From Gemmata obscuriglobus (lineage in GTDB: Bacteria > Planctomycetota > Planctomycetia > Gemmatales > Gemmataceae): a stretch of DNA of 32,000 nucleotides. Of this stretch, positions 1-32,000 are shown one piece after another. The first letter of the stretch is position 1; each line of letters starts with the position of its first letter. Below the pieces are notes generated by a model. It had not been told where the DNA came from and made no database searches. It worked only from the letters and a program-made list of their open reading frames with translations. Location of the stretch: NCBI RefSeq assembly GCF_008065095.1, contig NZ_CP042911.1:6090001-6122000 (forward strand), read 5' to 3'. The position numbers were made by a program, and so were the translations under genes.

Positions 1-9
1 AACGCCATC

Positions 10-243
10 TCAAACACCACAAGCAGACGGACCAACAACGTGCACATCGCCCCAATCCTGACCGATGATGATGAGCGTCGCATCGAGATCCCCGTGGAGC
101 CGGCTCCACGGGCCGATTTCGTTTGAATCGAATGCCAGTAGATCAGGGTCGCCAGGGTTGCGAAGTCCTGGACAACGGTGGCAGTGCTTCCGCTCGGCTA
201 CCAACGTTGCGTACTGTTCCCTTTTGGTTCCCAGTGAAGTCAT
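10..243 (-). CDS. UDG-superfamily-like protein, abnormally short (77-78 aa); possibly truncated or decayed
   Basis: ORF track 10..246. HCHRCPGL...IGPWSRLHGDLDATLIIIGQDWGD resembles the N-terminal CxxC plus GQDxG region of uracil-DNA-glycosylase-like proteins. An in-frame TGA at 7-9 ends it far short of a full UDG fold. The ATG at 241-243 overlaps the stop (243-245) of the upstream gene. Confidence 0.4.
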   Translation of the reverse strand: MTSLGTKREQYATLVAERKHCHRCPGLRNPGDPDLLAFDSNEIGPWSRLHGDLDATLIIIGQDWGDVHVVGPSACGV

Positions 244-890
244 CACGGATCGCCCCTCTCGATCGTCTCATACGCCCACGCCTGCGCTTCCGCTTCAGTG
301 TCGAATGTTTTCACGCCCAGTACCGCCACGTGCCGCTGGGTCCGAAATATCGAGTTGATGGCCTCGCTCGCGTCGGATTTTCGGTCCTTATCCACACGTT
401 CTTCATTCGACGCGGCGTACCCGATCACCCTGTAGCCCCTGATCTCACCATCGTTCGTGGAGCCGTAGCACCGCATCAGCGGCCCATCCAGTTTGGCAAA
501 GAATTCGTCCTTCTCTTCCAATGAGCACATCCCGCCGGAGGCTGTCATCACTCTGGAACCCGTTGGCGCTTGACCCCACATGACGAGATACGGGATCGCT
601 CGGGAACCGCCTTGTGGGACGGACCAGGTCCACGGCCGCCGCCGCCCGGTGAATCGTCCGTTCTCGAACGTCAGGATCGCAATTCCGCAGTGGTCACGTC
701 CAGGCGGCAACACGTAATCCCCACCCAGCCAGCGTGCTTTGAGGAATTGCCGAAGGACCGGATCTCCACCCGCAAACGGCCGTGTAGTCTCTTGCTCTTT
801 CCCCCGCTCCTTCCACAGGAGGTACAGACAGCACCCCAGGGAGGCGACGGTGAGTCCGATATGGGCTACTGCCCAGAGCCGCTTAAACAT
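243..890 (-). CDS. hypothetical membrane-anchored protein
   Basis: ORF 243..950 trimmed to the internal ATG (MFKRLWAVAHIGLTVASLGCCLYLLW), which gives an N-terminal TM helix. No family recognised. GC is lower than in neighbouring genes. Confidence 0.5.
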   Translation of the reverse strand: MFKRLWAVAHIGLTVASLGCCLYLLWKERGKEQETTRPFAGGDPVLRQFLKARWLGGDYVLPPGRDHCGIAILTFENGRFTGRRRPWTWSVPQGGSRAIPYLVMWGQAPTGSRVMTASGGMCSLEEKDEFFAKLDGPLMRCYGSTNDGEIRGYRVIGYAASNEERVDKDRKSDASEAINSIFRTQRHVAVLGVKTFDTEAEAQAWAYETIERGDP

Positions 891-953
891 CGATCCTCCG
901 GTCGTCGAGATGGGGCGGGCTGTCGAGCAACCGTGCCGGGAGCCTTCCAAGTA

Positions 954-1862
954 CTAACGTTTGATCCCGTTGAGCGTCTCTAGCGCCATCAGCAATGCGT
1001 GGGTGCCCTTGCGGCCGTAGCCCTGCGCGCGAACGGCTTCGTAGAGCTGCTTCGCCAGCCCCAGCCCCGGCAGGGACAGGTTCATCTTCTCGGCTTCCGC
1101 CAGGGCGATGCCCATGTCCTTGATGAAGTGCTCGACGTAGAAGCCCGGCTCGAAGTTGCGGGCCAGCATCCGCGGCCCCAGCACCTCCAGCGCCTTGCTC
1201 CCGGCCGCGCCCACGCTCACGCTCTTGAACACCGTCTCCAGGTCCAGGCCCGCCTTGTAGCCGTACAGCAGCCCCTCGCACACCGCGATCATGTTCGACG
1301 AGATCAGGATCTGGTTCACCATCTTGGTGTGCTGGCCGGCACCCGGCGCGCCCTGGTGAACGATCGTCTTCCCCATGCACGCGAACACCGGCTGAACGGC
1401 GTCCACCACCTCCTTGTCCCCGCCGATCATGATCGACAGGGCCGCGTTCTTCGCGCCCACGTCGCCGCCGCTCACCGGGGCGTCCAGCGCCGCCACGCCC
1501 TTCGCCTTCGCCGCCTCGTAAATCTCCTTCGCCAGCGACGGCTCCGAGGTGGTCATGTCCACCAGCACCGTGCCCGGCTTCGCACCCGCGAGTGCGCCGT
1601 CGGCACCCAGGAACACCTCCCGCACGTCCTTCGGGAACCCGACGATCGCGAACACGATGTCCGCTTGCTCCGCCACCGCCTTCGGGCTATCAGCCAGCTT
1701 CGCGCCGGCGTCTACGAGCGGCTGCGCCTTGTCCGCCGAGCGGTTGTACACCGTGGCCGAATAGCCGCTCGTCATGGCGTGCTGGCACATCCACCGGCCC
1801 ATCACGCCGGTGCCGATCCAGCCGATGCGGGTTTTTCCGGGTTGCGCGACTGGAATTTGCAT
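954..1862 (-). CDS. NAD(P)-dependent beta-hydroxyacid dehydrogenase (3-hydroxyisobutyrate dehydrogenase / HIBADH family)
   Basis: N-terminal Rossmann motif [10 protein letters not shown] and full-length resemblance to MmsB/GarR-type enzymes (..DAPVSGG..GA..G.L.IM.GG..). ATG at 1860-1862. Confidence 0.9.
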
Positions 1863-2061
1863 TGCGTAAGTCCCGTGAAGGAAGTATGTATATCTGCTAC
1901 AACTTTCGCGATGGTCGAATTGCCAGGGTCCGTCTCACCCCCAGGCACGATGCCGGCGACTGGCGTTCATGTTAGTGAACCCATTGCTCTGCTGACACAA
2001 CCGCACGCGAACGGAACACGCCCTACCCTTTCTCCTCTTTGATGAGGTGATTGGGTGATCA

Positions 2062-2862
2062 TTGCATTCGGTACAAGGACCGCGCGCCGTGACCGCAAAC
2101 GACATTCCGCAACTCGGTGCGCCGATCGTGCTCGTCCACGGGCTGTGCGGCTACGACCGCGTGACGGCGTTCGGCCGCCCGTTGAAGGACTACTTCCCCG
2201 GCATCCGCCCGCAGCTCGAAGCCAGCGGCAACCGCGTTCTGATGCCGCGTCTGAGCTGCACCCGCGGCGTCGCTGAACGGGCGGGCGAGCTGAAACGGTA
2301 TCTGCTCGCAAACGTCCCGAGCGGGCCGGTCCACCTGATCGGTCACAGCATGGGCGGGCTGGACGCCCGGTACATGATCAGCCACCTCGGAATGGCCGAC
2401 CGGGTGCGGACGCTCACCACCGTCGGCACCCCGCACCGCGGCAGCCCGTTCGCGGACTGGGGTTTGAAACGGTTCGGCGGGCTCCTCGCCCCGTTCTTCC
2501 AGCTCCTCGGGCTGTCCACGCAAGCGTTTTTCGACCTCACCTCCGCTGTGTGCGCCCGGTTTAACGCCACGGTGCGCGACGTGCCGGGTGTGCGGTACTT
2601 TTCCGTGGCCGGCGTGTGCGACGGCCCGCTGCTCGGCTCCGGGTGGCGGCTGCCCCACGAGATCGTCCGCCGGGCGGAAGGGGCGAACGACGGGGTCGTA
2701 TCGGTCGCATCGGCGACCTGGGGCGAACACACCGACGTGTGGGACGGCGACCATCTCAATCTGGTAAACTGGCCCAACCGTGAGGCGCGGAAGCGCGGGG
2801 TGTGGGACTCGCTCGCCCCGGACTACGGCCGCATCATCCGGCGCATCGCTACGGTTGAGTAG
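2062..2862 (+). CDS. alpha/beta-hydrolase, triacylglycerol lipase/esterase family
   Basis: PIVLVHGL oxyanion region and nucleophile elbow GHSMGG, then TVGTPHRGS. The start is ambiguous: TTG at 2062 or in-frame GTG at 2089. Confidence 0.85.
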   Translation: MHSVQGPRAVTANDIPQLGAPIVLVHGLCGYDRVTAFGRPLKDYFPGIRPQLEASGNRVLMPRLSCTRGVAERAGELKRYLLANVPSGPVHLIGHSMGGLDARYMISHLGMADRVRTLTTVGTPHRGSPFADWGLKRFGGLLAPFFQLLGLSTQAFFDLTSAVCARFNATVRDVPGVRYFSVAGVCDGPLLGSGWRLPHEIVRRAEGANDGVVSVASATWGEHTDVWDGDHLNLVNWPNREARKRGVWDSLAPDYGRIIRRIATVE

Positions 2863-3066
2863 GAACCGCCCCTCCCCGACGACCGCTATACCCTCTTCTG
2901 CCGGCGGACTCGCCCGAACTGTCCGGCGCGCCACGACCGCGCCAGCACGAGCGCCGCCCGCGATTCCTTTCGCACACCGATCTCTTTCACAGCGGTCGGC
3001 GGTGAATCCCCTCCGATTACGAACCTGCCGCCACGGAAGCGGCGTTTCCTCGGAAGGGTTTCCACC

Positions 3067-3513
3067 ATGCGTTCACTGCTCCTCGCGGCCATCGGCGCGT
3101 TCGCCGTGTCAGGTACCGCCGCCGCACAGCAGCCCCAGTACCAACCGGCCCGCTACCCGGCCCCGTCGCCGGCCGCGGCTGCTGCGACGCCGCTCCAACC
3201 GGCCTCCGGCACCACCGTCATCAGCGGCGGCGCCGGGTGCAGCAACTGCGGCACCACCACCGGCCCCGTTCGCGGGTTCGTGATGTCCGGGGTGTCGGCC
3301 CCCGGGTGCCAGCTCGGCGCCCCGTGCAACAGCGGGTGCGGCAGCATCAAGAGCGACCTCGCGTTCCAGTTCGGCTCGTGCAAGAACTTCTTCTCGCCGT
3401 GCGGCCCGACCTGGGGTGGCTTCGGCCACAAGTGCCCGACCGGCCCGATGAACCAGCCCTGGGGCACCGGGTACGGCTGCCCCCGCGCCTACGACAGCCA
3501 CGCGAACCACTAA
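3067..3513 (+). CDS. secreted Cys-rich hypothetical protein
   Basis: Signal peptide MRSLLLAAIGAFAVSGTAAAQ, a Pro/Ala-rich linker, then 12 Cys in GC/CG contexts. GGAAGG lies 9 nt upstream of the ATG. Confidence 0.6.
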   Translation: MRSLLLAAIGAFAVSGTAAAQQPQYQPARYPAPSPAAAAATPLQPASGTTVISGGAGCSNCGTTTGPVRGFVMSGVSAPGCQLGAPCNSGCGSIKSDLAFQFGSCKNFFSPCGPTWGGFGHKCPTGPMNQPWGTGYGCPRAYDSHANH

Positions 3514-3520
3514 TTCGGTT

Positions 3521-3740
3521 CCAGTAGTTTCAAGTTCGCGCCGGGCAGGGGTTCTGGCCTTTGAGTGTGGTCCGCTCACTCCGTGAGCGGCCGCGCCGCG
3601 CACCAGATTAGCTCCGCGAGCTTGCTGGCCCCATCGTTGTGCGCAACGCGAATTCGATATTTGAAGCGACCGCTCACGGAGTGAGCGGACCACACTCAGA
3701 ACCACGGCACGGGTACTCCACGCCCACTTGAAACTACTGG
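3521..3740. repeat. composite nested inverted repeat (MITE/REP-like element)
   Basis: Outer arms 3521-3535 ccagtagtttcaagt and 3726-3740 acttgaaactactgg are complementary at 15/15. Inner arms 3562-3590 and 3670-3698 are complementary at 29/29. Each inner arm contains its own 8-bp palindrome ccgctcac-N3-gtgagcgg. Confidence 0.85.
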
Positions 3741-3758
3741 GTTCCGGCTCTCTGGTTT

Positions 3759-3831
3759 CAGTCCGCAAGCCGTCAAGTCGAAGATCAACTCGCATGGAGC
3801 GAAGGTCTTCAACTTGACGGCTTGCGGACTG
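3759..3831. repeat. long hairpin (20-bp perfect stem, extendable to about 27 bp)
   Basis: 3759-3778 cagtccgcaagccgtcaagt is the exact reverse complement of 3812-3831 acttgacggcttgcggactg. Pairing continues inward with one mismatch and one G-U. It lies between convergent genes. Confidence 0.8.
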
Positions 3832-3936
3832 ATTCACTTTACGCCTGAACGACACCCACTCACCACCAATCACCAGACAATCACCTTGCCAGTTCTGCAT
3901 GGCATCACGGGACCTCGATTTACACCTACCGCAGCG

Positions 3937-4629
3937 TCACCCCTTCCCGAGCACGAGATCGACCGCCCAGCACCCGCGGACGTGTTCGCCCGGCTCGCGA
4001 CAGTGGTTGAGGATGTCGTCGGAGGTGCAACCGGCGTCCTGAAGCGCGTCCGCCAGGATGGGCATCGCACTGAAATCGCGCGACTCATACATCTGGTGGG
4101 CGAGGGCAACGGCGGTGTCGGTGCGCCACTCGGGGACGAAAATGATGGGGCGGAAAGGGTTACCGAAGATGTCACGAAGCGGCTCTTCGAGCAGCAACGC
4201 GCGATAGGCGGACAAGGCCGGGTCGTATGGCTCGTGCCTGTCCAAAGTCATCAGGGCGTTGGCAAAGTAGGCGGCGGCGGTTTCCGATGTGCGTCGCGAG
4301 TCGGGGCGTTGCCCTCGCAAGTTGCGGAGGGAAGTGGAGTCGTCGATCCAATCCGCCGTTCGTCGCTGCCCCTCGGCCGCTTCCAGGCGAAACGCAGCGC
4401 CTTCGCTCGCGTACTCCAACCGCTCGTACCCTTCGTCGCGCTGCGCCTGGCCGTCGGCGTACCGCTCGATCCAATCGAGCGCGTCGCGGATCGCCCGCTG
4501 TGTCAGAAGTGGCCCATGCCCCCGGCAGCACGCTACGCCGTATAGCCACAATTTCCGGTCACCGGGAGGGCGGTTCAGATATCTCAACAACTGAACCGGA
4601 GTACCGGCCAACCATTCGGCCTCGCTCAT
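3937..4629 (-). CDS. hypothetical protein of a planctomycete/myxobacterial paralogous family
   Basis: N-terminal ...LLRYLNRPPGDRKLWLYGVACCR... and C-terminal ...MPILADALQDAGCTSDDILNHCREPGEHVRGCWAVDLVLGK modules recur in Gemmata-type genomes. ATG at 4627-4629. Confidence 0.7.
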   Translation of the reverse strand: MSEAEWLAGTPVQLLRYLNRPPGDRKLWLYGVACCRGHGPLLTQRAIRDALDWIERYADGQAQRDEGYERLEYASEGAAFRLEAAEGQRRTADWIDDSTSLRNLRGQRPDSRRTSETAAAYFANALMTLDRHEPYDPALSAYRALLLEEPLRDIFGNPFRPIIFVPEWRTDTAVALAHQMYESRDFSAMPILADALQDAGCTSDDILNHCREPGEHVRGCWAVDLVLGKG

Positions 4630-4693
4630 CGCCTCTCCCCGGAACGACCGCGGCCGGGTTGCCCCGGCCGTTCGTCGGTGCTTCGGCCCCCGG

Positions 4694-5431
4694 TCAGCCT
4701 TGTGGGCGGGCCGCGGCGTTCTTCTTCGCCTTCGGCGGGCCGAGGATCTCCTGCAGCACCACCGCCATCGCCACCCCCTGGCCGCTTCCGAGTAGCACGG
4801 TCAGGTTCTTGCCGAAGTTGGTTTTCGCGAGCGGCCGCGGGCGGTTCGCGAACCGCGTCACCTTCGTCGCGGGCGCGCCGGTGGCCGAACTCGTCTTCAG
4901 CACCTGCGCGACCGGCAGCTCTTCGATCTGCGCGGCGACCGGGGCGGCACGCGTCGGAGCTTGCGGGGACGCACTGAACCCGCCGCCCGCCGGCATCGGG
5001 TCGGCGAGTTCCGCGATCACCCGCGTGCGCGGCTTCTCGGCCGCCGGTCTGATCGGCTGAACCACGGGGGTGACCGGCGGGGACGAGCCGGGCGCGGCCG
5101 GCGCCGGGTCCGGGCTCATCGCGGCCTTGCGGCGCAGCCGATCGATCTCCGCCAGGAACCGGTCCATGTCCGACGCGGCCGGCTTCACCGAGGTGCTGCT
5201 GCTCGTCTCGGTGGTCGGGGTCGCGCGGACCGGGCGGGCGGTGGGGCGCTCGGCGCGCTCGTCGTCGCGCTCGGACCGGCGGCGCCGGTCGCGCTCGGCC
5301 CGTTCGTACCGCTCCCGCTCCAGCCGGCGCTGGTTGGCGGTTTCCTGCAAGTTGTTCAGGAACTTCGCCACCGCGCCCACGACGGTCGAGATGATGACCA
5401 GCGTGATGATGAGCCAGAAGCCGTTACCCAT
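4694..5431 (-). CDS. hypothetical single-pass membrane protein with charged, low-complexity tail
   Basis: ORF 4694..5482 trimmed to the ATG at 5429-5431 (MGNGFWLIITLVIISTVVGAVAKFL, a TM helix), followed by an R/E-rich and then a P/A-rich region. It is the last gene of the NfeD-FloA operon, same strand. Confidence 0.6.
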   Translation of the reverse strand: MGNGFWLIITLVIISTVVGAVAKFLNNLQETANQRRLERERYERAERDRRRRSERDDERAERPTARPVRATPTTETSSSTSVKPAASDMDRFLAEIDRLRRKAAMSPDPAPAAPGSSPPVTPVVQPIRPAAEKPRTRVIAELADPMPAGGGFSASPQAPTRAAPVAAQIEELPVAQVLKTSSATGAPATKVTRFANRPRPLAKTNFGKNLTVLLGSGQGVAMAVVLQEILGPPKAKKNAAARPQG

Positions 5432-5468
5432 TGCGAAACCCCGGAGCAGAGTAAGAAGGGGGGCGGGG

Positions 5469-5582
5469 CCGGAGCGAACCACAGAGGTGCCGAGGCGCGC
5501 AGAAAGGCGTGATGGGGAGAATGCCGTTCAACGCTCCCTCTCTGGCCTTTCTATGCCTCAGCGTCGCTGTGGTTCGCTCCGG
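5469..5582 (-). repeat. intra-operon long hairpin between floA and the downstream gene
   Basis: 5469-5484 ccggagcgaaccacag is the exact reverse complement of 5567-5582 ctgtggttcgctccgg (16/16). Nested inner stems include gaggc..agaaaggc / gcctttct..gcctc and gggag/ctccc. Confidence 0.75.
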
Positions 5583-5597
5583 TTTTCCCTTCTGCAC

Positions 5598-6710
5598 TTA
5601 ACGGCCCGACCCGCTCTGCCCCTCGGCGCCGCCGGTCATGGTGGCGATGTTGTTCCGCATCAGCGTGTCGGACTGCACGTTCTTCATGTTGTAGAAGTCC
5701 ATCACGCCCAGGTTCCCCTTCTGGAACGCGTCCGCGATGGCCTGCGGCACCTGTGCCTCGGCCTCCACGACCTTCGCGCGGTTCTCCTCGACGAGGGCGC
5801 GCATCTCCTGCTCGCGGGCGACGGCGGCGGCGCGGCGCTTCTCGGCTTCGGCCTGCGCGACCCGGAGGTCGGCGGCGGCCTGGTCGGCCTGGAGCTTCGC
5901 GCCGATGTTCTCGCCGACTTCGATGTGCGCGATGTCGATCGAGACGATCTCGAACGCGGTCTGGGCGTCGAGCGCGTTGTGCAGCACGGTCTGCGAAATC
6001 ATGCCGGGGTTCGCCAGCACCTCCTTGTGGTCGTGGGCGGAACCGATCGCCTTCACGATGCCCTCGCCGACGCGGGCGATGATGGTCTCTTCCGTCGCCC
6101 CGCCGACCAGCCGCTCCAGCTTCGTCCGCACGGTCACGCGGGCCTTCGCCAGGAGCTGAATGCCGTTGCGGCACACGGCGTCGAGGAACTGCTTGCCCTT
6201 CGCGGGGTCCGGGCAGTCGATCACCTTCGGGTTCACGCTCGTGCGGACCGCTTCCAGCACGTCGCGGCCGGCGAGGTCGATGGCCGCGGCCGTGCGCCAC
6301 GGCAGGTCGAGGCCGGCCTTGTGCGCCGCGATCACCGCCGTGGCGGTCTTGGGCACGTTGCCGCGGGCCAAAAAGTGCGACTCGAGTTCGCCGGTGGTGA
6401 CCCGCACGCCGGCCTGCACCAGCGCGATCTTCTGGCGCACGATCATCGCGTAGTCGACGTTCCGCAGCTTCATCCCGACGAGGCTCCCGATGCCGATGTC
6501 GGCCTTCGTGAGCAGCGCCTGGATCCAGAGCCGGATGAAGCTGAAGAACAGGAACAGGAACACCACGAAGATGAGGGCCGCGACCAGCGCCACCACGATG
6601 ATGATGATGCTGGCGGTGCTGATGTTGTTCGGCCCGCCGTCCTTGCCCGCGTCCTTGCCGAACTGGGCGAACAGGGCGAGGGCGGGCGCGAGCGTCGTCG
6701 AAAGCGTCAC
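5598..6710 (-). CDS. floA: flotillin-like protein FloA (UPF0365/YqfA family)
   Basis: N-terminal TM, then ...[27 protein letters not shown]..., a SPFH-like core and a C-terminal Ala/Glu-rich coiled coil [24 protein letters not shown] start at 6708-6710. NfeD genes lie upstream as in the B. subtilis yqeZ-floA arrangement. Confidence 0.9.
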
Positions 6711-6790
6711 GGGTGCTGGTCCTTTCGGTTGTCGGGCCGGTCCCGGACCGGCTCACCTGGGCCTGTGTACGGTCGCGGGCGCGCCGCGGT

Positions 6791-7423
6791 TCAAATCTTA
6801 TCGAGGCCGATGTCGAAGTCGTCGAAGTCGTCCCGCGGGCGCGTCGGCTCTTCTTTTCTGGGCTCCGCCGCCCGGGGCTGTTCGCTCGCCGGCGCTACCG
6901 GTTTATTGATGGGAGCGGCGGGGGCGGCCGCTTCCAGGTCCGACACGTCCGGCACCGACTCCAACTCGCGGACGATGACCTTGCCGCCCTTCACCTCCAC
7001 GCACCGCACCCACACGCCGGCGCCGAGCATCATGCCCTCGGTCATCGCGTCCACGCGCTTCCCGTCGAACTCGACCGACCCCGAGGGGCGCATGGGGGAA
7101 ACGGTTCTGCCGGTCCGGCCCTTCAGTACCGGTTCTGCGGCCGCCGCGGCCTCCGTGCGAGAGCCGTCGAGGGCGTTGTCGAGCGACATCCGGCGCCACG
7201 CCGAAACCGCCACGAACCCCGCGGCCGGCAACCCGACCGACAGGCCCCCGAGGGCGACGAGCGCCTCAATGGTGGTGCCATAGTACAGGATGACGCCGAC
7301 CGCGAGCGCGAAGAAAACGAGCGCCCCGACCACCAAGACGCCGCCGGTCGGGATCAGGATCTCGGCGAGCAGCAGCCCCGCGCCGAGGGCCATCAGGACG
7401 AGTGCGATGGTCAGGTAATCCAT
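6791..7423 (-). CDS. NfeD-family protein, short form (TM region plus C-terminal OB-fold)
   Basis: Three or four N-terminal TM helices, then GRTGRTVSPMRPSGSVEFDGKRVDAMTEGMMLGAGVWVRCVEVKGGKVIVRE, typical of the NfeD OB domain. ATG at 7421-7423. Confidence 0.85.
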   Translation of the reverse strand: MDYLTIALVLMALGAGLLLAEILIPTGGVLVVGALVFFALAVGVILYYGTTIEALVALGGLSVGLPAAGFVAVSAWRRMSLDNALDGSRTEAAAAAEPVLKGRTGRTVSPMRPSGSVEFDGKRVDAMTEGMMLGAGVWVRCVEVKGGKVIVRELESVPDVSDLEAAAPAAPINKPVAPASEQPRAAEPRKEEPTRPRDDFDDFDIGLDKI

Positions 7424-7436
7424 GGCTTCGAGTGCG

Positions 7437-7544
7437 GAATTCGGAGTGCGGAACGCGAAACCGTAACAGCCGCGGAATGCGTAAGAGCGGAATCACTCCC
7501 GTTCTGGGTTTTATTCCGCGTTCCGAGTTCCGCACTCCGAATTC
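7437..7544. repeat. inverted repeat filling the nfeD-nfeD intergenic spacer (GGAAY heptad type)
   Basis: 7437-7454 gaattcggagtgcggaac is the exact reverse complement of 7527-7544 gttccgcactccgaattc (18/18). An inner 7-bp pair gcggaat/attccgc is also present. The left side reads GCGGAAT TCGGAGT GCGGAAC GCGAAAC with 7-nt period. Confidence 0.85.
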
Positions 7545-9731
7545 TCAGACTTCCTTGACCACGATCCGGGTGCCCTCGACGGCGATCACCTGAACGCGGG
7601 CGCCGCCGGGGACGAACCCGCCGTCGGACACCACGTCGACGAACTTCTCCCCGAACCGCACCACCCCGGCCGGGCGCAGGGCGGTGCTCGTGGTCCCGAT
7701 CGCGCCCATCAGCTCGGCGGCCTCGCTGGCCCCGGGCAGTTGCGCTTCGGCGGCCTCGGGCAGATCGCTCGGCGGGCTCAGCATCATCCGGTTGGCGTAC
7801 GGCACCTGGGGCAGGAACCGGCCGATCAGCAGCGCCGCCACCATCGCGCCCATCATCGCGAAGAGGTAGGTCGAGATCCGCACGCCCAGGTTCACCCACT
7901 CCGCGCTGTTCTGGGGCACCCGGTCGATGGTGACAACGCCCAGCCCGGCGAGCATGAAGAGGATGCCGCTGATCCCGCACACCCCGAACCCCGGCAGCAC
8001 GAAGATCTCCAGCCCGACCAGCACCAGCCCGAGCAGGAACAGCAGCAGCGCCAGGACGAACATCTCCCCGCTGAACCGGGACTGCGACCAGAACACCAGG
8101 ATGAAGCACAGCGCGGCGACGATCCCGGGGACCGTCAGGCCCGGCACTTTCAGTTCCAGAATGAGCCCGATGAAGCCGATCATCACCAGGATGATGGTCA
8201 CCGCCGGGATGCGCAGGAACTCGGCCAGCCGGTCCAGGATGCCCGGGTCCGGGCTCTTCGCCTCTCCGACGCCGTACAGCGCGCACACGTCCTTCACGTT
8301 AGTGGTCGGCACCAGGAACCGGGCCACCCCCAGCTCGGCCGCGAGCGTCGCGGTCAGCTTCAGCGGCACGGTCCGCGGCTTGACGACCTTGTCCTCGTCC
8401 CACGCGCCGGCCTTCTTCTCGGTCTCGAACTGCTCCCGCGTGAACAGGCGGGTCTTGTTGCGGTCGTTGCCCTTGCCCTTGGCCCGCACGACCTCGGTCT
8501 CGCGGTCGAGCAGCCCCTGGATCAGCACCGGCGAGTAGCCGCGCTGGGCGGCCAGGGCCATCAGGCTCTCCGCCTGCGCGGCGCGGGTCGACGGCTTGAC
8601 GGTCCGCAGGTACTGCTCAAAGTTGCCGAACTCGGCCTCCTGCGCCTCGGCGTCCGTCGGCTTGGTCATCACGATCTCGGAGCACCCCAGCGCGACCACC
8701 GCCGCGGCGTCCGGCGCCGCCTCGGGGACGAACGCGACGATCTGGAGCGCGTCCTCGCCGGTCTGGGCCGCGGCCAGATCCTCCGCCAGCCCGCGGGCGG
8801 CATCAAGGTCGGTGCCGCCGCACCGCAGCACCAGCACCAAGAAGTTCCCCTTCTTCTTGCGGACGTCGCGGATGACCCGGTTGACCGACTCCCGCATCGC
8901 CCCGTCCACGTCGCCCGTCAGGGTCCACTGGTACGGGTCGGGGACGCGCCCGGCGAGCGGGTCGCCGTTGATGACCGCGGGCGGCAGGTTGTACAGCTCG
9001 GCCACCTCCGCGCGCGACTCCGCGGTGCCGTCGGCCAGCCCCACGGACTTCGCGGCGTCGGTCGGGTAGGTCGCCAGCTGGCCGTCCTGAACCTTCGTTA
9101 CTTGCTCGACCCCGACCACCTGTTTGAGTGACGCCTCGTCGTTGCGGTCGGCGTAGCGGGTGGCGCCGGTCTTCGCGTCCTTGCCGCGCACCAGCGACAC
9201 CTTCGGGTCGAACATCTTCTGCACCACCGGCCAGCGGTCGTCGCGGTTGAACCGGGTCTTGTACGCGACCTGTTCGGACGCGTCGAGCGGCGGCACCCCT
9301 TCCGCGGCCACCGGCCCGACGGCCGCGCCCTTCGCCATCAGCACCTCTTTGCAGGCGATGACCGGGAGGACGGTGTGCCCGCTGACGGTCCCGCGGACGA
9401 ACGCCACGGTCCGCACGCCGGCCAGCCGCGGGGCGCTGAGGAACTTGGCCAGGTCGGCGCAGGGGCCGAAGTTGGGGGTGAGTGCGGGCTTCCCGTCGGG
9501 GTTGAAGTCGAGCACCAGGGTGGAGATCCGGCGCTCCTCGTTCTTCTCGTTGACCCGGGCCGCCACCTGGTTCTCGATGCGGGCGACCGTGTCGCTGGTG
9601 ATCGGGGTCTGGACCGTCACGAACATCGCGTCACGAACCGCCTCCTGGGCGACCGCCGCGGGGGCGGTCAGGAGCAACCCGACGAGGGCCAGGGCCCGGA
9701 GCCCCGTGAAGCGGTACAGAGATGCGCGCAT
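7545..9731 (-). CDS. NfeD-family membrane-bound protease-like protein, long form (periplasmic ClpP/S49-like modules, TM bundle, OB-fold)
   Basis: Signal peptide MRASLYRFTGLRALALVGLLLTAPAAVAQ. The C-terminal multi-TM block is IGFIGLILELKVPGLTVPGIVAAL.., and the terminal OB motif is GTTSTALRPAGVVRFGEKFVDVVSDGGFVPGGARVQVIAVEGTRIVVKEV. Confidence 0.85.
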   Translation of the reverse strand: MRASLYRFTGLRALALVGLLLTAPAAVAQEAVRDAMFVTVQTPITSDTVARIENQVAARVNEKNEERRISTLVLDFNPDGKPALTPNFGPCADLAKFLSAPRLAGVRTVAFVRGTVSGHTVLPVIACKEVLMAKGAAVGPVAAEGVPPLDASEQVAYKTRFNRDDRWPVVQKMFDPKVSLVRGKDAKTGATRYADRNDEASLKQVVGVEQVTKVQDGQLATYPTDAAKSVGLADGTAESRAEVAELYNLPPAVINGDPLAGRVPDPYQWTLTGDVDGAMRESVNRVIRDVRKKKGNFLVLVLRCGGTDLDAARGLAEDLAAAQTGEDALQIVAFVPEAAPDAAAVVALGCSEIVMTKPTDAEAQEAEFGNFEQYLRTVKPSTRAAQAESLMALAAQRGYSPVLIQGLLDRETEVVRAKGKGNDRNKTRLFTREQFETEKKAGAWDEDKVVKPRTVPLKLTATLAAELGVARFLVPTTNVKDVCALYGVGEAKSPDPGILDRLAEFLRIPAVTIILVMIGFIGLILELKVPGLTVPGIVAALCFILVFWSQSRFSGEMFVLALLLFLLGLVLVGLEIFVLPGFGVCGISGILFMLAGLGVVTIDRVPQNSAEWVNLGVRISTYLFAMMGAMVAALLIGRFLPQVPYANRMMLSPPSDLPEAAEAQLPGASEAAELMGAIGTTSTALRPAGVVRFGEKFVDVVSDGGFVPGGARVQVIAVEGTRIVVKEV

Positions 9732-10160
9732 CGTTCGTCGTTCCTTTTGGTGCGCGTAAAAGGCGCGCCACCCAGGCAGATTATAACGCCCCTACGGTAG
9801 CACGCCAAAGAACGTTCTCGCGCCATTCCGCGCAACCGCGGGACCGCGGCGCGCCCTTCGCACAACCGCACGCCGACATTACCTGATTCGCCCAGAGAGC
9901 CCGTTTCTCCGCCGCGCCGGACCGATTGTGCCGAGTTTAGCGAGTTAATATGCGCAGTCTGAGATGAATAGTTTGATTCCGCGTCTGCGCGGGGATTGCG
10001 GGAACAGAACAGTGGTATTAGGTTTATGGAAGATGGCGAAGATGGGCTGTTAGGTTGTGCGGACGGGATCGGCGGTGCGTGTTCGGAGCTGACCCGGGGT
10101 GGCGTGACGTGTCGTTTCTCCTCACGGACGGGGGCGGGAACGGCCGATTGGGGTGGCGTC

Positions 10161-11453
10161 ATGCGCAGGGTGGTAATCTCGGGCTTGGGCGTCGTGGCTC
10201 CGAACGGGGTCGGCAAAGACGCGTTTTGGCAAGCTTGCGTGGACGGGCACAGCGGGATCGGGCCGATCCGCTCGTTCGACGCCTCCAACCACCCGATCGG
10301 GGTGGCCGGTGAGGTATTGGACTTCGATCCCGAGCCGTTCATCCCCGACAAGTTCCGCAAGTCCGTCAAGGTGATGGGCCGGGCGGCGCGGTTCGGGATC
10401 GGCGCCGCGGGCCTGGCCGTCGCCGACAGCGGCCTCGACCTCGCGGCCATCAACCCGGAGCGGCTCGGGGTGGTGATGGGCACCGGGCTGGTGCCCATGG
10501 ACCTGGGCGAGCTCGCGCCGCTGCTGGCCCGCGCGTGCCAGGAGGACGGCGAGTTCGACGCGACGAAGCTCCCGGACCCGAACCGGCCGGACTCGCCGCT
10601 GTTCCCGCTGTGGCTGCTGAAGTACCTGCCGAACATGGCGGCGGCGCACATCTCGATGGCGTTCAACTGCCAGGGGCCGAACAACACGGTCGTGACCGCG
10701 TGCGTCGCGGGCACCCAGGCCGTTGGGGAGGGGTTCCGGCTGATCGCCCGCGGCGACGCGGACGTGATGCTGTGCGGCGGCGCCGACAGCCGCATCGACC
10801 CGCTGATGCTGCTGGCGTACACGTCGCTGGGGACGCTGAGCAAGTCGAACGGGCGCGCCCCGGAGGAGCGGTCGCGGCCGTTCGACCGGCTCCGCGACGG
10901 GTTCGTGATCAGCGAGGGCGCCGCGGTTCTCGTGCTCGAAGACTACGAGCGGGCGAAGGCCCGCAACGCCCCGATCTACGCCGAGGTCAAGGGCTGGGGC
11001 AGCACCTTCGACGCCTACTCCGTCACGAAGCCCGACCCGGAAGGGCGCGGGGGCGCGCGCGCGATCCAGGCCGCGCTGACGGAAGCGGAAGTCGACTTCC
11101 GCGACGTCGGGTACATCAACGCGCACGGCACCAGCACGAAGCTGAACGACCTGATGGAAACGGCGGCCGTGAAGCGGGTGTTCGGGGACCACGCCCGCGA
11201 AGTACAGTTGTCGTCGATCAAGTCGATGATCGGGCACTCGATCGGCGCGAGCGGCGCCATCGAAGCGGCGGCGCTCGCGATGAGCCTGAAGACGCAGGTG
11301 TACCCGCCGACGATCAACCTGAAGAACCCGGACCCGGGGTGCGACCTGGACTACATCCCGAACACGGCGCGCGAGGCGCGGGTGCGGTACGGGCTCTCCA
11401 CCAGCTTCGGGTTCGGCGGCCAGAACGGCGCGCTGGTGATGGCCGCGGTCTGA
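10161..11453 (+). CDS. fabF: beta-ketoacyl-ACP synthase II
   Basis: MRRVVISGLGVVAPNG start. Catalytic Cys context VVTACVAGTQAVG and the two His motifs NAHGTST and IGHSIGASG. ORF 9996.. trimmed to the ATG at 10161. Confidence 0.9.
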   Translation: MRRVVISGLGVVAPNGVGKDAFWQACVDGHSGIGPIRSFDASNHPIGVAGEVLDFDPEPFIPDKFRKSVKVMGRAARFGIGAAGLAVADSGLDLAAINPERLGVVMGTGLVPMDLGELAPLLARACQEDGEFDATKLPDPNRPDSPLFPLWLLKYLPNMAAAHISMAFNCQGPNNTVVTACVAGTQAVGEGFRLIARGDADVMLCGGADSRIDPLMLLAYTSLGTLSKSNGRAPEERSRPFDRLRDGFVISEGAAVLVLEDYERAKARNAPIYAEVKGWGSTFDAYSVTKPDPEGRGGARAIQAALTEAEVDFRDVGYINAHGTSTKLNDLMETAAVKRVFGDHAREVQLSSIKSMIGHSIGASGAIEAAALAMSLKTQVYPPTINLKNPDPGCDLDYIPNTAREARVRYGLSTSFGFGGQNGALVMAAV

Positions 11454-11461
11454 GCGCGGCG

Positions 11462-13075
11462 TTACACCAGCTCGACACGAGCGCCGTAGCGCTCGACGAG
11501 CCGCTGGTGGTAGGCCCCGGCCGCCGCTCCGCTGCTGCTCACGTACAACCGGTCGATGTCGCCCAGGTGTGGCGAGTCGGCCAGCGCGGTCGCCGTGCGC
11601 GGGGTCAGCGCCAGCCCGCGGCCGAGGTCCAGTTCGCGGAGCCGCGCCGCGGCCGGGAGCTTCGACAGCCTTTCGACGAACCCGTCGGCACCGACACCGA
11701 TCCACGCCTTGATTCCAACGAGTCGTGGGAACCTGTCACTCGCGATCAGCGCGAGTAGCGATTCCGCCGACAGCGTGTTGTCGATTTGCAGGTACTCCAG
11801 GTGCGGCCACGGGCGCCCGCTCAGCAGCACGCCAATCGCGTCAGCCTTATCCCCCGCTTTGAACGTCAGCCACCGCAGCGATTCCGTCAGCGGCGACTGG
11901 ACGAGGCGGCCCAGCGCCGGGGGTTCCAGCTCCGCATCAAACAGCTCCAGCCGCCGCAGGTCGCGGAGCGCCGGACGGTCGAAGAACGCCTTGGCCGGTC
12001 GCCCGGTTGATAGGTGCCCCCACACCGTGAGTGAAAGCAGCTCCTGCGGCCCGCCGGTCAGGGACTTCCAGTGCGCGGCGGCCCACTGGCCCGACACGGC
12101 GAGTTCGCGGAGCCCCGGCACCCCCGGACCGGCAACCAGTTCGGCCACCGCCGGGTGCGCGCCGTGGCAGTTTCGCACCTCGAGCGTGCGAAGATCCGGG
12201 CGCGTGCCGCCGAGGAGCGCCTTCAGCCCGTCGCCCCCTAGCGCCGCGTGCCCCCCGAGCCGGATGGCGGTGAGCCGCGACACCCAGTCCGCGCGCCCCA
12301 GGGCCGCCGCCCCGGCGGGCGTCAGCTCCGGCGCCGTCAGGTTCTCTCCCGAAAGCGTAAGCTCGCGCAGCGCGGGCAGGTTCGTTTTCCGAGCGAGGAC
12401 GAAGGCCTGCTCGTCACTGAAATCGGAACCGGTCAGCGACAGCACCTCGAGACGCGGCAGGTGCGCGGACCGGACCAGGCGCTCCAACCCGCCGGACGGG
12501 ACCGGCCCGTTCAGTTCCAACCGGGTGAGGTCGGCGCGGGCCGCCGTCTCGGCCAGCGTGCGGTAGATCGCCGGGCGCAGTTCCGCGGGGCAGAACCGGC
12601 CGAGTTCCAGCCACAAAGTCCGCAGGGCCGGCAGCGCGTCGGTCGTCAGCAGCCAGCGCCGGTCCCCCGCGCTCGGGTCGAAGTAGAACCGGGCCGACGC
12701 GATCGGTCGGTGCGCGAACCAGTCCCGGGCGCGCGCTTCGGGCACCGGGTCCAGAAAGGCGGTGGCCCCGCCCGCGAGCCCGCGGCTCGGGACGAAGAAC
12801 CCGGTCGGGAACCCTTCGGCCGTTCCCGGCGCGCCGGGCGCCCGGCACCACCTCGTACCGAGTTCGCGGAGCAACCGGCCGCTCCGAACGCGGTCGGCGG
12901 CGTACCCGTCGCCCCACGGGGGCGTGCGCGCGAGCCGGCACTGGGTGCGGATGAGGTCCGCGTGCGCGGGCTCGGCGTTCTCTTGGAGCCAATCGGCGTA
13001 CACGAGCCGCGCGGTGTCCTCGTGCGGGTCCGCCAGGATCGCTCGGTACAGCGCGACCTCCTCGGGGTGTGCCAT
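11462..13075 (-). CDS. TIGR02996-domain protein with leucine-rich (RNI-like) repeats
   Basis: N-terminus YRAILADPHEDTARLVYADWLQENAEPAHADLIRTQCRL is the classic TIGR02996 repeat-companion domain. It is followed by repeated L..L.L.. units (LRELTLSG, LRTLEVRNC, LRELAVSG, LRRLELFD). Confidence 0.8.
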   Translation of the reverse strand: MAHPEEVALYRAILADPHEDTARLVYADWLQENAEPAHADLIRTQCRLARTPPWGDGYAADRVRSGRLLRELGTRWCRAPGAPGTAEGFPTGFFVPSRGLAGGATAFLDPVPEARARDWFAHRPIASARFYFDPSAGDRRWLLTTDALPALRTLWLELGRFCPAELRPAIYRTLAETAARADLTRLELNGPVPSGGLERLVRSAHLPRLEVLSLTGSDFSDEQAFVLARKTNLPALRELTLSGENLTAPELTPAGAAALGRADWVSRLTAIRLGGHAALGGDGLKALLGGTRPDLRTLEVRNCHGAHPAVAELVAGPGVPGLRELAVSGQWAAAHWKSLTGGPQELLSLTVWGHLSTGRPAKAFFDRPALRDLRRLELFDAELEPPALGRLVQSPLTESLRWLTFKAGDKADAIGVLLSGRPWPHLEYLQIDNTLSAESLLALIASDRFPRLVGIKAWIGVGADGFVERLSKLPAAARLRELDLGRGLALTPRTATALADSPHLGDIDRLYVSSSGAAAGAYHQRLVERYGARVELV

Positions 13076-13208
13076 GCGTGCCTTCCCACTTCAGTGATGC
13101 CCGCGGGTATTCTCGCACCCGTGAGCACCGCTGTCACGCGATGACGCCCCGCGCACCCGTTCCGGTCCCGTGTTGCAGTTGCCGGCTACGAAGTGGGGCC
13201 GGACCTCA

Positions 13209-13261
13209 ACGAGCCCGCGGCGTGAAGGGGCACCGTGTGCCCCTTCACGCCGCGGGCTCGT
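13209..13261 (-). terminator. 25-bp perfect hairpin downstream of the pirin gene (I-shaped terminator candidate)
   Basis: 13210-13233 cgagcccgcggcgtgaaggggcac is the exact reverse complement of 13237-13260, with a 3-nt loop and an extra A-T pair at 13209/13261. It lies 39 nt after the pirin stop. There is no U-tract. Confidence 0.6.
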
Positions 13262-13299
13262 CGAAACAATGTGTGACCGCAACCGGATCCGGGCACGCG

Positions 13300-13992
13300 C
13301 TACGCCAGATCGAACAGGAGCACTTCACCGTTACCCGATACGGTTACCTCGCGCTCGTGTTCAACCGCGACCGCGTCACCCGCGACGAGTTCCTTGCCGT
13401 TGACGGTCGCCGTCCCGGTGGCGACGTGGACGAACGCGGCGCGGCCAGCAGCCAACTCGTGACGGACGCCCTCCCCGCGCAGCTTGGTCTGGTACACGCG
13501 AGCGTCCTGGTGAATCGTCAGCGAGCCGTTCGCCCCGTCCGGGGACGCCACCAGCGCCCATTTCCCGCTCTTGTCGGTGTCGGTGAACACCTTCTGCTGG
13601 TACCCGGGCTTGTGCCCGCGGCGGTCCGGCAACAGCCAGATCTGGAGCAGGTGGACGGGCTCCTCGTCGGACGGGTTGAACTCGCTGTGCGTTAACCCGG
13701 TGCCGGCGGTCATCGCCTGCCACTCGTTGGCCCGGATCACTTCGCCGTTGCCCATGCTGTCGGCGTGCTCGAGCGCCCCCGACAGCACACAGGTCAGGAT
13801 CTCCATGTCGCGGTGCGGGTGCGTGGGGAACCCGCCGCCCGGCGCGACCCGGTCGTCGTTAATGACCCGCAGCGCGCGGAACTGGTGGTGCTTGGGGTCC
13901 TGGTACTCGCCGAACGAGAACGTGTGCCGGCTGTCGAGCCAGCCGCCGTAGCGTGTGACCCCGCGGTCGGTCCCTTTACGAATCGTGAGCAT
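13300..13992 (-). CDS. pirin-family protein (bicupin)
   Basis: ...HTFSFGEYQDP....FRALRVINDDRVAPGGGFPTHPHRDMEILTCVLSGALEHADSMGN... is the canonical pirin metal-binding region. Trimmed to the ATG at 13990-13992 (MLTIRKG). Confidence 0.9.
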   Translation of the reverse strand: MLTIRKGTDRGVTRYGGWLDSRHTFSFGEYQDPKHHQFRALRVINDDRVAPGGGFPTHPHRDMEILTCVLSGALEHADSMGNGEVIRANEWQAMTAGTGLTHSEFNPSDEEPVHLLQIWLLPDRRGHKPGYQQKVFTDTDKSGKWALVASPDGANGSLTIHQDARVYQTKLRGEGVRHELAAGRAAFVHVATGTATVNGKELVAGDAVAVEHEREVTVSGNGEVLLFDLA

Positions 13993-14227
13993 TGGTGAAT
14001 CCAGTGGCGCCCCGAGGTCAGGTGGGGCACCAGGGGATACCGCGGGCAGAGGTGCGACTTTCAGACCGGTGCCGGGCCACTCACGCACAATGCGCCCCCC
14101 GGGTGGGGGGCCGTACTCCCGGTGCCGTCTTCGGCCTGCGCAACACGACGTTTATAGCGACAGTCGTCGTGCCGAACCGGAGATGTCACCGGGCGCGGCG
14201 GGCAAGTTACAACGTGCCCGGTGGCGG

Positions 14228-15553
14228 CTACTTCGTGACCTTGAACAGTTGCGCGCCGGTACGGATGTAGAACGCGCCGTCGGCCGCGGCAACCCCGTAC
14301 ACGATCGGGTCGCCGTACTCACCGCCGGGCGCATCCTTCTTGTCACCGGGCGCGTCTTTCTTGCCACCGGCCGGCGTCGGTTTTGCCTTCGTTTCCCAGA
14401 GCTTGTTCGATGCGATCTGATCGAACTCCTTGCCGGCCTTCAGCACGCTGGTGGTGCCGTCCTTGCCGAAGAAGTACACGTGCCCGCCGGCGCCGACCGG
14501 CGAGGCCCAGCACGCGCCGTCGGTGCGCTCGGCGAACAGCTCCTTGCCGGTCGCGAGGTCGTGCGCGTACACCACGCCCACCTGGTTCACGAAGTACGCG
14601 ACGCCTTCGTACCCCAGCGGGGTGGCGTAGTTCGAGACGCCCGCCCTTGCGGCCCACGCGGGTTCAAACGTCGGCTTGCCGTCCTTCGAGACCAATTTCA
14701 GGCACCCGTTGCTCTTGGCCCCGGCGGGCGATTCCTCCTTCGACCGGCTCGTGCCGCCGCCGAACAGCACCCGGTCGCCAATCACCGACGCCGACGGGAT
14801 CGTGTTCCCGACCACGTTGTCGAGCTTCCACAGTTCCTTGCCGGTGTCGGCGGCGTAGCCGATCACCGTACCCGCGCTGCTAGCGATCACCTCGGGGCTC
14901 CCGTTCCGGGTGGCGACGACGGGAGACGCCCAGCCGCCCTTCTGCTCGCGCCCCACCTTCCATTTGTTTTCGCCGTCCACCTTTTTGACCGCCAGCAGGT
15001 ACGACGGCCCGCGGTGGTCGATGAGAACGAACACGGCGTCTTCGGTCTGTGCCAGCGAGCTGCCGATCCCGTGACCGCCCTGGAACTCGCCGTACTCCTT
15101 CACGAGGTCGCGCGCCCAGCGCACCTTGCCGGCGTGGGTCAGCGCGATCAGGTTCCCGCCCTCGAAGAAGCAGTACACCCCGTCCGCGTCGACGCACGGG
15201 GTGGGGGCGGCGCGGCTGATGGTGTAGCTCCACTTTGCCTTCTGAGTGGGCTCGAAGGTGTGCCGCCACTTCTCCTTGCCGGTCTTGGCGTCGAGCGCGA
15301 CCACGTACCCCTTTTCGCGGTTGTCCCCTTCCACGGCGGTCAGGTAGACGGTGCCGTCCCACACCACCGGAGAGGACTGGCCGTAGCCGGGCAGGTCCGC
15401 GGTCCACGCGAGCCCGTCTTTGGGACCCCACGCGGTGGGGTACGCGCCTTTAGCAACGGACTCGCCGGTGCCACGGAAGCCGGGCCAAGCGTCGGCCGCC
15501 GGGGCGGACAGTGCGGTCGAGAGTGAGAGCGTGAGTACGAGTGCGGCGCGCAT
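14228..15553 (-). CDS. secreted PQQ-like beta-propeller repeat protein (BamB-like fold)
   Basis: Signal peptide MRAALVLTLSLSTALSAPAADA, then WPGFRGTG and repeated ...SSPVV.DG.VY..../...ALDA.TGKE.W motifs. Trimmed to the ATG at 15551-15553. Confidence 0.85.
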   Translation of the reverse strand: MRAALVLTLSLSTALSAPAADAWPGFRGTGESVAKGAYPTAWGPKDGLAWTADLPGYGQSSPVVWDGTVYLTAVEGDNREKGYVVALDAKTGKEKWRHTFEPTQKAKWSYTISRAAPTPCVDADGVYCFFEGGNLIALTHAGKVRWARDLVKEYGEFQGGHGIGSSLAQTEDAVFVLIDHRGPSYLLAVKKVDGENKWKVGREQKGGWASPVVATRNGSPEVIASSAGTVIGYAADTGKELWKLDNVVGNTIPSASVIGDRVLFGGGTSRSKEESPAGAKSNGCLKLVSKDGKPTFEPAWAARAGVSNYATPLGYEGVAYFVNQVGVVYAHDLATGKELFAERTDGACWASPVGAGGHVYFFGKDGTTSVLKAGKEFDQIASNKLWETKAKPTPAGGKKDAPGDKKDAPGGEYGDPIVYGVAAADGAFYIRTGAQLFKVTK

Positions 15554-15610
15554 GAGCGCCCTCCGGGTAACGGTTCGCTGCGGTCTGCGCAGCGCGGCAG
15601 TAGGGTGCAA

Positions 15611-15660
15611 GCTACTCGAATAACTTAGTTATACTAAATTAAACGCATATGCATAGTGCT
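15611..15660. promoter_or_regulatory. AT-rich island with two palindromes upstream of the propeller gene
   Basis: ctcgaataacttagttatactaaattaaacgcatatgcatag stands out in a high-GC context. It contains ATAAC-TTA-GTTAT (15620-15632) and GCATATGC (15645-15652). It lies 60-100 nt upstream of the ATG at 15553 on the minus strand. Confidence 0.4.
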
Positions 15661-15772
15661 GAGGCGGAAATGTGGATGCCGGAGGCGCGGTGCTCAAACT
15701 GATCGCCCCGCGCCACGCGCAAAAGCAGCCCGCACGATCTGATTCACGACCCGGCTGGTGGTATCTGTTTCT

Positions 15773-15838
15773 TGTGGCACAGACATTCCTGTCTGTGCAG
15801 GGCGATAAGGCCGCACAGACAGGAATGTCTGTGCCACA
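15773..15838 (-). terminator. 26-bp perfect inverted repeat with self-palindromic arms, downstream of the PepSY gene
   Basis: 15773-15798 tgtggcacagacattcctgtctgtgc is the exact reverse complement of 15813-15838, with a 14-nt spacer. Each arm is itself gcacagaca-N4-tgtctgtgc. It lies 51 nt after the stop at 15889. Confidence 0.6.
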
Positions 15839-15888
15839 AAGACAAAAACCAAAACAGACAGCACCAACCGGATTGTGAGTGAATGAGG

Positions 15889-17007
15889 TCACCGCGCGGT
15901 CATCAGGTCGTGCATTCCGAACCCGAGCGCGAGTGCGACACACGCGCCAAACAACACCAGGGCAAACCCGAGCTTGCGCGTGGCCTTCAGTTGCCACCAC
16001 ATGAACACACCCGAAACGCCCCAGAAGACCATCACGAACGCCATCACGTCCACGATCACGGCCCAGAACCACCGCGCGTTCGTGCTGCCCGGGAACCCGT
16101 GTGCCGTGTGCAGGCGGGTGAGGAACCGGCGGGTCGAAAGCTCCTCCGGCGGCGCCGGCGCGCCCGCCGACGCCCCGTTAACGGTGCCGCTCTGGGCGTT
16201 GTAAGTGACGGTCCACACCTTCTCGCCCTCGGACATCCGGAACGTCAGATCCGGGACGCTGGTCACGGTGAGTTCGTCCGTCGGGAACCCGGTGCGTTCG
16301 AGGACGGTGCGCGCTGCCGATTTCACCCGCTCGTGGAGCGGTTCCGGGAGCTGAAGACCGGTCTGAGGCGGAGCGGCCGACGGGGCCGGCTCACCTTTCG
16401 AGCCCCCGCCGCCTTTTTCCCCGCGTTCCCCGCGCCCGCCACCCTTCTCCCCTCGCCCGCCCCCGCCTTTTTCTCCGCGCCCGCCCTTCGTGCCGCTGAC
16501 GGCGAACGGGGCCTTCTCTTCGCTCTTGGGCTGCGCCGCTACCGCGTTCCTCGATCGCACCGTGCCGCCGGCGCTGTTCACGTCGATGGCGATGTTCACG
16601 TCCTGCCCCTCGGCCTTCGCCGTGGCGAACGCGAGGTCGCGTGTGTACTTCGCCTTCTCCGGTTCAACGAGGGTGTAGGCGTGCTCGCCTTTCGCGCGCT
16701 CGTTGAGGGCCGCGACCACCTGGGCCGCCAGTTCCGCGGGCTTGGGCGGCGCTTCCATCGGCGTGCCCGCCAGCTCGGTCGCGCCGAACGAGACCGACGG
16801 CGCGTCGCTGAACGCGGTCGGGTGGTTGAACAGGAACCCGGTGAAGCCGTACAGCACGGCCCAGGGCAGCAGGAACAGCCCGAGGTACAGGTGCGCCCGG
16901 CGGACGACGTGCATCACCCGCTTGCCCAGCGGGCGGCGCTTGACCTGCGGGGCCGGGCGGTCGTACCCGGCGCCCGCGTCGGGCGCGGGCGGTTCGGCAA
17001 CACTCAT
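15889..17007 (-). CDS. PepSY-associated TM-helix protein (PiuB-like iron-regulated membrane protein family)
   Basis: N-terminal RRAHLYLGLFLLPWAVLYGFTGFLFNHP and C-terminal FLTRLHTAHGF....RWFWAVIVDVMAFVMVFWGVSGVFMWW are typical PepSY_TM helices. Start is the ATG at 17005-17007 with GGAG 9 nt upstream. The ORF-track 809-aa ORF is a read-through artefact. Confidence 0.85.
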   Translation of the reverse strand: MSVAEPPAPDAGAGYDRPAPQVKRRPLGKRVMHVVRRAHLYLGLFLLPWAVLYGFTGFLFNHPTAFSDAPSVSFGATELAGTPMEAPPKPAELAAQVVAALNERAKGEHAYTLVEPEKAKYTRDLAFATAKAEGQDVNIAIDVNSAGGTVRSRNAVAAQPKSEEKAPFAVSGTKGGRGEKGGGGRGEKGGGRGERGEKGGGGSKGEPAPSAAPPQTGLQLPEPLHERVKSAARTVLERTGFPTDELTVTSVPDLTFRMSEGEKVWTVTYNAQSGTVNGASAGAPAPPEELSTRRFLTRLHTAHGFPGSTNARWFWAVIVDVMAFVMVFWGVSGVFMWWQLKATRKLGFALVLFGACVALALGFGMHDLMTAR

Positions 17008-17024
17008 CGTTTGCGCTCCGAAAG

Positions 17025-18152
17025 TTAGTAGTCGTTGCCGATCACTTCGCCGCCGTTGCGGCTGCCCAAGGCCCGGTAGGTGGCCATTGACACGCTCTCG
17101 CGAACGAACTTCACCGACCCGTCCCCGAACACGAAGTTGCAGCCGCCGGTGTGGCTGCTGCGGAACCCGCCGAGGGCGGTGTTCTTGTACCAGGCGCTGT
17201 CCGCGTTCGTGTTGAGCGCCGAGGGGGCCGCGGCCGTGCAGGTCACGGTGCCGGCTTTCATGTTCAACGTGGCCGCGGGGCCGACCAGCGTCTTGAAGTT
17301 CATCGGCGTGTGCGTGGCGCCCTCGTTCGCGTCCGCCCCCGGGTGCGGGAACACGTAGTTCGTGTTGCCGGTGAACGGCCCGGTCAGCGCCGCGCCGGTG
17401 TGGATGTTCGTGCCGCTCACCCAGGTGCTGCCCTGAATGGTGTAGTGCTTCTCGCCCGCAAGGAACGTGTTCGACAGCCCGTCGGTGACGCTGGCGAACG
17501 TGAGGTAGCGCAAACTGCCCGCGGCCGTTGTGTTGGTCGCCGGCGGGGGCACGAACGCGGAGACGAACATCCCGTCGTCCTCGGTCCAGCGCTGCTTCGT
17601 GCCGGTCCCGGTCTGGATGACCGCGCCCGAGCCGTCGGTCATGTAGCTGAAGTTCCCCCGGGACGCGACGTAGCTGCTGTACGAGTTGTACCCGGCGTTC
17701 TGCGGCACCGGCATCGAGGGGCAGAGGTAGGTCGGGATCGGGTTGCTGGTGAGGGTCCGGTTCGAGGTCACCCCGTCGGCGCCGACGGTCGCGTCGCTGT
17801 AGCTCTTGGTGCGGTCGTACTTGCTGGCGTAGGCGTCCTGCTCGATGTACGGCAGGATCAGGAGGAACCCGCTGAAGTGCTTCGAGGTGATCCCGTCCGG
17901 CAGAACCGACGGCGCGTACGAGCCGCCCTCGGAGTGCCCGTTCGGGGCGAAGCTGAACACCGGCAGCTTCTGCACCGAATCGTGATAGTTGTGGACCGCC
18001 AGGCCGAGTTGCTTGAGGTTGTTGGCGCACTTCATCCGGGCCGCCGCTTCGCGGACCTTTTGCACCGCCGGGAGCAGCAGGCCGATCAGGACCGCGATGA
18101 TCGCGATCACAACCAGCAGTTCGATCAGCGTGAAGCCCTTCTTCGCGCGCAT
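17025..18152 (-). CDS. DUF1559 / H-X9-DG protein with prepilin-type N-terminal cleavage/methylation domain
   Basis: [56 protein letters not shown] and C-terminal [18 protein letters not shown] (H-X9-DG). AAGGAGAG Shine-Dalgarno upstream of the ATG at 18150-18152. Confidence 0.9.
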
Positions 18153-18309
18153 GGGCGCCTCTCCTTTTGGGGAGTGAGAGCGGAGCTGCGTCACTGCGGG
18201 TTGGTGAGCGTGCGGCTGGTGGGGGCCGGTCGCGTCCCTGGAGCGGTGCCTGAGCAAGCTCACGGACACGACCCAACCGCATAATGACGGCTGGGGCGCG
18301 TCGACCTTG

Positions 18310-18326
18310 TTGAGACAAATTCTCAA
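18310..18326. promoter_or_regulatory. perfect 6-5-6 palindrome TTGAGA-CAAAT-TCTCAA (candidate operator)
   Basis: It lies at the midpoint of the 325-bp divergent spacer, about 160 nt from the hemP ATG and about 166 nt from the DUF1559 ATG. The local context is AT-rich. Confidence 0.4.
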
Positions 18327-18477
18327 TAGGACAGCTTTACATTATCTGCGGATTGGATACTGTCAACATTCGAGCAGGAAATATCGCACTGAAACGCTCC
18401 GGGTTCGGTGGACCGGGGCGTGGGTGCGGGGTGGCGCGTGAAATTGCGTCTCAGTTCCAAGTGGTGAGAAGCTACCG

Positions 18478-18654
18478 ATGAGCGATAAAGACCCAGAGGA
18501 TGACCGCGACGAACCTGCTGCGACGGGCGGGTCCGAGCGGACCATCCAGGCGGACGAATTGTTCGCGGGCAAACGTGAGGTGTGGATCGAGCTGGAAGGC
18601 GTGCGCTACCGGTTACGGATCACACGCCGCGGCAAGCTGATTTTGCAGAAGTGA
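18478..18654 (+). CDS. hemP: HemP-family hemin-uptake small protein (58 aa, not in the ORF track)
   Basis: Hand translation gives MSDKDPEDDRDEPAATGGSERTIQADELFAGKREVWIELEGVRYRLRITRRGKLILQK*. The C-terminal ...EL..G.REV.IE..G..Y.LR.T..GKLIL.K matches the HemP (PF10636) pattern. Confidence 0.8.
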   Translation: MSDKDPEDDRDEPAATGGSERTIQADELFAGKREVWIELEGVRYRLRITRRGKLILQK

Positions 18655-18714
18655 GAATGACCTTGTCCGCGAGAGGGGCGTTTCCGGACCGCTGACAACG
18701 TCATTCTCACTTCT
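18647..18714. terminator. 15-bp hairpin spanning the convergent 3' ends of hemP and prmC
   Basis: 18648-18661 gaagtgagaatgac is the exact reverse complement of 18700-18713 gtcattctcacttc, plus an A-T pair at 18647/18714. The arms include the stop codons of both genes. Confidence 0.5.
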
Positions 18715-19582
18715 TCTTCGCGGTCACGACGCGGGGGTTCTTCCCCATGTCTTTGATCGTCGGGCCGAGTTCGAGTTCCGGCTGTTCGGCGATGAGCGCC
18801 CGCACGGCGGCGTCCTGTTTCCAGCCGATTTCGAGCAGAAGCGACCCGCCCGGTTTGAGGAACGGGCCGACGGCCGCAGCGATCCGCCGGTAGAACGCGA
18901 GCCCGTCCGGTCCGCCGTCGAGGGCGACCCGCGGCTCGTGGTCACGAACGTCGGGTGCCAGTTCCGCGAACTCCGACTGTGCGATGTACGGCGGGTTGCT
19001 CACGACGAGGTCGAACGTTACCCCGGCGGGCAGCGGCGCAAAGAGGTCGCCCTGAAGGAACGTCATCCGATCCGCCACGTTGTTCTTTATGGCGTTGCGC
19101 TTGGCCACCGCAAGGGCGTCGGGCGAGACGTCGGTCGCGGTAACGTGTGAATCTTTCTTTTGGTGCGCCAGGCTCACCGCGATGCACCCCGAACCGGTGC
19201 CGATATCGAGGACGGCAGGAGCCGTGAGCGGTTTGAGCCGCTTGAGCGCCTCGCCCACGAGGGTTTCGGTATCGGAACGCGGGATCAGGACGGCCGGGTC
19301 CACATCGAAGTTGAGGAGATAGAACCCGCGCGAGCCGACGAGGTACGCAACCGGCCACCCGGCCAACCGTCGCGTGATGAGTTCCTTGTACTTCGCCCGT
19401 TCGGCGTCGGTCGGTTCCTCGTCGAACCGCATGGTGAGGTAGGTGCGGTCCGTTTGCAGGACGTGTGCGAGGAGCAGTTCCGCTTCGAGTTTGGCCGCTT
19501 CAACGCCCTTCGTTTTGAGAAAGTCCGTGGTCCACACGAGCAGCGCGCGGACGGTCCAAACGGTCGGCGTTGGCGGGGGCAT
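18707..19582 (-). CDS. prmC: release-factor glutamine N5-methyltransferase PrmC/HemK
   Basis: SAM-binding motif VLDIGTGSGCIA and catalytic VSNPPYI (NPPY). The length and N-terminal HemK-type helical domain fit. Confidence 0.9.
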   Translation of the reverse strand: MPPPTPTVWTVRALLVWTTDFLKTKGVEAAKLEAELLLAHVLQTDRTYLTMRFDEEPTDAERAKYKELITRRLAGWPVAYLVGSRGFYLLNFDVDPAVLIPRSDTETLVGEALKRLKPLTAPAVLDIGTGSGCIAVSLAHQKKDSHVTATDVSPDALAVAKRNAIKNNVADRMTFLQGDLFAPLPAGVTFDLVVSNPPYIAQSEFAELAPDVRDHEPRVALDGGPDGLAFYRRIAAAVGPFLKPGGSLLLEIGWKQDAAVRALIAEQPELELGPTIKDMGKNPRVVTAKKK

Positions 19583-19690
19583 GAGTCCGTTCTCGGCAAG
19601 ATTGAGGGCGTTGGGGCATTATTGCGAATGCCGCGCCGCCGTGACAGACCGGTTTGGTGAACGGCCGTCGCGTTCTGTGCTGCGACGGAT

Positions 19691-20863
19691 TCACTCACCG
19701 GCAGTCGGATCGAATGCACGAGCCACCCGGACCATCACTCCGGCCATGAACCCCATCGCGGTCAGCACGAGAATTGCAGAGACCGTACCCGGTTGCCCCA
19801 GAAACACGAACAGTTCGCCGGACCATACCCGCTTCGGCGCGGTCGGCGCATCGCGCCGGTCGAGCAGCGCCACTTCATCCGCGCGCGGCTTTAAGACCTC
19901 TGACGGCAGTGTTGCCTTTTCCGGCCCTTTTCCCTCGGCGGCTTTCATCTCGTAAGGCAAAGCGTCCTCATCCTCATCGGTCCGGCTTTCCCCACGGTCA
20001 AGCGAGCGCGGGGAATCGGCCGGGTCGCGCTCGCGCGGGAGCGGCGGGGCAAGCGGTTTCGGAGGGTCGTCGTCGGCCACTTGCGCTTTCACACGCTTGC
20101 GCGGCGGCTTCGGCGGATCGTCGTCCGCGATCAGCACGTTGTACCCCACCAGTTCGCCGTCCGGAGTGTTAATCGGCTGGAGGTCACTCGGCTGAGTCGC
20201 GAGCGCGACTGACTCTTCAGATTCCTTGACGCGGGCGCGTTTCGCCGGCCCCGGTTTGGGTTTCTTCTTCCGGCGCCGGAGCAGGTCTTTTGTGAACAGC
20301 AGCGCGAACGCCAGCCGCCCCAACAAGCGGGCATAGAGGAGCATCGTAACCGCCAGCAGCGGCATTCCGACAAAGAGCAGCGGGTACTCACCTTTGGTCA
20401 GAAACGCCCACTTGAATGCCACCCCGAACACCGCGTACACGGGCACCGTCAACACGAAGAAGCCCGCCGTTACCGCCGGCTTCTGCGCCAACCGGGCGAA
20501 CACGTCCGCGTTAAGGGGCACCCACGCGGTCGATGCGCTCAGCGAAGCGAGCTGGCTCACCGGGTACAGAGCCCACATCACCAGCAGCGGGACCACGAAC
20601 TTCAGCCAGGGTTCGCTCGGCCCGACCGCCCGGCTGATCAGGTAGGCCGGTCCGGCCCAGAGTCCGATCAGCCACGCGAGGTAGAACACTTTGAGGAAGT
20701 TGTCGGTGAGCGCCTCGCCCTGCCAGGGGATCTCCTTCGCGCCCGCCGCGGTGCCTTCCAGCACTGACAGGTAGTAGTTCGCCGCGCAAAGCAAGAACAA
20801 GAACCCGAACAGTGTGCTGCCGACCAGCGCGGGCACAAATATCAGAGCCTCAAGACCCACCAT
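19691..20863 (-). CDS. hypothetical multi-pass membrane protein
   Basis: About 6 N-terminal TM helices, a basic stretch RRRKKKPKPGPAKRARVK, a duplicated ADDDPPKP motif and a C-terminal TM helix. No family recognised. Confidence 0.7.
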   Translation of the reverse strand: MVGLEALIFVPALVGSTLFGFLFLLCAANYYLSVLEGTAAGAKEIPWQGEALTDNFLKVFYLAWLIGLWAGPAYLISRAVGPSEPWLKFVVPLLVMWALYPVSQLASLSASTAWVPLNADVFARLAQKPAVTAGFFVLTVPVYAVFGVAFKWAFLTKGEYPLLFVGMPLLAVTMLLYARLLGRLAFALLFTKDLLRRRKKKPKPGPAKRARVKESEESVALATQPSDLQPINTPDGELVGYNVLIADDDPPKPPRKRVKAQVADDDPPKPLAPPLPRERDPADSPRSLDRGESRTDEDEDALPYEMKAAEGKGPEKATLPSEVLKPRADEVALLDRRDAPTAPKRVWSGELFVFLGQPGTVSAILVLTAMGFMAGVMVRVARAFDPTAGE

Positions 20864-21224
20864 CTGTACACCCCGAAACGGCGCGCGAGGGCCGCAGACA
20901 GCATACGGACGCCGGCCCGTGCGCGTCGTTTCAGTGCCGCACTCCGCGGCCTCAACAGGCAGCGCGTGGCGCGAACGAAAGCGGCTTCGCCTTCACGGCC
21001 GCCGTGCCGCAGAGCGCGACGGGGCGGCGCCACGCAAAGCAATTTCTTTGGTGCCAAGAAGCGCGACCGGGCAAACGGCACACAGAGAAGCCCGCGGCGG
21101 AGCAACCACCGCGGACCGATCGCCCCGCGCCGCCCGCGCGGGTGAGCGGAGCGCAACCCGGCGTTGCGACATCAGAGTTGTAGGCGCTCCGATTCGACCG
21201 GGTGAGCGTGGCCCGGGCCGACTT

Positions 21225-21344
21225 CAGTCGTTTCAGGTTCCAGGGTCCAAGTTCCAAGTGGAGTCACGAGCGACACGAATCGCCGGCGCCTGTGACGAGT
21301 TGGGTTCCGACTTGGAACTTGGAACCTGGAACCTGAAACGACTG
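21225..21344. repeat. 35-bp near-perfect inverted repeat made of GGAAC/GTTCC heptads
   Basis: 21225-21259 cagtcgtttcaggttccagggtccaagttccaagt pairs with 21310-21344 acttggaacttggaacctggaacctgaaacgactg at 34/35. GGAAC starts at 21314, 21321 and 21328, and GAAAC at 21335, all 7 nt apart. It lies 32 nt after the thiC stop. Confidence 0.85.
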
Positions 21345-21375
21345 GAATCGGTCTACGGCCCGCGGCCCTCGCCTC

Positions 21376-22953
<1,578 letters not shown>

Positions 22954-22963
22954 TCAATGAGAA

Positions 22964-22994
22964 CGACCCCGCGATGCGTTGCATCGCGGGGTCG
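22964..22994 (-). terminator. 14-bp hairpin downstream of the outer-membrane protein gene
   Basis: cgaccccgcgatgc-gtt-gcatcgcggggtcg. On the minus strand it is followed by UUCUCAUUG. It lies 45 nt after the stop at 23039. Confidence 0.6.
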
Positions 22995-23038
22995 CGTCGG
23001 GGCGTCCCCCATACACCCCGACTCTGACCGGCCGGCCG

Positions 23039-24049
23039 TTAGTAGCGGATGCCGGTCGTGAACTGGATGTTGATGTTGTGGATGTTCCCCTGGATCGGCG
23101 GCACCAGGTTGGTCCAGTCGTGGCCGTACTCGACCCGCACCCCGTTGGTCCAGATCCACGCCCCCACCGGGATGTCGAAGGTGGTGTGGACGCCGGTGAA
23201 GATGCCGTGGAACACGTTCTGCCGCCGGGCGTAGCCGTCGACCTCGGTCAGCGGGTTCACGTCCACGGAGGAGGTGCCGTACCGGCCCCCGATCCACCCG
23301 CCGACCCGCCAGTTGGTCCCGTTCTGCCCGCCGGTGCTGCCGTTCCCCAGGAGCCACACGTCGCGACCGATCGCGTAGTTGAAGCTGGACCGGCGGATCC
23401 CCCGGATGCCGCTCAGCACGAGCCGGTCCGGTTGGGGCTGAAGTTCCGTGACCCCGTCGTTCGGACTCGGGTCGGCCGCCGGGGTGCGGAGGAACAGGTT
23501 GGTCGGCGACTGCGCCCCCTGGCCGCGGTTGTAGGTGTAGCTCCCGCCGAGGTCGATCGTCCACGCGGCGGTGTGGGTGGCGTCGAAGAACAGCGTGCGG
23601 ACCCCGCCGCCGACCGTCCAGCCGACCGCGTTCAGCCGGTCCGGGAGGCCGTTGCCGATGGTGAAGTTCAGCCCGGTGAAGCTGTACAGCTCGTACCCGA
23701 TCCGGCCGTCGCGGCCGAGCGGGCCGCAGCACCCCGGGCCGTCGACGTAATACGGGCTGGGGTAACTGCCGGGCGGGTACGCGGGCTGGGTCGCCGCCGG
23801 TTCGCCGTCCAACCACCCCGCCGGCCCGGCCCCCGGTGGCGCCTGCATCTGCTGCAGGCTCGTCACGCCCGCCGGCGTGCGGACGGGCGGGGCCGGAGGC
23901 GGGACCTCCGGTTCGGCGGCCGCAACCGGCCGCACCGACGGCACCAGTGAAGAATAGTCCCCGAACCCGGCCGTTCGGGGCTGCGCGACGACCGGTCCGG
24001 TGCCGAGCGCCACCACGAACCCAGTCAGCAGGAAGCGCGTGCTAGTCAT
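23039..24049 (-). CDS. outer-membrane beta-barrel protein (planctomycete BBP7-like porin candidate)
   Basis: Signal peptide MTSTRFLLTGFVVALGTGPVVAQ, a Pro-rich linker, a GPGCCGP motif, then alternating beta-strand pattern ending in the aromatic terminus ...QFTTGIRY. Trimmed to the ATG at 24047-24049. Confidence 0.75.
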   Translation of the reverse strand: MTSTRFLLTGFVVALGTGPVVAQPRTAGFGDYSSLVPSVRPVAAAEPEVPPPAPPVRTPAGVTSLQQMQAPPGAGPAGWLDGEPAATQPAYPPGSYPSPYYVDGPGCCGPLGRDGRIGYELYSFTGLNFTIGNGLPDRLNAVGWTVGGGVRTLFFDATHTAAWTIDLGGSYTYNRGQGAQSPTNLFLRTPAADPSPNDGVTELQPQPDRLVLSGIRGIRRSSFNYAIGRDVWLLGNGSTGGQNGTNWRVGGWIGGRYGTSSVDVNPLTEVDGYARRQNVFHGIFTGVHTTFDIPVGAWIWTNGVRVEYGHDWTNLVPPIQGNIHNINIQFTTGIRY

Positions 24050-24387
24050 TCGCCCCTCGCAAGCCATTGCGAACACGAAGGTGGCGACCGCAGACAGCTC
24101 GATCCCGACCCACGTCACAACTTCTATCGGCTGGCGCCCGGGCAAACTTTAGCGGCTCGAACGATTAGCACGAATGTATCGAACAGATGGTCTACGCGGC
24201 CATCCCGGCTTGTGCCACCAACGTCACTCACCCACAGTGCCACGACACGTTCCCGCCTCGAACGAGCGGGCCGCGGATCCGGTCCCTTGCAACGAAGGCA
24301 GAAGCTCGGGAGGGCATCGGGGTTTGGTGCTGTCGGCCGGACCTGCTATAAGTGGTTCAGCACAAGCTGCGCACCTGGGAAGGTTTC

Positions 24388-25824
24388 ATGGACCCGACCG
24401 AACTCCGCGATCTGGACGCGGCCCGCCGGTACATTCTGGACGGGTTGCTGCTCCAGCGCGCGGTCAAGCCCACCGCCAACACCGTCCGGCGCGCCCTCGA
24501 GTGGGCGATGGAAATCGCGTCCGAAGGCGACCCGCTCCCGCCGATCGGGTTCGTGGCCGACGTCGGGCACGTCGCGCTCGGCGTGGACACCGACCAGCGG
24601 GCGCGAGAAGCCCACCCGGTGCCCGGGTGGCCGCCGGCGTTGGGGCGCAGCTACGAGGACCACGTCCTCGGCAAGCTCTACGCCGACTGGACCTTCGAGC
24701 GCGCCGGCGACGCGCTGCGGAAGTACAAGGACCGTGACCGCGTCCGCGGGCTGGCCTACCTGGTGCGCCAGATTTGTGACCGGGCCGGGTTCGCCGGGGT
24801 GCTGCTCCCGCCGGCCGTGATCCGGTCGCTCCAGACCACCAACCCCGACGAGATCATCAAGTCGTCCTACGACGAACTGGTCCGCGACGGCCCGCTCCCG
24901 CTGCTCGTGCAGCTCTACGAGGCGCTCGTGGCGGCCGGGCGGCGCACCGCCGAGGTGTTGGCCCTCGAAGACATCCTCGCGATCGAACAGGGCACCGCGA
25001 TCGCCGACAAGGCGCACTACGTCGCGCACCGGCAGATCGTACAAACGACGGCCCGGCTCGAAGCGAAGCTCCCGGGCCGGCCGGTGAAGCCGCTCGTGGG
25101 CCGCAAAGAGGTTCCGACCCGCGTGATGGACGAGGACCAGTACCCGGTCGGCGGGTACACGTCGATCTCCACGAAGGGCTCGATCGAAAGCCTGCTGCAC
25201 TCGCAACTGGCGTACATGGAGCCGGAGAGCCCCGACCTGTTCGACATGAAGTTCGTGCGGGACGAGCTGTTCTACTACTCGCGCGACGAGAACCAGTTCC
25301 TCCGGCGCCGCCGCGCGTTCGTGTTCGTGCTGTACCCGGACCTGGTCACCGCCCGTTTCAAGGACGCCGACCTTCCCTACCAGCGGATCGTTCTGGTCCA
25401 GGCCACGATCCTGGCGCTCGTGCGGCGGTTGACCGAGTGGCTGAGCACGGACGCCATCCGCTTCGAGGTGCTGTTCGTGCAAGAGGGCGGGAAGAACCCG
25501 CTGACCGAAGAGGCAGCGCTGCTGAAGTTGCTGCTGCGCGAGCCGATCGAGCGCGGCGACGGCGAGGTGCTCGAGCTGCCCAACCAGGAGGCAATTGAGA
25601 AGCACCTGGGCACGCTGTCGCGCAGCGCGCAGGTCCACTGTCTCGCGGTCGCGGCCGAACCGGTCACGCTGGACCTAGAAACGGTGGTGGTGACGAAACT
25701 GATGGTGAAAGGGTCGCACCCGGTGATCAAGACCGGCAGCGTGCTTTCCGACCACCTCGACGGCGAGGACGCGTTCGATTTGTGGCAGAGCGTCGTGCTG
25801 CGGGCGCTGGAGTTGTGGGTGTGA
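24388..25824 (+). CDS. conserved-looking cytoplasmic hypothetical protein (478 aa), family not recognised
   Basis: High GC3, balanced composition and no TM helix or signal peptide. ATG at 24388 is preceded by GGAAGG. The opposite-strand 430-aa ORF has typical shadow-ORF composition (R/L/V/H/D/E-rich). Confidence 0.75.
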   Translation: MDPTELRDLDAARRYILDGLLLQRAVKPTANTVRRALEWAMEIASEGDPLPPIGFVADVGHVALGVDTDQRAREAHPVPGWPPALGRSYEDHVLGKLYADWTFERAGDALRKYKDRDRVRGLAYLVRQICDRAGFAGVLLPPAVIRSLQTTNPDEIIKSSYDELVRDGPLPLLVQLYEALVAAGRRTAEVLALEDILAIEQGTAIADKAHYVAHRQIVQTTARLEAKLPGRPVKPLVGRKEVPTRVMDEDQYPVGGYTSISTKGSIESLLHSQLAYMEPESPDLFDMKFVRDELFYYSRDENQFLRRRRAFVFVLYPDLVTARFKDADLPYQRIVLVQATILALVRRLTEWLSTDAIRFEVLFVQEGGKNPLTEEAALLKLLLREPIERGDGEVLELPNQEAIEKHLGTLSRSAQVHCLAVAAEPVTLDLETVVVTKLMVKGSHPVIKTGSVLSDHLDGEDAFDLWQSVVLRALELWV

Positions 25825-25877
25825 ACCGGGCTCCCGGTTCCGGATGCTCCGGCGCGCCCGGCCGCCCGCATTCCGCG

Positions 25878-25903
25878 GGAACCTGGAACTTGGAACGGGG
25901 AAC
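25878..25903. repeat. four tandem GGAAC heptads (solo half-element)
   Basis: GGAAC starts at 25878, 25885, 25892 and 25899, exactly 7 nt apart (gggaacc tggaact tggaacg gggaact). It is preceded by attccgc and followed by acacagacagcgaacc, which echoes aacagacagcaccaacc at 15853-15869. Confidence 0.75.
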
Positions 25904-25989
25904 TCCTACACAGACAGCGAACCGCCGGACCGCGTGCGGCGTATGGCGGGTAACGCACCGACTCGTTCCGACCCACCGCGGGCCTCGCG

Positions 25990-27270
25990 ATGTTTTCGAC
26001 CTGGATCAACGATCCCACCGTTCTGCTGGCCGGTGTGGTGCTGGCAGCCGTGCAGTTCGTCGCCGCGCTGCCGTGGCTCTGGGCCATCGACCCGAAAGGG
26101 TTTAAGGCCGCGTCCAGCAGCCCGGTGGCGTTCCTGTACGTCCTGCTCGGCCTCCTCGGGGCCGGGGTCGGCGTCGCCACCTTCCTCGGGTACAAGGGGG
26201 ACGCCACGGTCCTCGCCTGGAACGGGCGGTACATCTACGGCGCGGTCCTGCACCTCCAGCTCATCATCGCCGTGTTCCTCCTGCTGCCGCAGGCGCTCAT
26301 CATGGTGTGGCCCAAGGGGGGCGTGGTCGCGTACGCTGCGTTCCGCGAGAGCTGCCGCCAGCCGATGTTCTGGCTCATCACCGGCGCCGCCGCCATCGCC
26401 GTCTGGATCTCCATCACGATCCCGTACTTCACGTTCGGCGACGACTACAAGATGATGAAGCAGATCGGCTTCGACATCGTGATGCTCTCCGCGACCCTGT
26501 TCGGCATCCTGGCCGCCAGCATGTCGATCAGCGAGGAGATCGAGGGCCGCACCGCGGTCACGCTGATGAGCAAGCCGGTGAACCGCCGCCAGTTCCTGCT
26601 GGGCAAGTTCCTCGGCATCCTGATGGCCTGTCTGGTGATGTCGCTGCTCCTGAGCTGGACGCTCACCGACGCGCTGCGGGCGATGCGCGAGTTCGACCCG
26701 ATCAACAACACGGCGGACCCGTCCGACCCGCTCGGCACCGCCGAAAAGGTGGTGGACCCGCTCACGTTCCAGGCCCAGAGGACCGTTGTACCGCCGTTCC
26801 GGGCGGCCGTGCCGAGCGCGCTCGGTAAAGCGGTCGCGACCGGCGCGGGGCTGCGGTTCTCGGACGCGCTCGCGCACTCGTTCGGGGTCGCGCTCGGGTT
26901 CGGACAGGTCATGATCCTGGTCGCGGTGGCGTCCGCCCTGGCAACGCGGGTCGCGTTCGTCGTGAACCTCGTGCTGTGTCTGGTCCTGTACTTCCTCGGG
27001 CACCTCGCGCCGGTCGTGGTGCAGGTGACTCAGCAGGCCCAAGGCGGCGGGGTGGGGGTGCGGCTGATCGGCTTCCTCGGGCAGCTCTTCGACGCCCTGC
27101 TCCCGTCTCTCGAGTCGTTCAACATGGGCCGGGCAATCATCCGCGAGAGCCCGCTCGACTTGTGGCAGTTCGGCGTGTACGTCCTCACGGTCACAGCGTA
27201 CTCGCTGATCTACACCGTCATCGCGCTCCTCGGCGGCCTGCTGCTGTTCGAAGACCGCGACCTCGCGTGA
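25990..27270 (+). CDS. ABC-2-type transporter permease-like membrane protein
   Basis: Multi-pass TM protein with the ABC-2 family hallmark ...SISEEIEGRTAVTLMSKPVNRRQFLLGKFLGILMACLV... ATG at 25990. Confidence 0.8.
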   Translation: MFSTWINDPTVLLAGVVLAAVQFVAALPWLWAIDPKGFKAASSSPVAFLYVLLGLLGAGVGVATFLGYKGDATVLAWNGRYIYGAVLHLQLIIAVFLLLPQALIMVWPKGGVVAYAAFRESCRQPMFWLITGAAAIAVWISITIPYFTFGDDYKMMKQIGFDIVMLSATLFGILAASMSISEEIEGRTAVTLMSKPVNRRQFLLGKFLGILMACLVMSLLLSWTLTDALRAMREFDPINNTADPSDPLGTAEKVVDPLTFQAQRTVVPPFRAAVPSALGKAVATGAGLRFSDALAHSFGVALGFGQVMILVAVASALATRVAFVVNLVLCLVLYFLGHLAPVVVQVTQQAQGGGVGVRLIGFLGQLFDALLPSLESFNMGRAIIRESPLDLWQFGVYVLTVTAYSLIYTVIALLGGLLLFEDRDLA

Positions 27271-27276
27271 TCGGAG

Positions 27277-27318
27277 GCGTGCGGGGGCGTGGGTCGCGAA
27301 CGACGCTCCCCCGCACGC
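27277..27318 (+). terminator. GC-rich hairpin just after the ABC-2 permease stop
   Basis: 27277-27287 gcgtgcggggg pairs with 27308-27318 cccccgcacgc (11 bp), starting 7 nt after the TGA at 27268-27270. There is no U-tract. Confidence 0.4.
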
Positions 27319-27492
27319 ACAATCGGCACACGCCGCACGAACTGCAAGTCGCACGGTGTACGGTTCCGCGGGGGGCAGACGCCGCCCGCCCGCCATTTCT
27401 GACGTTCCCCCACTCACACACCCGCGCTGACCGTGATAGGCTGACTTAAAGGGCGCTGGCTGTGGCGCCCGCCCGAGTACACCTTTATCACC

Positions 27493-29736
27493 GTGTCGAG
27501 GGCTCACGTGGACGGCGACGCACTCACCCGGCTCCGCACCGACTTCGTCAAATCCCCCGCGGCTCGACGAGGCGCGATCCTGAGTTCCATCGGCGCCGCC
27601 GTAACGTGCGCCTTCCTCGTTTTGCTCCTGTATTTGTTCGTGGACCTGCTCGTGTGGCGCGGCGAGATCCCGCACTATGGGGAGCTCACGGCGGCGCAAA
27701 AGAAGGAATTCGCCACCGAGTGGGCGGAGCATTCCGACGCCGACCGAAACGCTGCGGTCGCCCGGCTCAACTGGGCGGACCCGTTACGCGTGAAGCGGCT
27801 CACCGCCAAAAGTGACGAGGAACTCAAGCCGCTGGCACGCTCACAGGCCGAAGAGCACCTCTTCGCCGACGAGTGGGACGCGCGGTGGCACGCGGGGGTG
27901 TACCTCACGCTCCGCGAACGCGTGCATCAGGCCGCCGCCGACGCGTACCTCCCGCCCTCGGGCTCGGAGCGTGCCGATAAGGCCGAAGGCAGCGACCCCG
28001 ACGCGAAACCGCAGTTCGGGTTGCTCAGCCTCGTGGTGCGCGAGCGGAACCGGTGGACGGCGCCGCTCCTGGGCCGGGTCGCCGCCTGGGCCGGGTGGAC
28101 GTGGAAGCCGGGGGCGACTGGGTCCGCGAACGTCACGTACCTGACCGGGCTGTTCGTGCTCGCCTTGGGGCTCGCGGCCGTCCGCGGAGTTCTGGTGAAC
28201 GCCCTCACGTACCTGTCGGCCGCGGTCACCCTCGAAGCGGTCACCAAGGTGCGGCGCGCCGTGTACTTCCACACCTACCGGTTGGGCACGCTCACGATGC
28301 AGGCGGTCGGCACCGCCGAGGCCGCGCGGCTGCTCACGGAGCGGGTCGAGGAGGTGGGCGACGCGCTGCACGCGCGGCTCACCGGCGCGGTCCGGTATCC
28401 GCTCACCGCGGCGCTCCTGCTGGTGGTCATCCTGCTCGTGAACTTCTGGCTCGCGCTCAGCTTCCTGGCGCTCGCGTCGCTGGTGTGGCTGGTCGGCGGC
28501 CAGGTCGCGGCGCACTTCCGGCGCGAGGGCCGGTTCGGCGAACGGCAGGCCGCCGCGGCGCTCGCGCTCCTTAAGGAAAGCATGGCCCTGTTCCGGCTGG
28601 TGAAGTGCTTCCAGATGGAGCGGTTCAACCAGGCCCGCGTCGAGCGCCAGTTGAACGAATCGGCCCGGGCGAACTGGCGCAAGATGCGCGGCAGCACGCT
28701 CGCGAGTCCGCTCCTCGGCTCGGTCGTGCTGGTGGCGGGCGTCGCCCTGCTGTACCTCGCGGCGCGGGGCGTATTGGCGGGCGGGTTCACGGTCGCGGGC
28801 CTCGCGGTGCTCGCCGTCGCGCTGGTGGCGCTCGGCGCGCCGGTCGCGGGCCTGTTCGACTACGCCGCCAAACAGAAGCGCGGGCGCGAGGCCGCGGACG
28901 CGATCTTCGAGTTCCTCGACCGCCGCGGCGAGGCCGCCGAGGCCGCCGACGCGGAGTTCCTCCCGGCGCTCACCACCCGCATCGAGTTCCGCCAAGTCAC
29001 CCTCGACGACCCCGCCACCGGCAAGCGGCTGCTGGAGAGCGTCACGTTCGCGGTGCCGGTTCACGCGAGCGCCGCCATCGTCGGCCCCGACCCGGCCGAG
29101 AAGCACGCGCTCATGTACCTCGTGCCGCGGTTCCTCGACCCGACCTCGGGTGAGATCCGGATCGAGGACAAGAACATCCGGTGGGTCACGCACGAATCCC
29201 TCCGCGCGCAGGTCGCGGTGGTGATGCTCGACGACCTCACATTCACCGACACGGTCGCGAACAACATTGGGGTCGGGAACCCGGAGCACAGCCTGCCGCA
29301 AATCATTGAGGCCGCGAAACTGGCGCACGCGCACCAGTTCATCGAGAAGCTGCCCTTCGGCTACGAAACGCTGATCGGGCCGACCGGCCACACGCTGACA
29401 CTCGGCCAGCGGTTCCGCGTCGCGCTCGCCCGCGCCCTGCTCCGCGACCCGTCCGTGCTGGTGATCGAGGAGCCGACCGGGCCGGTGGACGAGGACACGC
29501 TCGCGCTGCTCGACGACACGCTGGCCCGGATCTCCGCCGGGCGCACGATCCTGTTCCTCGCCCAGCGGCTGTCGACGCTGCGGAACGTGAACCGCGTGTT
29601 CGTGCTGAAGGGCGGGCGCATCGAGGCGTCGGGCACCCACGACGAACTCTGGAAGGACAGCGACACCTACCGCGGGTTGCAACTGACCGCCGACGCGACC
29701 GCGACCGAGTACCCCGCGCTGAAGGACACCGAATGA
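27493..29736 (+). CDS. ABC exporter-type TMD-NBD fusion protein with degenerate nucleotide-binding motifs
   Basis: MsbA-like six-helix TMD with a roughly 170-aa insert after TM1, and a C-terminal ABC fold recognisable from ...LARALLRDPSVLVIEEP... and ...RLSTL..... GTG start at 27493, with an alternative in-frame GTG at 27508. See the findings for motif degeneracy. Confidence 0.85.
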   Translation: MSRAHVDGDALTRLRTDFVKSPAARRGAILSSIGAAVTCAFLVLLLYLFVDLLVWRGEIPHYGELTAAQKKEFATEWAEHSDADRNAAVARLNWADPLRVKRLTAKSDEELKPLARSQAEEHLFADEWDARWHAGVYLTLRERVHQAAADAYLPPSGSERADKAEGSDPDAKPQFGLLSLVVRERNRWTAPLLGRVAAWAGWTWKPGATGSANVTYLTGLFVLALGLAAVRGVLVNALTYLSAAVTLEAVTKVRRAVYFHTYRLGTLTMQAVGTAEAARLLTERVEEVGDALHARLTGAVRYPLTAALLLVVILLVNFWLALSFLALASLVWLVGGQVAAHFRREGRFGERQAAAALALLKESMALFRLVKCFQMERFNQARVERQLNESARANWRKMRGSTLASPLLGSVVLVAGVALLYLAARGVLAGGFTVAGLAVLAVALVALGAPVAGLFDYAAKQKRGREAADAIFEFLDRRGEAAEAADAEFLPALTTRIEFRQVTLDDPATGKRLLESVTFAVPVHASAAIVGPDPAEKHALMYLVPRFLDPTSGEIRIEDKNIRWVTHESLRAQVAVVMLDDLTFTDTVANNIGVGNPEHSLPQIIEAAKLAHAHQFIEKLPFGYETLIGPTGHTLTLGQRFRVALARALLRDPSVLVIEEPTGPVDEDTLALLDDTLARISAGRTILFLAQRLSTLRNVNRVFVLKGGRIEASGTHDELWKDSDTYRGLQLTADATATEYPALKDTE

Positions 29737-30542
29737 CGGATTACAGCACCGAGCTGGCGGCGGCACGTCACGCCGCCGCTCGCGCCAGTGACTTCCTTCG
29801 CCGCGAGTACGAGGCGTTCACCCCGATCCCCGACGCCCCGGTTTCGATCAGCACGCACGCGGACCGTGCGTCGCAGGAATTGATCCTCGGCCTCTTGCAC
29901 GAGCAATTTCCCGGGGACGCGCTGTGCGCCGAGGAGTCGACGCCACAGTTCGACGGCGTGGCGAAATCGGGAAAGCGGACGTGGGTCGTGGACCCCATCG
30001 ACGGCACCCGCGGGTTCGCGAAAAAGGTCGGCCAGTTCTCGGTCATGATCGGCCTTCTGGTTGACGGGCTCCCCGTGGTGGGGGTCGTGGCCGAACCGGT
30101 GCAGCAGCGGATCACGTTCGCACGGATCGGCGGCGGCTGCTGGCTCCAATTCGGTAACGAGGAGCCGACGCGCTGCCAGGTTTCGGCCCGCGCGTTCGAC
30201 GAACTCGTGCTCGTGCAGAGCTGGGCGAAAACGGGCATGTCGCCGAAGCCGGTGCGTGCGCTGGCACCCAAAACGGTGATCGAGACGTATTCCGGCGGGG
30301 TGAAGCTGGCGTGTGTGGCGCGTGGCGATGCCGACGTGTACGCGAATACCTACGGCACGTTCGCGGACTGGGACATTTGCGCCGGCCACCTGCTCGTGAC
30401 CGAGGCCGGCGGCACGGTCACGTTCCTGAACGGCGCGCCTGTAACCTATCAGGCACCGGAGTTCAAACAAACGAACGGGCTGCTCGCCACAAACGGGCTC
30501 GTCCACGCGCAAGCGGTCGCGGCTTTGAGCCGTGAATCGTGA
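29733..30542 (+). CDS. inositol-monophosphatase-family phosphatase (IMPase/CysQ-like)
   Basis: Motifs CAEES, WVVDPIDGTRGF and WDICAG. The ATG overlaps the upstream stop (ATGA at 29733-29736). Confidence 0.9.
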   Translation: MTDYSTELAAARHAAARASDFLRREYEAFTPIPDAPVSISTHADRASQELILGLLHEQFPGDALCAEESTPQFDGVAKSGKRTWVVDPIDGTRGFAKKVGQFSVMIGLLVDGLPVVGVVAEPVQQRITFARIGGGCWLQFGNEEPTRCQVSARAFDELVLVQSWAKTGMSPKPVRALAPKTVIETYSGGVKLACVARGDADVYANTYGTFADWDICAGHLLVTEAGGTVTFLNGAPVTYQAPEFKQTNGLLATNGLVHAQAVAALSRES

Positions 30543-30812
30543 GTTGTAACGGTAGAGCTTCGCCGCGGGGCACTCTCCTCGTGGCCCTTGGTCCTGCGCG
30601 CGGGGTTCTTGGTCGTGGGGTGCTCCTCAACGCCGACTTTCGCACCGACCGCACCAGCCCCAACGAGCGCAGGTCGAAAGTCCTCGCGGGAGTTCAAAGT
30701 CCGGTATGCCAGCGAGCCGATCACGGCCATTGACGAACAGTACGGTCAGCTCGTATTCCGGCCGCCATCCCGTTAGTGCTCGCCGCACCGAATCATCCGC
30801 CGCAATTCGGCC

Positions 30813-32000
30813 TTATGGCCGCACATCGAAGCAGAGTACCTTTTCCTCATCGCGAACGTACAGCAGACCGTTCACCAGGGTCGGCGTGGCCCAGTTGTTG
30901 TTCCCGGTCAGCACCTTCGGCAGCTTCGACACCAGTGTGTATTCCTTGGGATTTGCCTCCACCAAGCACAGGTCGCCCCGCGCGGTCTGCAGGATGAGGT
31001 GTTCACCCGCCAGAATCAGGCTCGCCTGCCCGATCTCGCGCGCCTCCCAGTCCGGTACCGATTTCCCGGTCATGAGCGTGACGCACTTCAGCCCGCCGCT
31101 GCCCTGGGTGCCGTCGATGCCGAAGAGGTGCTTGTCCTTGTACACGCTCGTCGCGTGGTGGTTCGCGAATCCGTTGCGACGCTGCTCGTACACCTTTACC
31201 AAGGTAACCTCGTCACCCCGGCGTTCGGCCCGTAGAAGCGCGCAGCCCATTTCGTACGCGGACGAGATGAACACGTACTCGCTGTCCACCACCAGGGGCG
31301 TCGCGATGTTCCCGCTGAACCGTGTGGCCCACTTGAACTCGCTCATCACCTTTCCGTCGGCAGCACGCACTGCGAGGAGAGCGTCACCCAAAAACGCGAA
31401 GATCACTTCAAGGCCGCCAATGCTGGCCGCGACCGGCGAACTGTATCCCGGCGGGTTAGAACCCGCCCGCCACTTCACCGCGCCACTCGCTCTATCAAAC
31501 GCGACGACCGCGGCCCCATTGCCGCCCGGTTGCACAACCACCATCTCGCCCAGAAGCAGCGGGGAACACGCAACACCCCACTGCGGCAGGTCCGCGTTGA
31601 ATTCGGTGATGAGATCGTGTTCCCAGCGCACCTGGGGCCGATCCCCCTCGATCTCAAGTGCGAGCAATTTGCCCGCGCCACCAACCGTAAATACCCAGCT
31701 CCCCGCGACCGTCGGCGTGGCGCGCGGGCCGATCGCATAGGTGCGGTCCTTACCGGCCTGCCCCGATGGGTACGTGTGTTCCCACACGAGCCGCCCGGTT
31801 TCGGCGTCCAGGCACACGACGCGCTCGTTCTCGCCCTGGCGGTCCTGAACGTACAACCGTCCCCCGACCACCGCACACGACCCGTACCCGCCGCCGATTG
31901 GCGTGCGCCACAGTTGTTTCGGAGGGCTCTTGTCCCAGTCGGTACGAAACGATCCGGCCGGCGCAACGCCCGCGTGCCCGGCCCCGCGCCACTGCGGATA
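30813..32000 (-). CDS. PQQ-like beta-propeller repeat protein, 5'-partial (runs off the window)
   Basis: The frame stays open upstream of the ORF-track GTG at 31871 to the window edge. It reads YPQWRGAGHAGVAPAGSFRTDWDKSPPKQLWRTPIGGGYGSCAVVGGRLYVQD, the typical propeller N-terminus. Repeated ..A.DA.TG...W motifs follow. Confidence 0.85.
   Translation of the reverse strand, partial: YPQWRGAGHAGVAPAGSFRTDWDKSPPKQLWRTPIGGGYGSCAVVGGRLYVQDRQGENERVVCLDAETGRLVWEHTYPSGQAGKDRTYAIGPRATPTVAGSWVFTVGGAGKLLALEIEGDRPQVRWEHDLITEFNADLPQWGVACSPLLLGEMVVVQPGGNGAAVVAFDRASGAVKWRAGSNPPGYSSPVAASIGGLEVIFAFLGDALLAVRAADGKVMSEFKWATRFSGNIATPLVVDSEYVFISSAYEMGCALLRAERRGDEVTLVKVYEQRRNGFANHHATSVYKDKHLFGIDGTQGSGGLKCVTLMTGKSVPDWEAREIGQASLILAGEHLILQTARGDLCLVEANPKEYTLVSKLPKVLTGNNNWATPTLVNGLLYVRDEEKVLCFDVRP

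What the first reader, a model, noticed from the sequence alone, without database searches (positions are those of the whole stretch)
3521..3740. 220-bp nested inverted-repeat element between convergent genes, related to the element at 21225-21344
There are two tiers of perfect complementarity: outer arms 15/15 (3521-3535 and 3726-3740) and inner arms 29/29 (3562-3590 and 3670-3698), around a 79-nt core. Each inner arm contains its own palindrome (ccgctcac-N3-gtgagcgg), so the locus can fold either as one long hairpin or as two local hairpins. The outer terminus cagtagtttcaagttc matches cagtcgtttcaggttc at 21225-21240 at 14/16, and the right ends share TGAAAC(T/G)ACTGG. That looks like the terminal inverted repeats of a non-autonomous mobile element or a REP/BIME-like family rather than a simple terminator.
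Basis: seen in the sequence. Interest (0 to 1): 0.65.

Follow-up and report, generated by a model that had tools for sequence, protein, structure and literature searches.

The report
Gemmata MITE with ISH3-type ends
The 220-bp nested hairpin is a small non-coding mobile element (a MITE) that carries the same ends, and made the same 5-bp target duplication, as a 1.26-kb transposase-encoding insertion sequence found in many copies in the same Gemmata obscuriglobus genome; this is an ordinary kind of element, apparently not yet described for this bacterium.

Summary
Outer arms (15/15), inner arms (29/29, extending to 33 nt at 97%) and the two small palindromes lie where stated. The shared terminal motif occurs 4 times in the window against 0.14 expected.

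The window is from Gemmata obscuriglobus. That species carries at least 13 copies of a 1257-bp insertion sequence with termini CAGTAGTTTCAAGTT. Each of the seven copies examined (five from G. obscuriglobus, two from Gemmataceae CJuql4) has a perfect 5-bp target-site duplication of the form RRNTC. Its transposase meets the published sequence-level criteria of the ISH3 family.

The element proper is 3522-3739 (218 bp, no credible ORF). Its left end matches the IS terminus 15/15 and its right end 14/15. It is flanked by a perfect 5-bp duplication, GGTTC, that fits the IS target pattern.

Homologous but decayed copies lie at two other G. obscuriglobus loci and one G. algarum locus. The inner stem is kept in them through compensatory changes.

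The element at 21225-21344 shares the terminus class but has a different interior and an imperfect duplication.

It is not a REP/BIME and not a canonical terminator. Genome-wide copy number and empty-site polymorphism could not be measured. New member of a known kind, modest interest.

The parts
3522..3739 (.). MITE-A, the complete non-autonomous element (218 bp)
   Evidence: Bounded by inverted CAGTAGTTTCAAGT termini that match the Gemmata IS ends. No credible ORF: the only long overlapping ORF has GC3 of 0.55. No specific Rfam family.
3517..3521 (.). Left copy of the 5-bp target-site duplication, GGTTC
   Evidence: Identical to 3740-3744. Fits the RRNTC pattern of the duplications at 7 IS copies.
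3740..3744 (.). Right copy of the 5-bp target-site duplication, GGTTC
3522..3540 (+). Left terminal inverted repeat, CAGTAGTTTCAAGTTCGCG
   Evidence: First 15 nt are identical to both ends of the G. obscuriglobus IS in L124-L128.
3721..3739 (-). Right terminal inverted repeat (reverse complement CAGTAGTTTCAAGTGGGCG)
   Evidence: Matches the IS terminus 14/15 and pairs with the left repeat (pair I3).
3562..3594 (.). Left inner arm, containing the small palindrome 3572-3590
   Evidence: I1, D1. Conserved in L145, L036 and L128.
3595..3665 (.). Variable central core
   Evidence: Poorly conserved and of different length among family copies.
3666..3698 (.). Right inner arm, containing the small palindrome 3670-3688
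   Evidence: Pairs with the left arm and is kept by compensatory changes in other copies.
21225..21344 (.). MITE-B: a 120-bp element with the same terminus class (CAGTCGTTTCAGGTT, 13/15 to the IS terminus), 35-42-nt inverted arms and an unrelated interior
   Evidence: Flanking pentamers GACTT and GAATC match only 3/5. It starts about 30 nt past the thiC-like ORF 21376-22911(-).
3067..3513 (+). Upstream convergent gene: 148-aa Cys-rich protein with a hydrophobic N-terminus and no Pfam match
   Evidence: GC3 0.92. Called gene in public assemblies. No Pfam hit.
3937..4629 (-). Downstream convergent gene: 230-aa protein with no Pfam match

Best explanation
Window 3522-3739 is a miniature inverted-repeat transposable element (MITE). 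It is a 218-bp non-coding element that carries the transposase-recognition ends of an ISH3-type DDE insertion sequence resident in the same Gemmata obscuriglobus genome.

The IS transposase (385 aa, P0052) is inferred to have bound the two CAGTAGTTTCAAGT termini in trans. It would have moved the element and inserted it with a 5-bp staggered cut at GGTTC, in the gap between two convergent genes. That cut produced the flanking GGTTC duplication.

The interior is not derived from the IS. It is a family-specific long inverted repeat that contains two small palindromes, so the element folds into one long hairpin.

The element at 21225-21344 is a second, shorter element of the same terminus class with a different interior.

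Shown here: identity of the ends, the target duplication, the target pattern, IS presence in the same species, and dispersed homologous copies. Inferred: trans-mobilisation by this transposase, and any effect on transcription of the neighbouring genes.
For: 1. Species. Window proteins and the transposase P0052, which sources name as Gemmata obscuriglobus, both lie on a 9,032,617-bp contig.

2. Parent IS. P0052 is encoded at 13 or more places in assembly GCA_000171775.1. The IS is 1257 bp with ends CAGTAGTTTCAAGTTGG. A 1236-bp relative with the same ends is present in two copies in Gemmataceae CJuql4.

3. Target duplication. All 7 IS copies examined have perfect 5-bp duplications: GAATC, GGATC, AACTC, GAATC, GATTC, AATTC, AAATC. 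The window element has a perfect GGTTC that fits the same pattern.

4. Ends. The element matches the IS terminus 15/15 on the left and 14/15 on the right. The motif occurs 4 times in the window against 0.14 expected.

5. Transposase family. Pfam DDE_Tnp_1 E = 1.8e-7. NCBIfam ISH3 family E = 3.7e-46 to 3.8e-43. The motif YRTRFGIESSYR is Y-(2)-R-(3)-E-(3)-R. Ends CAGT, size and 5-bp duplication match the ISH3 definition in PMC2266710.

6. Dispersed homologues. Copies with the same left end and inner arms lie at L145:18349 and L128:67 (G. obscuriglobus) and at L036:~1802 (G. algarum), all at unrelated loci.

7. Family-specific interior. The small palindrome occurs only inside these copies in about 100 kb of G. 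obscuriglobus DNA.

8. Structure. The inner stem is kept by changes on both sides at 5 stem positions among three copies.
Against: - Only the window copy has both ends and a target duplication. The other three family copies have a decayed or missing right end, so recent activity of the family is not demonstrated.
- The interior shares nothing with the IS beyond about 19 nt. Derivation from the IS is therefore limited to the ends.
- No empty site was found, because synteny ends exactly at this junction in the available relatives.
- Genome-wide copy number was not measured.
- The NCBIfam ISH3 score (148-158 bits) is below the curated cutoff of 225.
- MITE-B lacks a clean duplication.
Confidence: 0.86

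Rival explanations
1. A locus-specific bidirectional transcription terminator or RNA-stability hairpin that evolved in place between the convergent genes, whose resemblance to the IS ends is coincidental.
For: It sits between two convergent 3' ends, 8 nt after the stop of 3067-3513. The hairpin is extremely stable. The inner stem is conserved with compensatory changes. The L145 and L128 copies also lie between convergent genes.
Against: A 15/15 match to the IS termini plus a perfect 5-bp flanking duplication of the IS target type is not expected for an element that evolved in place. Homologous copies lie at unrelated loci and in another species. There is no T-run after the stem, and the terminator scan found no site inside the element. 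A terminator effect as a by-product of the insertion is not excluded.
Confidence: 0.05
2. A REP/BIME-type repeated extragenic palindrome, spread by a RAYT (IS200/IS605-like tyrosine transposase) rather than by a DDE transposase.
For: It is an extragenic palindromic repeat. The terminus contains GTAG, which from memory resembles the conserved head of REP sequences. The window holds several other intergenic hairpin families.
Against: REPs are units of about 20-40 nt without target duplications (established knowledge). This is a 218-bp unit with terminal inverted repeats identical to those of a DDE IS, and it has a 5-bp duplication. The terminal motif bounds full-length DDE IS copies in three Gemmataceae genomes. 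No RAYT was searched for or seen.
Confidence: 0.03
3. A decayed remnant of ancient insertions that is no longer mobile: an IS that lost its interior, or an end-capture event that happened once and was then copied by recombination or segmental duplication rather than by transposition.
For: Three of the four family copies lack a recognisable right end. MITE-B has non-matching flanks, as expected after recombination between copies.
Against: The window copy has intact ends and a perfect duplication at a site that fits the IS target pattern. This is the signature of a transposase-mediated insertion. The copies have unrelated flanks.
Confidence: 0.06

Closest known systems
Bacterial and archaeal MITEs mobilised in trans by a resident DDE insertion sequence. 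Examples from memory: the SM1-SM4 elements of Saccharolobus solfataricus paired with ISC elements, and IS630- or IS5-derived MITEs in bacteria.
   Same: Small (218 bp) and non-coding. Terminal inverted repeats identical to those of a co-resident IS. Target duplication of the parent's length and sequence preference. Intergenic location. Folds into a long hairpin.
   Different: The interior is unrelated to the parent IS. It is a family-specific nested palindrome maintained by compensatory changes. Only one intact copy has been seen so far. The host is a planctomycete, for which the literature search found no MITE description.
ISH3 family of insertion sequences (De Palmenaer et al. 2008, PMC2266710), as the family of the autonomous partner
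   Same: Length 1236-1257 bp (range 1225-1500). Ends CAGT (CRGT). 5-bp direct repeats. Transposase motif Y-(2)-R-(3)-E-(3)-R. Best NCBIfam match is ISH3.
   Different: The family was described as restricted to archaea and later as very strongly enriched in archaea and found in fewer than 9 phyla. Here it is in Gemmataceae bacteria. The NCBIfam score is below the curated cutoff. The duplications are RRNTC rather than the A...T-flanked repeats described.
Correia elements (CREE) of Neisseria (from memory)
   Same: Elements of about 100-200 bp with inverted-repeat ends, forming hairpins, sitting close to gene ends, and able to influence transcript termination and processing.
   Different: Correia elements make a TA duplication, have no identified co-resident parent IS, and number in the hundreds. 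Here the parent IS is identified, the duplication is 5 bp, and the copy number is unknown.
REP/BIME elements of proteobacteria
   Same: Extragenic palindromic repeats, often between convergent genes.
   Different: REPs are short units spread by RAYT tyrosine transposases without target duplication. This element has DDE-type terminal repeats and a 5-bp duplication.

Membership tests
MITE (non-autonomous derivative or passenger of a DDE IS) | Small size and no transposase or other credible ORF | tested here: met
   218 bp. The only long ORF across it, 3109-3900(-), has GC3 of 0.55, against 0.78-0.93 for the real genes.
MITE (non-autonomous derivative or passenger of a DDE IS) | Terminal inverted repeats matching those of an autonomous IS in the same genome | tested here: met
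   Matches CAGTAGTTTCAAGTT 15/15 on the left and 14/15 on the right. That sequence forms the ends of the 1257-bp IS in G. obscuriglobus L124-L128. Same species by shared 9,032,617-bp contig.
MITE (non-autonomous derivative or passenger of a DDE IS) | Flanking target-site duplication of the parent's length | tested here: met
   GGTTC at 3517-3521 and 3740-3744. Seven of seven IS copies have perfect 5-bp duplications of the pattern RRNTC.
MITE (non-autonomous derivative or passenger of a DDE IS) | Multiple dispersed copies in the genome | tested here: inconclusive
   Homologous copies at L145:18349 and L128:67 (G. obscuriglobus) and at L036 (G. algarum), all with decayed right ends. The whole genome could not be scanned.
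MITE (non-autonomous derivative or passenger of a DDE IS) | Presence/absence (empty-site) polymorphism | tested here: inconclusive
   In G. algarum and in metagenomic and Logan relatives, gene order ends at this junction, so there is no comparable site. Short-read contigs of the same strain break inside the hairpin.
ISH3 family (parent IS) | Length 1225-1500 bp | tested here: met
   1257 bp (G. obscuriglobus) and 1236 bp (CJuql4). Definition from PMC2266710.
ISH3 family (parent IS) | Conserved ends CRGT | tested here: met
   Both ends begin CAGT.
ISH3 family (parent IS) | Direct repeats of 4-5 bp, typically 5 | tested here: met
   Seven of seven copies have 5 bp.
ISH3 family (parent IS) | Transposase with an incomplete YREK motif, Y-(2)-R-(3)-E-(3)-(R) | tested here: met
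   P0052 and the CJuql4 protein contain YRTRFGIESSYR.
ISH3 family (parent IS) | Score above the curated NCBIfam ISH3 model cutoff | tested here: not met
   NF033541 is the best hit with E = 3.7e-46, but 157.6 bits is below the cutoff of 225. This fits a divergent bacterial branch rather than a core member.
REP/BIME | Short (about 20-40 nt) palindromic unit spread without target duplication by a RAYT | tested here: not met
   A 218-bp unit with DDE-IS terminal repeats and a 5-bp duplication. RAYT presence was not tested.
Intrinsic (Rho-independent) terminator | G+C-rich stem followed directly by a T/U run | tested here: not met
   No terminator-like site inside 3517-3744. The two sites found in 3000-4800 lie elsewhere and do not exceed the shuffle expectation.

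The most novel reading that the evidence does not exclude
The family-specific interior is a long stem with two embedded palindromes. It is kept by compensatory changes in copies from two Gemmata species, even where the transposition ends have decayed. It may have been co-opted by the host as a bidirectional terminator or RNA-stability/processing hairpin at the 3' ends of convergent genes. Three of the four family copies lie between convergent genes. On this reading, an archaeal-type (ISH3) transposon system would be seeding regulatory hairpins in a planctomycete.
Probability: 0.15. Interest if true: 0.5.

Novelty: new member of a known kind. Interest (0 to 1): 0.3.

Why it matters
- It explains a conspicuous structure with a concrete, testable mechanism and links it to an identified transposase.
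- It shows that an IS family regarded as essentially archaeal is active in Gemmataceae, with at least 13 identical transposase copies, and has non-autonomous passengers there.
- It explains why short-read assemblies of this genome break at this locus.
- MITE hairpins at gene ends can alter termination and mRNA stability, so annotators and transcriptome studies of Gemmata should mask or track them.
- It is not a new class of element.

Tried and rejected
- **Genome scan.** It returned mostly chance matches from unrelated phyla. It was useful only because five Gemmataceae loci were among them. It gave no copy count.
- **Metagenome scan.** The pattern (terminus, gap, TTGAGTG) returned one AT-rich chance hit.
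- **Plasmid collection.** No match.
- **Rfam.** Nothing at gathering score. At the relaxed threshold only generic hairpin (miRNA-precursor) models matched, on both strands. Rejected as non-specific.
- **Empty-site search.** FloA orthologues were used as anchors in G. algarum, JGI metagenomes and Logan assemblies. Gene order stops at the 230-aa gene or earlier, so no comparable junction exists.
- **Look-ups not on record.** The truncated 86-aa cluster mate from the second complete assembly and the 747-aa ORF at the right of the window.
- **Internal-deletion origin.** Tested whether the interior is an internal-deletion remnant of the IS. No similarity beyond about 19 nt.
- **Independent REP.** Tested whether the small palindrome is a separate REP-like repeat. 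It occurs only inside family copies.
- **Second hairpin.** Considered whether the hairpin at 3758-3832 belongs to the element. It lies outside the duplication and has no copy in the sampled DNA.

Full report
**1. Observation**

- Outer arms 3521-3535 and 3726-3740 are 15/15 complementary.
- Inner arms 3562-3590 and 3670-3698 are 29/29. The repeat finder extends them to 33 nt at 97%.
- Each inner arm holds the palindrome CCGCTCAC-N3-GTGAGCGG.
- The terminal motif CCAGTMGTTTCARGTTC, with up to 3 mismatches, is found four times in the window: at both ends of this element and at both ends of the element at 21224-21345. Shuffles gave 0.14.
- The whole unit folds into one hairpin. As RNA it is -133.6 kcal/mol with z = -11.4. 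As DNA it is -82.3 kcal/mol with z = -13.3.
- The neighbours are convergent genes. 3067-3513(+) has GC3 of 0.92 and 3937-4629(-) has GC3 of 0.78. Both are called in public assemblies. The ORF that runs across the element has GC3 of 0.55 and is spurious.

**2. Where the ends come from**

It still contained five Gemmataceae loci, far more than that family's share of the collection would predict.

- In Gemmataceae CJuql4, the motif in inverted orientation bounds a 1236-bp segment. This segment is present at two loci at 99.8% identity (L033 174-1409, L084 3269-4504). It encodes a 390-aa protein.
- That protein matches Pfam DDE_Tnp_1 (E = 1.8e-7). Its best NCBIfam match is the ISH3 family transposase (E = 3.8e-43, below the curated cutoff).
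- A protein search found 333 relatives, most on contigs of about 1.3 kb, as expected for a repeated IS. One of them is P0052, which its sources name as a Gemmata obscuriglobus transposase. It lies on a 9,032,617-bp contig.
- The window's own proteins lie on a contig of that same length. The window is therefore G. obscuriglobus.
- P0052 is encoded at 13 or more places in draft assembly GCA_000171775.1.
- In five of those places the IS is 1257 bp with ends CAGTAGTTTCAAGTTGG.

**3. Target duplication**

All seven IS copies inspected have a perfect 5-bp direct repeat immediately outside CAGT...ACTG. The repeats are GAATC, GGATC, AACTC, GAATC, GATTC, AATTC and AAATC, which gives the pattern RRNTC, often followed by CG.

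The window element follows the same rule. Bounded as CAGTAG...CTACTG (3522-3739, 218 bp), it is flanked by GGTTC on both sides (3517-3521 and 3740-3744), followed by CGG.

Its left end matches the IS terminus 15/15 and its right end 14/15. Beyond about 19 nt there is no similarity to the IS. So it carries IS ends around an unrelated interior and is not a simple internal deletion.

**4. Family of the parent IS**

De Palmenaer et al. (PMC2266710) define ISH3 by four features: 1225-1500 bp, ends CRGT, direct repeats of 4-5 bp (typically 5), and a transposase motif Y-(2)-R-(3)-E-(3)-(R).

The Gemmata IS meets all four. It is 1236-1257 bp, its ends are CAGT, its repeats are 5 bp, and it contains YRTRFGIESSYR.

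The NCBIfam ISH3 model is the best hit (E = 3.7e-46), but at 157.6 bits it is below the cutoff of 225. I read this as a divergent bacterial branch.

ISH3 was described as restricted to archaea in 2008. In 2022 it was described as very strongly enriched in archaea and found in fewer than nine phyla.

**5. Other copies**

- G. algarum (L036, about 1802-1610 on the minus strand). It has the same left end, subterminal sequence and inner arms at an unrelated locus. The core is shorter and different, and the right end matches only 9/15.
- G. obscuriglobus, L128:67. This copy was found in about 85 kb of additional DNA sampled around IS copies and to the left of the window. It has a left end CAGTCGTTTCAAGTT and is truncated on the right.
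- G. obscuriglobus, L145:18349. It has an exact left end and both inner arms, but no right end is recognisable. A hairpin of about 55 bp made of terminus-like sequence precedes it.
- The small palindrome occurs only inside these copies.
- Among three copies, the long stem is preserved by changes on both sides at five stem positions. For example, one pair is U-A, C-G or G-U, and others are A-U/G-C and C-G/U-A. The hairpin is therefore maintained. With so few copies I cannot say whether that reflects selection or arm-to-arm correction.
- The window, L145 and L128 copies all lie between convergent genes.
- Two remnants in about 85 kb of neutrally sampled DNA would extrapolate to tens or hundreds of copies in 9 Mb. 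This is a very rough estimate and not a count.

**6. The second element**

21225-21344 (120 bp) has ends CAGTCGTTTCAGGTT, which match the IS terminus 13/15. It has long near-perfect arms built from GGAAC(C/T)T-like units and an interior unrelated to MITE-A.

Its flanking pentamers, GACTT and GAATC, agree at only 3 of 5 positions. It starts about 30 nt past the 3' end of the thiC-like ORF.

It is best read as an older or rearranged element of the same terminus class.

**7. Mechanism**

Shown:
- the ends are identical to those of a co-resident multi-copy DDE IS;
- the duplication has that IS's length and target pattern;
- homologous copies are dispersed across loci and species.

Inferred: the ISH3-type transposase recognised the ends in trans and inserted the element with a 5-bp staggered cut.

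The hairpin may incidentally terminate or stabilise the two convergent transcripts. It lacks a T-run, however, and the terminator scan found nothing in it.

**8. Rivals**

- A purely local terminator does not explain the IS-identical ends, the duplication or the copies elsewhere.
- A REP/BIME reading fails on unit size, DDE-type ends and the duplication.
- A dead relic spread by recombination remains possible for the decayed copies and for MITE-B. It does not fit the intact window copy.

**9. What could not be done**

- Whole-genome copy counting was not possible.
- No empty site could be compared, because synteny ends at this junction in all the relatives available.
- Short-read contigs of the same strain end inside the inner arms or inside the neighbouring hairpin. 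They therefore give no information on polymorphism.
- No paper describing MITEs in Gemmata was found.

**10. Verdict**

This is a new member of a known kind. The points of modest interest are the archaeal-type IS partner in a planctomycete and the structurally maintained interior.

Noticed in passing
window 3758-3832: A second, separate hairpin (27-nt arms, 96% complementary, 21-nt loop) lies 13 nt to the right of the MITE's target duplication, in the same intergenic gap. No copy was found in about 100 kb of other G. obscuriglobus DNA. One Logan contig ends inside it.
   Followed up: partly
window 7430-7544 and 22715-22744; L127 about 1385-1409; L145 7876, 11212-11246, 15338: Another repeat family built on GAGTGCGGAATTCGGAGTGCGGAAC forms an intergenic hairpin at 7430-7544 and recurs elsewhere. 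One IS copy (L127) has inserted at the AATTC inside such a repeat.
   Followed up: partly
window 13206-13264, 15772-15839, 5469-5582, 18647-18714: There are several more long inverted repeats, each with a different sequence: 28-nt arms with a 3-nt loop, 27/27 perfect arms, and others. The window holds an unusual number of long hairpins.
   Followed up: no
window 22827-22925 (-): A TPP riboswitch match (RF00059) scores 49.3 bits, E = 1.2e-8, just under the gathering score of 54.3. It lies upstream of the thiC-like gene. The ORF start at 22911 is therefore over-extended.
   Followed up: partly
window 4653-4673 and 22935-22955 (both read on the minus strand): A 21-nt motif, GAACGGCCGGGGCAAMCCGGC, is shared 20/21. 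One copy is about 25-45 nt upstream of the 230-aa gene start. The other is just upstream of the TPP riboswitch. It could be a promoter or leader element.
   Followed up: no
L033, L084, L090 (left flank of the IS): In CJuql4 and Gemmata sp. IIL30, three IS copies are all preceded by CTCATACCG immediately before their differing 5-bp duplications. This suggests insertion into another repeated sequence or an extended target preference.
   Followed up: no
L145 18293-18347: A hairpin of about 55 bp (CCCGTAGTTTCAAGCT...AAACTACGGG) made of terminus-like sequence lies directly in front of the family-A copy. It may be a minimal two-end derivative.
   Followed up: no
L142 7454 onwards: A diverged IS copy in G. 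obscuriglobus has the end CAGTAGTTTCGTGTT, followed by sequence similar to the transposase 3' coding region on the reverse strand. It probably corresponds to the 293-aa relative P0108.
   Followed up: no
L001, L002, L146, L147, L148 contig ends (window 3579 and 3675); L150 (about window 3552); L003 (about window 3818): Most independent short-read assemblies of this strain break inside the 33-nt inner arms (window 3579 and 3675). L150 ends at about 3552, inside the element but before the inner arm, and L003 ends in the neighbouring hairpin. This is an assembly artefact of long perfect inverted repeats.
   Followed up: yes

Follow-up and report, generated by a model that had tools for sequence, protein, structure and literature searches.

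The 3' flank of thiC in Gemmata obscuriglobus contains an inverted pair of short heptanucleotide arrays, (GTTYCAR)4 / (YTGRAAC)4, and we propose, with about even confidence, that it is a slippage-grown inverted heptad pair which may act as a hairpin in the RNA at the end of the gene. A short seed would have grown in 7-nt steps by replication slippage, and the arms would have stayed complementary through selection for pairing or through template switching. The thiC transcript would run on into the GUUCC arm, and synthesis of the GGAAC arm would then let the RNA fold, from just past the UGA onwards, as an interrupted helix of about 60 bp. Such a helix may terminate the thiC message, which is under riboswitch control, or shield its 3' end, and may insulate the next same-strand genes from riboswitch-controlled transcription. 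We infer the slippage origin from the period of 7, from pairing that survives a shift of register and from a heptad excess that is independent of the unit, and the gene-end effect from position, stability and equivalent hairpins in relatives.

The hairpin downstream of thiC

The window, by which we mean the whole stretch of 32,000 nucleotides that was analysed, has 68% G+C and includes a DUF1559/N-methyl gene, both in keeping with a planctomycete. The following features lie at the thiC locus.

21376-22704, minus strand: thiC, radical-SAM phosphomethylpyrimidine synthase (PF01964, E 9.6e-189)
21352-21375, minus strand: segment separating the main stem from the thiC stop codon, pairing weakly with 21201-21217 in the predicted fold
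21310-21351, unstranded: right arm; 21310-21339 is AC TTGGAAC TTGGAAC CTGGAAC CTGAAAC, followed by GACTGGAATCGG
21260-21309, unstranded: spacer (loop) of 50 nt with a small inner stem-loop at roughly 21264-21296 (GTCAC...GTGAC)
21218-21259, unstranded: left arm; heptad array 21230-21259 is GTTTCAG GTTCCAG GGTCCAA GTTCCAA GT
21218-21229: non-heptad outer part of the left arm, CCGACTTCAGTC
22827-22925, minus strand: TPP riboswitch aptamer in the thiC leader (RF00059, 49.3 bits, E 4.5e-8)
22705-22840, minus strand: heptad hairpin of a second family in the thiC leader, holding the GGAAY array 22723-22741

The first-pass annotation had described 35-nt arms (21225-21259 / 21310-21344) complementary at 34 of 35 positions and built from (C/T)TGGAAC three times plus CTGAAAC. 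The sequence bears out both statements: a single position differs in this 35-nt core, and the left arm is the complement of the right bar one G/T change. A repeat search lengthens the arms to 42 nt at 93% (21218-21259 / 21310-21351). Tandem Repeats Finder assigns period 7 to the left and the right arm, with 3.3-3.9 copies, and both arms, of four units each, pass a 17-of-21 period-7 test. The annotation had also named chance, given base composition, as a possible explanation, and the array lies far beyond it. There are nine copies of GGAAYNNGGAAY in the window against 0.22 expected, all of them outside genes, and five GGAAC-type arrays of at least three units against 0.00 expected. When the window was scanned for tandem periods, three period-7 segments were found, against 0-1 for each other period from 4 to 12 and 0.0 in shuffles.

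Folded as RNA, 21200-21375 gives -109.8 kcal/mol on the minus (thiC) strand, against about -63 for shuffles (z -11.7), and -114.1 kcal/mol on the plus strand, against about -68 (z -10.3). The hairpin forms the 3' flank of thiC. Its first heptad lies 40 nt past the stop codon and a weaker outer helix lies right after the UGA; because 21352-21375 is predicted to pair weakly with 21201-21217, the structure would start directly 3' of the UGA. The arms are still 87% paired after a slide of 7 nt, that is, one unit. No Rfam family matches the hairpin at the gathering score, and at an E-value threshold there are only generic or spurious miRNA-precursor matches, far under the cut-offs. The ThiC protein is identical to that of G. 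obscuriglobus GCA_000171775.1, and other assemblies, all of this one strain, are either identical across their overlap with the hairpin or end inside an arm, and show no difference in the number of units.

A terminator scan finds none at the hairpin and the stem is followed by no U-tract, so termination by this hairpin is a conjecture. On the thiC strand the 3' arm is followed by GACTGAAGTCGGCCCGG, and an intrinsic (Rho-independent) terminator was rejected. The hairpin can be likened to the U-tract-less hairpins of G+C-rich bacteria. The annotation's remark that a strict 7-nt period is not terminator-like holds: the period is a real property of the arms. The next same-strand ORF downstream starts 366 nt away, and we therefore see no coupling role for the hairpin.

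At the other end of the gene, the TPP aptamer is skipped by a default Rfam scan because its 49.3 bits are below the gathering score of 54.3. The hairpin at 22705-22840 sits between this aptamer and the thiC ATG, and by this position it is the putative expression platform of the riboswitch.

Other arrays in the window

The first-pass annotation had listed five places with related sequence. Two of them, the array at 25876-25903 and the termini of the 3521-3740 element, hold up as relatives of the thiC hairpin; one is a chance octamer, and the remaining two (7436-7461 and 22723-22741) belong to the second family.

25876-25903, plus strand: unpaired array GGAAC CT GGAAC TT GGAAC GG GGAAC, a true 4-unit array of the YTGGAAC-type unit of the thiC hairpin
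3521-3740, unstranded: nested inverted repeat whose termini, 3521-3540 / 3721-3740, carry CCAGTAGTTTCAAGT
7430-7544, minus strand: second-family heptad hairpin, array 7436-7461 with its partner 7513-7544
18454-18461, minus strand: single CTTGGAAC octamer

The unpaired array begins 54 nt past the stop codon of ivWA and lies 87 nt ahead of the start of an ABC-2 permease gene. The ivWA gene (24352-25824, plus strand) encodes the vWA domain of FtsH ternary systems, and genes for fvmX6, fvmX5 and an FtsH-like AAA/M41 protease are found 7-9 kb to the left of the window (L459 9877-12626).

Within the 3521-3740 element the inner arms (3562-3594 / 3666-3698) are 97% matched. Over about 16 nt the CCAGTAGTTTCAAGT at both termini matches CCAGTCGTTTCAGGT of the outer arm of the thiC hairpin, with the common layout [AG]TTCCAG-NN-GTTTCAR-GT, and the element is therefore related to the thiC hairpin. 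About 0.7 CTTGGAAC octamers are expected by chance, so that 18454-18461 is no evidence of kinship and stands outside the family. A further motif, GTGAGCGG, occurs 10 times in the window against 3.1 expected (3579-3590, 3677-3688, 21142-21149 and others). Four of its copies make small palindromes, CCGCTCAC-N3-GTGAGCGG, within the 3521-3740 element, one copy lies 70 nt from the thiC hairpin, and the motif was not found in four related Gemmata loci.

The arrays at 7436-7461 and 22723-22741 have the unit NNCGGAA and serve as GGAAC-type 5' arms, the first in the hairpin 7430-7544 and the second in 22705-22840. The two hairpins align with each other at 78%, and their arm polarity is opposite to that of the thiC hairpin, for which reason we treat them as a second family. 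The hairpin at 7430-7544 occupies the whole gap between two NfeD genes (stop 7545, ATG 7423), spanning from 3 nt past the stop to 12 nt before the next ATG, a layout that could couple the translation of both NfeD genes. This gap is the first intercistronic gap of an NfeD-NfeD-FloA (flotillin) operon (5598-9731, minus strand). A Planctomycetia MAG (L053 7156-7188) carries CATTCCGCACTCCGCATTCCGCACTCCGC, a 14-nt double heptad equal to the TTCCGCACTCCGAATTC of the second family, which therefore extends beyond G. obscuriglobus.

Related Gemmata loci and the structure of gene ends

The thiC hairpin is not found at the orthologous site in four related Gemmata loci (L124-L127, ThiC 93-95% identical), and no GGAAC-type array was found in the 85 kb of these loci. 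In L124 a different long nested repeat, which starts with TCGTTTCAAGTT, lies 16 nt past the thiC stop, and in L126 a 10-bp GC hairpin follows right after thiC; neither has a U-tract. In L125 and L127 a convergent kinase gene lies 4 nt past the thiC stop. The thiC leader of L124 has, at the position of 22705-22840 in the window, a hairpin (9915-9997) with the heptad arms GATTGCA/TGCAATC. The presence of other hairpins at the equivalent L124 and L126 sites suggests that a hairpin persists at these places although its sequence changes, time and again being assembled from 7-nt units. As judged by these comparisons, the site after thiC appears to be conserved in function but not in sequence.

The 150 nt past the stop codon are exceptionally structured (z below -4.5) in 5 of the 21 window genes, those for FloA, the long NfeD, pirin, ThiC and a 368-residue hypothetical protein, with z from -4.8 to -11.6, whereas the z of mid-gene controls is never below -2.1. 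Gene-end hairpins without U-tracts thus seem to be the rule in the G. obscuriglobus genome. Very stable intergenic hairpins, none with heptads, are found at 13206-13264, 15772-15839 (27-nt perfect arms), 3758-3832, 5469-5582 and 18647-18714; one example, 3' of the pirin gene, has 28-nt arms, a 3-nt loop and a z of -11.6. It speaks against the gene-end reading of the thiC hairpin that a plain hairpin needs no heptad arms.

REP and BIME elements are extragenic hairpins that follow genes or separate tandem or convergent ones, in many cases no more than about 15 nt from the stop codon, and Liang, Rudd and Deutscher reportedly linked REPs in 2015 to mRNA 3'-end stability, termination and ribosome stalling. 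Like them, the thiC hairpin is an extragenic gene-end hairpin, in its case without a U-tract. A REP, however, is a fixed sequence of 20-40 nt present in hundreds of copies and tied to a RAYT, whereas the arms of the thiC hairpin are low-complexity heptads and no RAYT was found among 20 window proteins.

Is the hairpin a mobile element?

The annotation had suggested a mobile REP/MITE-like element. As a specific form of this idea, the hairpin would be a non-autonomous element with the terminal inverted repeats TTCCAGTNGTTTCARGT, mobilised in trans. The 21218-21351 and 3521-3740 elements do have about 16 nt in common, inverted, at either terminus, with interiors that differ, and the thiC hairpin lies exactly at the break of synteny with L124. 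Moreover, 3-4 short-read assemblies break in one or other of the two elements and a 2008 draft joins an arm to an unrelated kinase fragment, as would be expected of a dispersed repeat. Inverted repeats alone, however, account for the assembly breaks. Neither element has a target-site duplication: the flanks are CCCGGG / TCTACG at the thiC hairpin and TTCGGTT / GTTCCGG at 3521-3740, and no direct repeat of at least 4 nt abuts the arms of either. The interiors (21260-21309 and 3541-3720) are unrelated, so there is no conserved MITE-like interior, and elsewhere the same arms enclose loops of anything from 0 to 276 nt. Among the loci retrieved, the terminal motif CAGTNGTTTCARGT occurs beyond chance in no foreign locus, only in the same strain, of which about 41 kb hold only two elements with common termini, the thiC hairpin and 3521-3740; 9 kb gained to the left of the window hold no array. 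Finally, no transposase, RAYT or integrase was found by Pfam among 20 window proteins. With no target duplication, unshared interiors, an element missing from the site in four Gemmata loci and no transposase, we do not follow the annotation here and regard mobilisation in trans as very improbable.

The assemblies that break do so at definite points. Two short-read assemblies of the same strain, L002 (6615-6681) and L003 (2728-2773), end inside an arm of the thiC hairpin, and position 1 of both L459 and L460 corresponds to position 3579 of the window, in the inner repeat of 3521-3740. In the 2008 draft contig ABGO01000234 (L001 11373-11374) the sequence passes, right after GTTTCAGG in the arm, into part of a Ser/Thr kinase gene foreign to the window; the join is probably chimeric.

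An integron attC site is another structure with a superficial likeness. Both are imperfect inverted repeats of variable length located after a gene, with 7-nt core sites that contain GTT and AAC. The polarity, however, is reversed, RYYYAAC...GTTRRRY in attC and GTTYCAR...YTGRAAC here (GTTTCAG opens the 5' arm and CTGAAAC closes the 3' arm). The 20 window proteins scanned include no integrase, the genes upstream of the arrays are housekeeping genes, and attC was rejected.

Arrays in other genomes

A scan for GGAACYTGGAACYTGGAAC with one genome per species found at least 120 loci, about 17 being expected in random sequence of equal size. Among the matches listed are Acidobacteriota, Bacteroidota, Verrucomicrobiota, Planctomycetota (Zavarzinella formosa DSM 19928, Fimbriiglobus and Frigoriglobus), Deltaproteobacteria, Chloroflexi, candidate phyla and others, and some of the MAGs listed hold 3-6 loci each. 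A metagenome scan with a 23-nt arm pattern gave at least 120 matches, those listed lying on contigs of 38-71% G+C. On viral contigs, the target pattern matched 27 stretches, against 33 for a period-8 version and 31 for a scrambled heptad. Measured against random sequence, any tandem repeat therefore looks more enriched than it is, and our claims rest on the comparison of periods and on strand biases, not on raw counts.

We surveyed 303 arrays, at loci chosen for carrying an array and with ORFs crudely called. Where a GTTCC (inverse) arm is present, it lies on the 5' side of the GGAAC array 95 times and on the 3' side 4 times. In the GTTCC reading direction, 74 arrays have the end of an ORF of at least 100 codons no more than 10 nt upstream, compared with 5 in the opposite sense and with 2.3% of random positions, and the distance from stop to array peaks at -1 to +8 nt. 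In the GGAAC direction, 31 arrays have the start of a long ORF no more than 10 nt downstream, compared with 11 in the opposite sense. These strand biases at stops and starts indicate that the GTT end of the array faces the adjacent gene, be it a gene end or a gene start. Two thirds of the arrays (202 of 303) are unpaired and the polarity rule holds for these as well (55:5 and 24:10), so that pairing alone cannot explain the rules. The paired arrays lie between tandem genes in 20 cases, convergent genes in 8 and divergent genes in 3. Identical arms with loops of 14 and 62 nt occur within one MAG (L053 and L111). The genes upstream of arrays are ordinary or housekeeping genes, for example those for Hsp70, SRP54, SmpB, ribosomal protein L5 and TsaD, and among 86 Pfam families in 62 upstream ORFs there is no transposase, no integrase and no functional pattern.

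The period of 7 is independent of the unit. Once all GGAAC arrays are masked, period-7 arrays still number 74 and 85 in the same loci, and those of any other period 0-13. In the 1.12 Mb that lie over 500 nt away from the seed arrays, period 7 accounts for 85 arrays and the other periods from 5 to 10 for 1-10; only 12 of the 85 come within one mismatch of GTTCCAR, and many are inverted pairs of other units. Together with the 87% pairing of the thiC arms when shifted by 7 nt, this excess fits the slippage-type growth of the repeat that the annotation had offered as one explanation. The sense strand of heptads of other units right after stop codons favours G over C by 54 cases to 13, and many of these heptads begin with GT. 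A Rho rut site, which C over G in GUUCCAA might suggest, was rejected on this count, since there is no general C-rich rule. Shine-Dalgarno mimicry by GGA, which fits the pre-start orientation, cannot explain the stronger post-stop bias.

Two pairs of orthologous contigs, L137 with L244 and L015 with L131, have flanks that are roughly 85-90% identical by eye. In both pairs the array is kept in the same place, with 4 and 4 units and with 12 and about 13 units respectively, and the differences are mostly single C/T changes. The similar numbers of units suggest that arrays persist rather than flicker. At L235 643-1454 two direct (GTTCCAG)3-4 arrays surround about 750 nt of a radical-SAM gene (RlmN-like, CxxxCxxC); the upstream array appears to lie within the reading frame, as an in-gene insertion or in a chimeric contig.

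A DNA-level regulatory site, either a set of ECF-sigma -35 boxes or a cruciform or operator for a dimeric DNA-binding protein, seems extremely improbable. GGAAC is the classic core of the ECF -35 element, the arrays lie in intergenic DNA, and their polarity is symmetric about the intergenic centre whatever the orientation of the genes. However, no CGT-type -10 lies at 16-17 nt from the units at 21314-21339, 25878-25903 or 22723-22741, and the right arm would fire antisense into thiC. An arm spacer of 0 to 276 nt is poorly suited to a dimeric operator, and a 50-nt loop disfavours cruciform extrusion. ECF-sigma promoters were rejected, with no CGT-type -10 at the right spacing in any array and an orientation that is wrong for the neighbours; a sigma-54-like TGGCAC...TTGC at about 21040 was rejected too, its spacing being 3-4 nt too long.

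Slippage, selection and a possible reader

The heptads may have arisen as a neutral by-product, through slippage and inverted duplication, the hairpin being tolerated in a non-coding gap. The absence of the thiC hairpin from the orthologous sites of the four Gemmata loci, whose 85 kb lack a GGAAC-type array, speaks for this. So do a unit-independent heptad excess, as from a mutational bias, a unit without special status in the viral controls and upstream genes without a functional pattern. Yet a 15:1 strand bias relative to the upstream gene, with arrays starting a few nt from the stop, is hard to obtain without selection or a directional process. The arm polarity of 95:4, the arrays of similar length kept in the diverged contigs L137/L244 and L015/L131, and arms that are still 93% complementary also count against neutrality. 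We consider it possible but doubtful.

Both the polarity rule and the stop-codon rule suggest that the process behind them is directional and acts on RNA. The annotation had also suggested a multimeric binding array for a protein or RNA. In a phased form of this idea, the heptads would be bound by a single-strand binder whose footprint is 7 nt, a cold-shock-domain protein for example; a binder on the first-made GUUCCAR arm would set the formation of the hairpin, making it a factor-controlled terminator or a coupling switch. We regard this as unlikely. It would account for an exact 7-nt period whatever the unit, for a GUUCC arm that is the 5' arm (95:4) and begins where ribosomes leave the RNA, and for the GT with which other post-stop heptads often begin. 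Bacillus subtilis CspB prefers GTCTTTG/T and binds dT7 (PMC1904285, PMC1636342), and Csp, S1 and CsrA were proposed for TAACTGA heptamer repeats (PMC4679880). However, the likeness to the CspB heptamer is loose, and arrays by start codons show the opposite strand in the mRNA. The units are very diverse, only 12 of the 85 distant arrays being within one mismatch of GTTCCAR, which argues against one sequence-specific reader. A more far-reaching version strikes us as decidedly improbable: (GTTCCAR)n and its complement would be a cross-phylum gene-boundary signal in nascent RNA, whose reader would be a conserved factor that covers 7 nt, such as a cold-shock-domain protein. The array would lie at the stop codon, where the ribosome is released, and occupancy of paired arrays by the factor would gate the hairpin, and hence transcription or translation into the next gene.

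Relation to known heptanucleotide repeats

Heptanucleotide repeats are over-represented in prokaryotes, and polymerase slippage has been proposed to explain them (Mrazek et al. 2007, as relayed in PMC4679880 and PMC4692102). Such long simple sequence repeats share with the thiC hairpin tandem units of exactly 7 nt, a mainly intergenic location, many different units and an excess of period 7; the thiC hairpin differs in being short (4 units per arm), imperfect and an inverted pair that makes a long hairpin.

Three further published systems are comparable. The GGGAATC repeats of Xanthomonas and the GGGGAYT repeats of Nostoc are intergenic and lie 0-50 nt from ORF boundaries (Rehm et al. 2015, PMC4692102). 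They are found on the coding strand after a stop and on the non-coding strand before a start, and occur in inverted pairs as potential stem-loops (PMC4692102). GTTCCAR arrays share with them both the strand rule and the inverted pairs, but GGGAATC and GGGGAYT are G-rich and form G-quadruplexes, whereas GTTCCAR lacks a G-run and the strand it presents after a stop is not rich in G. TAACTGA direct repeats, of 2-6 units, are known from marine Beggiatoaceae, Cyanobacteria and Bacteroidetes (MacGregor 2015, PMC4679880), where, across several phyla, they immediately precede start codons and keep to one orientation. They resemble GTTCCAR arrays in being heptamers, in their spread over several phyla and in neighbouring genes without a functional pattern. 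They differ in their unit, in being nearly all direct (one inverted set in 170) and in their emphasis on start codons, GTTCCAR arrays being mostly post-stop. In Geobacter metallireducens, multicopy intergenic elements of four or five heptads (GGGACCG, MTYCTGA) have been proposed to be regulatory (PMC2700814); the number of heptads is like that of the thiC hairpin, but the units are different, the elements were described from one genome and some are intragenic.

The arms of the thiC hairpin consist of at least three head-to-tail 7-nt units and occupy a non-coding site near an ORF boundary (thiC stop 21376, next ORF start 20863), and period 7 exceeds other periods in the same DNA, both in the window and in the carrier contigs. 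With these heptad-class features, and failing as a MITE, an intrinsic terminator and an attC site, the hairpin belongs to the known, unexplained class of heptanucleotide repeats. The annotation had supposed that the family may be undescribed. This applies to the unit alone, since GTTCCAR/YTGGAAC was not found as a string in the literature searched; the heptad class, the inverted pairs and the strand polarity have been published (PMC4692102, PMC4679880, PMC2700814). The cross-phylum reach of GTTCCAR, the fixed order of its arms and its adjacency to stop codons appear to be new quantitative observations.

Significance

A practical point for genome assembly is that heptad hairpins break short-read assemblies. 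Heptads have been noted for nearly twenty years as the commonest long simple repeats in bacteria. The thiC locus offers a concrete and well-placed example, after a riboswitch-controlled gene in a culturable planctomycete. Any mechanism has to obey the rules found here: a start at the stop codon, a 15:1 strand bias, a fixed order of arms and a period that is independent of the unit. If a reader protein or a role in termination were found, the arrays would constitute an element of gene boundaries that is shared by Planctomycetota, Acidobacteriota, Bacteroidota, Verrucomicrobiota and others, phyla in which, to our knowledge, classical terminators and Shine-Dalgarno sites are scarce.

What the first reader, a model, noticed from the sequence alone, without database searches (positions are those of the whole stretch)
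27493..29736. ABC exporter-like protein in which every catalytic NBD motif is degenerate
The comparison is against the MsbA-type consensus. Walker A GxSGSGKST reads GPDPAEKHA (29083-29109), so both P-loop Gly and the Ser/Thr are lost. The Q-loop Q is L (VVMLDDLTF). The signature LSGGQ reads LTLGQ (29395-29409). Walker B hhhhDE reads VLVIEE (29455-29472). The D-loop SALD reads GPVD. The H-loop His is Gln (29563-29565, LAQRLST). Walker A and the signature are both damaged, so a homodimer would have no competent ATP site. The overall fold sequence is nevertheless well preserved, which argues for selection on a non-hydrolytic role such as a scaffold, sensor, or partner of another half-transporter. 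There is also a roughly 170-aa insert between TM1 and TM2.
Basis: partly seen in the sequence, partly recalled or inferred. Interest (0 to 1): 0.65.

Follow-up and report, generated by a model that had tools for sequence, protein, structure and literature searches.

The report
ABC exporter family with dead ATPase
This Gemmata gene encodes an MsbA-like membrane exporter whose ATP-burning motor has lost its catalytic residues; the same loss is conserved under purifying selection across planctomycete bacteria, usually beside an orphan ABC-2 permease, so it is a working non-hydrolytic protein and not a broken gene.

Summary
Window 27493-29736 (+) encodes a 747-aa type IV (MsbA/ABCB-like) ABC half-transporter; the true start is probably GTG 27508, giving 742 aa. 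It is not a strain-specific pseudogene. About 280 relatives lack a canonical Walker A: 120 Gemmataceae orthologues, about 45 clusters at 29-47% identity, and 118 Planctomycetales proteins. They share hhhhEEP for Walker B, LxxG[E/Q] for the signature and a non-His H-loop. The NBD is the best conserved region, with dN/dS 0.02-0.21. The family spans Gemmatales, Isosphaerales and Planctomycetales. A NosY-like ABC-2 permease sits directly upstream in 59 of 75 loci. No ATPase or canonical half-transporter is consistently nearby. Two MsbA lipid-A ring arginines (R78, R148) are retained. My best reading is a conserved pseudo-ATPase MsbA derivative that works without its own ATP hydrolysis, probably together with the ABC-2 protein. 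The mechanism and substrate are inferred, not shown. An unlinked canonical partner cannot be excluded. I rate it a new variant of a known kind, of moderately high interest.

The parts
27493..29736 (+). Gene for the type IV (MsbA/ABCB-like) ABC half-transporter with a degenerate NBD. It is 747 aa from GTG 27493, and more likely 742 aa from GTG 27508, which is preceded by a conserved GAGG at 27498-27501.
27574..27660 (+). TM1 (residues 28-56)
   Evidence: hydropathy; helix 22-55 in the AF2 model
27661..28128 (+). Periplasmic ECL1 insert between TM1 and TM2 (residues 57-212, about 155 aa). It is predicted all-helical, matches no known domain, and is the least conserved part of the protein. Its length varies from 18 to 195 aa across the family.
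28114..28833 (+). ABC_membrane domain (PF00664, residues 208-447; TM2-TM6). It aligns to E. coli MsbA 57-296 without gaps.
28183..28185 (+). R231, aligned with MsbA R78 (lipid A ring residue). Arg in 84% of the family.
   Evidence: role of R78 from PMC8660845
28393..28395 (+). R301, aligned with MsbA R148 (lipid A ring residue). Arg in 72% of the family.
29032..29478 (+). ABC_tran domain (PF00005, residues 514-662). The whole NBD spans about residues 496-730.
29008..29010 (+). A-loop position, D506 in place of the conserved Tyr
29083..29109 (+). Degenerate Walker A, GPDPAEKHA (canonical G-x-x-G-x-G-K-S/T-T)
29227..29229 (+). Q-loop position, L579 (Gln in most Gemmataceae orthologues, absent in Planctomycetales)
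29395..29409 (+). Degenerate signature LTLGQ (canonical LSGGQ). The family consensus is L-x-x-G-[E/Q].
29455..29490 (+). Walker B VLVIEE followed by D-loop PTGPVD. Walker B Asp to Glu is present in 92% of the family. The catalytic Glu is 100% conserved and the D-loop Asp 94%.
29563..29565 (+). H-loop position, Q691 in place of His (His in only 23% of the family)
25990..27270 (+). Upstream same-strand gene for a NosY-like ABC-2 permease (PF12679/PF12730, 426 aa). It has no adjacent ATPase gene. It is the recurrent neighbour of the family.
29733..30542 (+). Downstream IMPase-family (CysQ/HisN-like) gene whose ATG overlaps the ABC stop codon (ATGA). It is a recurrent neighbour in Gemmatales only.

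Best explanation
The gene encodes a functional member of an uncharacterised family of MsbA-derived type IV ABC half-transporters found across class Planctomycetia. In this family the nucleotide-binding domain has become a pseudo-ATPase.

Shown here:
- The transmembrane domain and NBD fold are recognisably intact.
- All ATP-contacting motifs are replaced.
- The replacements are themselves conserved: Walker B hhhhEEP, signature LxxG[E/Q], non-His H-loop, and a Walker A without the GK[ST] core.
- The NBD is under strong purifying selection.
- The gene usually lies directly downstream of an orphan NosY-like ABC-2 permease.

Inferred:
- The protein forms a homodimer with no ATP-hydrolysing site.
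- The NBD-like domains are kept as structural, dimerisation or regulatory modules that still engage the coupling helices.
- The cavity still carries the MsbA R78 and R148 equivalents, so it probably binds an anionic lipid or glycolipid.
- It therefore acts as an ATP-independent translocator, holder or scaffold. Any energy would come from elsewhere, for example the membrane potential or a partner.
- It works in the same pathway as the ABC-2 protein, and possibly in the same complex.
For: - Motif positions are fixed by alignments to solved structures and to MsbA.
- 0 of 120, 0 of 118 and about 0 of 52 relatives have a canonical Walker A. 96 of 96 long ABCB-like representatives from the same search do.
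- Canonical invariants are lost family-wide: A-loop Tyr, Walker A Gly/Lys/Ser, Q-loop Gln, signature Ser and H-loop His. E660, D666, R647 and G553 are kept.
- The NBD is the most conserved region, 0.83 against 0.77 for the TMD.
- NBD dN/dS is 0.02-0.21 in six pairwise comparisons.
- The family occurs in Gemmata, Frigoriglobus, Fimbriiglobus, Zavarzinella, Telmatocola, Singulisphaera, Tundrisphaera, Stratiformator, Calycomorphotria and Alienimonas.
- An ABC-2 permease lies directly upstream on the same strand in 59 of 75 loci with enough upstream DNA. This includes members at about 31-37% identity.
- The permease model (pTM 0.77) best matches NosY.
- No canonical half-transporter or soluble ABC ATPase is consistently present within +/-10 kb.
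- R231 and R301 align to MsbA R78 and R148 and are Arg in 84% and 72% of the family.
- Precedents exist for ATP-independent work by this fold. SbmA is proton-driven and lacks NBDs (PMC13316013). MsbA-MD without its NBD is described as drug-transport active (PMC8660845).
Against: - No biochemical data exist.
- The oligomeric state is untested because no multimer prediction was available.
- The AF2 monomer model is poor (pLDDT 68, pTM 0.45).
- No conserved acidic residues lie in the TM segments, so an SbmA-type glutamate ladder is absent.
- The MsbA R296 and K299 equivalents are not conserved.
- The permease-ABC intergenic distance is 44-251 nt in called genes, and 222-237 nt in the window. A conserved motif lies upstream of the ABC start. 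Co-transcription is therefore not shown.
- 16 of 75 loci lack the adjacent permease.
- Type V and type IV TMDs are not known to form mixed complexes.
- Whole genomes could not be searched for an unlinked canonical partner.
Confidence: 0.55

Rival explanations
1. The protein is the degenerate subunit of a heterodimeric ABC exporter. It pairs with a canonical half-transporter encoded elsewhere in the genome. The single active site uses the partner's Walker A, Walker B and H-loop together with this protein's LxxG[E/Q] signature. This would be an extreme version of TM287/288, TmrAB or BmrCD.
For: - One-sided degeneracy is common in type IV exporters (PMC7756269).
- The catalytic-site-independent parts of the NBD are conserved: the D-loop Asp, the X-loop and signature helix, and the coupling-helix region.
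- Planctomycete genomes have eroded operon structure (general knowledge), so an unlinked partner is conceivable.
- Whole genomes could not be scanned.
Against: - No canonical half-transporter is consistently adjacent in 88 loci of about 20 kb each. The only one of exporter size with a strong NBD match is in L080, 5 kb away, and it is not conserved in the sister loci.
- In known heterodimers the chain with the dead Walker B and H-loop keeps an intact Walker A, where ATP stays bound, and a canonical signature for the active site. Here both are lost in the same chain, so the supposed active site would also lack the signature Ser-Gly.
- The Walker A Lys is not even conserved family-wide, at 46%.
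Confidence: 0.2
2. The protein is a pseudo-ATPase that works on its own. Its adjacency to the ABC-2 permease and the IMPase-family gene reflects only inherited gene order or loose co-regulation, with no shared function.
For: - Intergenic gaps of 44-251 nt, and a conserved upstream motif plus SD sequence, suggest the gene has its own promoter.
- 16 of 75 loci lack the permease neighbour.
- There is no precedent for type IV / type V co-complexes.
Against: - The pair is retained across three orders, down to about 31% identity, while all other neighbours change.
- The permease is an orphan with no ATPase gene nearby, which calls for an explanation.
Confidence: 0.17
3. The NBD still binds and hydrolyses a nucleotide, or another phospho-ligand, using non-canonical chemistry. 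In this view the conserved Glu-Glu pair and the Walker A Lys/Arg substitute for the usual residues.
For: - The EE pair (92% and 100%) and the D-loop Asp (94%) are conserved.
- Gemmataceae members keep the Walker A Lys, and most keep the Q-loop Gln.
Against: - The glycine before the Walker A Lys is Glu in most Gemmataceae. From general P-loop structure, this should clash with the phosphates.
- The Mg-coordinating Ser/Thr is His, Arg or Ala.
- The A-loop aromatic residue, the signature Ser-Gly and the H-loop His are all gone.
- Across the family Walker A has no conserved Gly or Lys at all, for example SLDPLEARA in Planctomycetales.
Confidence: 0.07
4. The gene is a decaying, strain-specific pseudogene or an assembly artefact.
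For: None beyond the degenerate motifs themselves.
Against: - The reading frame is intact, with GC3 of 0.92.
- It is 97% identical to the gene in Gemmata algarum JC673.
- Hundreds of full-length relatives carry the same substitutions.
- dN/dS is well below 1.
Confidence: 0.01

Closest known systems
MsbA (lipid A / LPS flippase, type IV ABC exporter; TIGR02203)
   Same: - MsbA is the best NCBIfam match.
- The protein is 27% identical to E. coli MsbA over 522 aa, with a gap-free TMD alignment.
- It has the same TMD-NBD half-transporter architecture.
- The equivalents of the lipid A ring residues R78 and R148 are retained.
   Different: - It scores 271 bits against the 602-bit cutoff.
- All ATP-site motifs are degenerate.
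- The R296 and K299 equivalents are not conserved.
- It carries an extra periplasmic helical insert of about 155 aa.
- It is not next to lpxK. Its neighbours are an ABC-2 permease and an IMPase-family gene.
Heterodimeric type IV exporters with one degenerate nucleotide-binding site (TM287/288, TmrAB, BmrCD, TAP1/2, MsRv1273c/72c)
   Same: Non-canonical Walker B, H-loop, Q-loop or signature residues are tolerated and conserved in a working transporter (PMC7756269).
   Different: - In those systems the degeneracy is split between two chains, so one site stays canonical.
- Their degenerate site still binds ATP through an intact Walker A.
- Their partner genes are adjacent.
- Here Walker A, signature, Walker B Asp, H-loop and A-loop are all lost in one chain, and no partner gene is linked.
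SbmA/BacA (SLiPT) secondary transporters, and NBD-less MsbA-MD
   Same: Both show that the type IV ABC transmembrane fold can work without ATP hydrolysis (PMC13316013; PMC8660845).
   Different: - SLiPTs have lost the NBD and the coupling helices, and they use a conserved glutamate ladder.
- This family keeps a full, highly conserved NBD.
- It has no conserved acidic residues in its TM segments.
NosDFY (NosY permease / NosF ATPase), the closest relative of the neighbouring gene product
   Same: The upstream protein matches PF12679. Its AF2 model best matches NosY, with TM-score 0.55-0.59 normalised to the target.
   Different: - No NosF-like ATPase, NosD or NosL gene is nearby.
- Gemmatales versions carry about 110 extra N-terminal residues, predicted helical in the AF2 model, and an internal insert.
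Non-transporting ABC proteins (SUR1/2 regulators, CFTR channel)
   Same: These are ABC exporter folds that have been re-purposed for regulation or gating instead of pumping.
   Different: They retain at least one ATP-binding or hydrolysing site. They are also eukaryotic ABCC full-length proteins.

Membership tests
Type IV ABC exporter (ABCB/MsbA-like half-transporter) | Six-helix ABC_membrane domain (PF00664) N-terminal to the NBD | tested here: met
   PF00664 at residues 208-447, 58.5 bits against a cutoff of 28. TM1 lies at 28-56, separated by the insert.
Type IV ABC exporter (ABCB/MsbA-like half-transporter) | ABC-type NBD fold (PF00005) | tested here: met
   PF00005 at residues 514-662, 56.3 bits against a cutoff of 25. 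Full-length alignments to ABCB19, ABCB1 and MsbA.
Type IV ABC exporter (ABCB/MsbA-like half-transporter) | Walker A G-x4-G-K-[ST] | tested here: not met
   The window reads GPDPAEKHA. 0 of 120 Gemmataceae orthologues and 0 of 118 Planctomycetales relatives are canonical.
Type IV ABC exporter (ABCB/MsbA-like half-transporter) | Signature LSGGQ | tested here: not met
   The window reads LTLGQ and the family reads LxxG[E/Q]. Ser is lost family-wide.
Type IV ABC exporter (ABCB/MsbA-like half-transporter) | Walker B hhhhD-E and H-loop His | tested here: not met
   The window reads VLVIEE. Asp to Glu is present in 92% of the family, and the catalytic Glu is kept. The H-loop is Gln here, and His in only 23% of the family.
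Type IV ABC exporter (ABCB/MsbA-like half-transporter) | ATP binding and hydrolysis | not testable with these tools
   This needs a biochemical assay.
MsbA (TIGR02203 equivalog) | Score at or above the NCBIfam equivalog cutoff (602 bits) | tested here: not met
   271.5 bits.
MsbA (TIGR02203 equivalog) | Basic ring residues that bind the lipid A phosphates (R78, R148, R296, K299; PMC8660845) | tested here: inconclusive
   R231 aligns to R78 (84% Arg in the family) and R301 to R148 (72%). The R296 and K299 equivalents are not conserved.
Heterodimeric ABC exporter with one degenerate site | Adjacent gene for a second, complementary half-transporter | tested here: not met
   No consistent second PF00664/PF00005 gene within +/-10 kb in 88 loci. 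None is present in the 32-kb window.
Heterodimeric ABC exporter with one degenerate site | An intact Walker A, and a canonical signature, in the chain that carries the degenerate Walker B and H-loop | tested here: not met
   Both are degenerate in the same chain. Definition from PMC7756269.
SLiPT (SbmA/BacA) | No NBD, and a conserved glutamate ladder in the TMD | tested here: not met
   The NBD is present and is the most conserved region. No family-conserved acidic residues lie in the TM segments.
NosDFY-type ABC-2 system (neighbouring gene) | NosY-like permease fold | tested here: met
   PF12679, E 7e-11. The AF2 model (pTM 0.77) best matches 7znq_Y and 7o0y_E, with TMt 0.55-0.59.
NosDFY-type ABC-2 system (neighbouring gene) | Cognate NosF-type ATPase and NosD encoded alongside | tested here: not met
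   No soluble ABC ATPase is consistently present in the loci. None is present in the window.

The most novel reading that the evidence does not exclude
Planctomycetia carry an ancient class of MsbA-derived exporters that has given up ATP altogether but kept the NBD as a structural or regulatory module. This would be a living intermediate between ABC exporters and SbmA-type secondary transporters. It would operate as a homodimer with no ATP-hydrolysing site, in a mixed machine with an ATPase-less NosY-like type V permease, handling an anionic envelope lipid or glycolipid.
Probability: 0.25. Interest if true: 0.8.

Novelty: new variant of a known kind. Interest (0 to 1): 0.62.

Why it matters
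- **A new regime for the fold.** Current models of ABC exporters assume at least one competent ATP site. Known degenerate transporters always keep one, and they still bind ATP at the degenerate site. This conserved family has lost Walker A, signature, A-loop and H-loop in the same chain, and has no linked partner. It would show that the full TMD-NBD architecture can be kept for a non-hydrolytic job.
- **Link to secondary transporters.** The family offers a natural system to ask what NBDs do besides burning ATP, such as dimerisation, gating or coupling-helix clamping. It may also show how SbmA-like secondary transporters arose from ABC ancestors.
- **Annotation.** Automated annotation names these proteins 'MsbA' or 'HepA' ATP-binding proteins. 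That is misleading for reconstructing LPS or envelope biogenesis in Planctomycetes.
- **The orphan permease.** The pairing with an ATPase-less NosY-like permease is itself unexplained.

Tried and rejected
- **AF2 model of the ABC protein** (47-sequence alignment). It gave pLDDT 68 and pTM 0.45. Foldseek finds MsbA, ABCB8 and TmrAB with probability 1.0 but TM-scores of only 0.2-0.3. I used it only as confirmation of local fold, not for pocket geometry.
- **ECL1 insert.** It has no Pfam domain and no significant PDB sequence match, with the best E about 0.9.
- **PADLOC.** Only a weak generic NBD hit appeared (mad3, 39 bits), and nothing for the neighbours. I rejected a defence-system reading, even though the ivWA gene is upstream. 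ivWA is linked only in Gemmata-like genomes, 18 of 88 loci.
- **Rfam.** No match at gathering threshold anywhere in the window.
- **Promoter and terminator scan.** Counts were at background level and uninformative for this high-GC, non-sigma-70-consensus organism.
- **Gap estimates.** My first permease-ABC gap estimates used stop-to-stop ORFs and overstated how tightly the genes are spaced. Called genes give 44-251 nt. I therefore do not claim translational coupling for that pair. Only the ABC/IMPase ATGA overlap is real.
- **PDB sequence search with the permease.** No hit. Only the fold search was informative.
- **Literature.** Searches for a described ABC exporter family with fully degenerate NBDs, or for this Planctomycete family, found nothing relevant.
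- **'Gained' conserved NBD residues** (for example T566, S569, K609). I considered these as a new interface and rejected the idea. Several are simply MsbA-subfamily features when compared with the eukaryotic ABCB control set.
Full report
**1. The object**

Window 27493..29736 (+) is an intact 747-aa ORF. Its third-position GC is 0.92, typical of real genes in this 68% GC window. Pfam finds an ABC_membrane domain at residues 208-447 and an ABC_tran domain at residues 514-662, both well above their curated cutoffs. NCBIfam ranks MsbA first, but at 271 bits against a cutoff of 602. It then lists a long series of other type IV exporters, none of which reaches its cutoff.

The protein is 96-97% identical to that of Gemmata sp. 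JC717 and G. algarum JC673, so the window is Gemmata algarum or a very close relative. Orthologues begin MNGDALTRL. A GAGG invariant across the 10 aligned loci lies 6 nt upstream of GTG 27508. The true start is therefore probably 27508, giving 742 aa.

**2.

| Motif | Canonical | This protein | Coordinates |
|---|---|---|---|
| A-loop | Tyr | D506 | 29008-29010 |
| Walker A | GSGSGKST | GPDPAEKHA | 29083-29109 |
| Q-loop | Gln | L579 | 29227-29229 |
| Signature | LSGGQ | LTLGQ | 29395-29409 |
| Walker B | ILLLDE | VLVIEE | 29455-29472 |
| D-loop | SALD | GPVD | 29479-29490 |
| H-loop | His | Q691 | 29563-29565 |

Four details need correcting.
- The first Walker A Gly and the Lys survive in this protein.
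- The catalytic Glu (E660) survives.
- The Q-loop Leu is peculiar to this lineage. Most Gemmataceae orthologues have Gln.
- The TM1-TM2 insert is about 155 aa, residues 57-212.

**3. It is a conserved family, not decay**

The 120 best relatives are all Gemmataceae, full length, and 59-96% identical. They all carry G-x4-[E/Q]-[K/R]-[H/R]-[A/S] for Walker A, L-x-[P/L/T]-G-[E/Q] for the signature, hhhhEEPxGPxD for Walker B plus D-loop, and mostly Q or N in the H-loop.

An exhaustive HMMER scan of 1.84 billion cluster representatives adds about 45 half-size clusters at 29-47% identity with the same pattern. In these even the Walker A Lys and first Gly disappear, for example FADPAEALA and SLDEDAKHA.

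A search seeded with the Stratiformator vulcanicus member gives 118 Planctomycetales proteins. None has a canonical Walker A. The typical Walker A is SLDPLEARA, the Q-loop Gln is absent, the signature is LDAGQ, and the H-loop is Thr, Ser, Gln or Asn. In contrast, all 96 long ABCB-like representatives found by the same scan have canonical Walker A motifs.

A column-by-column comparison of 113 family members against 41 canonical NBDs gave these results.
- Lost family-wide: the A-loop Tyr, Walker A G/K/S, the Q-loop Gln, the signature Ser and the H-loop His.
- Fixed switches: Walker B Asp to Glu (92%), and the residue after the catalytic Glu from Ala to Pro (96%).
- Retained: E660 (100%), the D-loop Asp (94%), R647, G553 and the helical-subdomain and X-loop region.

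The NBD is the best conserved part of the protein, with mean column conservation 0.83 against 0.77 for the TMD and 0.57 for the insert. Pairwise NG86 dN/dS for the NBD is 0.02-0.21.

**4. Distribution**

The genome scan and named hits place the family in three orders.
- Gemmatales: Gemmata, Frigoriglobus, Limnoglobus, Fimbriiglobus, Zavarzinella, Telmatocola.
- Isosphaerales: Singulisphaera, Tundrisphaera.
- Planctomycetales: Stratiformator, Calycomorphotria, Alienimonas.

A few MAG records titled Bacteroidales or Alcaligenaceae carry typical planctomycete versions and are probably mis-binned. I did not establish whether the family occurs in Pirellulales, Phycisphaerae or anammox bacteria.

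**5. Genomic context**

Within the 32-kb window there is no second PF00664 or PF00005 gene. The same-strand neighbours are these.
- An ivWA protein at 24352-25824.
- An ABC-2 permease at 25990-27270 (PF12679/PF12730).
- The ABC gene itself.
- An IMPase-family gene at 29733-30542, whose ATG overlaps the ABC stop codon as ATGA.

I analysed 88 sequences, the window plus 87 related loci of up to about 22 kb each, with six-frame ORFs and phmmer/hmmsearch.
- The ABC-2 permease lies directly upstream on the same strand in 59 of 75 loci with enough upstream DNA. This includes the Isosphaerales loci.
- The IMPase-family gene occurs in 55 of the 88, all Gemmatales.
- ivWA occurs in 18, all Gemmata-like.

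Database gene calls confirm the permease-ABC pair in Telmatocola (37% identity), in a 1-Mb metagenome contig (37%), in a 31% identity metagenome contig, and in Stratiformator (31%). All other neighbours differ in these loci.

The intergenic distance is 44-251 nt, so I do not claim translational coupling. My earlier stop-to-stop 'gaps' overstate how tightly the genes are spaced. A canonical ABC ATPase or half-transporter is not a consistent neighbour. The only one of exporter size with a strong NBD match is in L080, and it is not shared with the sister loci.

**6. The neighbouring permease**

The permease is even better conserved than the ABC protein, at 67-97% identity among the top 120 hits. 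Its AF2 model (pLDDT 73, pTM 0.77) best matches NosY of NosDFY, with target-normalised TM-score 0.55-0.59. The next matches are PmtCD, ABCG25 and CcmB, which makes it a type V / ABC-2 transmembrane domain. Such permeases normally sit next to their ATPase gene. This one does not.

**7. Ancestry and cavity**

The TMD aligns to E. coli MsbA without gaps from MsbA residue 57 to 296. In this alignment R231 corresponds to MsbA R78 and R301 to MsbA R148. These are two of the basic 'ring' residues that bind the lipid A phosphates and are needed for lipid transport (PMC8660845). They are Arg in 84% and 72% of the family, and are not basic in the eukaryotic ABCB control set.

The R296 and K299 equivalents are not conserved. 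No acidic residue is conserved inside the TM segments, so there is no SbmA-type glutamate ladder. The periplasmic insert is predicted helical. It matches nothing known and varies from 18 to 195 aa in length. It is a lineage-specific elaboration and not a family feature.

**8. Interpretation**

*Shown.* This is a conserved, selected, MsbA-derived half-transporter family in which every ATP-contacting motif has been replaced. It is genetically associated with an orphan NosY-like permease.

*Inferred.* A homodimer cannot form a competent ATP site. In known degenerate transporters one site stays canonical and the degenerate site still binds ATP through an intact Walker A (PMC7756269). Here Walker A and the signature are lost in the same chain. 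Even a heterodimer would have a crippled consensus site.

The high conservation of the NBD, especially the Glu-Glu pair, the D-loop Asp and the helical subdomain, argues that the domain is kept as a structural, dimerisation or regulatory module coupled to the TMD. The retained MsbA arginines suggest that an anionic lipid or glycolipid ligand is still bound.

There are precedents for this fold working without ATP. SbmA is proton-driven and lacks NBDs (PMC13316013). MsbA-MD without its NBD is described as drug-transport active (PMC8660845).

My best explanation, at confidence about 0.55 for the whole package, is a non-hydrolytic translocator, holder or scaffold that acts in the same pathway as the ABC-2 protein. 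The factual core (a conserved pseudo-ATPase family) is near certain.

*Rivals.*
- An unlinked canonical partner (0.2).
- The same pseudo-ATPase acting independently of its neighbours (0.17).
- Non-canonical nucleotide chemistry (0.07).
- A pseudogene (0.01).

**9. Novelty**

I found no description of this family, or of any ABC exporter family with a fully degenerate NBD, in the searchable literature. Databases label the proteins 'ABC transporter ATP-binding protein', 'MsbA' or 'HepA'. It is best classed as a new variant of a known kind: a type IV ABC exporter taken to complete loss of the catalytic site, with an unusual type V permease neighbour.

**10. Limits**

- There is no biochemistry.
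- There is no multimer model.
- The monomer model of the ABC protein is poor.
- Co-transcription of the pair is not shown.

Noticed in passing
window 27498-27510: A GAGG invariant in 10 aligned loci lies 6 nt upstream of GTG 27508, and orthologues start MNGDALTRL. The ABC gene therefore probably starts at 27508 (742 aa), not 27493. A further motif conserved among the Gemmata-like loci (CTCACAC...CTG-TAG-CTGA) lies about 60-90 nt upstream and may be the gene's own promoter or leader.
   Followed up: partly
window 25990-27270 (+): A NosY-like ABC-2 permease (PF12679; AF2 pTM 0.77; best PDB match NosY) has no ATPase gene anywhere in the window or in most related loci. Gemmatales versions carry about 110 extra N-terminal residues compared with the Isosphaerales versions of about 260-300 aa. 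The C-terminus ...LLLFEDRDLA is invariant.
   Followed up: partly
window 29733-30542 (+): An IMPase-family gene is closest to CysQ and HisN but below both NCBIfam cutoffs. Its start overlaps the ABC stop codon (ATGA). It recurs downstream of the ABC gene in Gemmatales (55 of 88 loci) but not in Isosphaerales or Planctomycetales.
   Followed up: partly
window 24352-25824 (+): An ivWA protein carries PF19996 plus PF19997, the 'vWA domain found in the FtsH ternary systems'. No FtsH-like or other ternary-system partner is in the window. It is syntenic upstream of the permease only in Gemmata-like genomes, and in L005 it is separated from the permease by three PDZ genes.
   Followed up: partly
window 21376-22911 (-) and upstream to ~23040: A thiC gene (PF01964, E 1e-188) is present, but no TPP riboswitch, or any other Rfam family, reaches gathering score anywhere in the window.
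   Followed up: no
window 23039-24145 (-): A 368-aa ORF with coding-like GC3 (0.92) has no Pfam match. It ends ...FTTGIRY, an outer-membrane beta-barrel-like aromatic C-terminus. An unannotated gene of 331-346 aa occupies the same position next to thiC/ivWA in other Gemmataceae loci (L001, L002, L003, L005).
   Followed up: no
window 5598-9731 (-): A flotillin operon is present: FloA (5598-6710), a short NfeD (6791-7423) and a long 728-aa NfeD1b-type protein (7545-9731).
   Followed up: no
window 11462-13075 (-), 15883-17028 (+), 19691-20863 (-): Three long ORFs have no Pfam match. The first, at 11462-13075, has coding-like GC3 (0.88) and lies in the most GC-rich kilobase of the window (0.745 at 12001-13000).
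   Followed up: no
loci L026, L032, L033, L043, L086: MAG records titled Bacteroidales or Alcaligenaceae carry typical planctomycete versions of the degenerate ABC gene at 36-45% identity to the query. L026, L032 and L033 also carry the upstream permease. These are likely mis-binned contigs or mislabelled records.
   Followed up: no
window 14228-15610 (-) and 30813-31871 (-): Two PQQ_2/BamB-like beta-propeller genes are present. A similar propeller gene recurs downstream of the module in several Gemmataceae loci (L003, L005).
   Followed up: no
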